Assembly: GCA_028866835.1 (NCBI GenBank) | Contig: JAGWHJ010000004.1 | Coordinates: forward strand, 1 to 60,822 | Length of the DNA stretch: 60,822 nucleotides | Direction of reading: 5' to 3' | DNA from: Candidatus Micrarchaeota archaeon | GTDB taxonomy: Archaea; Micrarchaeota; Micrarchaeia; Micrarchaeales; CABMGC01 | In this document: positions 1 through 60,822 of the stretch, in pieces | Position numbering within the stretch: the first letter of the stretch is position 1 | How the letters are laid out: each line of letters begins with the position of its first letter | The notes under the pieces: generated by a model | What the model was told of the DNA's origin: nothing | What the model saw: the letters and a program-made list of their open reading frames with translations, nothing else | Databases searched by the model: none | Position numbers and translations under genes: made by a program

Positions 1-28
1 TTATCCTTCCACCAGGCAACACCGGACC

Positions 29-1297
29 TTAGTGCCCAGGATACCACTCGGTTACATTGCTGGAGTTTGTGCCGCTGTTCGAATCGCCGCTGTAATCGTT
101 GAAGTCGCCATTCAGGGGCCACCAGCCTGCGAGCGCCTGCAGCGATATGGGTTCGGCCCCTATCCCGCCCATGTAAAGAGCGTGCATGTCACTCGATGAG
201 AGGCTGCTGTTGTATATTTGGACATTTGATATCGAACCATTGAAATAAGAGATCCTGGTGGGCTGTGTCTTATTGACTGGGCAAATGTTGGGCGCACAGA
301 TCGGCTGGGTGCTGTTGTCGAACTGCGCTTTTGCGAGATTTGCGCCGCTGAAGTTGGCGTTTTGCAGGTTGGAACCGGAGAAATTTGCATGCTGCGCATT
401 TGCGCCTTTGAAAATGGCGCTTTGAAGCGAAGAATTCAGCATGTCTGCATGCTGCATATTCACCCCGCTGAAGTTCGCACCTGTACCATCGGAGCATTTG
501 AACAGTGCCTGCTGCAGGTTTGCGCCCTGGAAATTCGCATTGCTTATGTTGCTGCCTTTTACAATTGCGTACTGAAGGTTTGCGCCGCTGAAGTTGGCGC
601 CTTCAAGGTCGAGGCAGGAAAGGTTAGCGCTCTGCAGATTTTTGCCTGAGAAGTTCAACGTAGTAGAACCAGCTATCGGCGCAACGCCGTTCCCTATGTA
701 AAGAAATCTTGATCTGTGTATGATATAGGAACCTCTTAGGCCCATGGTTGCCTTAAGCGTTCCGTTTATGTAAAAATTCACGGTATTGGACGTGGGAGAC
801 AATGTTACGGCAAGGTTATACCATTTGTTGGGCTGGAAATTGCCGGTGAAGCTGTATTGCCTGTCCCCGCACCCTGGCAGAAATTGCAGTGAGCTGCGAT
901 TGAGCGTCAGTTGATACCCGCAGTCAGATGTGGAGACAAGTGTCGACTGCTGGGCCTTTTGGCTCTTCATCCAAAGGTCTATAGTGATGCCTTTATTCGC
1001 AGGGGTTATGTTCAAGTAATGATTCATTGGTATGACGGCGCCGTTGGTGCGGCCATTCATTACTGGCGTAAATTCCGGCGGCCAGTTCTGGCATACGCCT
1101 TGAAGCGAGGGTGGACTCTGCACCCTGAATGCCGACTTCAGAACCGTGCAAGAACCGGGTTTTGCGGTAGGACCTTGCAAAAATGAGTTGAGTATGCCAG
1201 TCTCATAAAAGAGGACAACTACCACGGCAATAGCGACTATTGCAAAAGCATAAGTGTGCATATACTCCAAAACCGACTGGAGCTTGTACTCTCTCAT
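29..1297 (-). CDS. Class III signal-peptide (pilin-like) LamG/concanavalin-domain surface protein with inserted pentapeptide repeats
   Basis: N-terminus MREYKLQSVLEYMHTYAFAIVAIAVVVVLF is an archaeal pilin-like leader (start moved to ATG 1297). LamG motifs ITIDLWMK, NKWYNLAVT, FNGSISNVQIYN, GWWPLNG; A(N/D)(L/F)xx repeats at ~312-658. Confidence 0.8.
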   Translation of the reverse strand: MREYKLQSVLEYMHTYAFAIVAIAVVVVLFYETGILNSFLQGPTAKPGSCTVLKSAFRVQSPPSLQGVCQNWPPEFTPVMNGRTNGAVIPMNHYLNITPANKGITIDLWMKSQKAQQSTLVSTSDCGYQLTLNRSSLQFLPGCGDRQYSFTGNFQPNKWYNLAVTLSPTSNTVNFYINGTLKATMGLRGSYIIHRSRFLYIGNGVAPIAGSTTLNFSGKNLQSANLSCLDLEGANFSGANLQYAIVKGSNISNANFQGANLQQALFKCSDGTGANFSGVNMQHADMLNSSLQSAIFKGANAQHANFSGSNLQNANFSGANLAKAQFDNSTQPICAPNICPVNKTQPTRISYFNGSISNVQIYNSSLSSSDMHALYMGGIGAEPISLQALAGWWPLNGDFNDYSGDSNSGTNSSNVTEWYPGH

Positions 1298-1427
1298 ATA
1301 CCTGTTACTATCAGAGACTTTGCATCTTATATAGCATTCCTTTTGATCGCAGTATTCGATACTGCGCAACAGCGTACCTGGTCGGATTGCCGCACGTTTT
1401 ATCCAGGTAACGCCGTTTTGATGCAAT

Positions 1428-1435
1428 CTTTATAA
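1428..1435 (+). promoter_or_regulatory. TATA box for riboswitch/ECF transcript
   Basis: TTTTATAA about 25 nt upstream of the start of the structured leader. Confidence 0.5.
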
Positions 1436-1458
1436 TGATGCTTTCAAAGGTTAATGTA

Positions 1459-1587
1459 AGGATAGCTAGTTCAGAACTAGCCGTGTCAGGGGAAAGCGGT
1501 GAAAATCCGCTGCTGTGCCGCAACTGTAAGCCCATCCGTTTGGGTAAGCCAGGCTGCCTGAATCCGCGATGCCCACGAGCATGGTGA
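1459..1587 (+). ncRNA. Cobalamin (B12) riboswitch-like leader
   Basis: Ordered consensus elements: GGGAA, hairpin AGCGG-TGAAAAT-CCGCT (1495-1511), GCCGCAACTGTAA (1517-1529), hairpin 1531-1544, B12 box AAGCCAG (1546-1552), TCAGG/CCTGA pairing, and a hairpin at 1569-1582 next to the GGTGA RBS. Confidence 0.85.
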
Positions 1588-1589
1588 AT

Positions 1590-2132
1590 ATGAGAACAAA
1601 CAATCTGGTGAAGTTGGTACTGTCTGTTTTTATAGCGAACGGGATACGGCTGTTAAGGATAATTCCAAATAACGACCCAATAATGTCAATGGCCTTGCCA
1701 TTCTCAAGGAGAGGCTCCGCATGGATATCGTTTATTTTCCCGCTTCTCACCATGGCGTCATTCGATTTTGTCACCGGATACGTTGGGGTCTGGACCGCGA
1801 TTACGGCGCTCACCTACGGTTTCATAGGCATCGCTTTCCATTTCTATCTGAAGGACAGGAAGGATGTTAACATAAGGACTTACATGGGCTGCGGGATTGC
1901 GGGGGTATTGGCATTCGACTTCGTTACGGGGGTGGTTGCAACCCCGCTTATTTACGGCGGGACGTTAGAGCAGTCATTCTTTGGTCAGATACCGTTCACG
2001 ATCACGCACTTGCTTACGAGCTCATTCTTTATCCTGATAGTCACGCCTTTACTGGATAAGAACATCCTATTGAACAAAAGGCTAGATGACAATAGAATCT
2101 GGTCCTACATCTCCAGCTTGACATTGGGCTGA
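1590..2132 (+). CDS. ECF transporter S-component-like membrane protein, probably corrinoid uptake
   Basis: ~180 aa with 5-6 hydrophobic helices and a PNxxP motif (IPNNDPI) typical of CbrT-like S components; lies behind the B12 riboswitch. Start could be 1581 or 1590. Confidence 0.7.
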   Translation: MRTNNLVKLVLSVFIANGIRLLRIIPNNDPIMSMALPFSRRGSAWISFIFPLLTMASFDFVTGYVGVWTAITALTYGFIGIAFHFYLKDRKDVNIRTYMGCGIAGVLAFDFVTGVVATPLIYGGTLEQSFFGQIPFTITHLLTSSFFILIVTPLLDKNILLNKRLDDNRIWSYISSLTLG

Positions 2133-2154
2133 AATGACGAAGGGACCTGGCATA

Positions 2155-3483
2155 TTACCCAAAGCTTTCGATCGTGTCCCAGTATATCTTCTTTATTGTC
2201 CCTATGGTCGTGGTGACATAACAGGCCTTGGCCATGTTTTTCGCATTGGTGCCCATGTCTGACAATAGCCGCCCGTTGCCGTTGAATAGCCGGGTTATCT
2301 TTTGGGCCAGGCTTTTGGTATCTCCGGCCCTGAAGGTAAAGCCATTGAAGCCCTCGGTTACGAGCTCAGAGACGCCAGCTCCTTCGCTCACTATCGATGG
2401 GGTATCGTACAGCCAGCCCTCGACCACAGCCAGACCGAATCCCTCCATCCTAGAAGGCAATGCGAAGAGGTCTGCCCTTGTGTAAGCGCATTCGAGGTCG
2501 GAATGGGTTAGGGTGCCCGCAAAGATGACCCTGTCCTCGATCTTCAGCTTTCTTGCGAGCTTTTTGAGCTTGTCAAGCCAAAGTGCGCCCTTTGAATGCC
2601 CCAAAGCATTGGTCGTGAAACTGCTGCCGCCGATGAGCATCAGCTTGATCCTTTTGTTTCCTGCCATGGCCACGGCCTTTATCAGGTCGTCCTGCGATTT
2701 TATGGGATCCATCCTCGCAACGTTTATGACAAGGAAGTCATCCGGCTTTATGTTAAACCTGTGCGAAAAGGCGTTTAGCCTGTTTCTGCTGGTCCTGTTC
2801 CATACCCGGTTGTCAATGTGCGGATACAGCTGGTACGCGCTGCCCCTGTATCCTCCCCTGATCAAACCTTCAAGATCGCGCTTTGTGCTCACGATTACCG
2901 CGTCGTTGCCCTCAAGGCCGTTTATGATAAACTTTCTTATTTTCTTGTTCAGTATCTCCGGGACAAAGGGGCCGTGCCACCTAAGTATGGTCGGGAAGGA
3001 AGGCCCGAGCATGGCGCCCAGGAGCATCTGCTGGAAGTCGTGTATTTCGAACAGATTGATGTCCTCGTAGTCCTTCAGCATCAGCTTTCCCAGTTTCGAG
3101 TTGTACCTAAAGTATCCAAGATACTCCTTGATCGTGAATGCCCTCGAATTGAGATTGTGTATGTTCTTCCATACCTCCTCCTTGAAATCCACATAATCCC
3201 TGCTGCTTTCATCCTCGAGGTATATGCTCACGGCCCTTGTGACTTTGGAGAGGATGATGTTCTTAGGCGCACTTGGATTTAATGAGAACCATATGGCCTT
3301 ACGGAGCGCCCCCATGCCCTCAAGCTGCTCCAACTGCGCCTTTACCAGTGGCGCTACACCGCCGGCAGTATATGCATACTCCCTTTCACTAAGGTCCGAG
3401 AGCCTTATCGTATCGCCCTCCTGCTTCTGCAGGAGCCTTACCACCGGAGTCTGTGAGACTATACCAAGACTTATCTTTGACAT
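2155..3483 (-). CDS. Glycosyltransferase family 4 (TreT/trehalose synthase-like)
   Basis: IHDFQ, VARMDPIKSQ and PSRMEGFGLAVVEG GT-B motifs. Confidence 0.85.
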   Translation of the reverse strand: MSKISLGIVSQTPVVRLLQKQEGDTIRLSDLSEREYAYTAGGVAPLVKAQLEQLEGMGALRKAIWFSLNPSAPKNIILSKVTRAVSIYLEDESSRDYVDFKEEVWKNIHNLNSRAFTIKEYLGYFRYNSKLGKLMLKDYEDINLFEIHDFQQMLLGAMLGPSFPTILRWHGPFVPEILNKKIRKFIINGLEGNDAVIVSTKRDLEGLIRGGYRGSAYQLYPHIDNRVWNRTSRNRLNAFSHRFNIKPDDFLVINVARMDPIKSQDDLIKAVAMAGNKRIKLMLIGGSSFTTNALGHSKGALWLDKLKKLARKLKIEDRVIFAGTLTHSDLECAYTRADLFALPSRMEGFGLAVVEGWLYDTPSIVSEGAGVSELVTEGFNGFTFRAGDTKSLAQKITRLFNGNGRLLSDMGTNAKNMAKACYVTTTIGTIKKIYWDTIESFG

Positions 3484-3547
3484 ATGCTAAACCTCATGCG
3501 GTAACAACTGCATGCACACAACGTCCTTGTGTTGTCAAAATCTATTC

Positions 3548-3841
3548 CTATGTCCATAAAATCCCAATTCGCCCTGGCGCTCTGTTTATCGGCATGAGTT
3601 TACCAGAGAGCCCATAGCAGCGCGAGAGAGTAGAAATTGCAATGGAAACGATGGTCGAGATTACTATTCCAGTGAGTACATAACCCAGAAGAGAGATTAT
3701 GCCAGCCGTGTACTCTCTTCCGATTTTAAGCGATATCAGTGTAACTACCGATATGCAGATATCGATTATGATGGATGCGTATGCGATTATCTCCAATAAT
3801 TTTTTCAGGTTCTTTGCCTTTTTAGCGGAGTTTGTAATCAT
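3548..3841 (-). CDS. Small two-TM membrane protein
   Basis: 97-aa ORF with two hydrophobic segments and AT-rich upstream promoter region. Confidence 0.55.
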   Translation of the reverse strand: MITNSAKKAKNLKKLLEIIAYASIIIDICISVVTLISLKIGREYTAGIISLLGYVLTGIVISTIVSIAISTLSRCYGLSGKLMPINRAPGRIGILWT

Positions 3842-4077
3842 TTCAACATTATTATCTTTCAGATAAATAATTTATTAGTTTTGTTTCAATAAAAACCGCA
3901 TTTTATGGGTATTTAAGTAATTGTTACATCAGCCCATTTCATATCATGATAGGCGGATGGATTATTCGTAGCATTGGCATAGCATTCTTGGGATTCGTAA
4001 TAATGCTTTGCTAAACAGAATAAGGATAACCAAGACCTTGCCTCTCATGGTGATTGGGCTTTTGTATGCCGTGTTCA

Positions 4078-4310
4078 TCAAGCTAGCGACCCATCACCAC
4101 CGTGCTTAAGAAAATCCTCATATTGCGCTCTTATACGGTTGTACTCAGGTGGTTGGGGTGGCTCTTGCGATATCTGCCGCTGTCGCTCCTCTTCCTGTGC
4201 TTTTATTGCCCTCGCTTGTTGTGCGGCTTCGATTGCTCTCGCTTGCTCTATTCTCTTTTTAAATTCCTCATGATAGTGATGCTCTGCGGCTTCTAATGAT
4301 CCAAACCGTT
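4078..4310 (-). pseudogene. Start-less coiled-coil gene fragment
   Basis: Open frame LEAAEHHYHEEFKKRIEQARAIEAAQQARAIKAQEEERQRQ...DGSLA* with no start codon, abutting the truncated hicA. Confidence 0.45.
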
Positions 4311-4466
4311 TTATAAGTGCTGCCGTTCTCCAAATTTTGATGTATATTTGCCTTTATCTATAAGGTGCATTACTATATGGCTTCCGCTTTGGTGATGAAA
4401 CGTATAGCCGATTTTAGATAGCGCCTTTATTACTTTGTCGTAATTTAGAGGAATTAGCCTAGACAC
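4311..4466 (-). pseudogene. hicA: HicA-family toxin, C-terminally truncated (51 aa)
   Basis: GTG start overlapping the hicB stop; MSRLIPLNYDKVIKALSKIGYTFHHQSGSHIVM matches the HicA N-half including GSH; the VPxH and C-terminal helix are missing. Not in the ORF track. Confidence 0.7.
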
Positions 4467-4668
4467 TTACCTGCACCATTCCAATAGGGACAGGGTTGCC
4501 ATCTTTCTTAAGCGCCTCTACGTATGCTTGTATTGCCTCCTTAACATTCTTCATAAGCTCTTTCTTGGTTTTGCCTTCGGTAGCACAGCCAGGCAAATCA
4601 GGAACTTTTGCAACATAAACGCCATCTTCATCTCTTTCTATGATTACTCTATAACTCATTTTTGACAT
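4459..4668 (-). CDS. hicB: HicB-family antitoxin
   Basis: YRVIIERDEDGVYVAKVPDLPGCATEGKTKKELMKNVKEAI is the classic HicB signature. Confidence 0.92.
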   Translation of the reverse strand: MSKMSYRVIIERDEDGVYVAKVPDLPGCATEGKTKKELMKNVKEAIQAYVEALKKDGNPVPIGMVQVSV

Positions 4669-4775
4669 ATATTTTCGCCTCTGCCTTTAGTATATTATAT
4701 ATGTCTATTCTAATTCTTAAAACTTTCTTTGTAACAGGATTTATAGCAGGTTAGTGTTATAGTATACCCAACAAA

Positions 4776-4839
4776 TACCATTATTCGCAAGTGTTAGGGA
4801 TGTGTACTCTGGGTTCAATGGACGTGAGTGGACTTGTCG
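4776..4839. repeat. Direct repeat copy 1 (att-like; includes last 11 nt of tRNA-Ala)
   Basis: 4797-4839 matches 5538-5580 at 41/43 nt; weaker similarity extends to TACCATTATT at 4776 and 5518. Confidence 0.9.
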
Positions 4840-4956
4840 TACGTCTGCATTTGAGTACGCTGGACAAACAATGTTGTTTAATGGTATTTAATTGTATTTG
4901 CAATTGTTTTATGGTGCATGGAAAAGCTTATAACTTCCAAATTGATATTTTGATTT

Positions 4957-5262
4957 ATGATTGGGTCTGCAAATTCTAAAAACAGAGTAAAAATAAGGCT
5001 TACAGAGGAACGTTGGTTTCATATAACTGAATCTCATGACGAATTGACTGGACTTAGCTTTGATGTTTTAGATTCTATCGAAAATCCCGATGTTATAGTA
5101 AAAGGGATTGCTGGTGAGTTAATAGCGTGCACGAGGATTGGCAATAAGTATTTAATATCTGTTTACAAAGAAACTAATAATGATGGTTTCGTAATAACTG
5201 CCTATTTGACTAAGAGCATTAAGAAGCTCCTAAAGAGAGGTATTTTATGGAAAAAGAAATGA
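4957..5262 (+). CDS. Putative BECR/RelE-like ribonuclease toxin (DUF4258/PBECR-like)
   Basis: IRLTEERWFHI...H...IENPDVIV...DGFVITAY; overlaps a DUF2283 gene. Confidence 0.7.
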   Translation: MIGSANSKNRVKIRLTEERWFHITESHDELTGLSFDVLDSIENPDVIVKGIAGELIACTRIGNKYLISVYKETNNDGFVITAYLTKSIKKLLKRGILWKKK

Positions 5263-5498
5263 CTTTAGAAAAGGGATTCATTAGCAGGTTAGAGAAGCCA
5301 CTGCTCCAATTACTTAAATTGTCTAATCATGCGTGGATAGATTATGATAAAGGTGCTGATGTTGCCTATGTGTCATTTGAAAGACCGCAGCATGCAACTG
5401 ATAGCGAACTCCTGGACAATGGAGTGATAGTGAGGAAACGAGGAAAGAAGATAGTTGGATTTACAATACTTAATGCTGGAAAGCTGATTTATGGTTAA
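5247..5498 (+). CDS. DUF2283-family putative antitoxin
   Basis: IDYDKGADVAYVSF...GKKIVGFTILNA is the DUF2283 pattern. Confidence 0.8.
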   Translation: MEKEMTLEKGFISRLEKPLLQLLKLSNHAWIDYDKGADVAYVSFERPQHATDSELLDNGVIVRKRGKKIVGFTILNAGKLIYG

Positions 5499-5517
5499 TC
5501 TGCCCGATAGCCATACT

Positions 5518-5580
5518 TACCATTATTTACATTTGTTGGGATGTGAACTCAGGGTTCAATGGACGTGAGTGGACTTGTCG
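5518..5580. repeat. Direct repeat copy 2 overlapping tRNA-Ala 3' end
   Basis: Second copy of 4776-4839. Confidence 0.9.
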
Positions 5581-5641
5581 GGATTCGAACCCGAAACCTT
5601 CCGCATGCAAAGCGGACGCTCTGCCGTTGAGCTACAAGCCC
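5570..5641 (-). tRNA. tRNA-Ala(TGC)
   Basis: GGGCTTG...TCCGC-TT-TGC-AT-GCGGA...TTCGAAT...CAAGTCC-A cloverleaf with G3:U70; CCA not encoded. Confidence 0.97.
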
Positions 5642-5792
5642 GTGCTTGATTATTGATGCGGTTATCTATATAAATTGCCACCCATCGGTTTTCCTTGCTT
5701 GGCCTTATCCCCTCGGAAAACAGCAAAGTATGAATAGCTTTAAATAGTTTTCTAATATATGTTGCTTGACAATCAGCAAAAGGTAGATAACT

Positions 5793-5906
5793 ATGGCCAA
5801 GAAGGAAGAAGACGAAGAAGACTTTGAAGAAGACGAAGAGGATAGCGACGACTTCGACGAGGAGGAGTTCGAAGACGAAGATTCAGAAGACTTTAATGAT
5901 GAGTAA
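5793..5906 (+). CDS. Hyperacidic 37-aa microprotein
   Basis: MAKKEEDEEDFEEDEEDSDDFDEEEFEDEDSEDFNDE*; TATA TTTAAATA at 5739-5746, AGGT RBS-like motif at 5781 and a downstream terminator. Confidence 0.65.
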   Translation: MAKKEEDEEDFEEDEEDSDDFDEEEFEDEDSEDFNDE

Positions 5907-5940
5907 GAAGGGTTTCCCTTTCTTATTCTCTATTTTTTAT
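5905..5940 (+). terminator. Hairpin plus pyrimidine/T tract between convergent genes
   Basis: AAGAAGGG-TTT-CCCTTTCTT followed by TTCTCTATTTTTT. Confidence 0.5.
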
Positions 5941-5944
5941 CCAT

Positions 5945-7291
5945 TTATGTTGTCCCTATCGTATGTGCCGGAACGGCCACGATGCGTCTCGTTTCAGCTC
6001 TAAGAAGGCTTGACAAGTCATGCCTACTGCCAAGAAGCCTCACTATGAGCTCGTGCGCAGCCTGCTCGTCCTTGTCAAAGTATGAGATGATGTCCTTTCT
6101 CACCTGTTTCTCAAGCCTCTGCATGACGAAGTAGGAAACAAGCATGTTGGAATCGTTCAGCTCATTCAGCAAAGCCCTTCCCGTCTCTCTTGAGAATTTG
6201 TTGCTGTTTGCTACATTCGAACTCTTGAACCCGAACGCCTTTGCAAATGCATCCAGATATCGGTTTGCCTGATTAAGTGTGCCATTCATTTCGGCTACGC
6301 CGTTGGCATCCATGACATGCATGTAAAGGTGTGCCTCGGCAAACAGCAACTGGTGCAGGCGGTTGATCTCTTCCACGTCGCCTTTTGAGAGCTTAGCTCC
6401 AGGGAATTTTATAACGCTTACACTGCCATCAGGATCAGTGTTGAATATGATGTCACCGGCATCTTCCATCCTTCGCGCGAGCTGATTCAATCTTGCGTCG
6501 ATTATTCCCCTGAGCAGATCATTGTTTGCCGGGTCAAATATAGAATGGTCAAGAGCGTGCCTTATCATGTCATCCAGTTCCCTTGCGCGGTAGCGCTGCT
6601 CATCCAGACCGTAACGCCTTACACTTGGAGGGTCATTAACTATGTCAATCAAGAAGGTTATACCTCTTGCAACACTTCCGCTCTGCTCGATTTCATCAAG
6701 AGCTTTCTCGAGTATCTGCATCTTTGCAAGGTTCTTCTCAACCCTTATCATCGAGGTCTGAGTCTCCCCTATGCCGATTCTCGCGGAAGCCTCCTCTGCG
6801 GCTTTCCACTGCTCGCTTACGTTATTTACCCGTGGCATGGCGTCGCCTATTACCCCCATCGCCCGCTTTAGCCTATTCCTCGCCGCCCTCCGGCTGGTCT
6901 TTGATTCATATTTACTGAACTGTTTTAACATGTCGCTTATTTCAGCAAAGTTTCTTGAGGCGAGCACGTCTTTAAGCTCCTCCCTGCTACTCTTCAGCTC
7001 GGCCTTCATTGCGTCAAGCATTTCTTTATGGTCGGGCATAGGAGTTCTCCTCGCCCTATCTACTAAATCATGTAAATCGTGATATGCTGCCGAATCACCT
7101 CTGTCTATGCTGCCACTTATGCCAGTTCTCAGGAAATTATCGAAACGGCTTGTGAGGGTAGGATCGTGTATTGCAAGGTGGTCGTTTACGTTTGACACCT
7201 CCTTTGCAAAAGCAGCAATTGTCTCGTGAATACTGCCTTCCCTAGTTTCTCTCATAACTCTTTCTACATGTCCCCTGGTTGGAAAAACCAT
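5945..7291 (-). CDS. Hypothetical helical protein, paralogue of 7389-8327
   Basis: Long ORF; start chosen at MVFPTR after GGGTAGT (alternative 7321). C-terminal half aligns with the neighbouring gene. Confidence 0.75.
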   Translation of the reverse strand: MVFPTRGHVERVMRETREGSIHETIAAFAKEVSNVNDHLAIHDPTLTSRFDNFLRTGISGSIDRGDSAAYHDLHDLVDRARRTPMPDHKEMLDAMKAELKSSREELKDVLASRNFAEISDMLKQFSKYESKTSRRAARNRLKRAMGVIGDAMPRVNNVSEQWKAAEEASARIGIGETQTSMIRVEKNLAKMQILEKALDEIEQSGSVARGITFLIDIVNDPPSVRRYGLDEQRYRARELDDMIRHALDHSIFDPANNDLLRGIIDARLNQLARRMEDAGDIIFNTDPDGSVSVIKFPGAKLSKGDVEEINRLHQLLFAEAHLYMHVMDANGVAEMNGTLNQANRYLDAFAKAFGFKSSNVANSNKFSRETGRALLNELNDSNMLVSYFVMQRLEKQVRKDIISYFDKDEQAAHELIVRLLGSRHDLSSLLRAETRRIVAVPAHTIGTT

Positions 7292-7388
7292 TATACTACC
7301 CTTCTGATAATAAGAAGTCATTATTCTAATATATTAAAATATTGCTTAAGAATGATATTAGTCCAGCCCTCTGGAAAAGCGTATATAT

Positions 7389-8327
7389 CTAGTTTTCAGT
7401 CCCCACTTCTGGCACTGCCTCCCTCTTTCCAGGCAAACCAAGCTCTTCAGTTGGCTGTTCTCCTTCTTGGCGACCTTCAACGAAATGTGCACGGACGTCT
7501 GCGCCATCGAACCTTTCCTCAAAGCCCGGACCAAGCTGCAGCTTCCTGCCGTCGACAAGCAGCCTCCTTACCAGTTCCTTTGCGGATCTCTCCCCTTCGA
7601 AGAAGTGCATTGAGAGGGCTGCTGCGAGAGGCCCGTACGTATCGCTCTGCGCCATTTCCTCATACACCTTGGCGTGGTCTCTCCTGCCGGATTCTATGTG
7701 CGGGGAAAGGTACACCATCATGGCCATACCAAGGTCGCTGGCGAATTGCATGCTGTCCGTCTTTTCGTACACCTGCCTGTTAAGCGATTCCGCCACCGCG
7801 TCGATGAAGACATTGGCATGCGTCAGCTTCTCGCTGATGCGGGCCTGCGCTTCGTCATTCCCGTTCAGGAGATGCCTGTACGCATCGAGCTGTGCAAACA
7901 ACAGAAGGTTTTCGTCGTTTATCTTCTTTATGTCATCCTCTGTAAACGTTGTGCCCTGCTTCAAGGTAGCCACCAGACCCGCACCATTTGGCGTTTCCAC
8001 TCTCTCGAAGACTACGCCGAATCCCTCTATCTTCTTTACGAACGCCTCCAGGCGCGCGTCGGCTACGGCCATCACCTCTTCGTGAGATGTCAGGGAGCCG
8101 TTCCTTGCTGCGCCTACTGCGGCATCCTTGAGCTCTCCGCCTACCTGCCTGGGCGCAGGGCGAATGTCGCGCCTTGCATGCGCTGCATTAGCTCCATTCA
8201 AGACCCTTACGTCCTCCGCGCCTAATCTGGCTTCCGAACCATATAGTCTGCGGGTTACGTCATCGTCGACCTGCTGGGGGTCGACCTTTTGTGGGCTTTT
8301 TACTCTCTGCCTTCCGTCCGCTGACAT
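7389..8327 (-). CDS. Hypothetical helical protein, paralogue of 5945-7291
   Basis: 312-aa ORF with its own TATA (TTTAAATAT near 8356-8364). Confidence 0.75.
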   Translation of the reverse strand: MSADGRQRVKSPQKVDPQQVDDDVTRRLYGSEARLGAEDVRVLNGANAAHARRDIRPAPRQVGGELKDAAVGAARNGSLTSHEEVMAVADARLEAFVKKIEGFGVVFERVETPNGAGLVATLKQGTTFTEDDIKKINDENLLLFAQLDAYRHLLNGNDEAQARISEKLTHANVFIDAVAESLNRQVYEKTDSMQFASDLGMAMMVYLSPHIESGRRDHAKVYEEMAQSDTYGPLAAALSMHFFEGERSAKELVRRLLVDGRKLQLGPGFEERFDGADVRAHFVEGRQEGEQPTEELGLPGKREAVPEVGTEN

Positions 8328-8382
8328 AAGTATCCATAATATATTGCATTTTTTGATATTTAAAGATATCAGGCGGTTTCGG

Positions 8383-11300
8383 CTACTGCTTCTGCCTCCT
8401 CCTTGCCGGCCTCTGCGACCTTGCCCATCTTGAATGGCCTTTCTTGACCATCCATATGGTAAGTATTATCAGCATGCTTGCTACCAGTGCCACTCCGCCT
8501 ATCGTTCCGTAGCTTATGAGCAGCGAGCCTATGGCAACGGACTGCGTTGACGTGGTAGGGGCCCACGAATAGTCAGGCGCAGTGAATGTCTTTGAGGAGA
8601 TGAAGGAAGGATCGTACGCGACCTGTATTGGAGGCTGGTGGACAAGTATAGGCTCTGGAGGAGGGGTGCCGTAATACTGCGCTATTATGGTGTGGAAGCC
8701 TGAGCCGCACGCCATTGCCTTGAAAGAGAAGTTTCCCATAGAGTTCGTTGTTGCCACCCCGATAAGGCCGAGCTGCGATGTGCATATGCCAGTGCCGTTG
8801 TTGGCATAGGGCTGGCAATACTGCTGTGCGGGGCCGTGGGCAGCGCATGTAGCAGGCAGGTGGAAGTTGCCGTAAATGTTGCAGTTGAAAGATGGCAGTT
8901 GGAGCAGGCTTGACGGTGGCGGCGGGCACGACGCAGGGCTGGTGAACGGCACAGAGGAAGGCTTGTAGTTGACAGTATGTGCGTTAGCCATCTCGCCGGT
9001 GTAGACCGGATTCGAGTTGATGCAGCCCGCAATGGGAGGGCCCGAAGCTCCATTCCCGAAAGCGCACAGCTGCGCGTCCTTGGGATCAGTCTGCGGATTG
9101 TACTTGAAATAGTTTATGTTCTGGTCGTAATACAGATAGATGTGGCCTCCCTTGAGTGGCACAGTGTTTATGCTGAACTGCGGCCTGAAGAAGGCACTGC
9201 CGTTTATCCAGAGTGTCGTCTGGTTGGGGTTGCTTCCATCCACCACTGGTATCACATTCAGCGTAACGTTCGTCAGGTTTGCTATGTCGGCATCTATCGG
9301 CATGTAAAGGGTATTGTTGAACCGGTCATGGTATACGTAAACTAGCCTGTGGTACCCGAATATGTCCTTGGGGGTGTTCTTGGTCCCGTTGAGGTCTAGG
9401 TTGATTATTGTGGAGTACACAGGGAAGCGCTCCCAGTTGAAGAGGCTTACAAGCGCGGGGGCATTTGTCTGCGAATATGAGAAGTTGTTGTATTTGTCTA
9501 TCGTGGAGCTGGTCTTTGCGTAAGGCGCTGCGCAAGATGGTTTGTAACATGGAGGCACGATGGGCTTTGACTTGATGACCTCATAGCCAGGATACGGGCC
9601 TTGCATATGAGTCATGGTATTGAAGAGGAGCTGCCTTGTCGAATTGATTATGCCCTGATGGTTCGATGAGGGAAGAAAAGTGGCATTGATGTATATGTTT
9701 GCAAGCTTCCTGTCGGTTGCAAACTGGTATATTATCTGTGGGGGAAGGGTTGACGGCGCTATGCTCTCCTGGTAGTATGTCTGGTTTGCAAGGTATTCCG
9801 CATATGATGGCCCGCCTTCAATATTGGCGACCAGAGGCGAGGATTTTGTCCACAGGGTGTTTGCGAATGCGTACACCGTGGCTCCAGAAGTCGATGTGGT
9901 GCTTATTGAAGGGCATGACGGGCCAGGGTAGTTTGTCTGCGTTATCTGCTCTGTAAGCGAGTACGTGTAAGAGAAAGGCACTACCAGGTAGCCGCCGACT
10001 ATGCTGTTTATTGCAGTAACCGGCACTGCGGCCCCGGAGCTCGTGCTTGGAAGGTGGCAGAAAGGCCCATGATGGCCTGTCGAGCACGAAATCTTGTTTA
10101 TCTCTGTCGAGCCGAATGCGCCCTGGTAGTATGTAGGCGTCTTGCTTGGTCCTCCCGGAGCAGTAGATCCTGCCGTGAACGACGAGTAGAAGAAGTCCTC
10201 ATAAGTAAGCGTCCTTAGTGAGCCTATGCTTTCAGTGTACTCGAATGGATTATCTGCAGGATACACCAGGCCCCATATGTTGTCTATGTTTGGCTCGTAG
10301 CGGCATGTCCCGTAACCGCTCCCACTGCCAATTGCAGTAGACGCGGCCTTTTTATCAACGTAGCACTTATATAGCGGGTAGGAGAACGGCGGCCCTATCA
10401 CACCTATGTCTTTCGTGTAATTCTCCACATTGAAGTTTATGAATGCGAGGCCGCCGTGCTGGTTTGCAACATGGGCCTTGCCAGTGCCGCCGTTCAGTGA
10501 GGGCTGCGAAGGCAGGTACACCACTGCGGTGCCGTTTATGCCAACACCAAAGCTGACGCCGTCGAAGTTTGGAATGTGGCTCGTGAATGGTATGCAGCTG
10601 CCTAAGAAATGCGTGCACTCCCAGTTGCTGATGCTGGGCAGCAACGGCTGGTAGCTGCTTGGCGCGTCATGCGCATTCACAGTGCAGTTTGCTGTATTTT
10701 CATTACAGACGTTCAAGGACGTGTCCGATTTTGAGCAATGGCCGCCAAGGCAAACCTGCACTCCGCCGTCGGTGCCGGTCACATTTGCAGCGAGTATCCA
10801 GCCGTAGGGTGGGAAGTATTTCTGGGTTGGCTCGGGTATGGCCGTGGTGCCGAAATCGCCGCCTATCCAGATGTCGTTTGCGTGAGTCGGGCTTATCTGT
10901 ATGTCTGCGCCGCTCGAGTTTATCACGCGCAGCATGAGCATGTTGAACTTCACACCGCCGGTGCAGCCCTCATGAACCCCACCGATGATGATGGAACAGG
11001 TCTGACCGTACCTTGCGCCCCAGTTGTCAAGCACGTAGAGGTAACCGTTTATGTCCTGTATGCCAAGCGGGTAGTGCCAGCAGTCCCTGTCGAGCTGTCC
11101 TGATGCAGCATTGTTATCGCCGATGTTTGCGTTCCCGTCAAGTATCGCCGCAAGGTCTGCTGCGGCCTTGCTTGTCCCGGTCCTTGGGTTTATGCCCTCA
11201 AAGCCTCCCGACAGGAAGTAACTTGAGATGTTGAGGTCCGGTATCGTATCCTCGATCGGGCTGAAAAGGCCGTGCCCACAGCCGTTGTTTATGGTCCCGC

Positions 11301-14300
11301 ACGTCTTTGTGTCCGAGAACACAAGATCGAAGCAGCCTACGTAGTCGAGGGTGTTTGCGTCATATGCAAGTATGTTGTGGTCTTTCGGATCCGCGACGTA
11401 CAGCAACGCGCCCGTTGGAGATGCGGTTATCTCAAGCCATTGGGACCCTTCCTGCGGTGCGCACCCTGTGACAGCGCCATGGCAGAACTCGACGGGGTCG
11501 ATGATGAAGTTGCCGGTCACCTGCCTATCAAGCTCATTTCCTGTGATGGTATTAGATATCCTTACAATGAACGGATACGAAAACTGGTCTGACATGGTGT
11601 CCGTAAAGTTAACTGAACCAGTAAGGTAGACTGTGCCGAAACTGTCTGCACTGACATTATATGCCGTGAATCCGCTGTAGGTAAGTCCAGTATGGGCGGC
11701 ATATTTTTTTATTCTGAGGATATTCCCTACATCTGGGTATATGGCGTTGACAACGTAAGTTGAGCCGTTTTGCAGGCCTATGACGGTGCCCCAGTAGGAG
11801 CCCCAGTTGCTGTCCCACGTGCCCTGGTCGGTTTCGGATGTGAGGCTGTTGGGCTGCAGTATGCTGCTGTTGTACTCGCCGTGCGCAAGGAGCTTTGCGA
11901 CAAACACCAGCTGTGCAGGGGACGAGGAGGAGGGAGGTGGCGGCGTAGGGCTTGGTGAGCCTGATGGGGCGCCGCTAAGCGTGCTTATGAACTTGAAAAA
12001 GTCCTGGCCCTGCGGCGTAGCGCCTGCGCCGTTGCCTAGGAAGGCGGCGAGCGCATCTCCTACTGCTGTAGGGTCGGCCCAACCTATCTCCGTGCAGCCG
12101 CCGGGCATGTTGCCTATTACCTGGCCGGTAGTCACGCGCTCCCCTGCTGTCACAGTGGGGGTGAAGCCCTCAGCATAGTATATATACTGGCGCGGATAGC
12201 CCCCTGAAACGGAATCTGGTGGTAGGGGATGGTCTAGCCTAAGCACGACGAATGCATCGTTGCCACAGTAGTTCCAGCCGCTATTGGTCAGGGGGCTCAG
12301 TATCGTTCCGGAGCCCACTGCGAGAAGTTGGCAACCTGATGTGCCTGCCCAGTCCACGCCTTCGTCTATCCATGGGCCACCGCTGCTGGTGTGGTCAAGA
12401 ATACAGCTTGAGCTCACGGGATAGGTATAACCTGAGGTGCTTACCGCGCCGCTCGTGCCTCCTGCACCTGCACTTGTGCCGAGTATGTACATGTAGTCGC
12501 TGGATATTGCCGTAATGGAATCGGCCTGTATGCCTATCGAACCGGGGCCGCCGCTGGTGGGTTGAGTGGCTGATGAAGAGCCAAGGCATGCGCCTCCCTT
12601 GCTTCCTGTCCAGGGATATGGATAATCAGATGGTATTGGGCCTACGCACGGCAGAGAAGCACCCGCCTTTGAGATCATGTCAAGCACGTGCGTGGGGTAC
12701 CAGCAATCAGGGCCTACCTCAGGTGGTGTACAACTGCCCCCATTTCCAGGGTTATTGCACTGTGCAGTCGGGGAGCCGCCGTTGTATGAGCATAGTGCCT
12801 CCCACCAGCCGTTGTACTGGTTTATGAGTGGTACGAAGAACTTCGCGGATGCTATGGCCTGCGCAAGGAAGTCAGATGGTGAGCAGCCGCTCAAAGCGTT
12901 GGGGTCCTGCCCCTCTTTTGACATATCGCTGGTGCTCAGGCCAAACCAGCCGCCGTAGCCCGCGCTGTTCGTTGTCGGGTAGCATGTGCCACCAGATTCC
13001 TGCATCTCCACGGATGCGATAATGACATCGGGGATGCCAGTCTGTGTTGATGCTTGCTCGATGTACGGAACCTGCCACGCGTCTGATCCAAGAAGTATAC
13101 TTGCGAGTGCAGAGCTCGGCGTTGCTGAGCTGCCTCCGCCACCCACATTAGGAGCGGAGATAAGGCTTATTATGTTCTGCTCGTTGTTCACATCGAAGCC
13201 CAAGCCGCTGCCGTCGCTGCTCCTTCCGAATGCTGTGAGGTTTGTGCCTTCCGCAGGACCAGCGCCAAGGGATCCGCCGATGTTAACCGAACTCCATGGA
13301 AGGCCTCCGCCTCCGCCCGGGCAGTTCTCTCCGCTGTATGAAGTTGGCATGTCACCGCAGAAGTACTGGCTACCTGGTTCGTAGGTCTGCCACTGGCAGA
13401 AGGTGTGGCCAGGGACCGGAGATGGACAGGCGACACCGTTCCAACCGCCCTGTGCTTGAGAATCATGAGTATAATGATATGCAGCCTGCATCGAGCACAA
13501 CGGGTTCCACCACCAGTCGGTTCCAGTGGTGCATTTGGAGCCATCGTAGCTACCTCCTAGTCCAGGACCCATCTGGAGAAGACCGAGGTTGGAGCCGAGC
13601 TGTGCACCTGGCTGGAAAGAGCTTTCTTTGTCTGCAATCGACACTATTATCATGAGCTGGTCTCCGGAAAATCCAGCCGCCTTGGCGCAGTCGACAACCT
13701 GAGCAAATGTTAATGCGTCAGACGAACCTGGGGTGTAAGCCTGATTCGGGCAGTTGCCACTTGACGATGTGCCCGTATGGTACTCTGCGAAGAAGAGCGA
13801 TGGAGTGTTTATGTGGAATGGATCCTCATGGTTGGTAGGGCCGTAGTAATTCCAGGGGCTGTATATGTCATAGGAAACGCTCAGGTTAAGTGCCTTCGAC
13901 ACGAGGTTCAGATTAGACACATTTGATTTCATTATTAGATATGGAAGCACCTGGGTGTTGAAGCTTGTTGTTGCACTGCCTGGCCACGTAACCTCGGTGT
14001 ACGGTATGTAGCTGTTCCTGAAGTTGCTGAGCGAGTACGTTACGGCATAGTCATAGGTGTAAGAGCAGGAAGCTGTGCTGTACGAAAGACCAGTCAGTGT
14101 TTTGGTGAAAGATATGGGTGGCACGTTCGCGAAGTTCGCATACCTTGCATTCCAGGTCCATATGGCCCTCTGGCCGTTCAACGGGAACGTGTCCCATATG
14201 TTCTCCGCAGTGGAAAATGCGGTGGAAACGTTGCGGTTGACTTCAGGGGTGTAGGCCCATTCATTGATGGCAAGGGTTGCAGGTTTTATTATATTGACGC

Positions 14301-14727
14301 TCGCCGAGGCGCTTGGAAGGCCGCCGCTGTTATAGGTTATTGAAAGGAGGGCATCGACAGTGCTGTGCAGCTGGTTCGTATTAGCAAGGCACTGGTCCCC
14401 GGCTATGAACGAGGCAGGGTCAGTATAGAAGTACTGTGGGTTGGTGGGGCTCTTCTCTGGGACCTGCGGGCAGGTTATATACCATGCGGCGTTGTTATTG
14501 TTATACTGCGCCACGGAGCTTGCCGGAGAGTATATCCTTGTGGGACCTGTCGATACCACAGGTGGCTTGCTTACGTGTGAATATGAGGTAGAGAACGGCT
14601 GGAGATAGTGATATGATACGGTGGTTGCATGGGCATTAGGAATTAGAACCATGAATAGCAGAGAGCTAAGGAGCGCCAATGCTAGGGTAATTCTCCTGGT
14701 ACCCATGGATTTCATATAGCTATTCAC
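8383..14727 (-). CDS. Giant (2114 aa) membrane-anchored surface protein with two SLT/lysozyme-like domains and an M23-like domain
   Basis: Signal peptide (RRITLALALLSSLLFMVLIPNAHA). SLT1: KESS..GLLQM. SLT2: QESGG..ALCSYNGG. M23-like: DEGVDW..AVGSGTI..VTAGERVTTGQVIG. C-terminal TM plus basic tail; GTGA overlap with the upstream gene. Confidence 0.85.
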   Translation of the reverse strand: MNSYMKSMGTRRITLALALLSSLLFMVLIPNAHATTVSYHYLQPFSTSYSHVSKPPVVSTGPTRIYSPASSVAQYNNNNAAWYITCPQVPEKSPTNPQYFYTDPASFIAGDQCLANTNQLHSTVDALLSITYNSGGLPSASASVNIIKPATLAINEWAYTPEVNRNVSTAFSTAENIWDTFPLNGQRAIWTWNARYANFANVPPISFTKTLTGLSYSTASCSYTYDYAVTYSLSNFRNSYIPYTEVTWPGSATTSFNTQVLPYLIMKSNVSNLNLVSKALNLSVSYDIYSPWNYYGPTNHEDPFHINTPSLFFAEYHTGTSSSGNCPNQAYTPGSSDALTFAQVVDCAKAAGFSGDQLMIIVSIADKESSFQPGAQLGSNLGLLQMGPGLGGSYDGSKCTTGTDWWWNPLCSMQAAYHYTHDSQAQGGWNGVACPSPVPGHTFCQWQTYEPGSQYFCGDMPTSYSGENCPGGGGGLPWSSVNIGGSLGAGPAEGTNLTAFGRSSDGSGLGFDVNNEQNIISLISAPNVGGGGSSATPSSALASILLGSDAWQVPYIEQASTQTGIPDVIIASVEMQESGGTCYPTTNSAGYGGWFGLSTSDMSKEGQDPNALSGCSPSDFLAQAIASAKFFVPLINQYNGWWEALCSYNGGSPTAQCNNPGNGGSCTPPEVGPDCWYPTHVLDMISKAGASLPCVGPIPSDYPYPWTGSKGGACLGSSSATQPTSGGPGSIGIQADSITAISSDYMYILGTSAGAGGTSGAVSTSGYTYPVSSSCILDHTSSGGPWIDEGVDWAGTSGCQLLAVGSGTILSPLTNSGWNYCGNDAFVVLRLDHPLPPDSVSGGYPRQYIYYAEGFTPTVTAGERVTTGQVIGNMPGGCTEIGWADPTAVGDALAAFLGNGAGATPQGQDFFKFISTLSGAPSGSPSPTPPPPSSSSPAQLVFVAKLLAHGEYNSSILQPNSLTSETDQGTWDSNWGSYWGTVIGLQNGSTYVVNAIYPDVGNILRIKKYAAHTGLTYSGFTAYNVSADSFGTVYLTGSVNFTDTMSDQFSYPFIVRISNTITGNELDRQVTGNFIIDPVEFCHGAVTGCAPQEGSQWLEITASPTGALLYVADPKDHNILAYDANTLDYVGCFDLVFSDTKTCGTINNGCGHGLFSPIEDTIPDLNISSYFLSGGFEGINPRTGTSKAAADLAAILDGNANIGDNNAASGQLDRDCWHYPLGIQDINGYLYVLDNWGARYGQTCSIIIGGVHEGCTGGVKFNMLMLRVINSSGADIQISPTHANDIWIGGDFGTTAIPEPTQKYFPPYGWILAANVTGTDGGVQVCLGGHCSKSDTSLNVCNENTANCTVNAHDAPSSYQPLLPSISNWECTHFLGSCIPFTSHIPNFDGVSFGVGINGTAVVYLPSQPSLNGGTGKAHVANQHGGLAFINFNVENYTKDIGVIGPPFSYPLYKCYVDKKAASTAIGSGSGYGTCRYEPNIDNIWGLVYPADNPFEYTESIGSLRTLTYEDFFYSSFTAGSTAPGGPSKTPTYYQGAFGSTEINKISCSTGHHGPFCHLPSTSSGAAVPVTAINSIVGGYLVVPFSYTYSLTEQITQTNYPGPSCPSISTTSTSGATVYAFANTLWTKSSPLVANIEGGPSYAEYLANQTYYQESIAPSTLPPQIIYQFATDRKLANIYINATFLPSSNHQGIINSTRQLLFNTMTHMQGPYPGYEVIKSKPIVPPCYKPSCAAPYAKTSSTIDKYNNFSYSQTNAPALVSLFNWERFPVYSTIINLDLNGTKNTPKDIFGYHRLVYVYHDRFNNTLYMPIDADIANLTNVTLNVIPVVDGSNPNQTTLWINGSAFFRPQFSINTVPLKGGHIYLYYDQNINYFKYNPQTDPKDAQLCAFGNGASGPPIAGCINSNPVYTGEMANAHTVNYKPSSVPFTSPASCPPPPSSLLQLPSFNCNIYGNFHLPATCAAHGPAQQYCQPYANNGTGICTSQLGLIGVATTNSMGNFSFKAMACGSGFHTIIAQYYGTPPPEPILVHQPPIQVAYDPSFISSKTFTAPDYSWAPTTSTQSVAIGSLLISYGTIGGVALVASMLIILTIWMVKKGHSRWARSQRPARRRQKQ

Positions 14728-15461
14728 CTGGCTCTGCTATTTATTGCTTTTTGATTGCCGGACCTCCTGTAAAAGAGATATCCTGCAATGGCGGCAACGA
14801 TCACAATGATTATGACAACTATCCAATAAGGGGATTGCTGCTGGGTATTGTTGGTCACCGTGCCGTTTTCTGTTGCATTTGTTGTGTTTATCGTGGGGAC
14901 AGAAGAATTGCTGGAAAAATTTTGAATGAGTATGGTGGTTATGTTCACAAATGGCTCAACGGTTGTTGTCGACGAACTATTGATCGATTCTATGCTTGTA
15001 TTGATTATCATAGGGCCGGAGAGGCTCTGGTTGAGCACTAGTAAATTAAAGGTCGTGGTTGTATTTTGGTTCGTGGGGTCTGCGCCCACAGTGCCAAAGG
15101 TTATATTGTAGAGTCCCACTGGCGTGTTGCTGGAGACAAAAATCGCGGCGCTGCCGGTGTATGGAGGCACATTTGCAGTGGTGTTGAATACTATGGTTAT
15201 GCCGTTTTGGGTCAATGGCTGTGGATCTACAGTAAACGGCAGCGTTGGCCCCGCTGTGCCGTTTACAGTGACCAGGTAACCTACCACAGTAACGTTCCCT
15301 GGGTTTACTGTAAGGCTATCGTAAGGATTCACTCCAGCCGTTTCAATAAGCTGTATCTGCCCAACACCAGATGCAAGAATGCTGTTGGAAAGTATTGAGG
15401 CGATGATAAACACTGGAAGCAGTACTTTTCCAGACATGAAATCCTGATATTTAATCTGCAT
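14724..15461 (-). CDS. Secreted membrane-anchored Ig-like/Thr-Asn-rich surface protein
   Basis: Signal peptide, many NxS/T sequons, S/T-rich stalk, C-terminal TM followed by RR. Confidence 0.75.
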   Translation of the reverse strand: MQIKYQDFMSGKVLLPVFIIASILSNSILASGVGQIQLIETAGVNPYDSLTVNPGNVTVVGYLVTVNGTAGPTLPFTVDPQPLTQNGITIVFNTTANVPPYTGSAAIFVSSNTPVGLYNITFGTVGADPTNQNTTTTFNLLVLNQSLSGPMIINTSIESINSSSTTTVEPFVNITTILIQNFSSNSSVPTINTTNATENGTVTNNTQQQSPYWIVVIIIVIVAAIAGYLFYRRSGNQKAINSRAR

Positions 15462-15489
15462 GATAGATTTATATCCCGTTCGTTGACAA

Positions 15490-17913
15490 TCATGCGGTCG
15501 AGTTTGCGGTTGAATTGTAGATTATCCTGAATATCTTCGTGTCCTGGTTGTAGTAGACCATCCGCAGCTTCGCGATGTTGTTGTCCCACACGCACGCGTA
15601 GGTGTTGCAGAAGAAGAGCCATTTTATCATGTTGCTGTTGGCCAGCCCGGGTTCCATGACATAGGATCCTGTCAGGTTGATGAACAGGCCCGGCCTCGGC
15701 TTGCCCGAGTACATGACGATGACGCTCTGGTTTATGGTCTTGTTAGTGCGGTACGGGTTGGTGAAGATGCTGAAGTTTGAGTTGTCTATGTCGAAAAACG
15801 CCACGGCGTCGAAGTAGTAGTTGCCGTTCGGCCCGGGCAGGTACGCGCTTATGCTCGTGCCGTTGGTCGTGAGGTTCCTCGCTATGTTGACGGTGAAATT
15901 GCCCTGGGGCGTCTTTATGCCGAGCAGCTTGTTGGTGGAGTTCTCGTTCTCCGTGAACGAGATGGCGGATTCTAGGCCGTACGCCTGCGTGTTGTTGGGG
16001 TTGAGCCCGGATTCAACGTATATGCCGTCAGTCTCGAGCAGCCACGGCGTCCTCACAAGCAGGTAGTCCGGCTTCCCGTTTATCGGGCTGAGGAGGAACC
16101 GCGGGTCGTCGCTAGAGTTGAGTATCCAGGTGGCGAACGGGAGCGCCTTCGTGCCGTTCTGCGAGCCGACGCTGTCGGTCACGCTGGTCCTGTTCGCCAC
16201 GCCCTCCACGAGCGAGCCGTCCGGCCAAAGCGTCAGCACGACGCTGCTGTTTGCCGAATTGCCCTTGAACCACTGAAGGGCGCTTATGAACGACGGGTTT
16301 ATCGAATCCGCAGGGCTGAGGTTGCTCCCGTATATGCCATCGTAGTATACGAGCACAACCCCTATCAGCACCATGAAGAGGAGCATGGCCGCCGCGGTTA
16401 CGTACATTGCGCGCCTGTTGGAGAGCGAGAGCGAGAACGAGAGCAGCCAGTACAGCGTGTATGCTGACATTATCGCGAGCGGAACGGAGAGCAGGGAATT
16501 GAACCTTATCGCGTGCATCTCAAGGTATGCCGTCAGTATGAAATACGAAAAGACCACTATGAATCCGGGATTTATGTCGAAGCGTATCTTGGCCTTCCCT
16601 GAAAGGAGGCCTGTCCCTGAATCATAGACCTGCATGAAGAAGTAGGGTATGAACGAGAGGACGGCGATGAGCCATATCAGCAGTATTACCAGCGACGACT
16701 GCGGCAGCACGGATGCAAGCCATATGAAAGCGGACATTGGCGTAGTAAGCAGGGAGTAGCCGAAGCTTGCGAAGAGGAACTGCGATGTAGGGGGCTGGAG
16801 CTCCTGGATCGTGGCCCCGAAGTTGTTCGTTATGATGAAGCCGTTGGTGACGAAGATCGCGGTGACGGTGCTCGGGAAGGCGACGTAGAATGCAATGGTT
16901 CCGACAATCGACACGATGAACACGAACGCCATCCTGTGAATGGCATTCTTCGTGAACATGATGAACGACATGCGATTCTTCGAGAGCCAGTAGAGAAGGG
17001 CCCAGAAGGCGATTATCATAACCAGTATCGGTATGAAATCGAAGCCGGTGAAGGTCTGTATGCTTATGTACCCCAGCGCCAGGTACATGCGCACGAGCAC
17101 GAACCATATTACCAGTGTTGCTATGAGGTAGCCGCAATCGTGCAGCAGGTTCTCCCTGTCCCAGATGTAGGCGACGAAGAGCAGCACCATGAGCGATACT
17201 ATGAACGCTGCTGTGGCGAAAGGCGCGCCGTTCCACACGAGGTTGCATACGGACAGGAGCACTGCAGATGCGACGCAGAATATTATCTTCCAGTTCCTTT
17301 TCTGCGCCCTGGATACCTCTATGGCGAAGACCAGCGCGAGTATGAAGAAGAACGGAAGGAACGTGTCGCCTCGGTATATGGTGCCGCTCGTCCTTGCCGC
17401 GTCGCCCAGGCTCAGTGCAACGAAGAGCATTGCAAGGAGGCCGAACAGGCGGTCCTTGCTCATGTATCTTGACAGGAGGTATGCGCCGAGTATGTCCAGG
17501 AACGCGAAGAGTATGGGTATGAGGCGCATTATCGTGTAATAGCTTACACCAAGCCTGCCTATTATGAAATACGGGACAAGTGTGATCCAGTAGAGGCCAT
17601 CGGGCTCGCCGACGGGGGCGTGCTGCGGCCAGCCAGAGATGCCAAGCGCCTTCGGGACCGCGAAGCCGTTGTTTATTGCAGCCCTTACTACGGAGAAATG
17701 GTAGAAGCCATCGGGCTCGTAGAAGCCGAAGAACTGCAACAAGGAGATTCTGTATATTATAGTGAAGTAGGCTATGGCGATGAGCAGTGCTATGACAACT
17801 ATTATCGCAACGTATTTGTTCTGAAGGATGGTCTGGACCTTCGATGGGGCCTGCGGCTCGGATGAAACATCCTCGGCGGCTACATTGCTATAATGATGCC
17901 TCAAATCAATCAA
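15490..17913 (-). CDS. aglB: Oligosaccharyltransferase AglB/STT3, paralogue 1
   Basis: EPDGFYH, RGD, TIQE and LWPDG (WWDYG-like) motifs; ~13 TM plus extracellular C-domain. Confidence 0.85.
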   Translation of the reverse strand: MIDLRHHYSNVAAEDVSSEPQAPSKVQTILQNKYVAIIVVIALLIAIAYFTIIYRISLLQFFGFYEPDGFYHFSVVRAAINNGFAVPKALGISGWPQHAPVGEPDGLYWITLVPYFIIGRLGVSYYTIMRLIPILFAFLDILGAYLLSRYMSKDRLFGLLAMLFVALSLGDAARTSGTIYRGDTFLPFFFILALVFAIEVSRAQKRNWKIIFCVASAVLLSVCNLVWNGAPFATAAFIVSLMVLLFVAYIWDRENLLHDCGYLIATLVIWFVLVRMYLALGYISIQTFTGFDFIPILVMIIAFWALLYWLSKNRMSFIMFTKNAIHRMAFVFIVSIVGTIAFYVAFPSTVTAIFVTNGFIITNNFGATIQELQPPTSQFLFASFGYSLLTTPMSAFIWLASVLPQSSLVILLIWLIAVLSFIPYFFMQVYDSGTGLLSGKAKIRFDINPGFIVVFSYFILTAYLEMHAIRFNSLLSVPLAIMSAYTLYWLLSFSLSLSNRRAMYVTAAAMLLFMVLIGVVLVYYDGIYGSNLSPADSINPSFISALQWFKGNSANSSVVLTLWPDGSLVEGVANRTSVTDSVGSQNGTKALPFATWILNSSDDPRFLLSPINGKPDYLLVRTPWLLETDGIYVESGLNPNNTQAYGLESAISFTENENSTNKLLGIKTPQGNFTVNIARNLTTNGTSISAYLPGPNGNYYFDAVAFFDIDNSNFSIFTNPYRTNKTINQSVIVMYSGKPRPGLFINLTGSYVMEPGLANSNMIKWLFFCNTYACVWDNNIAKLRMVYYNQDTKIFRIIYNSTANSTA

Positions 17914-18487
17914 CCTGCTCCTGCCTCTTTCTTGCGAATGTCATGTATCCGGTATGCCATATCCCTTTGGTTGACGGCCTTGTCCCCTCCTCGCGCACAA
18001 GGAAGTCCCTTACCACCGTCTCGACCGTGTATATGTCAGTGAAGCCAAGCTTGTTAAGCTTATACACGAATTTCTTGACCTGCTCGACATGGGGCAGGTA
18101 GCCGACGACAGTGCCGCCGGGCCTGAGCGCCTTCTTCGCGTTCCCAAGGGCCTTCTCCGAGGATGGCAGGTCAAGGCATACAAGATCCACGTCCCTCTCC
18201 TCTATCTTCCTGGTGACATCGCCGTTCTTGAACGTCACGTTCGAAAGGTTCCATATTATCCTGTTCTTCTCTGCTATCGCGGTGAACTCCGGCCTCGTGT
18301 CATAGCTGTATACGTGGCTGCAGAGCCTTGCCAGGGACACGGCAAGCCAGCCGCTGCCCGTGCCCGCGTCAACGCACACGCTGTTCCTGTCTATCCCGGA
18401 CATCACGATTATTGTGCCTATGTCCTTTGGCAGTATGACCTGCGGGCCACGCTTGAGCTTCCTGTATGAGCTTGGATATATGAACAA
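17906..18487 (-). CDS. trmI: tRNA (adenine57/58-N1)-methyltransferase TrmI
   Basis: KRGPQVILPKD, DAGTGSG, LDLP and HTGY motifs; likely TTG start at 18487. Confidence 0.9.
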   Translation of the reverse strand: MFIYPSSYRKLKRGPQVILPKDIGTIIVMSGIDRNSVCVDAGTGSGWLAVSLARLCSHVYSYDTRPEFTAIAEKNRIIWNLSNVTFKNGDVTRKIEERDVDLVCLDLPSSEKALGNAKKALRPGGTVVGYLPHVEQVKKFVYKLNKLGFTDIYTVETVVRDFLVREEGTRPSTKGIWHTGYMTFARKRQEQVD

Positions 18488-18491
18488 TCTA

Positions 18492-19706
18492 TCATCCCTG
18501 CCTGGAACTGAGGAACCTGAGCAGAAGGAATGCAAACAAGATTAATACGATTATTGCGATTATATAGAGATATAAATCAGATGGTATGCCGCTGCCCTGG
18601 CCCTGCGCCGATGACGTGTAGTTCCGGGAGATGTTCTGCTTGGCCGTGGTGGGCATGGTCGAAGGAGCAGATGATGTTTGAGGCGCCGTAGTTACACTGG
18701 TGCTCGGCTGAGACTCGAAGCCCAGCAATGCCCTAGGAACTCCAGAAAGCCGTATGGTCTCATTGTCAGGCAGATTCCCCTCTGTCACTGACGCATCGCC
18801 GCCTGCCTGACTTACCGCGAGCCCTTGCGCGGCCTCCTGCGTGTTGAGGCCGAACGTCGCTGCCGTTGGGAACGGCTGCAGTGCGCTTCCGTTCTGGTAC
18901 CCTATCCACAATTCTGCGTTTGTTTTCGTGAAAGCCGATATCTCGCCGCTGCCCTCCCCGCCTATCACAAGCTCGTCGTCGTAGAAGTTTGTTGAGTTCG
19001 GTCCCGTGGATGAGGGCGTGTAGTAGTACGGAGTTACAAGGAAATGCACGCTTGTCGAGTGAATGTTGAACGTGACATTGTCGTAGTAGAAGGTGGTGCC
19101 GTTCTGGTAGTATCCGAACTGGGCTACGGGAAGGCCGTTTGCGATGTACACGCGCATCACCGGTATAAAGCGCACAGGATAGCCGTACGGCACCGTGTAA
19201 TTGGGGAAATAGCTGTAGAAGGTGTCGTTTGCGCTCGCGCTGGCCGTGGAGTTGAAGATGCCGCCGTATCCGGAGATCGTCCCGTTGGAGACGTTCGCAA
19301 CGATGTCGCTCATGTTCCAGAGATTGTCCCCTATCGAATAGGTATGGTTGCTGGTGTTCATGTCAAGCACGTCCTGCAGCCAGTAGGAGTAGGCCTTCCC
19401 GGAACCGGACGTGATGTTTATCACTGCGTTGAGTTGCACCGTAGCGCCCTCCGCAGAGGTATTCTGCGGCGGAGTCGCGTTGTAGGCGTACATGGAATTG
19501 ACAAGCGCGTAACCCACCACCTCGTTAGTCTCGACGCGGTACGGCCCGCTGTCGTTCGAGATGTTGTAGAGGCCGTAGCTTGCTATGCCCACTGCGGCCG
19601 GAGCCGATGAGTTGATGTATGCGAGCGGGGCGACGAGCGCCTGCGCGTGTGCGCACATAGGCATTGCGGCAGCGATAAGCATGACTGCGATAAGCGCATA
19701 TCTCAT
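18492..19706 (-). CDS. Thermopsin-family acid protease, membrane anchored
   Basis: GIASYGL, VQLNAV, YWLQDV, DNLWN and ELVIGGEGSG motifs; signal peptide from ATG 19706 (ATGA overlap with topA stop); C-terminal TM. Confidence 0.85.
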   Translation of the reverse strand: MRYALIAVMLIAAAMPMCAHAQALVAPLAYINSSAPAAVGIASYGLYNISNDSGPYRVETNEVVGYALVNSMYAYNATPPQNTSAEGATVQLNAVINITSGSGKAYSYWLQDVLDMNTSNHTYSIGDNLWNMSDIVANVSNGTISGYGGIFNSTASASANDTFYSYFPNYTVPYGYPVRFIPVMRVYIANGLPVAQFGYYQNGTTFYYDNVTFNIHSTSVHFLVTPYYYTPSSTGPNSTNFYDDELVIGGEGSGEISAFTKTNAELWIGYQNGSALQPFPTAATFGLNTQEAAQGLAVSQAGGDASVTEGNLPDNETIRLSGVPRALLGFESQPSTSVTTAPQTSSAPSTMPTTAKQNISRNYTSSAQGQGSGIPSDLYLYIIAIIVLILFAFLLLRFLSSRQG

Positions 19707-21994
19707 TGGCCATCGCCGCTCTCGTTTTTCGGGGGCTTCTTCGGGCCTGCGGCTCTTTTCGCCTTCCTTGGCTTCCTCTTTTTCTCTGCTCCTGGGGCGG
19801 CTTCGGTCTTCGCCGCGGAGCGCTTGCCCCTGGCCGGCTTTGCTGCCGTGGCTGGCGCGGCGGCGTGCGCCTGCACGGCAATCTTTATGGTTTCTTTCTG
19901 TGCCGGCTGCTTTGCGGCCCTTTCCGCAGTCGCAGGTGACATTCCCTGCTCGGTTACCTTGTTCGCCCAGCCGGCCTTCGTCGGGCATGCGGGGTCGAGG
20001 TCCATCTCAAAGACCTTCTTGTCCCTCCTGAAGACCTTTATCCTCGGCGTGTGGCAGATCTCGCAGACCTTCCCTGTCGGTACGATCTTGGCGTTCTGCG
20101 GCACGGAGTAGGTCTTGTTGCACCTGGGCCAGTCGCTGCAGCCGACGAAGGTCTTGCCCATCCTCGACCTCCTGAGCAGCAGGTTGCCGTTCCCGCACGT
20201 GCACTTTCCGAGGGAGCTCTGGAGCTCGCTCTGGGCGAGCCCTTTCATGAGCTCGTCGCCTATGCTGGGCTCGTTGGTGGTGAACTCCGTTATTATCGAT
20301 GTTATTATGCCCTTCCCTTCCTTCAGCACGGCCTCCTTCTGCTTCATGCCCTTTGCTATCTCGTCCATGTCCTTCTCGAGCCTGCGCGTCATGTCCTCGT
20401 CGAGGATCTGGCCGCAGTACTTGGAGAGGGCGTTGTAGACGCTCATACCGAAGCCCGTCACCTCTATGCTGGCGTTCCTTATGTACTCCCTCCTGAAGAG
20501 CGTGTCTATGACCTCGGTCCTCGTCGCCTTGGTGCCCAGGTCCTTGCTTTCGAGCAATGAGATAAGACTCGCCTTAGTGTAGCGCTTGGGCGGTAGCGTC
20601 TTGAGCTCCTTAATGTCCGACTTCAGCTGCGAGAGCCTCTCGCCCTGGTCGAAGTGCGGCATCTCGCTCGTCTTCGGTTTGTAATGCAGATAGAAATCAA
20701 GCCAGCCGGGGCTCTTTATCGTGTCGCCCTTTGCTGCGTAAGTCTCCTCTGCCACCTGGAGCACGACTCTCGATTCCTGCAGCACAGCGCGGTCAGCGAA
20801 GCACGAGAGGAAGCGCCTTGCGACAAGGTCGTATACCTTCTCCTCCTCGTCATTGAGCCTCTGCGGGAACTCTCCGGTGGGGTATATTGCTGGGTGCGCC
20901 TCGTCCTCCTTCGCGCCTTCGATGGGCCTGAATCTTTTCTCAGAGGTGAGCTTCTCGGCAAGCGCCGAGTACTTGTCCACCTTGGCTAGCATCGAGATTA
21001 TCCTGGGCAGGTTCAGCGTAGCCGGAAGCTTCTGCGAGGACGTCCTTGGATAGGAGATGTACGAGCGCTCGTAGAGCACCTGCGCTATGGCCAGCGTCCT
21101 TGTCGGGTCGATCCTGTGCACGCGGTTCGCCTCGAGCTGCAGCGATGTGAGGTCGAAGGGAGGGAACGGGTACAGCGTCTTCTCCCTGCTCTCGACGGTC
21201 TTGACCGTGGCCTCGCCCTTCCTGGCCTGCTCGTGTATCCTCTGGGCGAGAGCCTTGTCGAAGATCTCGCCCCTTGAGTTGTCGAATGCGACGTTCCTTG
21301 CGAGTATGGTGACCCTCCAGTAAGGCTTGGGGACGAAGTCCTTTATCTCGAGCTCGCGCCTCGCCAGTATGCCTAGGGTCGGACCCTGCACCCTGCCTAT
21401 GCTCAGCGTCTTCCTGACGCCTTTCTTTGTGAGCGCGCGCATGAGCGCCCTGCTCATGTTTATGCCCCAGAACCAGTCCAGAGTGTGCCGGGTCTCACCG
21501 GCATCGAAGTTGCCCCTGTCGAACTCGTTCAGGTGCTCATAGGACTGTATGAGGTCCTGGTTAGTAGTTGTCGAGAAGCGCATCCTCATCACGTTGTGCG
21601 ATGACATCGGCCGGTTCACGTCGCCCGTGGTCACGAACCCTATTATGTTCGTCCCTATGACAGTTCCTTCTATGTCGTAGTCGCATGCGTTGATGAAGAA
21701 CTGGCACTTCTTCCCTATGCTCTCTATCGCGTCGAGGTACTTCTTCGTGTAGTAGGATTCCTTGTTGACCTTGTACGATGCGACCCACTCTATGTCGAAG
21801 AGCGGGATGCTGCCCTCGGCCTTCGCCCGTATCGTGAAGAGATGTCCTGCCGCGGCCACGATGAAGACGTTGTCCTGGCCCTGCTGGAGCTCGTAGTATC
21901 TTATGCCGTTGAAGTAGTTGGTCCTCGGCTTCCCCAAGGCCATGGCTATCCTGAGCGCAACGCTTGGCTTCTCTGCCACGATGAGCTTATTCAT
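19703..21994 (-). CDS. topA: DNA topoisomerase IA
   Basis: IVAEKPSVA, DYDIEG, SIGRVQGPTL, YISYPRT, zinc ribbon and Lys-rich tail. Confidence 0.97.
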   Translation of the reverse strand: MNKLIVAEKPSVALRIAMALGKPRTNYFNGIRYYELQQGQDNVFIVAAAGHLFTIRAKAEGSIPLFDIEWVASYKVNKESYYTKKYLDAIESIGKKCQFFINACDYDIEGTVIGTNIIGFVTTGDVNRPMSSHNVMRMRFSTTTNQDLIQSYEHLNEFDRGNFDAGETRHTLDWFWGINMSRALMRALTKKGVRKTLSIGRVQGPTLGILARRELEIKDFVPKPYWRVTILARNVAFDNSRGEIFDKALAQRIHEQARKGEATVKTVESREKTLYPFPPFDLTSLQLEANRVHRIDPTRTLAIAQVLYERSYISYPRTSSQKLPATLNLPRIISMLAKVDKYSALAEKLTSEKRFRPIEGAKEDEAHPAIYPTGEFPQRLNDEEEKVYDLVARRFLSCFADRAVLQESRVVLQVAEETYAAKGDTIKSPGWLDFYLHYKPKTSEMPHFDQGERLSQLKSDIKELKTLPPKRYTKASLISLLESKDLGTKATRTEVIDTLFRREYIRNASIEVTGFGMSVYNALSKYCGQILDEDMTRRLEKDMDEIAKGMKQKEAVLKEGKGIITSIITEFTTNEPSIGDELMKGLAQSELQSSLGKCTCGNGNLLLRRSRMGKTFVGCSDWPRCNKTYSVPQNAKIVPTGKVCEICHTPRIKVFRRDKKVFEMDLDPACPTKAGWANKVTEQGMSPATAERAAKQPAQKETIKIAVQAHAAAPATAAKPARGKRSAAKTEAAPGAEKKRKPRKAKRAAGPKKPPKNESGDGQ

Positions 21995-22030
21995 TGAAAC
22001 GCAATACCTCAGCGTGCTGGCTTGCAGGCC

Positions 22031-22264
22031 TTACTTCCTTGCCCTCTTCCTGGCCGCGGGCTTCCCGGCATGCTCCTCGGCAGGCCGCTGCTCCCTGGAC
22101 AGGGTGTAAGACATGTAGAACCCGAGGCCTATGGCTATTATGGCCGCTCCGTAGAAGACTATGCCCGGCAGCCCCAGGGCGAATGACAGTATGGCAACGA
22201 TGCTAGCCACGACAACCGCCAGGGCAAGCATGAACAGCCTTGATTCGGTACTCTCTGCCTGCAT
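22031..22264 (-). CDS. Small two-TM protein
   Basis: 77 aa, two TM helices, basic tail; first gene of the minus-strand string. Confidence 0.65.
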   Translation of the reverse strand: MQAESTESRLFMLALAVVVASIVAILSFALGLPGIVFYGAAIIAIGLGFYMSYTLSREQRPAEEHAGKPAARKRARK

Positions 22265-22334
22265 TGCAACACATTTATAACTCTGCTTGGAACTTAAAAG
22301 TTAAATAATGCTAGGTTAATGCTGAGGTCCCATC

Positions 22335-22694
22335 ATGCTGCTGGAAGCCATAGTGTTCGTTCTCGTGCTGCTGTCAGCGATGATGGCCGCCTATGCCCAG
22401 TTCATCTTCAAGAAAGGGGTCCCGAAGTTCCGTATAGACATGCGCCAGATATTCGACATGCTGAGGGCGCGTGCCGTGTACACGGGGCTGGCGCTGTACA
22501 TGGTGAGCCTGCTGATATACCTCTACGCCCTAAAGTTCGAGGACCTCTCGTTCGTGTATCCTCTCTTCTCCACAACCTTCATCTTCGTGATGCTGATAGC
22601 CAAGTTCAGGCTCAACGAGCCGGTGACATGGATGCGCGCCGGAGGCATAGCGCTCATAGTCCTCGGCATAGGGCTGGTGGTACTTAGCGGTTGA
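22335..22694 (+). CDS. EamA/SMR-like 4-TM transporter subunit (ArnE/F-like)
   Basis: AQFIFKKG..DLSFVYPL..LNEPV pattern. Confidence 0.8.
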   Translation: MLLEAIVFVLVLLSAMMAAYAQFIFKKGVPKFRIDMRQIFDMLRARAVYTGLALYMVSLLIYLYALKFEDLSFVYPLFSTTFIFVMLIAKFRLNEPVTWMRAGGIALIVLGIGLVVLSG

Positions 22695-22700
22695 TTTGAT

Positions 22701-23042
22701 ATGGCACAGAAATCCAAGCTCCTTCTTGTCTGCGTCCTCCTTGTCAGCACCAGCCTGGCAAGCATCGGCCAGCTTCTCTTCAAGCTGGGCCTGTCGCAGG
22801 CGGGTGCCATCCAGCTAGTATCCTATGTCTGCCTGGGAATAATCGTCTATGGCATGTCCATCATAGCGTACTTCTATGCGCTCGGCAGAACGCACCTGAG
22901 CTGGGGCTACGGCTTCACAGGCCTCAGCTACGCGTTCACGGCCCTGCTTGCATACCTAGTTCTCGGGGAGACGATAGGCAGCATGAGGGCGTTGGGTATA
23001 ATAGCAATAGTCATCGGGACCGTAGTGATAGGGGTCAGTTGA
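22701..23042 (+). CDS. EamA/SMR-like 4-TM transporter subunit
   Basis: GQLLFKLG..LSWGY..LGETI; tandem paralogue of the preceding gene. Confidence 0.8.
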   Translation: MAQKSKLLLVCVLLVSTSLASIGQLLFKLGLSQAGAIQLVSYVCLGIIVYGMSIIAYFYALGRTHLSWGYGFTGLSYAFTALLAYLVLGETIGSMRALGIIAIVIGTVVIGVS

Positions 23043-23904
23043 ATTGGTTTACGTAGGGCAGGTTCTTGACAAGGGCGCTGTACAGGCTCGACTTCAGCTG
23101 CCTCGTGCTCTCGAGCGTCCTCACGTGCACGGTAACCACGTAGAAGTCAATGTGGAAGTACTCCACATCTGTGGTGTACTCGTCCATCTTGTTAGCCTTC
23201 ATGACCTTCTGGACTATCTTCTGCACCTTCTCGAAAGGAACCTTTGAGCTGACATCGAACTGTATCCTCTTCATGTGCTCCTTCGCGGCCCTCCTGTAGT
23301 TGACCACGAGCGCCTGCGCCACGACGCTGTTGGGCACGTAGAAGGGCACGCTCTCGTCGTTTATCAGCTTGGTGTAAAGCAGGCCTATGCTCTCTATCGT
23401 GCCCGAGAAGCCCGGTATGAACTTGTCGTGCGGATAGCTCTGCGGCTGCAGCGTGTACTGCGCCGTAAGTATCATCACGTTGTCATTCGGCTCGAACGCC
23501 TTGCTGGCCAGCAGGTGTATTCCAGAGATGAAGTTTGACAGCGTCGACTGCGCTGCAAGGCCCAGGACTATGCCAAGGAACCCGGCCCCGACAAGGAAGC
23601 CGGTCAGGTCCTGTATGCCCACAACTATCGTGAGCAGCAGGAGCACAAGCAGGGTGTACGCTACTATCCTGAAAAGATCCCTGAGGGTCTTGGCCTCTGC
23701 TGCCGTTATCCCCTTTATTATGTAGAAGTATATCGAATTGGCTATTATCTCTATTATCGCTATGCCGAAAAGCGCCGTGTACACGCTATAGTCTATCGTC
23801 TGCTGGGGAATCAGGCTGAAGTACGTTGCCGCGTAGTATATCCCCAATGTTGCAAGTATGACAATTGCGCCCACAAGTATGACGACCTTTCGCCCCTTTC
23901 GCAT
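23035..23904 (-). CDS. mscS: Small-conductance mechanosensitive channel
   Basis: GAGFLGIVLGLAAQSTLSNFISGI, GTIESIGLLYT and VPNS motifs; start uncertain (23904 or 23928). Confidence 0.9.
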   Translation of the reverse strand: MRKGRKVVILVGAIVILATLGIYYAATYFSLIPQQTIDYSVYTALFGIAIIEIIANSIYFYIIKGITAAEAKTLRDLFRIVAYTLLVLLLLTIVVGIQDLTGFLVGAGFLGIVLGLAAQSTLSNFISGIHLLASKAFEPNDNVMILTAQYTLQPQSYPHDKFIPGFSGTIESIGLLYTKLINDESVPFYVPNSVVAQALVVNYRRAAKEHMKRIQFDVSSKVPFEKVQKIVQKVMKANKMDEYTTDVEYFHIDFYVVTVHVRTLESTRQLKSSLYSALVKNLPYVNQFN

Positions 23905-24195
23905 CCCTATCCGGTATCTACATGACATTAGAAGGATTAATAACCTTCATAGCGCCGCTTGCCTGCCCGTTTTGCTTACCGTGGGAACGGGATTCCATGG
24001 GGAATGTTTAAATATCTTTCTTTCAATAGTAGTGATTAAGCGTTTAGAGCACATTCTATTTGTCCTTCCCCACCCTCTAAACGCTTCTTTTTATGGCGTG
24101 CTTAGATTCGGGGAGTATACGCCGTATTTCTGGAAAACCTCACTCACATTTATAAACATTTAACAGCGTATTATACAATATCTTCCATCCTATAT

Positions 24196-26196
24196 ATGAT
24201 TACCATGAGGGGCTTCAAGACAACTGACGAGATAAAGATACCCGAGAAGATAGTGGATCAGGTGATAGGCCAGGACCGCGCCGTAGACATTATCAAGAAA
24301 GCCGCAAAACAGCATCGTAACGTGCTATTAATTGGAGAACCCGGGACGGGCAAGACGCTCCTCGCGCAGGCGATTGCAGAGCTCCTGCCGGTAACCAACC
24401 TCGAGGACGTACTTGTCTTCAAGAACATGAATGACGAGAACAAGCCGCTCATAAAGGTGGTGAAGACATACCCCAGCCTGAAGGACCTCTCAAAGCCCCT
24501 GGGAGACGGAGAGGGCAGGCAGCTTATCCAGAAGGAGAAGCTAAGGAACAGGATCGACACGACCAAGAGCAGGAACAGCATAACCCCGATAATAATGGTC
24601 ATAATAATAGCGCTTGTGGCGGTGACGATACTCGGATTCGTGCAGGGTTATGAGATACTCCTTGTGGCTGCGCTGATACTTGGAATACTCATCTTCGGAT
24701 CGATGCTGCTCTTCGTTGGGAGCTTCCGGCGCGTTGGCATACTTCCAGGCATGTTCGATACAAATGAGCCAAAGCTCATAGTCGACAATACGGGCATGTC
24801 CCACGCCCCGTTCCTCGATGGCACAGGCGCGAAGGCTGGCGCGCTCTTCGGGGACGTGAAGCACGACCCGCTGCAGAGCGGGGGCCTCGGGACCCCGGCG
24901 CACCTGAGGGTGGAGAGCGGTTACATACACAGGGCCAACAAAGGTGTACTGTTCATAGACGAGATAGCGGACATAGAGCCGAAGTCGCAGCAGGAGCTGC
25001 TCACGGCGATGCAGGAGAAGAAGTACTCGATAACAGGGCAGAGCGAGATGAGCTCAGGGGCGATGGTGAGGACTGAGCCGGTGCCGTGCGATTTCCTGCT
25101 CGTCGCTGCAGGAAACCTGCAGGACATACAGAAGATGCACCCCGCGCTCAGGTCAAGGATACGCGGTTACGGGTACGAGGTGTACATGGAATCGTCGATG
25201 CCTGACAACGAGGCCAACCGCGAGAAGATAGTGCGCTTCATAGCGCAGGAGGTCAAGAAGGACGGCAAGATACCCCACTTCGACTACGACGCATGCATGC
25301 TTATAGTGGAAGAGGCGAAGAGGAGGAGCGGCAGGAAGAACAGGCTTACGCTCATACTCAGGGAGCTCGGCGGAGTGGTGAGGGCCGCCGGTGACGTTGC
25401 CATCGAGAAGGGCAGGAAGGTCGTAACTAAGGAGGATGTGCGCGCCGCGTTCACGCTCTCTAAGCCGATAGAGGCGCAGTTCGTCGAGCAGACGCTTGAT
25501 TACAGGAAGGATTACAAGATCTTCAGGACAGGGGGCTATTCAATAGGAAGGGTCAACGGCCTCGCCGTTGTTGGTTCATCGTACCTGTCAGCGGGCATAG
25601 TGCTCCCGATAGTCGCTGAGGTCACAAGGGCTAGCTCAAGGACGGAGGGCAAGCTCATACCTACGGGGAAGCTCGGCAAGATAGCCAAGGAGGCCGTCAA
25701 GAACATCAGCGCCGTGATAAAGCGCCACATGAACAGGGACATGACCAGCTACGACGTTCACGTGCAGTTCATACAGACATACGAGGGGGTCGAGGGGGAC
25801 AGCGCGAGCATCTCCGTGGCGGTGGCTGTCATATCCGCAATGGAGGGCATACCCGTAGACCAGGAGATAGCGATGACGGGCTCGCTGTCCGTAAGGGGAG
25901 ACGTCCTTCCTGTTGGCGGCATAACCAACAAGATAATGGCCGCGATAGACGCCGGCATGAAGTACGTGATAATACCGGAGAGCAACTCAAAGGACATCTA
26001 CATCGAGAAGGAGACGCTGAGGAAGATAAAGGTGATACCGGTGAAGAACATAGCGGACGTGCTTGACCATTCGCTCAAGGGCGGGGCAAGGACAAACGAG
26101 ATAGTGAGGAAGCTCAGGAGGTACATAACATCGGATTCCAAGGAGAGGAAGCCGCTTGAGGCAGTTGAGTTGGTGCCGAATGCCGGAGGGGAATGA
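24196..26196 (+). CDS. lonB: Archaeal membrane-bound Lon protease (LonB)
   Basis: [10 protein letters not shown] insert, LFIDEI, EGDSAS and PVGGITNK. Confidence 0.97.
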
Positions 26197-27280
26197 CGCA
26201 AAGAAGAAGCTTGAGGGCCTCGGCCAGGATATAGTCAGCGACATCCGCGCCGGCAAGAACCCGACCTTCGTCACGCTTGCTAGGAAGAGGTCGAACATCA
26301 TATTCGACCAGAAGACCGGTTACCTGAAGCTCGGGCGCGCAAAGGAGGAGCGCGACTTCGTCAACGTCGCTCAGTCGAAGAGGTTCATGCAGACGGTGGC
26401 GATCGCTGCTAAATGCCACAAGTTCGTGAAGGAGAACCTCCACACGACCATAAGGGGACTTTTCTACCAGCTGAAATACTCGCTGGGCGAGGACGTCGAC
26501 GAGAACATATTCAACGAGCAGGCCGAATCAAATCCGCTCATCGAGGACCTCGAGGTGGCGCTCAGCCTCACCAGGGAGCAGCTCAACCTCAACGCGAACA
26601 GGAAGGGCGTGCTTGCGGGGAACCTGAAGATAATAGACACGTTCGGCAACGAGAGGATACAGATAGACTGCAGCAAGCAGGGGAGGAGCGGCTGGGCCAT
26701 ACCGAGCGACGTTGACAACGACATAGAGTTCGTCGACCTCAAGGCGAAGTATGCCATCGTTGTGGAGAAGGACGCGCTATGGCAGAGGCTCAACGAGGAC
26801 GGCTTCTGGAAGAAGGAGAACGCCATACTGATAACACCGCAGGGCCAGGCAGCGAGGGGCACTAGGCGCCTGATAAGGAAGCTTGCGGACATGGGCCTCC
26901 CGATCTACGTCTTCACTGATTCGGATGCGTGGGGATGGTACATATACTGGACCATAAAGACCGGCAGCATAAATCTCGCGCACATAGGCGAGAACGTCGC
27001 AACTCCCGAGGCCAGGTTCATAGGCGTCACGATGTCCGATCTGGACAGGTACGACTTCCTCAACAAGCTGACGATGAATGCGAGCGATGTCGACCTGAAG
27101 AGGGCGCAGGAGATGCTAAGGTACGACTGGATAAAGAAGAGCAGGGAGTGGGTCACCGAGCTGGAGCGGATGATAAAGCTGAAGAAGAAGCTCGAGCAGG
27201 ACGCGCTGCAGGGGCCTAGGCTCACCTTCGTCGACGATTACATAAAGGAGAAGATAAGGAACAAGGAGTACCTGCCTTGA
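26180..27280 (+). CDS. top6A: DNA topoisomerase VI subunit A
   Basis: [19 protein letters not shown] and KLEQDAL; ATG at 26180. Confidence 0.95.
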
Positions 27281-27330
27281 TGGGATTTGTAGGTAACGCA
27301 TAAATATTTATCATCGCACATAAGGCTAAT

Positions 27331-27708
27331 GTGGCGACGGTAAGAAGCATCCTTAACAGGCACGCTGGTGCAAATGTAGAGATAGATAGTTCGATTAAGC
27401 GTCCCCTTCATGATCTGCTCCTTGAGGTGGCGCGTCATAAGATGCATAGATACAAAATAAGGCGTAACCTATCTCCAGGGGCGCATGTGTCAATGAAGGA
27501 CGACATAGACCCTGGGACAGGTAATGGCAAAGTACATGAAGTTGGGGAGCCGGTGGCATTCGGAAACAGGATATTCACTTTCAAGACCGAAGGCGGCGAC
27601 ACGGTAAATATGTTCTACAGAAGCGTTTCGCATGTGATGGTACCGCAAAATGAAGCAGCAGCAGAGAGATCGACGTACAGGCGGCTGTCCATGGTTTTTA
27701 GGCATTAG
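27331..27708 (+). CDS. Hypothetical protein
   Basis: 125-aa ORF filling the gap, preceded by TAAATATTTA. Confidence 0.55.
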   Translation: MATVRSILNRHAGANVEIDSSIKRPLHDLLLEVARHKMHRYKIRRNLSPGAHVSMKDDIDPGTGNGKVHEVGEPVAFGNRIFTFKTEGGDTVNMFYRSVSHVMVPQNEAAAERSTYRRLSMVFRH

Positions 27709-27715
27709 CCGTGCT

Positions 27716-28351
27716 TCAGGCTTTTACATTGCTGCTTGGGCAAACATCATTGAGCACGCACCTGTAGCACTGTTTGTCCCTCGCCTTGCAAGCGTCCCTC
27801 CCAAGCTCTATGAAGAGGTTCGACGCTATGCCCCACTCGCTTCTTGGTATCTTCCTCAGAAGGTCCAGCTCGACCTTGTGCGGATCCTTGTGCCTCGAGA
27901 TGCCCATCCTCCTGGCGACTCTTCCGCAATGGGTATCCACGGCGATTCCCTCGTTTATGCCGTAGCCCTCGTTCAGTATGACGTTCGCGACCTTCCTGCC
28001 CACGCCGTAGAGTTCCGTGAGCTCCAGCATCGTGCGCGGGACCTTGCCGCTGAAGCGCTCGCGTATCTCCTTCGACGCGCGCGTAAGGTTCCTTGCCTTA
28101 GTCTTGTAATAATTCAGCCCGCTGAGGCCGGCCTCGAGCCTCTTGGGATCTGCATCAGCATAATCGGAGAATGTGCGGTACTTCCTGAAAAGCGCCTTTG
28201 TGACATTGTTCACCTGCTTGTCAGTGCATTGGGGCGAGAGCAGTACAGCAACGAAGAGCTCGGTCATGTTCTTGTGCACCAGCTGGGTGTGAGGCATTCC
28301 GTACCTATCGGACAGCCTTTTCAGGACAAGCTTAACGTATCCTCCCCTCAT
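27716..28351 (-). CDS. nth: Endonuclease III
   Basis: LLSPQCTDKQVN, HhH LYGVGRKVANV, VDTH and Cx6Cx2Cx5C. Confidence 0.95.
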   Translation of the reverse strand: MRGGYVKLVLKRLSDRYGMPHTQLVHKNMTELFVAVLLSPQCTDKQVNNVTKALFRKYRTFSDYADADPKRLEAGLSGLNYYKTKARNLTRASKEIRERFSGKVPRTMLELTELYGVGRKVANVILNEGYGINEGIAVDTHCGRVARRMGISRHKDPHKVELDLLRKIPRSEWGIASNLFIELGRDACKARDKQCYRCVLNDVCPSSNVKA

Positions 28352-28389
28352 GCTTTTAAAGATGCGAATTCACTAATAAAATAGTTTCT

Positions 28390-29220
28390 ATGGAGAGGGA
28401 ACCGGCAGTTGCAGGGGCATTCTATCCTGATGACAGCATCAGGCTTTCGAAGCTTGTCGACGAGTACCTCAAGGAGGCAAAGCTTGAGGGGCTTGATCCC
28501 GATGGCGCGGTGTCCTATGTTGCGCCGCATGCAGGGTACATATATTCGGGTAGGACAGCAGCCTACACGTTCAAGGCGCTATCGAAAAGGAGGGATCTGG
28601 GCAACGCAACGTTTGTACTGATAGGGCCCAACCATACCGGAGACGGCACAGCCCTGTCCATCTCCGGAGCCGATTGGATGACGCCTTTGGGCAAGGCCAG
28701 CAATGACATTGAACTGACAAAGAGGATAGCCGGCATGTCCAAGTTCATATCCATTGAGGAGAGGGCGCATGCGCGGGAGCATTCGATAGAGGTGGAGCTT
28801 CCCTTTCTCCAGCGGGTTGTCAAGAACCCGAGATGCTGCTTCATATGCATGGGCGACCAGGGATACGAAGCTGCGAAGATGCTCTGCAAGGCGATAACCG
28901 ACGCGGCCGTGGAGCTCAAGCGGAATATAGTGATAATAGCCAGCTCTGACTTCAACCATTACGAATCAGCGGAGGTCGCGAAGGGAAAGGACATGCCTGC
29001 GATAGGCGCGCTAAGATCCCTTGACACGGAGAAGTTCAACGAGCTGATAGACAGGCTTGGCGATACCGCATGCGGTCATGGGCCGATAACGGTGGCTGCG
29101 ATGTACGCCAAGGCGAACCGCGCAAGGATCGGGAAACTCATGAAGTACGCCACGTCCGGCGATGCGAACGGTGACTACGATTCTGTTGTTGCGTACGCAA
29201 GCATCATATTCGCGCGGTGA
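28390..29220 (+). CDS. MEMO1-family protein (AmmeMemoRadiSam protein B)
   Basis: REPAVAGAFYP, PHAGYIYSG, EHSIEV and SSDFNHY. Confidence 0.93.
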   Translation: MEREPAVAGAFYPDDSIRLSKLVDEYLKEAKLEGLDPDGAVSYVAPHAGYIYSGRTAAYTFKALSKRRDLGNATFVLIGPNHTGDGTALSISGADWMTPLGKASNDIELTKRIAGMSKFISIEERAHAREHSIEVELPFLQRVVKNPRCCFICMGDQGYEAAKMLCKAITDAAVELKRNIVIIASSDFNHYESAEVAKGKDMPAIGALRSLDTEKFNELIDRLGDTACGHGPITVAAMYAKANRARIGKLMKYATSGDANGDYDSVVAYASIIFAR

Positions 29221-29270
29221 ATAGAATATTTAAGTATGTTCATTGCGAAGTCTAAGCTGGTGGCAAACCG

Positions 29271-30473
29271 ATGAAAAAGCCGAATGTAGTAATAATCCTG
29301 ATGGACACGATGAGGAGGGACGAGTTTGCGAGGCTCGAGTGGAGGCACGGCAGCCTGCACGACCTCGGCTTCCTCTTCCTTGACAACTGCATCGCGCCTT
29401 CGTCATGGACGCTGCCATCGCATGCATCGCTGTTCACTGGACTTTACCCGAGCAAGCACGGCGCCCACGAGACCAAGACGGTGAAGTCGCTCGACATAGA
29501 CAACATACGCCTGAAACTGCCCACTTTCGTGAAGGACCTTTCAAGGATGGGTTACAAATCCCATGGCATCTCCGCAAACCCGTACGTCCACCCGATATAC
29601 GGCTTCAGCGACTTCGATGTATTCGAGGAGGAATCCTATTTCACGGACATCTTCGGCAGCGTTATTGAGGTAGCGGATCACCTGAAGCCCAGGATAGCCA
29701 AATACAGGAACGTGGAAGGCAGCAACCTGATAAAACTCTCAAGGAACATGCTTATGAACGATCCGAACCTCTTCTTCGAGGCCGTTGGCAGCGCGGCGAG
29801 GCGCTCACCCGGAGCGGCTTTCAAGAAGCTGAGGGCAAAGATGATAGAGGGCTGGCCGATAGAGAAGGGCGGCATGAATACTGTAAGGAGGGTCAAGGAG
29901 ATTGATTTCGAGGACCAGTACCTCCTTTTCATAAACCTTATGGAAGCGCACGATCCATACATAGGGAAGAAGGGCATGGACTTCAACTGGTCCACACCGT
30001 TCAAGAAGGAAGCACCTGGCGAAAGCCTTGTTGCCCACTGGAAGAGGCTCTATTCAACAGCGTCTGAAAGGGCCTACAAGTATACCGTTGAGATAGTAAG
30101 GTCGATGATGTACGACAATGGCGGCGAACAGCTCTTTGTTGTCACCAGCGACCACGGGCAGGCCTTCAATGAGCACGGCTTCATAGGCCACGGCACGGTG
30201 CTCTACGATGAAGTGCTCAGGATACCTATGGCGATAAAGATGCCGTATTCGGGCTATGCGATGCCGAGCGGAAAGGGCTACTGCTCGCTCATAAATGTCA
30301 AGAAATTCGTCCTCGATGCAATAAAACACAGCAGGAGCGCCCTGAAGAACTTCGAGAACAGGTCTGTTGCTGCGGAAAGCTTCGGCATACCGGCAAATAT
30401 AACCATCACGGACGATGTAGATGAGAATAAGATAAAGGCCCTTGAAAGGTACGAGATAAGGAAGTTCACGTGA
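29271..30473 (+). CDS. Sulfatase-like hydrolase/transferase (AlkP superfamily)
   Basis: PNVVIILMDTMR, WTLPSHASLFTG, EAHDPY, TSDHG and GHG. Confidence 0.85.
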   Translation: MKKPNVVIILMDTMRRDEFARLEWRHGSLHDLGFLFLDNCIAPSSWTLPSHASLFTGLYPSKHGAHETKTVKSLDIDNIRLKLPTFVKDLSRMGYKSHGISANPYVHPIYGFSDFDVFEEESYFTDIFGSVIEVADHLKPRIAKYRNVEGSNLIKLSRNMLMNDPNLFFEAVGSAARRSPGAAFKKLRAKMIEGWPIEKGGMNTVRRVKEIDFEDQYLLFINLMEAHDPYIGKKGMDFNWSTPFKKEAPGESLVAHWKRLYSTASERAYKYTVEIVRSMMYDNGGEQLFVVTSDHGQAFNEHGFIGHGTVLYDEVLRIPMAIKMPYSGYAMPSGKGYCSLINVKKFVLDAIKHSRSALKNFENRSVAAESFGIPANITITDDVDENKIKALERYEIRKFT

Positions 30474-30482
30474 GATGAACTG

Positions 30483-31529
30483 ATGGATGTAACTCTTGTC
30501 GGCAGGGACTTTGATTTCAGCGGAAACGACGGCATAAGCAGGTACTCCAATCAAATATACACGAAGATATCAGAGGTCAGCAAGGAGAGGAAGCTGAGGC
30601 TCAAGGCAGTAAGCGTCATCAGATTTTCAAGGATCAGAAGGGCGATAGGGGAACTTGATGTGGGCAACTGTGACCTGGTCCATCTTGTATACCCAAACCC
30701 CATAGGAGTAATGAGAACATTGGCGAAGATGGTGATAACATGGCACGACAACAGGGTCTTCACGAGGGCCCATGGAGTTACCGTGCTATCGGGGAAGTAC
30801 TACAGGGAACGGTCGGTCAGGCGCCTTGCCATTGAGAACTACATGAAAAGCGATGGAATAATAAGCGTGAGCAGCAAGACCGAACGGGAGCTCAAGGAGT
30901 ATCTCAAGAGATACGACCTGTACGACCAGGGGAAAAGGCATTTTGTCGTGAATGAAGGAATAGAGGACATCTTCCTTGCGCAGAAGGTCTGGAACGGGCC
31001 GCGGAAGGATTTCGCGTACGTTGGTTCGATACATCAGGAGCACAAGAACCTGCCTGCCTTGCTAAGGGTGTTCAGCTCGATAGTCCATGAGGTCGACGAC
31101 CAGAAGCTGCACATCTTTACCATGAGTCCCGATGCGGACAAGGTGCTCAGGAGAGAGCTTGGCAGATTCGAGAACCTCTCGATGGAGAATGTCGTACTTC
31201 ACTACAAAAAACCAGATTCAGAGCTGATAAAGTACATACCCAAGATTGCAGCATATATCCATCTCTCGAAGGACGAGGGGTTCGGCCTCCCGATAATGGA
31301 GGCCATCTCGATGGGCACGCCGGCGCTAATACTGAGGGACAGCGACATACCCGAGGAGGTGAAGAAACCTGCATTCAAGTCAGACATCGGCGGGATAGAA
31401 CGGGAGGCGCTGCGGCTTCTTGACAGGCAAAAACCTGCGCCTGCCGCTGCAATAAAGTACGTGCGCGGATTCACCTGGGAGAGGACAGCGGAGCGCACCA
31501 TAGAAGTCTACGAGCACATGCTCAAATGA
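30483..31529 (+). CDS. Glycosyltransferase family 4
   Basis: GISRY, TWHD, HKNL, EGFGLPIMEA and FTWERTA. Confidence 0.9.
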   Translation: MDVTLVGRDFDFSGNDGISRYSNQIYTKISEVSKERKLRLKAVSVIRFSRIRRAIGELDVGNCDLVHLVYPNPIGVMRTLAKMVITWHDNRVFTRAHGVTVLSGKYYRERSVRRLAIENYMKSDGIISVSSKTERELKEYLKRYDLYDQGKRHFVVNEGIEDIFLAQKVWNGPRKDFAYVGSIHQEHKNLPALLRVFSSIVHEVDDQKLHIFTMSPDADKVLRRELGRFENLSMENVVLHYKKPDSELIKYIPKIAAYIHLSKDEGFGLPIMEAISMGTPALILRDSDIPEEVKKPAFKSDIGGIEREALRLLDRQKPAPAAAIKYVRGFTWERTAERTIEVYEHMLK

Positions 31530-32750
31530 CTACTTGATTATGCCGATGCCTGCGAATTTGCTCCCCTCATAGAGGACGAACCTGCCGAGTTCCCTTGAAT
31601 CGGTGAACGGTTCCGCCTGGATCTTCTTTCCGAGCTTTATGTTTACGTCGGCGGCATTCAGCGCGTAGTTCCCGCTTTTCGGTGCCTCCCTCGAGCCCGT
31701 GGTCGTATCTATTAGGCTATTTATGGCAATCTTTCCCTGCAGATTGCTGCCGTTGAATCTCACTGTAATCTTCTCGCCTATCTCCTTTGTGAGGAAAACG
31801 GTGGCTTTGATCTCGTCCGAAGGCCTTTGCCTGCTCCCCTCCGAGTAGATAACGCTGCCCCTTGGCTCCCTGGAGATTGGCTTGTCAAGCAGCATCGCCA
31901 CATTCTCTCCTGTGCTGGCGCTCTTTGTCCTTGAGCCTTTCACGAACAGGTCTTTTACAGTGGCATTCGCGCCTTCTGGAAGGATCATTATCCTCTGCCC
32001 GGATCTTATGCTGCCGCTCAGGACATTGCCTATGAGCATGCTGCCTGTCTCATGCGGTATGGTACCCTGAAGAAGTATCCTGAGATGTGGATCCTCCACC
32101 TCCTCGTTAGACTTCACTACAGTCCGCATCACATCGAGGAGGGGCTTGCCCTTGTACCATTTCATGTTTGGGGATTTTGCCGACAGGTTCTCGGCGTTGT
32201 ATGCCGATATAGGGACGAAGTACACGTTGTCATTCCTTATGCCGACACCCCCAAGGAACTCCCCTAGCTCTCCCTTTATCCTCTCGAACTCCTTTTCATC
32301 GTACCCAATCGTATCCATCTTGTTTACAGCGACTATGATCCTGTCTATGCCAAGCATCTTGGCAAGGAAGATGTGCCTCTTTGTCTGTGGCCTTATGCCC
32401 TCATCGGCTTTTGCCGAGACTATTAGAAGCGCGAAGCTTGCGTATGATGCGCCGCTTATCATGTTCTTTATCAGCTCCTCGTGGCCAGGGACGTCTATGA
32501 ACTCGAAGGCGACGTCCCTGTACTTGACCTGCGCGCGAGTGGTGTCTATGGTCATCTCACCCTGCCGCTCCTCCTCGAAGCTGTCGAGGATGTAACCGGG
32601 CTCGAACCTCCTGCCGAGCTTCCTGCTCGTCTTCTTGGCCTCGTTTATGCGCTGCTCAGAAGCCGCGCCTGAAGTGATCAGCATGTTGCCTATAAGAGTC
32701 GACTTGCCGTGGTCCTTGTGCCCCAGAAGGGTTACCTTGTTTATCTTCAA
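31530..32750 (-). CDS. cysN: Sulfate adenylyltransferase GTPase subunit
   Basis: GHKDHGKSTLIG, TIDT, DVPGH, NKMD and PISA; directly downstream of cysD. Confidence 0.85.
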   Translation of the reverse strand: MKINKVTLLGHKDHGKSTLIGNMLITSGAASEQRINEAKKTSRKLGRRFEPGYILDSFEEERQGEMTIDTTRAQVKYRDVAFEFIDVPGHEELIKNMISGASYASFALLIVSAKADEGIRPQTKRHIFLAKMLGIDRIIVAVNKMDTIGYDEKEFERIKGELGEFLGGVGIRNDNVYFVPISAYNAENLSAKSPNMKWYKGKPLLDVMRTVVKSNEEVEDPHLRILLQGTIPHETGSMLIGNVLSGSIRSGQRIMILPEGANATVKDLFVKGSRTKSASTGENVAMLLDKPISREPRGSVIYSEGSRQRPSDEIKATVFLTKEIGEKITVRFNGSNLQGKIAINSLIDTTTGSREAPKSGNYALNAADVNIKLGKKIQAEPFTDSRELGRFVLYEGSKFAGIGIIK

Positions 32751-32759
32751 GAAAACACC

Positions 32760-33548
32760 TTACATGTAGCCAAGGGAGCGCAGCTTCTGCATAACGTACT
32801 CCTTCTCCTTGTCCTGGTCGCGTCCTGCCCTCTCTTCTGTTGTTGTGGTGCCGAGCTCCTTTATTATATCATCAACGTTCCTTGCGTTGGACTTTATCGC
32901 AGTCGTGCAGTGTGTGCAACCGAGGCTCCTGTACCTCATGCCGTTCCTTGAGAAGTAAAGTGGATTTATCGGCACCTTCTCCTTCTTTATGTAATTCCAT
33001 ATGTCTATCTCGTTGAAATCCAGGAGAGGATGCACGCGCACGTGCCCCTTGGAATCAAGGCTCGATGAGTAGTCGTTCCAGAGCTCTGCAGGCTGGTCCT
33101 TGTAAGACCACTTGAAGTTCCTGTCCCTTGGTGACACATACCTCTCCTTCGCCCTTATACCGTGCTCGTCCCTCCTTATCGAGACTATAAGCGCGTCGAA
33201 GCCTCGCTCCTCCATGAGCTTCTTAAGTGCAACGGTCTTGTTCGCGCCGCAGCACGCGAAGCCAGACATCTCCGGCTTGATCTCGCTCTCAACGACTATG
33301 AGATCGAGATTCCATTTCTTTGCAAGCTCAGCCCTGAATTTGTACGTCTCCGGGAAGTCGATGCCGTTGTCGATGTGTATCACCGGGAACGGGACCTTTC
33401 CTAGAAAGGCCTTCCTTGCAAGCGCGATCATCGTGGTGCTGTCCTTGCCCATGCTCCAGAGCGCTGCGACGTTCTTGAACTTCGACTTGGCTTCCCTTAT
33501 TATGAATATGCTCCTCTCTTCCAGTTCGTTTATGTCTTGTTGTATCAT
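32760..33548 (-). CDS. cysD: Sulfate adenylyltransferase subunit 2
   Basis: SMGKDS, RRDE..RAKER, RVHPL, YRSLGC and ERAGR. Confidence 0.93.
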   Translation of the reverse strand: MIQQDINELEERSIFIIREAKSKFKNVAALWSMGKDSTTMIALARKAFLGKVPFPVIHIDNGIDFPETYKFRAELAKKWNLDLIVVESEIKPEMSGFACCGANKTVALKKLMEERGFDALIVSIRRDEHGIRAKERYVSPRDRNFKWSYKDQPAELWNDYSSSLDSKGHVRVHPLLDFNEIDIWNYIKKEKVPINPLYFSRNGMRYRSLGCTHCTTAIKSNARNVDDIIKELGTTTTEERAGRDQDKEKEYVMQKLRSLGYM

Positions 33549-33552
33549 GCAA

Positions 33553-33846
33553 TCACTTGTTTATGTTCAATAACCCCGACAGATATATCGTTGCGCCCTT
33601 TATCTTTGCGCCGTCCTTCCTGAAGATCGGCACCTTGCACACCGCCTTCTCCTTCGAATCATAAAGTTCAGCGTACGAATACCTTAGGTCCTCCTTGTTT
33701 GCAAGCTTCCCCTTTTCATAGAAGATCTTGTAGTACTTTATTCCGCCCTTTGCCAGGGAACCGGAGAATGCCTCCCAGCCCTTCGTTGTCGGATTTTTCC
33801 ACAGCGCTTCTGCCAGCGTCTTAGCGTTTTCCGCCATTTTGATCAA
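33553..33846 (-). CDS. Hypothetical protein in cysDN operon
   Basis: Tightly coupled to both neighbours. Confidence 0.65.
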   Translation of the reverse strand: MIKMAENAKTLAEALWKNPTTKGWEAFSGSLAKGGIKYYKIFYEKGKLANKEDLRYSYAELYDSKEKAVCKVPIFRKDGAKIKGATIYLSGLLNINK

Positions 33847-34070
33847 CTCATGTAACCCAATGCCTTGAGCTTCTCGACAACCCCGTGGGCCTCCTTCTTG
33901 CCGGACCTCTCATTCAGCTCCGCGACCGTCTCCCTCAGGACATAGGTCGCATAGTCCGACACCGAAGAGAAGCCGGTAGTCTTTATCTTCTCCCGGATGT
34001 TCTCGAAAAGCTTTGTTGGTATGGTTATTGTTGTGTACTTCCTCTTTTCTGATGTGTTTGGCCTTCTCAT
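33843..34070 (-). CDS. Ribbon-helix-helix (CopG-like) regulator
   Basis: YTTITIP..L...I...GFSSVSDYATYVLRE; GGTGAGGAG RBS. Confidence 0.85.
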   Translation of the reverse strand: MRRPNTSEKRKYTTITIPTKLFENIREKIKTTGFSSVSDYATYVLRETVAELNERSGKKEAHGVVEKLKALGYMS

Positions 34071-34255
34071 CTCCTCACCAGATTGTTTAATTATATATAA
34101 TGTTATAACATTATATGATAATATATAAAAGCCTTTCGGTGCTTGGCCTTACTTGCAGAGTATAAAAACCTGTACACTGATTGCATTCCTGTAATAGGCT
34201 GGAATCTGGCAATATCCTTTTTATTATCACTGGAATAGATAATATGGGGGTTAAA

Positions 34256-34936
34256 ATGAACAAAAAATTCGTAGAGGAGATAGATGCGATACTAAAGGAA
34301 AAGTCGCTGTTAAGGCACCCGTTCTACAAGATGTGGTCCGAAGGCAGGCTGAGCCTTGATACTTTGAGGGGCTATGCGGTTGAGTATTACAGCCTTGAGG
34401 CAGCATTTCCGAAATTCCTGTTGCAGCTCAGGGAGCACGGACCGGACAGCAGTGACGACAAAGTGCTGATGGAAAATTATGCAGAAGAGACCGCAAAGGG
34501 GAAAACGCATGTAGGCCTATGGCTGGATTTTGCAGAAGGTCTCGGATTAAGCAGGGCAGACGTAGAGAATAGCAGAACATTGGACTCCACGCGAGAGACA
34601 CTTGCTCAGATAAGATCCCTGGTCAAGATGGGCTATCTGTCTGGGATAGCCGCCTTGCTTGCATATGAGGCAAACCTCCAGGAGACCTCGGTGACCAAGA
34701 TCGAGGGCCTGAAGAAGCACTATGGGCTGACGGACAAAAAGTCTACAGAGTTCTTCGCTCTGCATGGAATCGTGGATGTGAAGCATTCAAATGACTGGAG
34801 GATAATACTGTCCAAGAATGCAAAGACCGAGGAGCAGAGGGAGGAGGTAAAGCGTGCCGTGGGAAAATCAATGGATGCGTTATGGAGCTTCCTTGACGGG
34901 ATCAATGAGAGGTATAACGAAGGAAGGGCCTGCTAG
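34256..34936 (+). CDS. CADD/PqqC/TenA-like heme-oxygenase-fold di-iron protein
   Basis: LLRHPFYKMWSEG, ENYAEE....H, YE and FFALHGIVDVKH. Confidence 0.85.
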   Translation: MNKKFVEEIDAILKEKSLLRHPFYKMWSEGRLSLDTLRGYAVEYYSLEAAFPKFLLQLREHGPDSSDDKVLMENYAEETAKGKTHVGLWLDFAEGLGLSRADVENSRTLDSTRETLAQIRSLVKMGYLSGIAALLAYEANLQETSVTKIEGLKKHYGLTDKKSTEFFALHGIVDVKHSNDWRIILSKNAKTEEQREEVKRAVGKSMDALWSFLDGINERYNEGRAC

Positions 34937-34957
34937 AAGGCTTTTGCGCTGCCCGCG

Positions 34958-35108
34958 TCACGGAGGCGTATACCCTCCAGTCCATGATTCGGTGTACGAG
35001 AGGTTGAAGCCTGCGCCGTTGTTCCTGTCACCGCTGTAGTCACTGGAATCGCCGTTGAGAGGCGTACTCTAAGGCTGCCTGCTGTTTGAGTCGTGGTTTA
35101 TCGTGCAT
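34958..35108 (-). pseudogene. Internally deleted third copy of the LamG pilin-like gene
   Basis: MHDKPRLKQQAALEY joined out of frame at 35063/35064 to PLNGDSSDYSGDRNNG...GGYTPP*. Confidence 0.85.
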
Positions 35109-35166
35109 GCAGGATCCCCATCGGTTAAGGCCGTTTTGATAGATATAAATCTCCTGCCCTGGCCGC

Positions 35167-36105
35167 CTATGGTACGTAATAGCCAGCATACCAGGCATCT
35201 GTATAGTATACATTGACACTGGCCCCGTTCCTCTTGTTGCCGCTGTAGTCATTAACATCGCCGTTCAGGGGCCACCAGCCGACGAGGTTGTTCAGGGCCT
35301 CGGGATGGCCGCCTATGCCCTCGTAGTAAAGGGCGGTTATCTCGTTCTGGGTTAATGAAGTGTTATAAAGCTGCACGTTTGCCATCTGTCCGCTGAAATT
35401 GTCCGGATCGGTTTGCAGAACCACATCCACTTGGTTGTATCCGAGATACATCACAGAATTTGCCGTGATGATCCTTGGAAGTAAGGTGTCGGTAAATTCC
35501 TGGAAGGCAGTGCCGTTTGATATGGTAACGCTTGTGCTGTTGTATGTCGCAGCAACGAAGTTCCATTTGTTGAGCGTCACATTTACCAACGAGCTATAAT
35601 ACTCCACGGATCCGAATACCGGCCATGTTGTCACTTCCAACCCGTGCCCTAACGCTCCGTCTAGACTAAGCCCAAAGCTATTGGATGAGTAAATAGATGG
35701 ATATGGATCACCCATGTAAAACAATCCAGGTTCGTGGACGCCGAATGAGGTGGGTTTTATCCACATCACAACAGTGACGGAATTGCTTCCGTAAAGGGAC
35801 TGCGGCACGCCGTTACCAGTGATATTCACGTAACTGCCAGTATTGGGGCTTGAAAAGTTCATGGCAAACTCAGGAATGGCAGAGGTGCACTCGCCCTGAA
35901 GCGAGATGTCGAAAGTGGTGTTGGGGCCTTGGGGCCTGAAGACATGGCATGTGCCTGGCTGCGCTTTTGGGGCATAGCTGAACTGGTTTCCTATGCCGAG
36001 ATAAAGGAAGACGATAAGTACCAATGCAATTATGAGTATCATCCAGCCGTAGGTGGTAAGGTACTCCAGGGCTGCCTGCTGTTTGAGTCGTGGTTTATCG
36101 TGCAT
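35167..36105 (-). CDS. Class III signal-peptide LamG-domain protein
   Basis: QQAALEYLTTYGWMILII, TVVMWIKP, KWNFVAATY, FSGQMANVQLY and GWWPLNG. Confidence 0.85.
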   Translation of the reverse strand: MHDKPRLKQQAALEYLTTYGWMILIIALVLIVFLYLGIGNQFSYAPKAQPGTCHVFRPQGPNTTFDISLQGECTSAIPEFAMNFSSPNTGSYVNITGNGVPQSLYGSNSVTVVMWIKPTSFGVHEPGLFYMGDPYPSIYSSNSFGLSLDGALGHGLEVTTWPVFGSVEYYSSLVNVTLNKWNFVAATYNSTSVTISNGTAFQEFTDTLLPRIITANSVMYLGYNQVDVVLQTDPDNFSGQMANVQLYNTSLTQNEITALYYEGIGGHPEALNNLVGWWPLNGDVNDYSGNKRNGASVNVYYTDAWYAGYYVP

Positions 36106-36163
36106 GCAGGATCTCCATCGGATCATATAATGTTTTGTGGACATATCTTCTTATTCCATCCGC

Positions 36164-37111
36164 TTACGGAACGTAATAGCCGTCATACCATTTACCCGTA
36201 TAATATATGTTGGTAGATACGCCGTTCCTCTTGTTGCCGCTGTAGTCATTGGCATTGCCGTTCAGGGGCCACCAGCCGATGAGGTTGTTCAGGGCCTCGG
36301 GATGGCCGCCTATGCCCTCGTAGTAAAGGGCGGTTATCTCGTTCGAGGTCAAAGACCTGTTATAAAGCTGCACGTTAGCCATCAGACCAGTGAAATAGTC
36401 AGGCGACCCGTCTGCGAATGTATCGAACTGGTTGTAACCCAGTAACATTATAGAATTTTCACTAATGATCGGGGGCGACAGGCTAAAACCGAATCTTTGG
36501 GACGCTGTGCCATTATATATGGTAACGTTGTTTGTGCTGTTGTATGTCACAGCAACGAAGTTCCACTGATTGAGCGAGATGTTAACATTTGTGGGGTCAT
36601 ATTCATTGCCTACGCCTGTGCTCTCGTTTGTTGTCACTTCAAGGCCGTGGTGGCCGCCGTATCCCGCGCCCCTTAGGGTAAGGGCGAAGGAGCTGATAGA
36701 CGAGGAATTGGAATACGGATCCCCAAGGTAGAATAATCCTGGTTCATACTCGCTTAGGGTGGATGGCTTTATCCACATGACAATTGTGAGCGAATTGCCG
36801 CCGCTAAGGCTGCTGTAGAGCGACTGCGGAACGCCGTTGCCGGTGAGGTTTACGTAACCGCTGGCATTGATGCCAGTGAAGTTCATTGTGAACTCGGGCA
36901 ACCCGGAAGTGCACTCGCCCTGAAGCGAGATGTCGAAAGTGGTGTTGGGGCCTTGGGGCCTGAATACGTCGCATGCGCCTGGCTGCACTTTTGGGGCATA
37001 GCTGAACTGGTTTCCTATCCCGAGATAAATGAAGAAGATAAGTACCAATGCAATTATGAGTATCATCCAGCCGTAGGTGGTAAGGTACTCCAGGGCTGCC
37101 TGCTGTTTCAT
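36164..37111 (-). CDS. Class III signal-peptide LamG-domain protein (tandem paralogue)
   Basis: Same motifs as the neighbour; start 37111 or 37129. Confidence 0.85.
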   Translation of the reverse strand: MKQQAALEYLTTYGWMILIIALVLIFFIYLGIGNQFSYAPKVQPGACDVFRPQGPNTTFDISLQGECTSGLPEFTMNFTGINASGYVNLTGNGVPQSLYSSLSGGNSLTIVMWIKPSTLSEYEPGLFYLGDPYSNSSSISSFALTLRGAGYGGHHGLEVTTNESTGVGNEYDPTNVNISLNQWNFVAVTYNSTNNVTIYNGTASQRFGFSLSPPIISENSIMLLGYNQFDTFADGSPDYFTGLMANVQLYNRSLTSNEITALYYEGIGGHPEALNNLIGWWPLNGNANDYSGNKRNGVSTNIYYTGKWYDGYYVP

Positions 37112-37249
37112 CGCATCTTTCCAATCCATACCGAATCGCGCTAAATTAGGGGCGCTTAAAAAGTATATAAAGTTTGGCACGGCTCATCTGCCGTCAGGTA
37201 TTTAAGCTTGTTCGAGATAAGTGAGTATATCATTTGTAGAGGTATTAGT

Positions 37250-38947
37250 TTGAAGATACTCCAGATGGACGTCAACAACATCACGTACGAGCCCACCGCG
37301 CCGGAAGCCAGCGTGTACGAGGACGCGAAGAGGGAGAAGACCTCGATAGACAATACGATGGTGATCTTCGTAAGCGTAGAGAACGGGGACACCGAGGCCA
37401 TGGCAGAGAAGGCGGTCAGGGACACCGAGGAGTTCATGCGCAAGCTAGAGAGGAAGAAGATACTAGTATATCCATTCGCGCACCTCAGCAACAACCTTTC
37501 AGAGCCGAAGGAGGCCATGCGCATACTGCAGTTGATGGGCAGGAGCTTCGGGGAGGGCTATGAAGTCAAGAAGGCGCCGTTCGGCTGGACAAAGAAGATG
37601 AGCATAGACATAAAGGGGCATCCGCTCGCGGAGCAGTCGAGGAGCTACAGCCCTGCCGGGGAGACGAAGATCTACAAGAAGGTGAAGCCGATGAAGCTTG
37701 ACGAATCCATCGTCAGGAAGAGCGACTGGTCCGGCCTTCCGGACACGGACCACAGGACCATCGGCGAGAAGCTCGACCTCTACAGCTTCCAGGAGGTCTC
37801 GCCGGGGATGGTTTACTGGCACCCCAACGGATTCATGCTGTACAGGCAGCTGCAGGAATTCCTCAGGGCGAAGCTCGATGCTTACGGATACCGTGAGATA
37901 AGCGCCCCTGCCGTCGCCAACCTCGTACTCTGGAAGGTGAGCGGGCATCTGGAGCACTACGTGGAGAACATGTTCAAGTTCGATACCGGCGAGGCGGACC
38001 TCGGGCTCAAGCCGATGAATTGCCCTTCGACGATAATGATCTACAAGTCAAGCAAGTGGAGCTACAGAGACCTGCCGCTGAGGCTTGCCACGTTCGACAA
38101 GATATACAGGAACGAGGTCAGCGGCGCGCTCACCGGCCTGTTCAGGGTGCGCGAGATAACCCTAGACGACGCGCACATCTTCGCCACCGAATCGCAGCTT
38201 CCCGAGGAGCTCGAATCGCTGATAAAGCTGGTGAAGGAGGTCTACGACACGTTCGGACTGCCATTCAAGGCAAGGCTCTCGACCATGCCCGACAGCCACA
38301 TGGGGGACGAGAGGCTGTGGGAGCAGGCGGAGGGCATACTTAAGATGGCGCTCGAATCGCACAATATACCTTATGAGCTGAAGCCCAAGGACGGGGCGTT
38401 CTACGGGCCGAAGATAGATTTCGATGTCACGGATTCGATGGGAAGGGACTGGCAGTGCGCGACGATACAGCTGGATTACCAGATGCCGCAGAGGTTCGTG
38501 CTCGAGTATACGGGCGAGGACGGGAAGGCGCACGCGCCGATAATCATACACAGGGCGCTGTTCGGAAGCCTTGAGAGGTTTATAGGCATCATGACCGAGC
38601 ACTACAAGGGCAAGTTCCCTACCTGGCTTGCGCCCACGCAGGTTGCCGTGGTCTCGATATCGGAGCAGGTTGCAGATTATGCCGCGCACATCCACAAGGA
38701 GCTCAAGGGGCATGGGATAAGGTCCGCGCTGGACGTGTCCGACAAGACCCTCGAGTACAAGATACGCGACGCGAAGATGAGGGAGGTACCCTACACGATA
38801 ATACTCGGCAGGAAGGAGAAGGAAGCAAAGACGATATCGGTCAGGACCAGAGACAACGTGCAGAAGAACCAGCTTAAGCTAGCCGATTTTATCGGCACAT
38901 TAGGCAAGGAGGTATCGGAGCGGAAGAACAAGCTCCAGCTCTCTTAG
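37250..38947 (+). CDS. thrS: Threonyl-tRNA synthetase
   Basis: Archaeal editing domain (YPFAHLS, APFGW, GHPLAE), KPMNCP, YRNE and FYGPKID; TTG start. Confidence 0.97.
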   Translation: MKILQMDVNNITYEPTAPEASVYEDAKREKTSIDNTMVIFVSVENGDTEAMAEKAVRDTEEFMRKLERKKILVYPFAHLSNNLSEPKEAMRILQLMGRSFGEGYEVKKAPFGWTKKMSIDIKGHPLAEQSRSYSPAGETKIYKKVKPMKLDESIVRKSDWSGLPDTDHRTIGEKLDLYSFQEVSPGMVYWHPNGFMLYRQLQEFLRAKLDAYGYREISAPAVANLVLWKVSGHLEHYVENMFKFDTGEADLGLKPMNCPSTIMIYKSSKWSYRDLPLRLATFDKIYRNEVSGALTGLFRVREITLDDAHIFATESQLPEELESLIKLVKEVYDTFGLPFKARLSTMPDSHMGDERLWEQAEGILKMALESHNIPYELKPKDGAFYGPKIDFDVTDSMGRDWQCATIQLDYQMPQRFVLEYTGEDGKAHAPIIIHRALFGSLERFIGIMTEHYKGKFPTWLAPTQVAVVSISEQVADYAAHIHKELKGHGIRSALDVSDKTLEYKIRDAKMREVPYTIILGRKEKEAKTISVRTRDNVQKNQLKLADFIGTLGKEVSERKNKLQLS

Positions 38948-40323
38948 CTTATCGTACCCTGCTCCTTCGAGTACAGGATTATGCCGGGATACTTCCTGGT
39001 CAGCGTATTGGCCTTCTGCCCGTACACCGCCTTTATGTTCCTCTGCACGGCCAGCTCGACAAGCCTTTGCGTTATGACACCGTCAAGCACTATGGCGTAC
39101 ACGCCGTTCGTGTACTCCACTCCTGCCAGGAGCTCGCGTATGGGGATCTCCTTTATGATGTTGCCAGCGCTGTCGTAGAGCCTGCTGCGCAGCGTCCCGG
39201 TGAGCTCGTCCAGACCTCCGGCAAGCTGCGTGAGGAGCATGCTCTTCAATGCCGGCTCCGGTCCCGGATTTGGCGCGGGCCTTGACAGGTCCTTCGCGGG
39301 CATGTATGACTGCCTTCCTATATCGCCGACCTCGCCAGGATTGGGCTCGAGTATCGCGCTGAGCTCCTTCGCCGGCTCAGCCCGCTGCGGCTGGTCCTGC
39401 GGGTCAGGCGGCTGCGGAGGCCTTGGCGGCGTAGGCCTGTACTGAGGCGTGCCGCCAGAACCTTGCCCCTGCTGGGACGGTCTCCTGTTCCTCCCGCCCT
39501 GGTACTGGTCTGTAGGTATCCTCGTCCTGAGCGCCTTTATCACCTCCTTCCTTGTGAGGTCCTCTACTTCCTTCCCGTCAGGGGCCCTTGCGATGAAGTC
39601 GATCTCGGCGACGTTCATCAGCGACCTAAGAATAAGGTCGCCGCCCCTGTCACCGTCAAGGAAGAGCGTTGATTCCTTCTCGGTTGCAAGCGTTATTATG
39701 GACTTGGGGATGTTGTTCGTTGCCCCGCCTACCGCTATCGCGTTGGTTATGTCGTTCCTGAGGAGGTTGAGCACGTCTGCCCTTCCCTCTACTATTATCA
39801 CCTCGTCGCTCTTGCCCACCTCCGGCCCTGCGGGAAGCTGCTCCGGCCCGTATGTGGTGACCTCGCTTGCGCGCACGTCGGACTGGACCATCTCGGCTAT
39901 CTCCTTGCTGTCGGGTATCTCGGTGTTGAGGAGCTGCTTGAGAAGGTCCTTTGCCCTGTTTAGTATCTTCCTCCTCTTCTCTGACCTTGTATCCTCGACC
40001 TTGTCGACGCCGAAGTTTGCCTCGTAAGGACCCACTCTGTCGACGGATTCTATAGCAGCCGCAAGTATGCACGTCTCTATCCTGTCAAGCGATGCCGGCA
40101 GGTGCAGCTTGCCGAAGGTCTTGTTCGATGACTGGTTGACATCTATCTCTATCCTGCCTATCTTTCCGTTCTTCTGCAGCTCGCGGAGGTCGAGCTCGCT
40201 GCCGAGGAGGCCTTCGGTCTGGCCGAAGACCGCGCCTATTATGTCGGGCTTGTCGACCACTCCGTCTATCGTGAACTTAGCCTCCACCATGTACTTTACT
40301 ATCTCCAGGTATGTTTTTGCCAT
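38944..40323 (-). CDS. dnaG: Archaeal DnaG (primase-like, exosome-associated)
   Basis: GVVDKPDIIGAVFGQTEGLLG, VEGRADV and DGDRGG. Confidence 0.96.
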   Translation of the reverse strand: MAKTYLEIVKYMVEAKFTIDGVVDKPDIIGAVFGQTEGLLGSELDLRELQKNGKIGRIEIDVNQSSNKTFGKLHLPASLDRIETCILAAAIESVDRVGPYEANFGVDKVEDTRSEKRRKILNRAKDLLKQLLNTEIPDSKEIAEMVQSDVRASEVTTYGPEQLPAGPEVGKSDEVIIVEGRADVLNLLRNDITNAIAVGGATNNIPKSIITLATEKESTLFLDGDRGGDLILRSLMNVAEIDFIARAPDGKEVEDLTRKEVIKALRTRIPTDQYQGGRNRRPSQQGQGSGGTPQYRPTPPRPPQPPDPQDQPQRAEPAKELSAILEPNPGEVGDIGRQSYMPAKDLSRPAPNPGPEPALKSMLLTQLAGGLDELTGTLRSRLYDSAGNIIKEIPIRELLAGVEYTNGVYAIVLDGVITQRLVELAVQRNIKAVYGQKANTLTRKYPGIILYSKEQGTIS

Positions 40324-40610
40324 CAAAATCGCTCTCGTTGTGTTGTCGTTAGATCAGTCTGGCGGGTATTGCAGCCGCTGGGCGCGAATAGCGCGCAAGG
40401 ATCAATTAACAAAGATCTCTCAGCAATTGGCTTTGGCGCTGCCTTTCCTAGCACAGATATCACTATGGAGCAGCTGCTTTACTGAAGTAGAAGACGGCAG
40501 TCCAACTCGGCAGAACCCGAGCGGTTGTTTGAATAAGTATAAAACGCCATCGTCACACCAGATAAATGCAACTATTCCCGGTATATATCTAGTCAGGAAG
40601 ATTATTAAGG

Positions 40611-41486
40611 TTACTGTATGCCCGGCTGAGAGGGCGGGTTTGGCGCCTGCGCAGGCTTCTTGATGCCGGACTGCACCATCTCCTTTGTGATGCCCTCCGG
40701 AAGCTTGCCGCCGGTTGCGGAATCGTAGAGGATCAGCTTGTAGACATTGGCGAGCATGTAGTTGAGCATTGCACCGTAGACTATCAGAAGCAGGCCCATT
40801 ATACCGACTATGGCCATCAGTATGAATGATCCGGTAAGGACGATGAGGCCTATCGCCAGGATTATCACCACTATGCCTGCCACTATGAACAGTATGGAAT
40901 AGAGGTCCGTGAAGAGCAGGCCTCCGAAAGTCTGCCCGAAATTCCTGGTTATGAAGCCGACGCTCTCCTTTATCGTCGCTATGGGCCCTGTCTTCTTCTC
41001 AATTATCACGGGTATTGCGAAGACCTGTATTACCGACATGGCTATCGAGATGCCAAGGCCTGCGAGCAGCGCGGTTAGATTTATCCCGCCCCTGCCCCTG
41101 CTCTCAAGCGCCTTTATTACCATGGTTACTATGGCCTCGAATACCGCCCATTCCAGTATCACAAGGGCGTATCCCGATGCAGTCTGCCCGAGCGCCTCGA
41201 AGAAGCCAATCTTCTTGCCTTTCTCGAAGCTCTTGAATGCGAGCAGCATCGAGACCACTATGAAGATGGAGGTGAAATAGATAATGACATAATAGATGAA
41301 CAGGCCCACTATGAAGGCTATCGAGTTGTTGTTGCTGAGGAAAAGGAAGGGTATGAGTATCAGTATGGTCTCGACAAATATGACGAGCCCGGATACTATC
41401 GGGTATATGAAGAGTCCGCGGTCCTTGAAGACCAGCTTCCTTATCGAAGCTGCGAGTTTCCAGCCTGCTATTACGTTCTCGAACAT
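40611..41486 (-). CDS. Multi-pass membrane protein (DUF6159-like)
   Basis: Six TM; PVIIIEKKTGPIATIKES..FGQ pattern. Confidence 0.75.
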   Translation of the reverse strand: MFENVIAGWKLAASIRKLVFKDRGLFIYPIVSGLVIFVETILILIPFLFLSNNNSIAFIVGLFIYYVIIYFTSIFIVVSMLLAFKSFEKGKKIGFFEALGQTASGYALVILEWAVFEAIVTMVIKALESRGRGGINLTALLAGLGISIAMSVIQVFAIPVIIEKKTGPIATIKESVGFITRNFGQTFGGLLFTDLYSILFIVAGIVVIILAIGLIVLTGSFILMAIVGIMGLLLIVYGAMLNYMLANVYKLILYDSATGGKLPEGITKEMVQSGIKKPAQAPNPPSQPGIQ

Positions 41487-41550
41487 GGTGTTTGCAACCT
41501 CAGGGTCTTAGTTAAGTTTATATTAGGCAAGCAACATTAATAAAGATGCG

Positions 41551-41985
41551 GTGATCAGTCTGCCGAACAACAGGTACCAGCGCGGAGCCAGAGCTGAAAG
41601 GGAGCTCCTGGGCACTTTTTACGAGACAGGATGGTCCGTCATAAGGAGCAGCGGCAGCGGGGTCAATGCGCTGAGCCCTGACCTGCTTGTCGCAAAGGAC
41701 CGCGTCTGCATAGCCATAGAGTGCAAGGCCTGGGACCGCGGGAGCCTGAGCATCGGGCCGGAGCAGTTCCTCAAGCTGCTCGAGTGGGAAAAGAACACAT
41801 CCTTCCCGACGTACGTCGCGTGGCGCGTCAACAGGAAGGGCTGGTACTTCATAAGGCTTGACGAGTTCACGAAGGGCGAGAAGAATTATAATGTCACGAT
41901 GAAGAAGGTATCCGAGATAAACAGGCTGTTCGATGACGTGGTGAGGATGTTTGCACCGCATGAAGTGGTGCAGGCCGCAGTATAG
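41551..41985 (+). CDS. hjc: Holliday junction resolvase Hjc
   Basis: RGARAEREL, RSSGSG, PDLLV and IECK. Confidence 0.92.
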   Translation: MISLPNNRYQRGARAERELLGTFYETGWSVIRSSGSGVNALSPDLLVAKDRVCIAIECKAWDRGSLSIGPEQFLKLLEWEKNTSFPTYVAWRVNRKGWYFIRLDEFTKGEKNYNVTMKKVSEINRLFDDVVRMFAPHEVVQAAV

Positions 41986-42040
41986 GGCCCCAGACCACCA
42001 TTTTAAATATGATAAATCTTAGCTATATTATGCGATATTT

Positions 42041-42277
42041 ATGGTCCAGAGTGTAGCGGCGCGCAAGGTGAACGGCCATCTCGAGAGGGTAGCCATGCTT
42101 GCGGATGACAGGACCGCTAGGCTGACGGCTCTGGAGAGCCTGAGGAACAAGGCCCTCTATTCGGGAGAGGAGGAGGCCGTAAGGTCGCTCGAGTATCTCT
42201 CGATGGAAGGCCGTGGAAAGGTCAGGAGGGCGGCGAAAAGCGCCCTGGGAGAACTCGATGCGCTAAGGAGGCGCTGA
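42041..42277 (+). CDS. Small HEAT-like helical protein
   Basis: Own TATA at 42001; paralogous to the next ORF. Confidence 0.65.
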   Translation: MVQSVAARKVNGHLERVAMLADDRTARLTALESLRNKALYSGEEEAVRSLEYLSMEGRGKVRRAAKSALGELDALRRR

Positions 42278-42316
42278 TAAAAGCGCATATATATCAGGGT
42301 TGCATAATTGATGATT

Positions 42317-42571
42317 ATGGCCAGCGACATGGTGAGGGTAAGGAACAGGGTGCTTACGTCAACGGCACTGGTAGGAGAGGACAGGTTCACGCGCGCAGAT
42401 GCTGCGATGCTTCTGAGGAACCAGGCCATAGATGGAAGGCAGCCAAGCGCAATGCAGGGTTTGAGGCATGTGGCTATGGAGGGCGATGGGGAGGCCCAGG
42501 CCATAGCAAAGGGCGGCGTGAGGGAGCTTGAAGAGCTCGCCAAGCGCGAGTTCAGGGACAGGCCGGCATAG
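42317..42571 (+). CDS. Small HEAT-like helical protein, tandem paralogue
   Basis: Shares DR..R..A...LRN.A...MEG.G...AK...EL with the previous ORF. Confidence 0.65.
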   Translation: MASDMVRVRNRVLTSTALVGEDRFTRADAAMLLRNQAIDGRQPSAMQGLRHVAMEGDGEAQAIAKGGVRELEELAKREFRDRPA

Positions 42572-42612
42572 GCCCTGCGCTTATTCATGGAGATAGCAAT
42601 AGATACATTAGC

Positions 42613-43179
42613 CTAGGCCAGGTTTACGGATATGGGGCACTCCGTCATGTAGGGGGCGTTGCCGTACACGTAGATCCTGCTAGCGTGTATTATGGTAGAA
42701 TTGAAGCCGCTGTAGTTAAGGAAGATGGACGGCTCCGAATAGGCCGTGGAAAGGCAGGAGCTGGCATTGGCGGTAACCGGAGAGATCTGGCCGCCAAGGC
42801 CCGTCTTCGAGTATATGCACTCGTGCGTGGTCCCGTTTATCAGGAAGAAGTCTATGGTGCTGGCCTTCCTGGAATGCGCTATTATCTGTATTATGGAATC
42901 GAAGCATGAGCTCTCTATCGGGTACTGCGAGGCGTTGTAGTAGGTAGCTACGATCGCCACGCGTGGCGCGGCGTCGAAATTTGACTTGAACGACGAGAAC
43001 GAGACGCCGGTGAGCGTGGATGGGACGACGAGGAACAGAGCTATTAGCACGGCTATGCCGACTATCACTATCGCGATTATGACAGGCAGCGAGCTCGGGG
43101 GAGCCTTCTGGCTCTCCTTGTGCTTCTTTGAATCGGCCTGCTTCTTCTCGGCTGCTGGATCCGCTCTCTTCTCGGCCAT
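42613..43179 (-). CDS. Single-TM protein with Cys-containing extracellular domain
   Basis: Charged N-terminus, TM, domain ending GNAPYMTECPI. Confidence 0.75.
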   Translation of the reverse strand: MAEKRADPAAEKKQADSKKHKESQKAPPSSLPVIIAIVIVGIAVLIALFLVVPSTLTGVSFSSFKSNFDAAPRVAIVATYYNASQYPIESSCFDSIIQIIAHSRKASTIDFFLINGTTHECIYSKTGLGGQISPVTANASSCLSTAYSEPSIFLNYSGFNSTIIHASRIYVYGNAPYMTECPISVNLA

Positions 43180-43183
43180 CAAC

Positions 43184-45259
43184 TCACCTTATCAGCGCAG
43201 CAATAGGGCAGCTGTTCATGAACACGTCGTTCCCTGTAGCGCTCAGTATCGTGCCGTAGTACGAGTACATGCCTATGTGCGTGGAGTTGCCCTGCGTAAG
43301 CACGACAACAGGCGTGTTCTTCGCAAGGTACGGATTGAGGCAGGTGCCCAATCCCTGAGGAGTTCCTCCAACGAGGCACGTGGCATTGCTTATCCTAAGC
43401 GTCTGCACGCTCTTGTTGATTGCCTTGGCGGCTGTCGCTATCCTTCCGGAGCAGTTTATCATCGCGGTCGAAGTGGTGCCGTTAAGCGCAACGACGAGCG
43501 TGTTTGAAGCGGAGAGAGATGAATGGAACGTGCTTACAGGGGCGAATGAGCTTGCGCTTGCGGCAAGAGAGTAGGTCACGGCCAGGTAGATGGCTACCAG
43601 TATCACTGCGGCGGCGAAGAGCTTCCTCCAGTTAGCAGCGGTCCTGGGGTCGTTCCTCAGCTTATGCCTGTGCTTCAGGCTGTTGTACTTGTAGAATACA
43701 AGGCCGAGGAGTATCAGCCCTATTATCAGTGAGGGTATCATCGCGTAGAAAGGCGCGGAAGCTATCGCCGCTGCGGAAGGCATGTTCTCGGCGCCCAGCA
43801 TGACGCGCACGATGGGCGCGTCTATGCCCCTCGATAGCTCCTGGAATGGATCCCCGAAGCCGCCACTGCCGAGGGCGGCAGCCTGCGAATTGATTGCGAG
43901 CAGATTGGAATTGAGTGCTGATATCGAGCTTATCCTCGATGAGAGCTGCGTCTCAAGCGCGGCTTCCTGGAAGCCGAGTGAGCTTGCGCTCTGGCTAGGC
44001 GCCATGGTATTGAGCTGCAGCTCCAGTATCAGCGCGGTGTTGTTCCTCGCAAGTTTGACGTCATTCGAGTACGTGGCATTAGCGCTTGCGTACACCCTCG
44101 AGAAAGAGGTTATCTGCTTCGAGAGGTTCGCCGCGTACGCCGTTATGTTAAGGTTCAGGTAGTTGGCCTCGAGGGTCGAGACGTTGCGCATGAGCGCGCT
44201 CTCGTCAGCGGCGAGAGTGCTGTTGCTTATGTGCGTGAGCAGGGTGTTGGTTGCGAAGATGAGGGTGCTGTATCCGGAGAGCGTGGTGTTGAGCGTCGTG
44301 GCGAGCTCCTTCGCCTTCCTTGCCGTCAGTATTGGAAGGACGTAGGAATTCTCCTTCTGGCTTATGTTTGAAGCGAGGCTCTCTATCTGCGGATCGGTCA
44401 GCGGAAGGGATTCCAGCTGGCTTATCGTCGTCTGTATGGACGACAGCTTTGATTGCTGGAAGAACGGCGTGGGGCAGTACGGCAGCGAGTTGCAGTACCA
44501 AGGGCCGCCAGGAGACGAGACGTTGACCTTGGAGTTGCCTGCGCCCGTGCAGAGGTTGTAGTTGACGCCTGCTGGCGGCGGGAATATGGGGTTGTGTGTT
44601 ATGCTCTGCGTCAGGGACGAGATGCTGTTGTACGCGCTCGATATCTGCGGCACTGTGGCGCCTGCATTCGAGCCGTTTATCGTCATTGCGCCGGAGGTGA
44701 ACTTGGTGAAATTGGATTCGAGCTGGGTGTACTCGGTGGAGAACAGCATCACGCCTGCCGCGAAAGAGCCGCTGGGGCCTCCCGAGGCGTCGAGGTACTT
44801 GTGGCACAGGGGCACGGAGCCGCATGCCTGGCACTGGTTGGCCAAGGTGCAGGAGAACCTGTTGAGACCGGTGATGTTGTAGCATGCCGTAAGGTTCTTG
44901 GCCGCGTTGTTCGCGGTCTCGAACTGCTGCATCTGGCTGACGAGGCTGCTCGTGTTGACGCTTGCAAGGCTCTGGTTGATCAGCTCTGGCCGCAGTATCG
45001 CAGCTATGGTGCTGCCGTTGAGCACTATGAGGTACGGTGTCGACGATACGTTGACAAGGAAGTCGATGTTGTTCTGGCTTGAGAGCGCGATGTACTGGCT
45101 GCCCTGGAAGGTTATGCCTGTCGTGCTCAGGTTGCGTATCAGTCCCGAAGAGACGTTATAGCTTGAGAGAAGGCTGTTGACCTCCTGTGAAGAGTATGCG
45201 CCAGCGACGTTTACGACGGAAAACAGCACGAGCAGGACGAGCAGTGTTCTCGTATACAT
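43184..45259 (-). CDS. Large secreted/membrane protein with Cys cluster and coiled coil
   Basis: Signal peptide, Cys-rich segment, helical stalk, two TM, C-domain ending GNDVFMNSCPI. Confidence 0.8.
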   Translation of the reverse strand: MYTRTLLVLLVLFSVVNVAGAYSSQEVNSLLSSYNVSSGLIRNLSTTGITFQGSQYIALSSQNNIDFLVNVSSTPYLIVLNGSTIAAILRPELINQSLASVNTSSLVSQMQQFETANNAAKNLTACYNITGLNRFSCTLANQCQACGSVPLCHKYLDASGGPSGSFAAGVMLFSTEYTQLESNFTKFTSGAMTINGSNAGATVPQISSAYNSISSLTQSITHNPIFPPPAGVNYNLCTGAGNSKVNVSSPGGPWYCNSLPYCPTPFFQQSKLSSIQTTISQLESLPLTDPQIESLASNISQKENSYVLPILTARKAKELATTLNTTLSGYSTLIFATNTLLTHISNSTLAADESALMRNVSTLEANYLNLNITAYAANLSKQITSFSRVYASANATYSNDVKLARNNTALILELQLNTMAPSQSASSLGFQEAALETQLSSRISSISALNSNLLAINSQAAALGSGGFGDPFQELSRGIDAPIVRVMLGAENMPSAAAIASAPFYAMIPSLIIGLILLGLVFYKYNSLKHRHKLRNDPRTAANWRKLFAAAVILVAIYLAVTYSLAASASSFAPVSTFHSSLSASNTLVVALNGTTSTAMINCSGRIATAAKAINKSVQTLRISNATCLVGGTPQGLGTCLNPYLAKNTPVVVLTQGNSTHIGMYSYYGTILSATGNDVFMNSCPIAALIR

Positions 45260-45339
45260 GAGAAAGTTATTGCTATTGGTGTTTATATACATTTCCCCAA
45301 TTTTTGGTTCTGAAACGAAATGAGATTAATGATTTTGAA

Positions 45340-45407
45340 AACCAAAAGGAAGAGAAAGGAAAAAGGAATAGAAAAAAGAAAAAGTGTGAAGCCAAAATGG
45401 CTTCACA
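45340..45407 (-). terminator. S-layer gene terminator
   Basis: Perfect 10-bp hairpin TGTGAAGCCA-AAA-TGGCTTCACA (45385-45407) followed on the minus strand by long T tracts. Confidence 0.8.
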
Positions 45408-45419
45408 AGCTCAGCCGCT

Positions 45420-48400
45420 TTACGTGCCTGCAGACTGCAACAGCTGCCCTATGAACTGGTTCCCTGCCTGTACCGTCTCGTTGGCAGAGTATCCTGCAAC
45501 CAGTATCCTGTTGTTGCCCTCAGCAGAGGCGATCACAGACCCAGGTCCGAAGCTTGAGTCCAAGCTTGGGTTCTGCTGGAAGATCTGCGCTGCCACAGCG
45601 TTGACATACTTGCTTCCAACCACTATAAGGTTAGATGATTGGTTTGCATTCGTGTCAAGGACGACTAGTGGCTGTGCCACCGTGTTCAGGTGTACAGGTG
45701 TTACTGCATGCGAGATTGACGGCGTTGCCGTTAGGTTGCCAAGTCCAGTTACCGTGCAGCTCGCGCTTGTGGTGTTTCCACCGCTGCATGAGGCGCTGAC
45801 GTTCGCAATGGTCACGTTCGCTATGTTTGTGGCCTGTCCTATCTTGTAAGGACCGAACGTCTGGGTCGTTGTCGCGGCGGTTCCGTTTATTCGTCCTACC
45901 ACGAACAGGAGCTGGTCAGGCGACTTTGCGAGGTTGAATGATATCGTTGTTGGCGATATTGAGACAACCTTGCTGCCTCGCTCTCCGACGAATCCAGGCA
46001 TCACGTTGAATGCTGCATTGCCCAATGAAGGGATGTACGTGATGTTGTTCTTCTGGCCTATAGCGTTCGTTGCCGAGCCGCTGTAGTTGAGCTGGAACAG
46101 TGGGCTTGCTGATACTCCTCCGGTTGAGTTCACTATGCCGAATGCGAACCCGCTCTGCTTTATCAGAGTGTTGGAAGGTACCGCTACCTCGTTGAACGTG
46201 TAGCTGTAGTACTGCTGAGGCGTCGCCAATACACCGGCCGCCTTTGCAGACGTCGGCGTCAAGGCAAATGTCTCAGTAGACTGCGCTCCGTTGTACACTA
46301 CGTTCGTTGCCGCTGAAGACAGCGAGTAGTATGTCTGTCCGGAGAGTGGTCCGTAGATTATCTCACCGGCAGCCGGAACGTTCGTGAGGTTGGCAAGCTG
46401 CACCACGTTGGCGGTGTTTGTCAGGGAGTTCGCCCATACTGCTACTGTGAATGGGTTTCCTGGCAGTGGCCTGCTCAACTGTATGTTCGTGACGTTGAAG
46501 AACGCCGTGGCAGTGAGCTGGTTGCCGCTGTTCGTTGTGAACTGCACCGCGGAGCTTACAGGGGACTTGCCCGCCGTGTTTGACGTGAAACCTTGTATGG
46601 TTACAGTCAATGGGTTCGTCGAGGTTATCCAGTACTGGCCGCCAGTTGTCTGATACGTCAGGATGACGTTGTCAGTTCCTGGGGTCGTCAGACCCTGTCC
46701 TGTTCCTGCTCCTGGGGCAATCGTGTTGCCGTTTGGCCTCATCGTGTTAGCGATCTCGTTCAGCTGGTATGGGTCCAGCAAGTACGTTACTGTCGCACTC
46801 TGCTGTCCTGCGTACGTGAACGCATTTGGTATGCTGCTCGTTACAGTCAGCTCTGATGCTGGCTCGGTTATGCTGTTGACCGCGAGCTGCACTGCGTCAG
46901 GCGCAGATGCACCAACTCCAGAAGAGCCTGCACCGATGTTCTGGTATGTTATCGATGAGGTTGGTTGGGCCGTCGCAGAGACAGAGTCGAAACCTGCAGG
47001 TGATAGTGAGTCACCGACGAAGGTTATCTTCCATGCCGCTGGGTTCTGTATGAACGTGAACGACTGCCCTGGTGCCAGGGTTGTAGGCGTCCTGTTGTAC
47101 ACGACTATCGATTGCAAAGCCACTGCGTTTGCAGAGCTGCTCGATGAGGTGTTTGTCCAGTATATGTTCACTGTCCAACCTGGGTCATTCGTCTGGTTGT
47201 AGACCTGACCGTCAGTTATGTTCAGCAGGTTGGAGTATAGCTGGATCTTTGCCCACTTCTCGTATGCATACAAACCTGCGAAGGTCTGCTGTACATTGAC
47301 GAAAAGCTTCTGGCCCGAGACGTTGAACGCCTGGGTCTTGAACTCGTTTATTGACGTCGTGTTCGTCTTCACTCCGTGGTAGTACACAGCCACTGAAGCT
47401 GGTGTCGCACCTGTGGAGTTAGGCTGACCAAGGTCCTGCAATTGCACCGTGAATGGACCTGTTGAGATGTTGTCTCCCACGTACACAATTGTCGCTGGTA
47501 CCAACGCTGCAGCAAGCTCAAGCTTTCCTCCGTTAATTACATTTGAGGATGTAACTCCCGTGGTTGTTGAGTATGCCTGTAGTATTGTATAGTTCTGTCC
47601 CAGGAACTTGATTGGAACGTTCAGGTTTCCTGCTATGTGGGCGCTTGACGTTGCCGATGCGTTTATCTGTATCGGCGAGCCGAAGACAGTCTGGTATGCG
47701 CCAGTCGCAGACATCAGCCTGAAGTTGTTCACTCCAGTTGCCTGGTCGAATACAGGGAATCCTGCCAGCCAGAGGTATGAGCTCTGCTGGTGTGTGCCCC
47801 AGCTCGATGTCAGGGTTGTCAACTGAGCTGACGATACCCTCAAGAGGTTGTCGAACGTTGCTGTTCCTGATCCAGAGCCGAATCCGCTGTTGAACGAGAC
47901 TCCGCCTCCGTTGTTGTTTGACTGCACTGTTGAGTATGGAACTTGGCTGGCCGCAGTGTACGGGCTCATGACCGGAGAGATTATCAAGGACGGAAGCTCC
48001 TGATATGCATATTGGCTTCCTGCGCCCTGGATGCTCTTCGTGCTGCCCGGCTGGCTCAATTGGATTGCTGAATTAAATACGGATCCTATTATTGCATAGA
48101 ATGCGTATGATCCACCCGTTCCAGTTAAGCCCTGCTCTCCAAGCCAAACCTGTTGGTTTGTAAGCGTGCACGTTGGTCTTGTCACTACACAATTCACGTT
48201 GCTTTGCCCGCTTACCGTTGCAGTCACATTCTGCGATGTGAATGCAAGGTTTCCGATGACTGCAGCGATGTTAGCTGCAACAACTCCGTCGCTAGGCGAA
48301 GGGGTGTATTGTGTGCCCTGACCTGATCCAACTACGATCTGCACTACTGGCGTTCCCGCACTGTTTATTATTGGTATTGTTCCGTTGAAGTTTACTCCTC

Positions 48401-48476
48401 CTGAGCCTGCGAATGCAAAGCCCATGAGCAAACTTGCCGCGACAGCGGCTATTCTCTTTGCGTTTTTACTTCTCAT
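45420..48476 (-). CDS. S-layer protein
   Basis: KRIAAVAA leader, QIVVGS..SDGVVAANIAA N-motif, NLIVVGSKYVN..ILVAGY C-motif; strong TATA and terminator. Confidence 0.88.
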   Translation of the reverse strand: MRSKNAKRIAAVAASLLMGFAFAGSGGVNFNGTIPIINSAGTPVVQIVVGSGQGTQYTPSPSDGVVAANIAAVIGNLAFTSQNVTATVSGQSNVNCVVTRPTCTLTNQQVWLGEQGLTGTGGSYAFYAIIGSVFNSAIQLSQPGSTKSIQGAGSQYAYQELPSLIISPVMSPYTAASQVPYSTVQSNNNGGGVSFNSGFGSGSGTATFDNLLRVSSAQLTTLTSSWGTHQQSSYLWLAGFPVFDQATGVNNFRLMSATGAYQTVFGSPIQINASATSSAHIAGNLNVPIKFLGQNYTILQAYSTTTGVTSSNVINGGKLELAAALVPATIVYVGDNISTGPFTVQLQDLGQPNSTGATPASVAVYYHGVKTNTTSINEFKTQAFNVSGQKLFVNVQQTFAGLYAYEKWAKIQLYSNLLNITDGQVYNQTNDPGWTVNIYWTNTSSSSSANAVALQSIVVYNRTPTTLAPGQSFTFIQNPAAWKITFVGDSLSPAGFDSVSATAQPTSSITYQNIGAGSSGVGASAPDAVQLAVNSITEPASELTVTSSIPNAFTYAGQQSATVTYLLDPYQLNEIANTMRPNGNTIAPGAGTGQGLTTPGTDNVILTYQTTGGQYWITSTNPLTVTIQGFTSNTAGKSPVSSAVQFTTNSGNQLTATAFFNVTNIQLSRPLPGNPFTVAVWANSLTNTANVVQLANLTNVPAAGEIIYGPLSGQTYYSLSSAATNVVYNGAQSTETFALTPTSAKAAGVLATPQQYYSYTFNEVAVPSNTLIKQSGFAFGIVNSTGGVSASPLFQLNYSGSATNAIGQKNNITYIPSLGNAAFNVMPGFVGERGSKVVSISPTTISFNLAKSPDQLLFVVGRINGTAATTTQTFGPYKIGQATNIANVTIANVSASCSGGNTTSASCTVTGLGNLTATPSISHAVTPVHLNTVAQPLVVLDTNANQSSNLIVVGSKYVNAVAAQIFQQNPSLDSSFGPGSVIASAEGNNRILVAGYSANETVQAGNQFIGQLLQSAGT

Positions 48477-48698
48477 CTTACCACTCTAATGGTGCAGATA
48501 TACTTAAATGCAAAGTATTTAAAGGCTAGTGTTTTATTTAATTTTTAATTGCTATATTAAAGATAAAATTACGTTGATTGTCATACCATTTTTCTTTTTT
48601 CAGCGAAGTATTTCGTCGAAAGCCATAATTGATGCCAGATGCATGCCCTTCAGCGCAGGTTATATATTGTTTAGCTGCAATCTACTCCTGTTGGTTCA

Positions 48699-49055
48699 AT
48701 GATGCCTAACATAGATCCGAGGCAGCTTAAGAGCATGATGGACAAGATGGGCATATCGAGCAGGGAGATACCTGCGACGCGCGTGGTCATCGAGAGCAGA
48801 GGGGGCAACATCGTCATAGACAACCCGCAGGTTGTCGAGATAAGCGCCCAGGGGAGCAAGAGCTATCAGATAAGCGGCATCATCAGGGAGGAGGCGGGAG
48901 AGGAGGAGAAGGTGGAGATACGCGGGGACGACGTGCGTGTCGTCATGGAGCAGAGCGGCGCTGACGAGGCGACAGCGAGGAAGGCCCTCGAGTCCACGAA
49001 CGGAGACATAGCGGCTGCGATCCTCAAGATTGAGGAGGAGGAGCCTGTAGATTGA
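48699..49055 (+). CDS. nac: Nascent polypeptide-associated complex protein
   Basis: DPRQLKSMMDKMGI; C-terminal UBA-like ARKALESTNGDIAAAI. Confidence 0.93.
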   Translation: MMPNIDPRQLKSMMDKMGISSREIPATRVVIESRGGNIVIDNPQVVEISAQGSKSYQISGIIREEAGEEEKVEIRGDDVRVVMEQSGADEATARKALESTNGDIAAAILKIEEEEPVD

Positions 49056-49060
49056 GGTCC

Positions 49061-51475
49061 ATGAACCTAGACGCGGCTATAGGCAAGGTCCTGCCTGACA
49101 GGCGGGTCTTTATCGCATTAATACTAATTACCATACTAGTATCAATATACTTCAGGATAGGGCTACTGCAGTATCCGGGCTTCTTCGAGCCTGACGTATT
49201 CTTCTATTACGCATATGTAAGGGCCATACTGAACAGCAACCTCATCGAGCCCGCGGTCCTCAACATCTCGGGCTTCCCTGCGCACAACGGCATGGGAGAG
49301 GCTCCGGGGCTTCCTTACACGGTGGTTGCGCCCTACCTCGTGCTCAAGTACCTTGGCATAAGCTACTACGACATAATGAGGAACATAGCAGTCGTCTTCG
49401 CCCTTCTCGACATGCTCGGCACTTACTTCCTTGCCAGGTATCTCTCGAACAGCAGATGGCTCGGGCTGATGTCGGCGCTGTTCGTCGCCCTTTCAAACGG
49501 CAACACGGCAAGGACCAGCGCCACAGTATTCAGGGGCGACACGTTCATAACGATAGTGATCATCGCTGCGCTCGTACTTATGCTCAGGGCGCTCTCCGAC
49601 GAGAACACGAGGAAGCAGGTGCTTTTCTCTCTCGCCTCGGGCTTCGCCCTCAGCATCGGCATCGTGTTCTGGAACGGCGCTCCTTTCGTGACGGCAGTAT
49701 ACTTCGTGGCGGTCTTCGTCCTCCTGGCATACTCGTTCGTCGCGGACCAGGAGAGGCTCCTTCGCAAGACGATCATAGCGGCGGTGTGCGGGCTGCTCTT
49801 CTCTGCGATGCTGCAGGATATTTACGTCGGGATTGGGATTGCGAGACCCGGCCTCCAGCTCACGGGCACAGGATTTTTCCTCATCTTCATCCCATTGATC
49901 GCAGCGGCAGTTGCGGCGTTCTACATACTTAAGATGAGGCATCGCATACCTTATGTCCGAATGCCCCTCGGCAGGCTCGGCATCGCGGCTGTCGCGGCGC
50001 TGCTCGTCTTCGCCGTCATATACCTTTCAGATTACGGCTTCATCAGCGGCCTGAACGCAGCCGTCACTGGAACGAACGCAATAGGGATCACGACGCAGGA
50101 GCTCCAGAGGCCCGACCTCACCTTCCTGTACTACAGCTCTGGGCTGCAGCTCTACCTCTTCCCTATAGGGGTGATGCTCTTCATACTCCTGTCCCACGAG
50201 CTCGGGAATGAGCATCATGCGAGGATAGGGCGCATCAGGATAGGCGCAAGCGCAGGTTTCCTCGTCATACTGTCATACCTTATAGTGACCGGATACCTCC
50301 AGTACAGCGCGATAAGGTACAACTCGATCGTTTCCATACCGATAGCGATATTTGCCGCGTACGCAGTGTACGCAGCAGCACGCCTGTGCCTGAGGTTCGC
50401 GAAGGTAAACAACCTTATCTTCATCCTGGTTCTGACGGCGCTGGTCATCGGCGCCTACGCTTACGGCATAGCCACCTTCCAGTACCCGGACATGATAGGC
50501 AACACGGCCGCATTCCTCATAGCCGCGGGATGGCTCTCGGTCGCGATGATGGTGCTGACCATCCTGTACTTCGCATACGCCATACTGCTGAAGAGCCTTG
50601 ACATGCGGATCTTCTTCATCTCCCTGTTCATAGTGTTCTTCCTTTACTCATCGGAGATAAGCTGGCTCAACGCCTACACGAGCACTCAGGCGAACGGGAT
50701 GAACCCGCTCTTCTACAGCGCGATGGCGTGGTTCGGCCAGAACTCTGCCCCGAACTCCACGGTGCTTTCGGTATGGACGGACGGGAGCGTCGTCGAAGGC
50801 ATAGCGAACAGGACAAGCTACGTCGACAGCGTCGGCGGGGAGAACGGCGCAAAGATACTCGGCGAATCGAGGTTCCTGTTCAGCACGAACAACGATACGC
50901 AGTACCTGTATTCCATAGGCAAGCCCGATTACATAATCTCGAGGAGCTACTGGTACGAGGAGCTCGGGGGCCTTGCCACCGAGGGCAACATAACCAACAG
51001 GACCTACTACTTCCTCCTCATGACTGCGGTGAACGAGACCGGGAACAGCACGGCGCAGCTGTACTTCTTCCATTCGGCCACGGAGCCGTACTCGGCCCTC
51101 CTGGAGGTGCAGCCGCAGGCGAACGGCACCGACAAGTTCGCCGCCTTCATAGGCACAGTCAGCAGCTCGCGCCTCTACGAGATAAGGCAGGTGGTGTTCT
51201 ACAACGTGCTGAACTACAGCTACGCGATAGTGAACTCCAGCAACCCCAACGTCTACAACAACACGCTCATGGTGTCCTATGCAATCAATCCGCAGACGGG
51301 AAGCAGGGTCATAACAGGAGGCGTGATACTCGGCCAGGGACTCGCGGAGAGCAACATCTTCAAGCTCACTTACCTGTGCAATGAGCAGCACTGCGCATTC
51401 GGAGACAGGAACGTGACCGCGCACGTGGTCTACCTGAACAATGACACAAGAATAGTGCACCTTACATACGTCTAG
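49061..51475 (+). CDS. aglB: Oligosaccharyltransferase AglB/STT3, paralogue 2
   Basis: EPDVFFY, RGD, TTQE and VWTDG; clear homology to 15490-17913. Confidence 0.85.
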   Translation: MNLDAAIGKVLPDRRVFIALILITILVSIYFRIGLLQYPGFFEPDVFFYYAYVRAILNSNLIEPAVLNISGFPAHNGMGEAPGLPYTVVAPYLVLKYLGISYYDIMRNIAVVFALLDMLGTYFLARYLSNSRWLGLMSALFVALSNGNTARTSATVFRGDTFITIVIIAALVLMLRALSDENTRKQVLFSLASGFALSIGIVFWNGAPFVTAVYFVAVFVLLAYSFVADQERLLRKTIIAAVCGLLFSAMLQDIYVGIGIARPGLQLTGTGFFLIFIPLIAAAVAAFYILKMRHRIPYVRMPLGRLGIAAVAALLVFAVIYLSDYGFISGLNAAVTGTNAIGITTQELQRPDLTFLYYSSGLQLYLFPIGVMLFILLSHELGNEHHARIGRIRIGASAGFLVILSYLIVTGYLQYSAIRYNSIVSIPIAIFAAYAVYAAARLCLRFAKVNNLIFILVLTALVIGAYAYGIATFQYPDMIGNTAAFLIAAGWLSVAMMVLTILYFAYAILLKSLDMRIFFISLFIVFFLYSSEISWLNAYTSTQANGMNPLFYSAMAWFGQNSAPNSTVLSVWTDGSVVEGIANRTSYVDSVGGENGAKILGESRFLFSTNNDTQYLYSIGKPDYIISRSYWYEELGGLATEGNITNRTYYFLLMTAVNETGNSTAQLYFFHSATEPYSALLEVQPQANGTDKFAAFIGTVSSSRLYEIRQVVFYNVLNYSYAIVNSSNPNVYNNTLMVSYAINPQTGSRVITGGVILGQGLAESNIFKLTYLCNEQHCAFGDRNVTAHVVYLNNDTRIVHLTYV

Positions 51476-51478
51476 GCG

Positions 51479-51787
51479 CTATCTGTCTACGCTGTAGATC
51501 TGCACGAAGCTCACGCCGCGCACCTTCCTCACCTCGCCGGCCTTGACGAGCCCCTTCTGCACCAGGATTTTGACGGACTTGTTTCCCACCGCATTAAGCG
51601 AGAAGATGCTGCTGCCGAGCTGCCTCGCCGCATCCTCCTCGCTGACAAGGCTGCCCTTGTAGAACGAGGCGTAGTTCTTCAGGTCTATCTCCAGCTTCCC
51701 CTGCTTGAGGACCTTGCCTATGAGCTCCTCGTCGCACATGGCCACGATCTCGCCCTTCTCAGTGTCATGCCTGTTTAGGTAGATCAT
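51479..51787 (-). CDS. DUF424-family protein
   Basis: IVAMCDEELIGK..FYKG..NAVG. Confidence 0.85.
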   Translation of the reverse strand: MIYLNRHDTEKGEIVAMCDEELIGKVLKQGKLEIDLKNYASFYKGSLVSEEDAARQLGSSIFSLNAVGNKSVKILVQKGLVKAGEVRKVRGVSFVQIYSVDR

Positions 51788-51793
51788 CGACAT

Positions 51794-53353
51794 CTAGCCG
51801 TATTTGTAGAAGAAGAAGAATGCAGAGATGTAGAGCACGCCGTACCAGAGCAGCCACAGCGCGCCGAAGATGTTGTTGACAAGCAGGGCGACAAGGCTCA
51901 GGGCAAGCAGCGCTCCCGAGAAGATGACCTCGTGCGTCGACTTCCTGAATGCGCTGGCTGCCTTCTTTGTGCTGTTCTCACCAGTGTCGGCTGTCCATGC
52001 AAGGAACGGCATGTGGTTGAGCGCGGCAGCTATCGCGGCCTTGAATCTCACGAAGGAGAGCGCGAAATTGAGAAGGAAGACCATGACGCCCTTCGTAACT
52101 GACTTGAAGTGTATCTTTGTCATTACTATGGGCGTGCATATGGAGAGCACGAACGTGGACACGCCGAAGACCTCGATCCAGAAGTTCAGGCTGCTCGCCT
52201 CGACCAACTGCGCTATAGAGAGGCGAGATATGGCGAACGACGAGAACACTATTAGGACGGAAACGAGGGTGAACATTATCAATACAGTTGATATGTAATT
52301 CAGGCCCAGGCCGTGTACGACGTAGTCTACCTTTGACTTGCCAGGCATCGAGAGGTTCTTCTTCCTCAGGAAGTAGAAAAGGAACTGCGTGTCGCCGTAG
52401 TTGTAGCGCCACTGCTGCTTCGCCAGCTCGGTGAAAGTGGTCATCGGCTTCCCGAGTGCGTACACCTTCGGGATGTACAGGCCCTTGTACTTGTGTATGT
52501 CTGATTCGAGGCTGAAGAAGGTGTCCTCTATTATGTACTCGGGGAAGCCGCCTATGTTTCGAAGCGCGCTCCTCCTTATTATGCCGCACGAGCCCGCGAA
52601 GACCGCGGTGTTGTTCATTGCCCTCGAAGGCTGTATGAACTTGAAGAAGTACGCGTCGAACAGGTCGACAGTATCCGAGAAGAGATTGCCCTTGAAGTAC
52701 CTCTTCTCGGTCTGCACGAACGAGACGCTCGGATCCTGGAAGTAGGGCAGGAGATCCATGAGGAAGTTCCTGTTAGTTATGTACTCGTCGTAGTCGAAGA
52801 TCGCTATGAACTCCTCCTTGCAGTGCCTCAGCATGTTGTTGAGGGCGCCGGCCTTGTATCCCTCCCTGTCCTTCCTGTGTATGTACCTTATCCTGTGGCT
52901 CTCGCTGAAGGCCTTGAGCCTTCTCCTTGTCGCTGCGTCGGTCGAATCGTCAAGAAGGTAGAACGTTATGCGGCCCTTCGCGTAGTTGAGCTCCTGGAGT
53001 CTTGAGAGATTCTTCTCTACAATCACGGGGTTTTCATTGTAGACGGGCATCGCGACTGCAACGGTAGGATAGTTCTCAAGCGGCCTTGTAGAATCGTCTA
53101 TACTCTTGAGGTACCTGTAGTACAGCGATGACCTGTAGTATGCGTACGATGTGAAGATGTTGAAGAAGCCGGAGATCGAGGTGAGTATGAGGAATAGGAC
53201 GGCTATGAGGTACGTATAGATGTCATGCGTCCCGTATACGAGCAGGTATAGCGAGAAGGCGAAGGCCGCCGCAGTAACTATGATGTACAGTACGACAACG
53301 AGGAACTTCAGCACTGGGCTGGAAGCCAGGTCGTTCTTCATGCTCTCGCTCAC
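51794..53353 (-). CDS. GT2 cellulose-synthase-like glycosyltransferase
   Basis: PVYNE, DDS, KAGALN, FDYD, IED and QQWRY (QxxRW-like), with flanking TMs. Confidence 0.88.
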   Translation of the reverse strand: MSESMKNDLASSPVLKFLVVVLYIIVTAAAFAFSLYLLVYGTHDIYTYLIAVLFLILTSISGFFNIFTSYAYYRSSLYYRYLKSIDDSTRPLENYPTVAVAMPVYNENPVIVEKNLSRLQELNYAKGRITFYLLDDSTDAATRRRLKAFSESHRIRYIHRKDREGYKAGALNNMLRHCKEEFIAIFDYDEYITNRNFLMDLLPYFQDPSVSFVQTEKRYFKGNLFSDTVDLFDAYFFKFIQPSRAMNNTAVFAGSCGIIRRSALRNIGGFPEYIIEDTFFSLESDIHKYKGLYIPKVYALGKPMTTFTELAKQQWRYNYGDTQFLFYFLRKKNLSMPGKSKVDYVVHGLGLNYISTVLIMFTLVSVLIVFSSFAISRLSIAQLVEASSLNFWIEVFGVSTFVLSICTPIVMTKIHFKSVTKGVMVFLLNFALSFVRFKAAIAAALNHMPFLAWTADTGENSTKKAASAFRKSTHEVIFSGALLALSLVALLVNNIFGALWLLWYGVLYISAFFFFYKYG

Positions 53354-53406
53354 ATACCTATTGCAGATGAAATCTTAATAAGGTATCCTGGGTAATGTAT
53401 TGCTGT

Positions 53407-53530
53407 GCCGGGATGGCAGAACCAGGTATAGCGCCAGATAGCATTGGCGAGACTCGAGATCTGGTGTCCTTCGGGACTTTTGGGTTCAAATAAACTTCCA
53501 GCAGAAGTTTTGGAAATCCCAATCCCGGCG
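53407..53530 (+). tRNA. tRNA-Ser(CGA) with two non-canonical introns (53438-53451 and 53491-53516)
   Basis: Acceptor GCCGGGA/TCCCGGC-G, anticodon arm CCAGA-CT-CGA-GA-TCTGG, long variable arm, T arm TTGGG-TTCAAAT-CCCAA after removing two BHB-bounded introns. Confidence 0.92.
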
Positions 53531-53643
53531 CATTTATAGCCCTTGACCCCTCCACTGTAGCTAGCGTACTAGACGCGAGACAGCACCAAACCTCGCCAGT
53601 TAATAATATATATCACGGGCGTGAGGGTATTTTTGGTACATGC

Positions 53644-54555
53644 ATGGCCTTAGCGTATAAGCGTCAAAAAACAATCTTTTCGCAGGGGCTGACACAGGAA
53701 CAGCGTGATCTGTTCATGGAGTATGAGGATCTTGCGCGAACGGTCGCGAGGCAGACCCTGCCCGGCAATAGAAACGGAACAGTCTGGCAGGGTGACGTAG
53801 AATCTGCGGCGCTTGTAGCGCTGGCGGAGTGCGTGCTCACTTATGACAGCAGCTTTGGCATGCCATTTAAGGACTTTGCACATTTCAAGTTAAGAAGCGC
53901 TGCTGTAGACGAGGTCAGGCACATTTTCGGGAAGAAGAGCAGGGAGACAGGAGTTGCAGCGCAAGATGGGTATGGTGCGCCTTGGGAGCACGAGGCGAAC
54001 GTCTTCCCATTTCAATACCATCAGAAACCGAGGCTTATCGCATCCGACATAGCTCCAGAAGCGGAGGGGAAGGCCATGGGTGAGGAAGGGTATTCGCATG
54101 TAGAAGGCTATGATTCCGCCTTGAGCATGCTCTCAATGATAGTAGACCCCAGGGTGCGGGAGGTCGCCGTAAAACATGTCTTGGGCGATATCCCTCTTAG
54201 AGAGGTTGGTGAGAGCATGGGCATCACAGAATCGAGGGCCTGCCAGCTCATGAGCATTGCAAGGAAGGATATGGAGGACGGGCTTGCACTGGAGGAGCAT
54301 GGCATACTTACTCAGTCGTCCATCGAGCTGCTCAGATCCCTTGTCGATGATATGCACTCTAATTGGAACCTGAGGGAGCTGGCCGAAAAACTGGGCACGT
54401 ATAAGGACCATGTCCTTGCTAATATAATGAGGCTTGCAAAGCATGGCTTTATTTCAGTAGATTACGATGGCGCAGGAAGGGTCATGGGGATAGAGCTAAG
54501 GGAGGATAGGGTAAAGCCGCTGCTCGAATCCGAGCAAGGGTCCGGCTCAGGATGA
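53644..54555 (+). CDS. Sigma-70 family (FliA/WhiG-like) protein fused to a C-terminal winged-helix domain
   Basis: Region 2: DVESAALVALAECVLTYDSSFGMPFKDFAHFKLRSAAVDEVR. Region 4: PRVREV...LREVGESMGITESRACQL. wHTH: NLRELAEKLG...IMRLAKHGFI. Confidence 0.82.
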   Translation: MALAYKRQKTIFSQGLTQEQRDLFMEYEDLARTVARQTLPGNRNGTVWQGDVESAALVALAECVLTYDSSFGMPFKDFAHFKLRSAAVDEVRHIFGKKSRETGVAAQDGYGAPWEHEANVFPFQYHQKPRLIASDIAPEAEGKAMGEEGYSHVEGYDSALSMLSMIVDPRVREVAVKHVLGDIPLREVGESMGITESRACQLMSIARKDMEDGLALEEHGILTQSSIELLRSLVDDMHSNWNLRELAEKLGTYKDHVLANIMRLAKHGFISVDYDGAGRVMGIELREDRVKPLLESEQGSGSG

Positions 54556-54615
54556 CTTGCATATGCCCGGCCTGGCTTGATTTGTGGCATCCGCCCCAAA
54601 TCAAGGCGCAGAGCT

Positions 54616-55872
54616 TCATTCGTTTGAGGCCGCCAATATCTGCTTGGCATCAAAATCCTGATTTTTCATTATCTCGTTCAGCAATACGGTCGCGTACGAG
54701 CCCGAAGGCACGGAGAAGCTTATCTTCAGCGACTTGGGCGAGACCGCATCGCACTTTATCCCAGTGACAGGGGAGAGGATGGGCCTGAGGCTGCCTGCCA
54801 TGCTGAGCTCGGGGATGCCCTTTATATTGAACTGCTCCTTGGAAATGCCTATCTTCTCCATCGCCTCACCGATGTAGCTGCTGATCATCCTGTCATCGGT
54901 CTTGTAGCCTACCAGCGCCTCCAGCGGGTACGTGCCGTCGGGCTCTGCCTTTGAGACGTCGGGGAAGCCGTAGAAGTTCATCCCGCAGCTTACAATTGAA
55001 TCGAAGTCGCGCCTCTTTATGCGCTTCTCTACGGCCATGTTGAATAGCAACGATTCCACGGAGTGTATGAACATTATCGCTATGCCCCTGGGCAGGGCCC
55101 TTACAGCATTCGTGTAGTTGTCGTATTCGGCGAGATGGTTTATCACGGTCCGCTCCACGCGGAGGTATCCGGGGAAGTATTCCTGCGCCTTCTTGAAATC
55201 CTGCTCCTCGGCGAGCCGCTTCCTCGCCTCTATCGCCTCCTTGTTCTCCTCGCCGTGCGTGTTCGTGAGGAGGTCCATGACGGCCTCCTTCGTCTCGCCG
55301 CGCATCAGCTTGACGCCTATGCTTGCGTTGTTCAGCCTTATGCCGAACCTCTGCCTGTCGAAGTAGTTCGGCATCATCCCGTCCAGTTCGGAGAGCACGT
55401 TAAGAGCAGCCTCCTTCGGATTCCTGTTGCTTATCTTCCTGATGGTGGCCTCGAAAGCGTTACCCACGTTGCTGCCGAGCTCCACTCCGTTGCCGCTCTG
55501 CCATGCGCCGTTTATGCTGAGGTCCTTGATCTTGAAAGATGAGAACTGCTCCGGCTTCGTGCCGAAGATGCTTGCCAGCTGCACCGACACGGACATGCGG
55601 TCCTTCGATCCCGCGTAGCCTATGGACTTCCTCCCCCTGGAGAGCCGCTTCGCCAGCGTCACCAAGGCATAGGAAGTGTCCCACCTGGTCTTCTGCAGCA
55701 CCATCACGGTGAACTTCCCGTCGGCGCTCTCCGTCTCTCCGAGCTCCTCGGGAGCGTACTTCCTGCCTGGCTCGAGCACCATGCCCTTTTCGGTTATCTC
55801 CTTTACAACAAAGTCCTCAGGGCTTTCCTTTATGACGCCTGAAATGCCCCTGGATTTGGAAAGAGTCAGCAT
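54616..55872 (-). CDS. truD: tRNA pseudouridine(13) synthase TruD
   Basis: PEDFVVKEI, GYAGSKDR, GNAF, PNYFDRQRFG and GSYATVLL. Confidence 0.95.
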   Translation of the reverse strand: MLTLSKSRGISGVIKESPEDFVVKEITEKGMVLEPGRKYAPEELGETESADGKFTVMVLQKTRWDTSYALVTLAKRLSRGRKSIGYAGSKDRMSVSVQLASIFGTKPEQFSSFKIKDLSINGAWQSGNGVELGSNVGNAFEATIRKISNRNPKEAALNVLSELDGMMPNYFDRQRFGIRLNNASIGVKLMRGETKEAVMDLLTNTHGEENKEAIEARKRLAEEQDFKKAQEYFPGYLRVERTVINHLAEYDNYTNAVRALPRGIAIMFIHSVESLLFNMAVEKRIKRRDFDSIVSCGMNFYGFPDVSKAEPDGTYPLEALVGYKTDDRMISSYIGEAMEKIGISKEQFNIKGIPELSMAGSLRPILSPVTGIKCDAVSPKSLKISFSVPSGSYATVLLNEIMKNQDFDAKQILAASNE

Positions 55873-55970
55873 AAATATCAGGTTGCCTACCTAGTCTTAA
55901 TAAACCTTGGTTACCAAGGTATTAATGTGCAAAGCGCAGAGACACATGCACACGGTTTATTCAACTTAGA

Positions 55971-56789
55971 GTGAGATGTTTGGAGGAGCAGGAGCCTCTG
56001 TTTGAGAAGGTTCTTCACAGGCTTGTGAAGAGGCATATATCGGGCACTACCATGAGCTCTGCTATAGAGAAGGCCAAGGAGCTCAACAGCAGGAACATGG
56101 CAGTAGCGATAACGTTCCTCAGCGGCGCGGTCACCGACAAGTCAAAGGCGCGATACATAACCACGACGTATCTGGAGCTGATAAGGCAGATCTCAAGACT
56201 CGGCATAAAGGCCAGCGTGCAGATACCACTTGAACAGCTCGGCATGAATGTTAGCAGGGATACCGCAATAAAGAACCTGCAGGAGATCGTCGCAGCAGGC
56301 AGCAAATACGGCGTCTTTGTGTGGGCAGAGATAGACGACACAAACATCGACATATCCCGAGGCATAGACGAGGGCAAGCGCGCCTTCGGAATCGCATTCC
56401 CATCTGATGATTACAAGAAGTACCTCAAGATGTACAAGCAGAGCAGGGCCGTGAAACTGATGTTCGGCGGAGGCGCGAAGAAGGAGAAGGGCTATTACAA
56501 GAGCCTTGTTAAGGAGGTCAGCAAGCGCGACACGATAAACAACTGCGTGCTCTCATCATTGCCGGAAAACGCGCTGTGGCCGATCGTCAACAATGGCATA
56601 CGGAAGGAGAAGAGCCTCGCCCTAGAGTTCGGCATGGGCTACAGCAGCAGGAAGCTCGCAAAGGCGATGAAGAAGGGGGCGAAGGTAAGCATGATGGTTC
56701 CTTTCGGGAAGGACTGGGTCAGGTATGCGACGACAAACGTGCCGGAGGGGTACATGCGCTTCCTGGCGGGAAGGCTTCTCAAGGAGTAG
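55971..56789 (+). CDS. Proline dehydrogenase-like protein (divergent)
   Basis: ISG....A N-motif, QLG, GVFVW and VPFGKDWVRY; several catalytic motifs eroded. Confidence 0.6.
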   Translation: MRCLEEQEPLFEKVLHRLVKRHISGTTMSSAIEKAKELNSRNMAVAITFLSGAVTDKSKARYITTTYLELIRQISRLGIKASVQIPLEQLGMNVSRDTAIKNLQEIVAAGSKYGVFVWAEIDDTNIDISRGIDEGKRAFGIAFPSDDYKKYLKMYKQSRAVKLMFGGGAKKEKGYYKSLVKEVSKRDTINNCVLSSLPENALWPIVNNGIRKEKSLALEFGMGYSSRKLAKAMKKGAKVSMMVPFGKDWVRYATTNVPEGYMRFLAGRLLKE

Positions 56790-56798
56790 GTTCGTTTT

Positions 56799-57782
56799 AT
56801 GCAAAAGCGTAGCACAAGGAGTGAGGGCGTTCCGAAGAAGGGCGGGGGCCGCGTAGTCCTCGTTACCGGGGGATCGGGCAGGCTCGGCAGGACGCTGATA
56901 AAGGAACTTCTGGGAAGGGGCTATTCCGTCAGGGCGCTGGTCCAGAGGAAGGAATCGCTCCTGTCCATGCCCGTAGGCATAGTCCCGTTCCTTGGCGACG
57001 TAGGGAACAGGAAGGTCCTTGCCGGAGCGTGCGATGGCGCTTACGCCGTCTTCCATCTCGCCGCCATAGTCAGCGAGTACAGGGAGATGATGCCGAAGCT
57101 CATGCACGTGAATGTCGAGGGCACTGCGAACGTTATAGATGCCGCGAGCATGAAGGGCGTCAGGAAATTCATATACACCAGCACGGTTGATGTTTACGGC
57201 CACGTAAGGAAGGACGTGCTGAAGGAGGACAGCGAGCTGAGGCCGGCAGACAAGTACGGATACAGCAAGATGATGGCGGAGAAGGAGATAGAGCGTTACA
57301 CGGACATGGACTATACAATTCTTAGGATGGCTGCCATGTACGGCCCGGGCTTTGAGAAGTCCTATCTCAAGGTCCTGCGCGCCATAAAGGACGGAAAGGC
57401 TTACATAATAGGCGACGGCGCAAACCATCTCGCGCTCGTCCACGTGGACGATGTAGTGAGGGCGCTCCTTCTCGCCCTCGAGAACAACGATGGCAAGCGG
57501 AGGACGTTCAACATCGGGGACGGAATTGCTTACACGCAGGAGCAGCTCTTCAGGATATCCTCTGAACTTATGGGGATAGAGGTGCCCAAGAGGCACATAA
57601 GCCCGCTTGTCGTAAGGCTCATCGCGAAGAAGCGGGGCCTTGACAGCGACGAGCTGAGGTTCCTTCTCAGCGATAGGGTCCTTGACGTTTCCAAGGCGAA
57701 GAAGGAGCTGGGCTTCGCCGCGAGGATGAAGCTGCGCGAGACAAGCGTGGACCTGATAAAACAGCTCAACAAGGTGGGATGA
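56799..57782 (+). CDS. NAD-dependent epimerase/dehydratase
   Basis: VTGGSGRLG, HLAA, YGYSK and VHVDDV. Confidence 0.92.
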   Translation: MQKRSTRSEGVPKKGGGRVVLVTGGSGRLGRTLIKELLGRGYSVRALVQRKESLLSMPVGIVPFLGDVGNRKVLAGACDGAYAVFHLAAIVSEYREMMPKLMHVNVEGTANVIDAASMKGVRKFIYTSTVDVYGHVRKDVLKEDSELRPADKYGYSKMMAEKEIERYTDMDYTILRMAAMYGPGFEKSYLKVLRAIKDGKAYIIGDGANHLALVHVDDVVRALLLALENNDGKRRTFNIGDGIAYTQEQLFRISSELMGIEVPKRHISPLVVRLIAKKRGLDSDELRFLLSDRVLDVSKAKKELGFAARMKLRETSVDLIKQLNKVG

Positions 57783-58573
57783 TGCAAAAACCCGGAAAGG
57801 TGGAGAGATACATATACGAAAGGCTTGAGCAGAAGGGAGCGCTGATGTTCATGCTCGTTGACCCCGTCGATTACAAGACGCCGGACATGGCCGTAAAGAC
57901 GGCGGCTGAAGCCCATGCGGGCGGCGCAGACCTCATACTTGTCGGCGGCAGCATCGGAGCGCAGGGCGAGCTCCTCGATTACGTCACGAAAGGGATAAAG
58001 GAGGCGATAGGCGCACCAGTCGTCCTGTTCCCGGGCAACATCGCAACGCTTACGAGGCATGCGGATGCCGTCTACTTCATGTCGCTGCTTAATGCAAGGA
58101 ACACCTACTGGATAACGAATGCGCAGATGCTCTCCGCGCCCCTGGTCAAGCAGATGAGGATAGAGCCGCTTCCCGTTGGCTACATAGTGGTCGCCCCGGG
58201 CGGCACGGTAGGCTGGGTCGGGGACGTTAACATGGTGCCGCGTGAGAAGAGCAAGATAGCCGCTTCCCTTGCTCTCGCAGGCGAGTTCCTCGGGAACAAG
58301 TTCATAATAACAGATGTGGGCTCCAATCCGCAGACCCAGGGCTACGGGCCCGTCCCTCACGAGATGGTGCGCGCGGTGAAGGATGCCATAACGGTGCCCT
58401 ACATAGTAGCAGGAGGCATACGGGACGTTGACATGCTAAGGACGACCATAAGGAGCGGCGCTGACATAGTGCAGATAGGCACCGCCATAGAGCAGTCAAG
58501 CGAGGCGAGAAAGCAGGCGGAGGCCTTTGCAAAGGTAATTAAGGAGGAAGGCGCAAAGAAATTGAAGAAGTGA
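57779..58573 (+). CDS. Geranylgeranylglyceryl phosphate synthase
   Basis: LVDP, LVGGS, LFPG, FMSLLN, GYIVV.PGG and GGIR. Confidence 0.92.
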   Translation: MMQKPGKVERYIYERLEQKGALMFMLVDPVDYKTPDMAVKTAAEAHAGGADLILVGGSIGAQGELLDYVTKGIKEAIGAPVVLFPGNIATLTRHADAVYFMSLLNARNTYWITNAQMLSAPLVKQMRIEPLPVGYIVVAPGGTVGWVGDVNMVPREKSKIAASLALAGEFLGNKFIITDVGSNPQTQGYGPVPHEMVRAVKDAITVPYIVAGGIRDVDMLRTTIRSGADIVQIGTAIEQSSEARKQAEAFAKVIKEEGAKKLKK

Positions 58574-58588
58574 ACGCGGGTCTTTCCC

Positions 58589-59689
58589 ATGCACGAGCTT
58601 ACTGCCCTGGAGCTGGGCCTGGTGGTGAACGAGCTTAAGCCAAAGGTAGAGAAGGGCTTCCTGAAGAAGTTCTACGACCTTGGCAATGGATCCTTCAAGA
58701 TGGTCTTCTACAGGGAAGGCGTTAATACGATAGTCTACTGCAAGCTCTGCGTCACCATCAACGAGACGAAATTCAGCGAGGAAGCAGGAGCCGCGACGGA
58801 CTTCGCCATGGGAGTGAGGAAGAGGATAGAGGGCTCCCTCGTGCACGAAATCGAGCAGTACGATTCAGACAGGATAGTGGTTATAAAGTTCAGCGATTTC
58901 AGGCTTGTGATCGAGATGTTCGGGAAGGGCAATCTGGTGCTTGTCGGCAATGACGGGAAGACAGCGCTCGCTTACAAGTCAATAGAATACCGCGACCGTG
59001 CGGTCAAGGCAAGGGCCGTTTACCTGTTCCCCAAATCATCTTTCATAGAGATAGAGGGACTGGACCAGGCGACAGCAAAGTACATCGCTGAGGCGGCGCG
59101 CGATTCAGAAGACAAGCTCATAGTCGCGCTCGCAAGGACGATAAACGTAGGTCCGATATACCTTGAGGACATCATAAGGAGGTGCGGCCTCGAGCCGAAC
59201 GGGAAGCTGCACGCGGATGACGATGTGCACGCACTGGAGCACGAGATACTCCGCTTCTCGAAGGAGCTTTCCTCCTACAAGGCGAGGTCCTATGCCGTAG
59301 AGGGAGGAAGGGAGTACTCCGTGCTGCATCTGCTGAAGTTCAAGGACATGCCGACGACAGAGTACGATAGCTTATGCGCCCTCCTGGACGAACTTCACGT
59401 TGCCTCAAGGACCGCAGTGGACGACAGCGCGAAGAGCAAGGCTCTCACTGAGGTTGATGCCAATATACAGAAGCAGAGGGCGCTTGCTGACGGCCTTGCG
59501 AATGATTCGATATCCTACAGCAGCATGGGGAACAAGATCTTCGAGCGCATGGACGATATAAATGCGCTTGTCGAATACATGAGGAGGAACAAGAAGGCGG
59601 ACGTCAAGGAACTTGAGAGGGAGTTCCCGGGGCTCGGAGTCAAGAGCGTGGACCTCAAGAACAAGACCGTGGCCATATCCGTCGAGTGA
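58589..59689 (+). CDS. NFACT/RqcH (NEMF-like) N-terminal part
   Basis: FAMGVRKRIEG, QYDSDRIV, LVIEMFGKGNLVL, DR..Y.FP and HhH; no NFACT-R domain. Confidence 0.8.
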   Translation: MHELTALELGLVVNELKPKVEKGFLKKFYDLGNGSFKMVFYREGVNTIVYCKLCVTINETKFSEEAGAATDFAMGVRKRIEGSLVHEIEQYDSDRIVVIKFSDFRLVIEMFGKGNLVLVGNDGKTALAYKSIEYRDRAVKARAVYLFPKSSFIEIEGLDQATAKYIAEAARDSEDKLIVALARTINVGPIYLEDIIRRCGLEPNGKLHADDDVHALEHEILRFSKELSSYKARSYAVEGGREYSVLHLLKFKDMPTTEYDSLCALLDELHVASRTAVDDSAKSKALTEVDANIQKQRALADGLANDSISYSSMGNKIFERMDDINALVEYMRRNKKADVKELEREFPGLGVKSVDLKNKTVAISVE

Positions 59690-59693
59690 GACC

Positions 59694-60587
59694 ATGGAGA
59701 TAAAGGTAATAGTATTGGGAAGCAGCGGCTCCGCGCCTACGAAGGAGAGGGCACTTCCCTGCGTCGCACTGATCTACAACGGCGAGCTCTTCCTCTTCGA
59801 CTGCGGCGAGGGCACGCAGATGCAGATGCTGAGATACGGGGTGAACGCCTCGAGGCTGAAGGCCGTATTCCTGAGCCACGCGCATGCGGACCACATGCTC
59901 GGGATCGCCGGCCTGGTAAGGAGCCTTGCGCTCAGCGGAAGGAAGGATCCTCTCGACATATGCATACCGAAGGGCTACGAGAACGCGGTCAAGACCCTGG
60001 CCTCGTTCGACAAGGCGATGATAGGCTACCAGATAAGGATACACGGTGTGGGCAACGGTATCGCGTACAGGGCCAGGGATTTCAGCGTGTCGTCATTCGC
60101 GCTGAAGCACACGATACCGACATGCGGATACATCTTCAGGGAGCGCGACAGGCTGAGGTTCAACAAGGAGAAATCGCACGGCCTCGGGATAAAAGGCACG
60201 ATGTTCTCCGAACTTGAGAAGAAGGGCAGCATAAGGATCGGCAGGAAGGTGATCCGCATAGGCGCCGTCACCAAGCTGCAGAGGGGCAAGGCTGTCGTCT
60301 ATGCGGCTGATACAAGGCCTGTCAAGTCGGTCGCCAGGATCGCTAAAGGCGCCGACCTGCTCATACATGAATCGTCATACGCCGACGAGCACAGGCACCT
60401 TGCCGCCGAGCGCATGCATTCCTCTGCGTCAGATGTCGCCAGGATCGCAAAGACCGCAGGCGTGAAACAGCTCATCCTAACGCACATAAGCGCAAGGTAT
60501 AAATCTGCGGAGGGCATAGAGAAATCCGCAAGGAAGGTTTTCGGCAACACTGTCGTTGCCGATGACGGCTATTCCGTTACGGTATAA
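59694..60587 (+). CDS. rnz: Ribonuclease Z
   Basis: PTKER, DCGEGTQ, SHAHADH, HESSY and THISARY. Confidence 0.95.
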   Translation: MEIKVIVLGSSGSAPTKERALPCVALIYNGELFLFDCGEGTQMQMLRYGVNASRLKAVFLSHAHADHMLGIAGLVRSLALSGRKDPLDICIPKGYENAVKTLASFDKAMIGYQIRIHGVGNGIAYRARDFSVSSFALKHTIPTCGYIFRERDRLRFNKEKSHGLGIKGTMFSELEKKGSIRIGRKVIRIGAVTKLQRGKAVVYAADTRPVKSVARIAKGADLLIHESSYADEHRHLAAERMHSSASDVARIAKTAGVKQLILTHISARYKSAEGIEKSARKVFGNTVVADDGYSVTV

Positions 60588-60590
60588 TCT

Positions 60591-60661
60591 GGAGGCATCG
60601 TCTAGTGGTAGGATAGCAGATTGACATTCTGCGGGCAGGAGTTCAATTCTCCTTGCCTCCA
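60591..60661 (+). tRNA. tRNA-Val(GAC)
   Basis: GGAGGCA...GCAGA-TT-GAC-AT-TCTGC...AGGAG-TTCAATT-CTCCT-TGCCTCC-A. Confidence 0.93.
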
Positions 60662-60777
60662 TCACCAATTATTGTCGTCGAAAGCCTATCTTCTCGATTT
60701 CATTTGTAATGTTGGCATGTATTACAATATGTAAATACGTTTAAATATCTGATGTTCCATAATATATTTGTGATAAA

Positions 60778-60822
60778 ATGGAAAGCGTGATAACAATACG
60801 TTTATCCGAAGAGTTGAAGGGA
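60778..60822 (+). CDS. Partial RHH/CopG-like protein (runs off the window)
   Basis: MESVITIRLSEELKG after a TATA box and GTGAT RBS. Confidence 0.55.
   Translation, partial: MESVITIRLSEELKG

Follow-up and report, generated by a model that had tools for sequence, protein, structure and literature searches.

A compact, probably B12-responsive riboswitch behind a TATA box in a Micrarchaeota-type DPANN archaeon

Few riboswitches are known from Archaea. The B12 switch type has been described almost solely in bacteria, and we found no published report of an archaeal cobalamin riboswitch, although Chavez et al. 2020 (PMC7950411) and Gupta and Swati 2019 may bear on priority. In the account given by PMC8241225, the fluoride switch is the only riboswitch experimentally shown in Archaea. 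The nearest described relatives of the element reported here, which lies downstream of an archaeal promoter in an archaeon with a very small genome, are the btuB-type switches of the Rfam family RF00174 and the compact class IIa switches (env8 HyCbl; RF01689). For env8, PMC6158498 states that the loop–loop contact between L5 and L13 is the regulatory switch; this contact adjoins the gene start, as we propose for the archaeal element.

We analyzed a window of 60,822 nucleotides (contig JAGWHJ010000004.1 of assembly GCA_028866835.1); all features described below lie on its plus strand. A search of the entire window with Rfam cmscan recovered RF00174 (Cobalamin) as the sole riboswitch match, at 1455–1576, with 38.5 bits (E 3.1e-6), only 7 bits above the gathering score of 31.5, and spanning the full model length (model positions 1–189). 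This covariance-model match agrees with the initial annotation, which had read a cobalamin riboswitch from the letters alone, and all the core elements listed there were found in their places. The element shares with btuB-type switches the core of P4/L4, L5, P6 and B12 box, as well as the position ahead of B12 uptake and use genes. It differs from them in its archaeal host, its TATA promoter, a side hairpin after P1, its own invariant sequence CACGAGCAUGG and a P6 that is a plain hairpin, in which 8 nt replace the 61-nt insertion of the Rfam consensus. Compactness and the lack of a P6 extension are shared with class IIa, but the window copy scores 27.8 bits against the RF01689 (AdoCbl-II) model, under its gathering score of 36.5. 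True RF01689-type copies (L132, L133) occur in another DPANN phylum and differ in appearance from the window copy. The AdoCbl riboswitch model RF01482 matched only partially (model positions 23–98), with 33.4 bits against a gathering score of 50.

According to the Rfam alignment and pair counts over 22 distinct rows, the aptamer core spans 1460–1565. It is closed by P1 (1460–1463 with 1562–1565) and comprises the P2 hairpin (1465–1481), P3 (1486–1490 with 1557–1561), P4 (1495–1499 with 1507–1511, L4 being UGAAAAU), P5 (1514–1515 with 1521–1522, L5 being UGCCG at 1516–1520) and P6 (1524–1526 with 1550–1552, plus 1531–1534 with 1541–1544). The B12-box-like sequence AGCCAGGCUGCCUGA occupies 1547–1561. 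Folding of the single sequence gave −44 kcal/mol with a z of −1.06, a stability equalled by 28 of 200 shuffles, and missed P1. RNAalifold on a MAFFT alignment put P4/P5 out of register, recovering neither canonical P4/P5 nor P1. The structure was therefore set by hand from the Rfam alignment, and a covariance model (R1) was built from it and used for re-alignment. R1 scores the window at 145.1 bits over 1457–1585.

In total, we detected 21 distinct copies of the compact switch, distributed over two families of a single order, the Micrarchaeales; the window copy is the only one in its 1.09-Mb genome. Four further candidates were left out before this count: L018 (95.8 bits) lies on a bacterial-type contig, L027 (24.9 bits) falls within a coding sequence and was treated as a chance match, L022 is identical to L006, and L045 (35.3 bits) is without P5–P6 and the 3' element. 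Among the 21 copies, 97.2% of helix cells are paired. Two-sided changes were found in 19 of 35 tested pairs (28 in the aptamer, 7 in P13 and the kissing elements), counts that are biased towards the structure since the alignment was model-fitted. In this covariation check, of the kind proposed in the initial annotation, shuffled controls gave 5.9 ± 1.5 such pairs, with none of 500 reaching 19, and slid controls gave 3–4. Each aptamer helix shows two-sided changes in the 22 distinct rows. The element is conserved far more than expected by chance. The RNA of the window is very probably a real riboswitch responding to B12.

The window genome contains TBP and archaeal SSU rRNA, and the window contig itself encodes Topo VI-A, LonB, an archaeal ThrRS editing domain, NAC and PcrB. 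Window and genome are archaeal, of the Micrarchaeota-type DPANN, in agreement with the earlier placement. The switch might nevertheless be a bacterial element that was mis-binned into the assembly, or a recent transfer that the archaeon does not use. In favour of this, a 490-kb contig of bacterial type, bearing a classical riboswitch of 95.8 bits, is present in G063, a genome of the same family, and compact look-alikes occur upstream of DUF6580 genes in CPR bacteria. This origin is nonetheless highly improbable given the archaeal marker genes on the window contig and the presence of copies in the single-contig genomes G018, where TBP and switch occur together, and G180. The copies also stand before at least six gene families while sharing a single conserved 3' element, and are preceded by TATA boxes, not by sigma-70 promoters.

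In the window, the TATA box TTTATAAT is read at 1429–1436 and begins 31 nt upstream of the first base of P1 (1460). A motif of the TTATAA/TTTATA type starts 28–35 nt upstream of P1 in 20 of the 21 copies, compared with 296 of 21,000 random positions of those loci (1.4%). The right spacing noted for this box in the initial annotation is thus a fixed distance to P1 across the copies, which points to a transcript led by an archaeal promoter. Its start would lie around 1456–1460. The sequencing runs listed for 1300–2300 were five DNA runs from two studies, one of them a possible source, and included no RNA run.

All 21 copies carry the invariant 3' element CACGAGCAUGG, with the start codon following 4–7 nt later. 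Within this element, a P13-like hairpin CCA-CGAGCA-UGG (1573–1584) is predicted for all 21 copies, a U·G replacing the first C–G in one of them. Its loop would kiss L5 through the pairs U1516–A1581, G1517–C1580, C1518–G1579, C1519–G1577 and G1520–C1576, with A1578 bulged. The need for a bulged A counts against this pairing. The initial annotation had drawn another hairpin, ATGC-CCACGA-GCAT (1569–1582), with a CAC:GUG kiss. That hairpin does exist in the RNAfold minimum-free-energy structure, but its register is not conserved: all four pairs can form in just 4 of 21 copies, and at most two in 12 of 21. In copy L134, which comes from another DPANN phylum and keeps L5 unchanged, the tail reads CCUCGAGCAAGG and the CAC:GUG kiss is lost. 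We rejected the register and the kiss on the comparison across the copies and L134, and our own earlier pairing of CACGAGCA with UGCU-GUG was dropped on the same grounds.

Comparison across lineages favours the hairpin CCA-CGAGCA-UGG, kissing L5 and covering the Shine-Dalgarno sequence. In L134 the hairpin reads CCU-CGAGCA-AGG, so that the stems CCA/UGG of Micrarchaeales and CCU/AGG of L134 differ by one compensatory pair while L5 is identical. The CPR (Patescibacteria) copies L115, L126 and L109 share the DUF6580 gene family and the overall layout. They also have, like the archaeal copies, a 3-bp hairpin after P1 with a loop complementary to L5, although they score just 25–43 bits against the archaeal model. 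There, L5 is UCGCG and would pair with GCC-CGCGUCA-GGC; relative to the archaeal UGCCG and CGAGCA, UCGCG and CGCGUCA amount to two compensatory positions. L5 and the 3' element do not vary among the 21 archaeal copies, and the comparative case for the kissing loop therefore comes from three lineages only.

The Shine-Dalgarno sequence GGUGA (GGTGA in the DNA), already recognized in the initial annotation, lies at 1583–1587 and overlaps the 3' strand of P13. It is complementary to the 16S rRNA 3' end of the same genome (...GATCACCTCA / ...GAUCACCUCA). In most copies the sequence is reduced to GG(U), and the GG stands 4–7 nt from the ATG of the ORF in all 21. The motif's own AUG was rejected as the start, being in frame with the ORF in only 7 of 21 copies as reckoned from the offsets.

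These features are compatible with control of translation initiation. Transcription would start some 25–30 nt past the TATA box, so that the mRNA would begin almost exactly at P1. The compact aptamer (1460–1565), without the peripheral P6 extension, would bind a corrinoid, and binding would stabilize the kiss between L5 and the P13 loop. GGUGA, 5 nt upstream of the AUG at 1590, begins within the 3' strand of P13, so that abundant B12 would conceal the ribosome site and lower translation of the gene behind it. We consider it quite likely that the whole amounts to a working cobalamin riboswitch of a Micrarchaeota-type DPANN archaeon. For the translational L5–L13 mechanism with its OFF direction, the sequence comparison permits only a slight leaning in favour.

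Alternatively, B12 may be sensed and control exerted through transcription elongation or termination, or through mRNA stability, the invariant 3' element then serving the aptamer fold or another factor and not the masking of the ribosome site. In L134 about 40 nt separate the hairpin from the likely Shine-Dalgarno sequence downstream, so masking is not universal. The weakness of this sequence in most archaeal copies points the same way. In the CPR relatives a stem-plus-T-run terminator comes after the hairpin; in the archaeal copies it is the start codon. T runs do occur beyond the switch, as TTTTT 42 nt past the GG in the window copy and as T8 24 nt past the GG in L039. These two, however, are the only copies of 21 with a run of at least five T within the examined stretch, which leaves no conserved archaeal termination signal after the switch, and none of the 21 leaders contains such a run. 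The distance of 4–7 nt between hairpin and start codon in every archaeal copy fits initiation control only. Control at a step other than initiation is therefore unlikely.

The genes downstream of the 21 copies are mostly linked to B12, the remainder belonging to uncharacterized families. DUF6580 genes follow the switch in five genomes and large proteins with a PF02310 B12-binding domain likewise in five, four of the latter above the cut-off. Genes for a PduO adenosyltransferase and a BtuF-like Peripla_BP_2 protein each lie behind a single copy. As with RF00174 members, the switch is thus found in the 5' leaders of genes for B12 uptake, use or synthesis. Beyond these copies, DUF6580 genes stand downstream of cobalamin riboswitches in a second DPANN phylum, in CPR bacteria, and in a bacterial operon where the neighbours are EcfT and two ABC ATPases.

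A search for class II ribonucleotide reductase, suggested in the initial annotation as a check on B12 dependence, recovered B12-dependent NrdJ in the window genome (561 bits), together with PduO (173 bits). CobS was found in none of 21 genomes, that of the window (G000) included. Imported B12 would be adenosylated by PduO and then used by NrdJ. NrdJ is present in 191 of 201 genomes of the order but the switch in only about a tenth of the genomes searched, so most relatives cope without it.

The gene downstream of the switch in the window (1590–2132) encodes a membrane protein of 180 aa that matches Pfam PF20221 (DUF6580) with 34 bits against a gathering score of 27. Comparison with homologues sets its start at the ATG at 1590. 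The literature search returned no papers under the name DUF6580, and the NCBIfam search assigned the protein to no family. The initial annotation had called it an ECF S-component, and the AlphaFold model (pLDDT 89.5) points to the same six-helix fold. In VIA, where helical bundles may score Z ~13 by chance, the best 22 rows were all S-component-type chains (Z 15.2–10.5, 141–160 of 180 residues aligned). The same S-component proteins hold the top ranks in Foldseek, with weak E-values (best 0.024). By sequence, phmmer matched no PDB chain up to E 10.

Among the structural matches are BtuM of Thiobacillus denitrificans (PDB 8OVV and 8C7P, Z 11.5 and 11.3) and CbrT of the Lactobacillus delbrueckii complex ECF-CbrT (PDB 6FNP, Z 10.5), neither of which resembles the DUF6580 protein in sequence. 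Like DUF6580, BtuM is linked to B12 uptake and has no encoded ECF module. PMC6072759 describes BtuM as binding cobalt via a cysteine, whereas 34 DUF6580 homologues contain no invariant Cys. CbrT is reported in PMC5997447 as a B12-specific S-component from a host in which NrdJ and PduO make up the B12 genes. It requires EcfT/A/A', and no EcfT was found in the window genome.

The lack of a T module, first noted for the window, extends to this genome, which is 88% complete and yielded no ECF T component (CbiQ/EcfT, PF02361). FecCD gave no match above the cut-off. At 88% completeness, an ECF module or BtuCD could be missing from the assembly. With no T component found in the genome, the DUF6580 protein most likely imports alone, and it is probably an importer of B12 or a corrinoid.

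It is not very likely that the protein lacks self-sufficiency, depending on a missed or unrecognized energizing module or carrying cobinamide or another corrinoid precursor. The incompleteness of the genome leaves room for such a module. CbrT without its ECF module gave no B12-dependent growth in the experiments of PMC5997447. On the bacterial contig, DUF6580 stands beside EcfT and two ABC ATPases, and in G026 a convergent ABC ATPase and permease adjoin the gene. However, CbiQ/EcfT occurs in 11 and DUF6580 in 10 of the 201 genomes of the order, and the two coincide only in G063, on the bacterial-type contig. BtuM, itself S-component-like, supports B12 uptake alone according to PMC6072759. Import by the DUF6580 protein alone therefore remains the reading we prefer.

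We tentatively suggest, with confidence somewhat short of even, that Micrarchaeales acquired the compact switch together with DUF6580, possibly from CPR-like bacteria sharing their habitat. It would then have been refitted for archaeal expression, gaining a TATA box at constant spacing and, instead of the terminator, a hairpin that masks the Shine-Dalgarno sequence, and this one cassette would have been copied upstream of six or more unrelated gene families. If this is true, it would represent the first archaeal RNA-based vitamin regulon to be described, and new B12 proteins would be found among the families it precedes, namely the large proteins with B12-binding and J domains, the 175–185-aa family and the 345–405-aa family. 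An archaeal promoter joined to a platform adjacent to the start codon allows ligand control of translation initiation to be tested directly in Archaea. The switch is also a ready marker for B12 genes in the genomes of DPANN archaea, which depend on B12 but are unable to make it, and it points to DUF6580 and several uncharacterized families of proteins as possibly involved in capturing and handling B12.

We searched the entire window with Rfam cmscan and obtained three matches above gathering scores in 60,822 bases: two tRNAs and a Cobalamin element (RF00174) at 1455-1576 (+), with 38.5 bits (cut-off 31.5, E 3.1e-6) across the whole length of the model. Two other Rfam models stay under their cut-offs for this element, RF01689 (AdoCbl-II) at 27.8 against 36.5 and RF01482 at 33.4 against 50. 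The element is the sole copy in the window's own genome, G000 (1.09 Mb in 40 contigs, 88% complete, 0.55% contamination). Reading of the sequence places on the plus strand a TATA box TTTATAAT (1429-1436), P1 (1460-1463 with 1562-1565), a side hairpin (1465-1481), P3 (1486-1490 with 1557-1561), P4 (1495-1511), P5 with loop L5 UGCCG (1514-1522), P6 (1524-1552), a linker (1566-1572), a small P13-like hairpin CCA-CGAGCA-UGG (1573-1584), GGUGA (1583-1587) and an open reading frame from the AUG at 1590 to 2132. The window copy has 8 nt in place of the 61-nt peripheral insertion of the RF00174 consensus, which reduces its P6 to a plain hairpin. Its score, its covariation and its gene context place the element in the cobalamin riboswitch family, as the initial annotation had proposed.

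RF00174 is positive in 6 of the 61 nearest genomes and in 16 of 118 family genomes, 14 of the latter above the cut-off. A covariance model (R1) made from 14 copies, with the 3' element included, is positive in 14 of 151 genomes of the order (8/75, 0/1 and 5/74 in families f1, f2 and f3) and in 5 of 151 genomes of a phylum sample, every one in f1 or f3, with none in 80 genomes of the sample's other 18 families; these RF00174 and R1 counts come from samples under strict filters, and absence holds only for the genomes searched. Four matches were removed before the count: a bacterial-type copy (L018), a chance match within a gene (L027), an identical duplicate (L022) and a degenerate copy without P5-P6 (L045). 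This left 21 distinct archaeal copies. The degenerate copy, L045:1501-1608 (-) in genome G104, scores 35.3 bits to R1 and keeps P1-P4 without P5, P6 or the 3' element; it has perhaps decayed, or may represent a separate variant.

In a model-fitted alignment of 22 distinct rows, 97.2% of cells are paired. Both sides have changed in 19 of 35 pairs, where shuffles give 5.9 +/- 1.5 (none of 500 attains 19), a margin that is large despite the bias towards structure of a fitted alignment and the kinship of copies, which inflates shuffle tests. When partners were slid by 1-3 columns as a control, 3-4 pairs changed on both sides. Each aptamer helix holds at least one both-side-changed pair in the 22-row alignment, and covariation, which the initial annotation had named as a check, is present. 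As counter-evidence, folding of the single sequence was no better than shuffles (z -1.06), and RNAalifold missed the canonical fold when given an ordinary MAFFT alignment.

The TATA box had been described as lying at the right spacing, and this spacing recurs: a TTATAA/TTTATA motif begins 28-35 nt upstream of P1 in 20 of the 21 copies, with ATATAAAC instead in the remaining one, against 1.4% of 21,000 random positions in the same loci. Because of this distance, the transcript would be expected to begin at or just upstream of P1. The sequence CACGAGCAUGG is invariant in all 21 copies, and the ATG of the open reading frame follows its GG by 4-7 nt in every case. Since the 16S rRNA of G000 terminates in ...GAUCACCUCA, GGUGA in the window copy and GGU in most copies represent a Shine-Dalgarno sequence at a normal aligned distance. 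The archaeal termination signal, a run of at least five T, is present near just 2 of the 21 copies. With promoter and start-codon geometry fixed, the window element and its relatives are a distinct compact archaeal variant.

The hairpin first drawn at the 3' end, ATGC-CCACGA-GCAT, is real in the window copy, but all four pairs are available in just 4 of the 21 copies and at most two in 12; every one of the 21 can form the register CCA-CGAGCA-UGG. The proposed CAC:GUG kiss is not conserved, the CAC being lost in L134, a locus of genome G372 from the phylum holding a Woesearchaeota record. In the 21 Micrarchaeales copies, L5 UGCCG is accompanied by CCA-CGAGCA-UGG after P1 and then, within 4-7 nt, by the start codon. 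L134 has the same L5, a CCU-CGAGCA-AGG hairpin whose stem shows U-A in place of A-U, a compensatory change, and a likely Shine-Dalgarno about 40 nt downstream. Copies from CPR bacteria (L115, L126, L109 and, weakly, L122) have L5 UCGCG and GCC-CGCGUCA-GGC, followed by a stem-plus-T-run terminator. The CPR loop CGCG is able to pair with CGCG of L5, and the archaeal CG-A-GCA with UGCCG through five pairs and one bulged A; archaeal and CPR copies differ by both-side changes at two loop positions. Such pairing fits the regulatory L5-L13 loop-loop switch of the env8 class IIa riboswitch (PMC6158498). Both partners are invariant across the archaeal set, so that the L5-P13 kissing loop of these copies is well motivated and inferred rather than demonstrated. 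The mechanism best supported would be an OFF switch, in which the L5-L13 contact would mask the ribosome site.

The literature searched yielded no account of an archaeal cobalamin riboswitch; the fluoride riboswitch is named as the sole one tested in Archaea (PMC8241225). An archaeal host, as initially assumed, is confirmed by TBP in G000 (103 bits; among controls this search was positive solely in four archaeal genomes), by archaeal SSU rRNA, and by genes on the window contig for topoisomerase VI subunit A, LonB, an archaea-specific ThrRS editing domain, NAC, an S-layer protein and PcrB. Names attached to homologues of the downstream protein include Micrarchaeales and Diapherotrites archaeon, and a one-contig assembly of a relative (G018) holds TBP and a switch copy together.

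Elsewhere in the window, 8386-14727 (-), 29-1426 (-) and 35170-37180 (-) encode large and LamG-type proteins. A 2114-aa protein has just a weak SLT transglycosylase match and three have concanavalin/LamG-type domains, one fused to pentapeptide repeats; in this small archaeon they may act at the cell surface or in contact with a host. Two small overlapping frames at 4311-4668 (-), of 51 and 69 aa, may represent a HicA/HicB toxin-antitoxin pair.

DUF6580 genes lie directly behind the copy in G000, G026, G172, G186 and G152, the match in G186 being sub-threshold (23.9 bits) and a 42-codon short frame intervening in G152. Large proteins with the B12-binding domain PF02310 follow copies in G016, G180, G189 and G152 above the cut-off and in G018 below it; in relatives they are the commonest gene type behind the riboswitch, level with DUF6580. 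Two full-length ones, 718 and 957 aa, also have a DnaJ domain, and the long N- and C-terminal parts of the PF02310 proteins matched no Pfam family. Proteins of the PF02310 and DnaJ type lie at L013:3102-5258 (-) in G016, at L014:4761-7634 (-) in G018, and at L037, L038 and L046. Other copies precede a PduO-type adenosyltransferase (G133), a Peripla_BP_2 (BtuF-type) protein with an Ig-like domain (G131) and two families without a Pfam match, of 175-185 aa (G012, G139, G133; L006:1647-2180, L025:1161-1685, L020:931-1485 (-)) and 345-405 aa (G007, G137; L003/L015, 405 aa, and L026:1642-2676), which are candidates for new B12-related functions. Short or cut frames follow the copies at L021, L023, L024 and L029. 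At L023, L024, L029 and L039 a short frame of 32-42 codons separates the riboswitch from a larger gene, DUF6580 at L039, and a DxHxxG stretch of B12-binding-like type lies further downstream at L024. B12 riboswitches coupled to uORFs have reportedly been described in M. tuberculosis.

The window protein belongs to DUF6580 in Pfam (34 bits, cut-off 27) and has 78 homologues with E <=1e-3. In an alignment of 34 homologues we saw the motifs IPNNDPIM and GQIPFTxxHL; His H140 is invariant, and no Cys is. AlphaFold gives a confident model (pLDDT 89.5, pTM 0.82), and the predicted fold agrees with the ECF S-component that had been suggested: such components take the top Foldseek ranks, with weak E-values (best 0.024), and VIA-align gives 22 S-component-type chains at Z 15.2-10.5 (BtuM 11.5, CbrT 10.5), after which come MreD (9.4) and unrelated proteins that do not exceed 7.5. 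Transport would be the best-supported role for DUF6580.

Among 80 loci encoding DUF6580 relatives, RF00174 exceeds its cut-off upstream in five (four Micrarchaeota, one Parcubacteria), and R1 adds two Saccharibacteria riboswitches. In a second DPANN phylum DUF6580 genes also stand at riboswitch loci, L134 and L132. The riboswitches of L132 (G375) and L133 (G418), both from the phylum holding the Woesearchaeota record, are of the RF01689 type (class IIa; 42.3 and 41.7 bits, above cut-off) and precede lysine-rich frames of 252 aa (Pfam DUF6580) and 249 aa (similar to the former); their L5 is GCCCG, for which no partner loop could be placed. At 11 of the 80 loci, many labelled Iainarchaeum, a same-strand tRNA gene lies directly upstream in place of a riboswitch, about 50-400 nt from the gene at 2501 (L057, L058, L059, L060, L061, L063, L064, L065, L066, L078, L112). 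Several of these matches span 90-150 nt, so that the tRNA genes may hold introns.

The initial annotation had seen no ECF module in the window, and for EcfT this extends beyond it: CbiQ/EcfT was not found in G000 at 88% completeness. Of 201 genomes in the order, 11 have CbiQ and 10 have DUF6580; G063 alone has both, on a bacterial-type contig where DUF1559, DUF4465 and DUF6580 genes follow a classical riboswitch and are adjoined by EcfT and two ABC ATPases. This locus (L127, G063:C4:1-10000, contig of 490,497 bases) has a cobalamin riboswitch of 95.8 bits, a sigma-70-like promoter, a DUF1559 protein with an N-terminal methylation motif, and PEP-CTERM; its DUF6580 gene is seemingly split, or overlapped by the DUF4465 frame. 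The presence of the contig in an archaeal bin probably reflects mis-binning.

FecCD gave a sub-threshold match alone in G000 (22.2 bits against 26.5), no PF02310 protein was found there, and CobS was found in none of 21 genomes, G000 included. G000 encodes PduO (173 bits) and NrdJ (561 bits), the B12-dependent class II RNR for which a search had been suggested; 191 of the order's 201 genomes gave an NrdJ match, a tally that takes in G034 and G050, two unpublished genomes that no other result here uses. The route of import, adenosylation and use that we propose for G000 follows the same logic as the nrdJ-cbrT-pduO cluster of L. delbrueckii (PMC5997447). The simplest reading is that this archaeon is a B12 auxotroph, in which corrinoid would be imported through DUF6580, then adenosylated, and then used for DNA precursor synthesis.

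Follow-up and report, generated by a model that had tools for sequence, protein, structure and literature searches.

The locus analysed here raises the question why an archaeon should display domains of murein-cutting families on a giant surface protein. The window, i.e., the whole stretch of 60,822 nucleotides that was analysed, belongs to a genome of 1.09 Mb that is 88% complete and archaeal in gene content. Only one Mur-ligase-type gene was found in it, which makes synthesis of murein or pseudomurein by the archaeon itself unlikely; the view of the sequence-only reading (an earlier annotation of the window) that it has no peptidoglycan of its own is borne out to this extent. The open reading frame in question had been described there as coding for a protein of 2114 aa that has a signal peptide, a C-terminal transmembrane (TM) helix (both can be read directly in the sequence) and three domains between Gly/Ser/Pro linkers, where we indeed find two lysozyme/SLT-type domains and one M23/LytM-fold domain (Table 1). 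Since the public gene call (P0002) has a length of 2107 aa, the protein probably starts at Met8 (window position 14706). It is probably a type-I membrane-anchored, N-glycosylated surface protein, a topology that we infer. Neither the N-terminal domain nor the body gave an Atlas match; the former has no Pfam family, the latter none above the family's own cut-off.

Table 1. Features of the giant reading frame and of the two genes upstream (window positions; residues numbered from the GTG start).
Feature	Residues	Positions	Strand	Basis or remarks
Whole giant ORF		8383..14727	-	2114 aa, GTG start, frame open throughout
Signal peptide	8-34	14626..14706	-	MGTRR..., hydrophobic core, AHA; by eye from sequence
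N-terminal domain	35-319	13771..14625	-	conserved; relatives match ~40-325
SLT1, Cys-rich lysozyme-superfamily domain	320-470	13318..13770	-	Pfam, profile vs PDB, alignment
Gly/Ser-rich linker	471-544	13096..13317	-	sequence
SLT2, SLT/GH23-type domain	545-690	12658..13095	-	Glu577-Ser578 and SYNGG; Pfam, profile vs PDB, alignment
M23/LytM-fold domain without His ligands	766-919	11971..12432	-	profile, AlphaFold model, Foldseek, alignment
Pro/Ser linker, cassette to body	920-937	11917..11970	-	sequence; junction bridged by a contig from another run
Body/stalk	938-2063	8539..11916	-	conserved, many N-glycosylation sequons; relatives match ~933-2112
TM helix and basic cytoplasmic tail	2064-2094; 2095-2114	8386..8538	-	tail of 20 residues; by eye from sequence
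245-aa protein, upstream		14724..15461	-	N-terminal hydrophobic segment, many sequons, C-terminal TM helix
807-aa polytopic membrane protein, upstream		15490..17913	-	large C-terminal extracytoplasmic part

The contig is of the metagenome type and the inserted domains have bacterial and phage relatives, as would be expected if an archaeal gene had been joined to bacterial contamination or misassembled into a chimera. We consider this highly improbable. An 11,420-bp Logan contig, from a run that may be the source sample, spans positions 11500-14200 with 0 differences, and a contig of another run bridges the junction between cassette and body (11774-12092). Thus, the check for chimerism that had been proposed earlier supports the assembly. 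The reading frame is continuous, the GC3 of the cassette is like that of the rest of the gene, which points to an old, adapted insert, and SLT1-type domains occupy the same slot of orthologous ORFs in five other genomes. The nearest named homologues of the giant protein are labelled Candidatus Micrarchaeota, and 'Marsarchaeota' also occurs among the named homologues; the assignment to Micrarchaeota follows these labels. NCBI names for the relatives include "C40 family peptidase [Ca. Micrarchaeota]".

All motif positions given by the sequence-only reading for the SLT domains were correct (IADKESSF at residue 364, GLLQM at 382, EMQESGG at 574 and ALCSYNGG at 644). Pfam SLT (PF01464) scores 27.5 bits over two stretches of the whole protein and thereby passes its cut-off of 21.3, while the single domains stay just below it (SLT2 19.9-20.8 bits, SLT1 17.6 bits). 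In profile searches against PDB sequences, SLT1 matched c-type lysozyme (E 8.4e-4) and MltC (E 1.3e-3), and SLT2 matched EmtA (E 3.4e-3) with the ESGG motif aligned. The catalytic-type Glu-Ser of the domains aligns with ESGG of EmtA and ESxF of lysozyme C; it is invariant in the seven aligned rows of SLT1 (Glu368-Ser369, followed by GLLQM) and in all nine of SLT2 (Glu577-Ser578). We propose Glu368-Ser369 as the catalytic pair of SLT1. The structural check suggested earlier gave a poor model for SLT1 (pLDDT 60.5), and the Foldseek matches listed were nearly all lysozymes or lytic transglycosylases, every one with E >= 0.5.

The third domain is recovered clearly as a fold. Its AlphaFold model reaches a pLDDT of 89.3, and in the Foldseek search against the PDB the matches listed were LytM-type (M23-fold) domains throughout, three of them at E <= 1e-3; the TM scores were 0.37-0.51. 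A 43-sequence profile of the domain matches LytM with an E value of 3.1e-7 over the core from GVDY to VxxGxxIG. The M23 Pfam family (PF01551) stays below its cut-off of 28.7 bits both on the whole protein (16.4 bits) and on the domain alone (22.1 bits). LytM enzymes carry the motifs HxxxD and HxH, which are zinc-binding and catalytic. The window domain shares fold and core homology with LytM and lysostaphin (MEROPS M23 zinc endopeptidases), but in the alignment neither motif is present and other residues stand in for the zinc-ligand and catalytic His: DxGVD (D788-E-G-V-D792) takes the place of HxxxD, IExGW (I-E880-I-G-W) that of HxH, and YYAE occupies the third site. The only two histidines of the domain, His779 and His833, are not conserved. 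Asp788, Asp792, Glu853 and Glu880 are all kept in 127 of the 134 M23-like sequences, and one row has His in the Glu853 column. By this alignment, the domain belongs to a His-free subfamily with an Asp/Asp/Glu/Glu set. The M23-like domain claimed by the sequence-only reading thus holds as a fold, whereas the metal-ligand motifs that define the family are absent. The missing His ligands were counted, together with the divergent SLT scores and the weak SLT1 model, against the explanation that we favour below.

Could the cassette bind walls or glycans, as a lectin-like adhesion module, and cleave nothing, much as degenerate LytM domains act as regulators? The fold matches of the M23-like domain include EnvC, DipM, SpoIIQ and Csd2; the first three are catalytically inactive LytM domains, which counts against an active cassette. 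The absence of HxxxD and HxH and the divergence of both SLT domains, each below the Pfam cut-off on its own, point the same way. However, site residues do not survive in degenerate LytM domains, while here the four acidic residues persist at the frequency given above, also in the copies of phage tape-measure proteins, and both SLT alignments show Glu-Ser without exception. We therefore think it improbable that the domains are inactive.

Comparison of orthologues, which had been suggested earlier, revealed a pattern that the sequence-only reading had missed. The giant scaffold is present in 34 of 41 related genomes (matches at ~933-2112), and the family has 37 members at E <= 1e-10. The N-terminal domain (35-319) is common to the cassette-free orthologues. 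The cassette itself (residues 320-930) is found in only about seven of the 41 relatives, a minority of one family; it is thus not essential to the lifestyle of the lineage. The same slot holds two SLT1-type domains and NlpC/P60 (2.2e-9) in G012, a phage tail lysozyme (7e-15) in G011, SLT (2.7e-11) in G023, SLT1 together with the M23-like domain in G024, and SLT1 in G008. Precomputed murein-hydrolase Pfam domains were present in 15 of the 37 members (NlpC/P60 in seven, SLT_3 in seven, and CHAP, M23, Phage_lysozyme2 and SLT in one each). Judged from these sequences, the cassette is a swappable insert, accommodated in a permissive slot where N-terminal domain and body meet. N-glycosylation sequons are scarce in it (1 of 26 versus 7.5 expected, binomial P 0.0016). 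The M23-like domain occurs in two of the 41 archaeal relatives, both times within the giant ORF, and short M23-like proteins were not found among these 41.

Outside the archaea, the relatives of the M23-like domain are phage tape-measure proteins and proteins of Actinomycetota MAGs, the latter including relatives of a short M23-like family. Six of the nine longer matches also contain a lysozyme-type domain. One protein (P0143) combines PhageMin_Tail, SLT and M23 in the same order as the window protein, another (P0007) joins the M23-like domain to a phage tail lysozyme, and a 2004-aa tape-measure protein on a viral contig (L033) ends in an M23-like domain that is 42% identical to the window copy (E 4e-23). 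The domain alone gave no PHROG match, and the cultured phage records searched gave none either. Enterococcal phage tape-measure proteins contain lytic transglycosylases according to the available part of PMC10194240. The cassette thus resembles the virion-associated peptidoglycan hydrolases of phage tape-measure and tail proteins, in which a lysozyme/SLT glycosidase precedes a His-free M23-like domain, and like these it would, upon contact, act locally from the outer side of a wall. Unlike these modules, it is carried by a cellular, membrane-anchored archaeal surface protein and not by a virion part: the Pfam scan detected neither PhageMin_Tail nor another tail family in the giant protein, and the genes around it are cellular.

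We favour, with a probability of roughly 0.6, the reading that the N-terminal domain, long body and TM anchor form a conserved surface or adhesion protein of the lineage, and that this adhesin-like stalk displays the cassette as a module of the phage-tail type which breaches murein on contact. The cassette separates the N-terminal domain from the body and would be positioned close to the membrane-distal tip of the stalk. It would consist of two lysozyme/SLT-type domains that cleave glycan with a single Glu each, and then the M23-fold domain with a carboxylate site. On contact, it may cut the glycan strands, and probably also the stem peptides, of bacterial murein, with glycosidase and M23-like domain paired as in the phage lysins that open a local hole in the peptidoglycan from outside. 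This could allow the archaeon to attach to the walls or sacculi of bacteria in its neighbourhood, or to breach them. The composition of the cassette suggests contact with bacteria.

The substrate might also be a GlcNAc polymer other than murein, such as chitin of acidophilic fungi or the glycocalyx or S-layer glycans of an archaeal host, in which case no bacterial partner would be implied. Some members of the lysozyme superfamily act on chitin, c-type lysozymes are the closest matches of the SLT1 profile, and the GH23 chitinase 3w6e is among the SLT1 fold matches listed; the matches that point to chitinases are, however, all non-significant. According to the available parts of the sources, the hosts of Micrarchaeota in culture are wall-less Thermoplasmatales (PMC5498576; preprint 10.1101/2021.04.28.441871), which counts against a bacterial-wall reading, and a cultivated Micrarchaeon is unable to make activated sugars although its S-layer is glycosylated (10.1101/2021.04.28.441871). 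The partners in the slot argue otherwise: M23-like, NlpC/P60 and CHAP are hydrolase families for the peptide and amide bonds of murein and recur across members. This recurrence of glycan-cutting together with peptide-cutting families points to murein and not to another glycan, and the pairing of glycosidase and M23-like domain likewise occurs in tape-measure proteins with which phages attack bacterial walls. A substrate other than murein is, in our view, quite unlikely.

Even with murein as the substrate, the cassette might serve to scavenge nutrients from dead sacculi in a biofilm instead of attaching to or attacking living bacteria. The reduced genome and dependent lifestyle would fit, as would the reported inability of a cultivated Micrarchaeon to make activated sugars. 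We rate scavenging as unlikely, since the enzyme is membrane-anchored and not released, and no murein-recycling enzymes were recognised (neither MurQ nor NagZ (GH3) was detected, and AnmK stayed below its cut-off with 17.4 bits), a point weakened by the 88% completeness of the genome.

Cell-bound proteins that combine such activities are known from bacteria. The proteins of the CwlT, PrgK and TraG type of Gram-positive conjugative elements are membrane-anchored and open the wall locally with a lysozyme/SLT domain and an NlpC/P60, CHAP or LytM peptidase. The giant protein shares the glycosidase and peptidase families and the membrane anchor with them, but its scaffold is unrelated and ten times larger, and no conjugation genes were recognised in the 10 neighbouring ORFs scanned.

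The sequence-only reading had regarded the locus as the best candidate for an undescribed system. This is not the case, since giant DPANN proteins with lytic transglycosylase domains, and the bacterial hosts deduced from them, have already been published. The available text of two studies (PMC8204110, 2021; Vigneron et al. 2022, PMC9723730) describes giant extracellular GH23/SLT proteins of up to ~3000 aa in Pacearchaeota and Woesearchaeota, reads them as binding or degrading the walls of bacterial hosts or prey, and calls them mostly absent outside these two groups. The window protein resembles family fam00969 (PMC8204110, partial text), by description only, as a giant extracellular DPANN protein with a lytic transglycosylase domain. 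It differs in several respects: the homologues here are named Ca. Micrarchaeota or 'Marsarchaeota', with no named Woese- or Pacearchaeota protein among the homologue matches; a second SLT and a His-free M23-fold domain are added; and the cassette occupies an exchangeable position in a scaffold that lacks it in most relatives. The kind of protein is thus already known in DPANN, and the second SLT, the His-free M23-fold domain and the swappable slot are what differs here. For Mia14, a cultivated Micrarchaeota strain, very large secreted or anchored surface proteins have been proposed to mediate cell-cell contact (PMC5498576). Again by description only, these resemble the window protein in size and location; PKD, Kelch/YVTN and CARDB-like domains are given for them, and the available part of that paper does not mention wall-hydrolase domains.

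What the murein-breaching module is used for is the most tentative part of the interpretation. Attachment to a bacterial host or prey is possible but doubtful, and antagonism or the clearing of a path in a biofilm is unlikely. The sequence-only reading had proposed an apparatus for bacterial walls; its core, a cassette of murein-specific families with glycan cutters and a stem-peptide-type fold, stands, while the bacterial host was an inference and overstated. A more far-reaching version, which we regard as speculative, would be that an acid-mine-type sub-clade of Micrarchaeota-like archaea captured lytic modules of phage tails and uses them on the tip of a giant stalk to breach the walls of living bacteria, with SLT, phage lysozyme, His-free M23, NlpC/P60 and CHAP as an exchangeable set. 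If true, this would mean cross-domain episymbiosis or predation in a phylum for which wall-less archaea are the only known hosts. The His-free Asp/Asp/Glu/Glu domain would then represent a murein peptidase of a new catalytic type that phage tape-measure proteins also carry.

Two genes lie upstream of the giant gene. The 245-aa product has no Pfam family and, from its sequence features, is probably a small glycosylated surface protein; because the two genes overlap by four bases, they are possibly co-transcribed. The 807-aa protein gave no Pfam match and no PDB sequence match, and G011 and G002 also encode its C-terminus immediately upstream of the giant gene.

The giant frame contains 2114 open codons; the public gene call, P0002, starts seven codons later and yields 2107 aa. 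By sequence reading, residues 8-34 form a signal peptide and a 20-residue basic tail comes after one hydrophobic helix (2064-2094), so that about 2030 residues should be extracellular. The architecture proposed in the sequence-only reading, a signal peptide, a C-terminal transmembrane helix and a cassette of two SLT domains and one M23-like domain, is confirmed by the open frame, by Pfam SLT and by profile comparisons with PDB sequences. One of the 26 N-X-S/T sequons of the protein lies in residues 320-930, where 7.5 are expected, showing that the cassette is depleted in these sites (binomial P 0.0016). The whole protein matched 0 families in NCBIfam, and neither the body nor the N-terminal domain had a usable match in the ESM Atlas.

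Positions of the giant gene, its domains and other features discussed here (G numbers, related genomes; L numbers, loci or contigs)
Feature	Position	Strand	Residues	Observation
Giant gene	8383-14727	-	2114 aa	surface protein with cassette at residues 320-930
N-terminal domain		-	35-319	scaffold
SLT1		-	320-470	cassette
SLT2		-	545-690	cassette
M23-like domain	11971-12432	-	766-919	cassette
Body/stalk		-	938-2063	scaffold
Anchored protein		-	245 aa	directly upstream of giant gene; sequon-rich; no family matched
Polytopic membrane protein		-	807 aa	upstream of giant gene; no Pfam or PDB sequence match
Upstream stretch including the 807-aa protein	14724-17913	-		compared with L020 (G011) and L022 (G002)
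Downstream gene 1	5945-7321	-		no Pfam family
Downstream gene 2	7389-8327	-		no Pfam family
LamG-like gene	29-1426	-	465 aa	LamG/concanavalin-like domain and pentapeptide repeats
Thermopsin-family acid protease	18492-19988	-		E 4e-59
Giant ORF of G002 (L008/L022)	G002:C24:35243-38707			one in-frame TGA within the match
M23-like domain of viral contig	L033:5977-6405			His-free subfamily

A chimeric assembly is not indicated. Positions 11500-14200 are covered without any difference by an 11,420-bp Logan contig, whose run is possibly that of the source sample; low-coverage contigs of further runs agree fully in their overlaps, and one of them bridges the junction between cassette and body. Stretches lacking cover in runs X2-X4 were left out of account, and the runs listed as containing the stretch include no RNA data set. 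The same slot architecture in orthologues of other genomes also argues against an artefact. Runs X2 and X3 carry the labels of two different studies and habitats (mine drainage, soil), yet their sets of contig pieces and the depths of these are identical; possibly a single data set was deposited under both, and the two were not counted as independent.

Altogether, the whole giant protein is matched in 34 of 41 related genomes (19/24 in its own family, 13/15 in the sister family), a count that takes in the window's own genome, G000, and the unpublished genome G038. The matches span the scaffold (residues ~40-325 and ~933-2112); few genomes have a match to residues 320-930. In the comparison of the cassette across relatives that the sequence-only reading had suggested, the SLT1 profile identifies six of the 41 genomes, all in the window's family and each within the giant ORF (sister family, 0/15), and the M23-like profile two (G000 and G024); the scaffold mostly occurs without the cassette. 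NlpC/P60 was found in one of the 41 genomes, G012. The slot between N-terminal domain and body, or the N-terminal extension, was scanned in ten orthologues. The slot holds two SLT1-type domains and NlpC/P60 (2.2e-9) in G012, a phage tail lysozyme (7e-15) in G011, SLT (2.7e-11) in G023, SLT1 and an M23-like domain in G024, and SLT1 in G008; the extension in G007 (L025, G007:C2) contains PKD repeats (E 7e-23), and no wall hydrolase was recognised in the slot or extension of G002, G029, G032 and G016. Judged by these alignments, the giant protein consists of a conserved scaffold into which the cassette is inserted. The slot illustrates how archaea with reduced genomes can re-equip a single scaffold through domain swaps with phage or bacterial lysins.

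In some orthologues (L025, G007:C2; L024, G029:C36) long additional N-terminal extensions precede the conserved N-terminal domain, so that the scaffold has a second variable region. The extension in G029 comprises about 890 residues with low-complexity-type matches only. The in-frame TGA in the G002 gene could reflect a sequencing error, gene inactivation or recoding.

The body alone finds 37 public proteins at E <= 1e-10. According to precomputed Pfam annotation, 15 of these carry a murein-hydrolase domain, 19 none and three other families; NlpC/P60 and SLT_3 each occur in seven, and CHAP, M23, Phage_lysozyme2 and SLT in one each. Relatives are labelled in two sources as "C40 family peptidase [Candidatus Micrarchaeota archaeon]" and "phage tail tip lysozyme [Candidatus Marsarchaeota archaeon]", and the lineage name is taken solely from these labels. 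All three window domains together occur in none of the collected proteins; SLT1 with the M23-like domain occurs in four and SLT2 with the M23-like domain in one.

Pfam SLT scores the whole protein at 27.5 bits (cut-off 21.3) in two stretches, and the single domains lie slightly below the cut-off (SLT2, 19.9-20.8 bits; SLT1, 17.6 bits). Single-sequence phmmer searches of PDB sequences with each of the three cassette domains produced no meaningful match, so that profiles were needed. The SLT1 profile matched c-type lysozymes (E 8.4e-4), MltC (1.3e-3) and EmtA; its ESxF motif aligns onto the lysozyme catalytic Glu, and the Glu-Ser pair is invariant in the alignment with six relatives. AlphaFold modelled SLT1 with low confidence (pLDDT 60.5), and among the Foldseek matches listed to rank 50 nearly all are lysozymes or lytic transglycosylases, all with E >= 0.5 and none significant. 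Because of this, we regard the SLT1 fold as consistent with the lysozyme/lytic transglycosylase type, not as shown. In SLT2, Glu-Ser is kept in the alignment with eight short relatives, and the profile matched EmtA (E 3.4e-3, ESGG aligned), EtgA and goose lysozyme.

The assignment of the third domain to M23 holds for the fold and fails for the classical active site. The domain is below the Pfam M23 cut-off, but a 43-sequence profile matched LytM (E 3.1e-7) as well as lysostaphin, the AlphaFold model is confident (pLDDT 89.3), and the Foldseek matches listed to rank 49 are LytM-type (M23-fold) domains. Of the profile members, 37/43 hit Pfam M23 and 17/43 a PHROG endolysin family. Active M23 enzymes such as LytM are defined by His ligands in the motifs HxxxD and HxH. 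In the window these are absent and replaced by D788-E-G-V-D792, Y-Y-A-E853 and I-E880-I-G-W. All four acidic residues are present in 127 of 134 aligned relatives, the remaining rows being mostly gaps, and Asp/Asp/Glu/Glu occupy the expected metal and catalytic positions of the M23 fold. This residue pattern sets the domain apart as a member of its own His-free subfamily, in which a carboxylate site is conserved, rather than as a degenerate LytM domain. The subfamily may represent a catalytic variant of M23 not yet described, and is a candidate for new peptidoglycan-hydrolase chemistry or an acid-adapted metal site. The subfamily (P0003-P0151 among the collected proteins) is large and occurs in phage tape-measure proteins and Actinomycetota MAGs; it is also found in short proteins which, as read from the alignment, have a hydrophobic C-terminal segment and no N-terminal signal peptide.

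With residues 320-920 as query, an exhaustive HMMER search found 158 matches at E <= 1e-3, and BLAST among all proteins collected showed 128 that match the M23-like part only; those from the HMMER list are mostly about 165-450 aa long. Relatives of SLT1 are mostly other giant proteins, those of SLT2 are short (about 245 aa). A short M23-like protein was not found in the 41 archaeal genomes; the short protein P0010 has relatives in five Actinomycetota and Solirubrobacterales MAGs. Six of nine longer matches contain a lysozyme-type domain (SLT, SLT_3, phage tail lysozyme or Rpf-type transglycosylase), and in five of these six Pfam also recognises the M23-like domain. Phage-type proteins are among the relatives: the phage minor-tail/tape-measure protein P0143 (PhageMin_Tail) has SLT and then M23 in the same order as the window, in P0007 the M23-like domain is fused with a phage tail lysozyme, and a tape-measure protein (2004 aa) on an IMG/VR viral contig ends in an M23-like domain 42% identical to the window copy (E 4e-23). 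No match was obtained with tblastn against cultured phages (M23-like domain, SLT2, P0010) or plasmids (M23-like domain), no relatives of P0143 were found among viral contigs, and among long proteins a word-indexed search with residues 320-920 as query returned the giant protein itself only. In a FastTree phylogeny of 140 M23-like domains (the 134 aligned relatives, G024 and five Actinomycetota loci; 129 rows unlabelled) the window copy falls in no well-supported clade, and a single archaeal origin is neither shown nor refuted. The GC3 of the cassette (0.59) is near that of the remaining gene (0.61-0.65), indicating that the insert is not recent.

The scaffold presumably serves surface contact or adhesion, and since most relatives have it without the cassette, its basic role is independent of the latter. 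The cassette, near the N-terminal end, would be held far from the membrane and would pair glycan-strand cleavers with a stem-peptide-type fold; relatives carry other murein peptidases in the same slot. This pairing of glycosidase and peptidase is recurrent and also found in wall-piercing phage tape-measure proteins; this makes bacterial murein the most likely substrate and local, contact-dependent breaching the most likely mode. We put the probability of a functional contact-dependent murein hydrolase cassette at roughly 0.6. The earlier proposal of bacterial wall breaching is partly supported, by the murein-type domains and their recurring pairing. Against a bacterial host stand the patchy occurrence of the cassette and the hosts of cultivated Micrarchaeota, which in the available text of two reports are wall-less Thermoplasmatales (PMC5498576; 10.1101/2021.04.28.441871). 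Remodelling of an own wall was rejected because the genome has a single Mur_ligase_M match. Pure scavenging of murein would call for recycling enzymes; AnmK stays below its cut-off, and neither MurQ nor GH3 was detected, which in an 88%-complete genome speaks just weakly against it. A conjugation-type role (CwlT/PrgK) was set aside, no conjugation family being present among 10 neighbouring ORFs scanned. The protein was also rejected as an S-layer protein: Pfam finds no PF05123 in it, and the published Micrarchaeota S-layer protein is, in the text available, a 101 kDa protein with PF05123 (10.1101/2021.04.28.441871).

If the murein-lytic tip is real and confined to some genera, some members of the lineage would come into contact with bacteria, exploit them or fight them, and the host-range question becomes testable with strains that have or lack the cassette. 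The idea of such a system, which had been put forward as a candidate for an undescribed one, is not new. The literature passages covered (Micrarchaeota peptidoglycan and lysozyme, DPANN lytic transglycosylases) contained no description of the cassette in Micrarchaeota. Within these, the following appear to be new: a family labelled Micrarchaeota carries the lytic cassette, a slot for exchangeable lytic domains lies in a conserved scaffold, the module has an affinity to phage tape-measure proteins, and there is a His-free subfamily of the M23 fold.

The window is a complete 60.8-kb contig of a 1.09 Mb genome (40 contigs), and the genes around the giant gene are of a cellular, archaeal type, among them thermopsin, a GCD14-type tRNA methyltransferase, topoisomerase I and an MscS channel. 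The 807-aa protein was considered as an oligosaccharyltransferase-like enzyme; this was dropped as unsupported. Its C-terminus is also encoded directly upstream of the orthologous giant gene in G011 and G002, which suggests a conserved gene pair; ten loci were compared, and the upstream flanks are short in the other eight. The two adjacent genes just downstream encode apparently cytoplasmic paralogues (25% identity over 172 aa, E 9e-11). As to the LamG-like gene, one cultivated Micrarchaeon is reported to have an expanded set of such proteins (PMC5498576). The thermopsin-family protease fits the "mine drainage metagenome" label on runs containing the window stretch.
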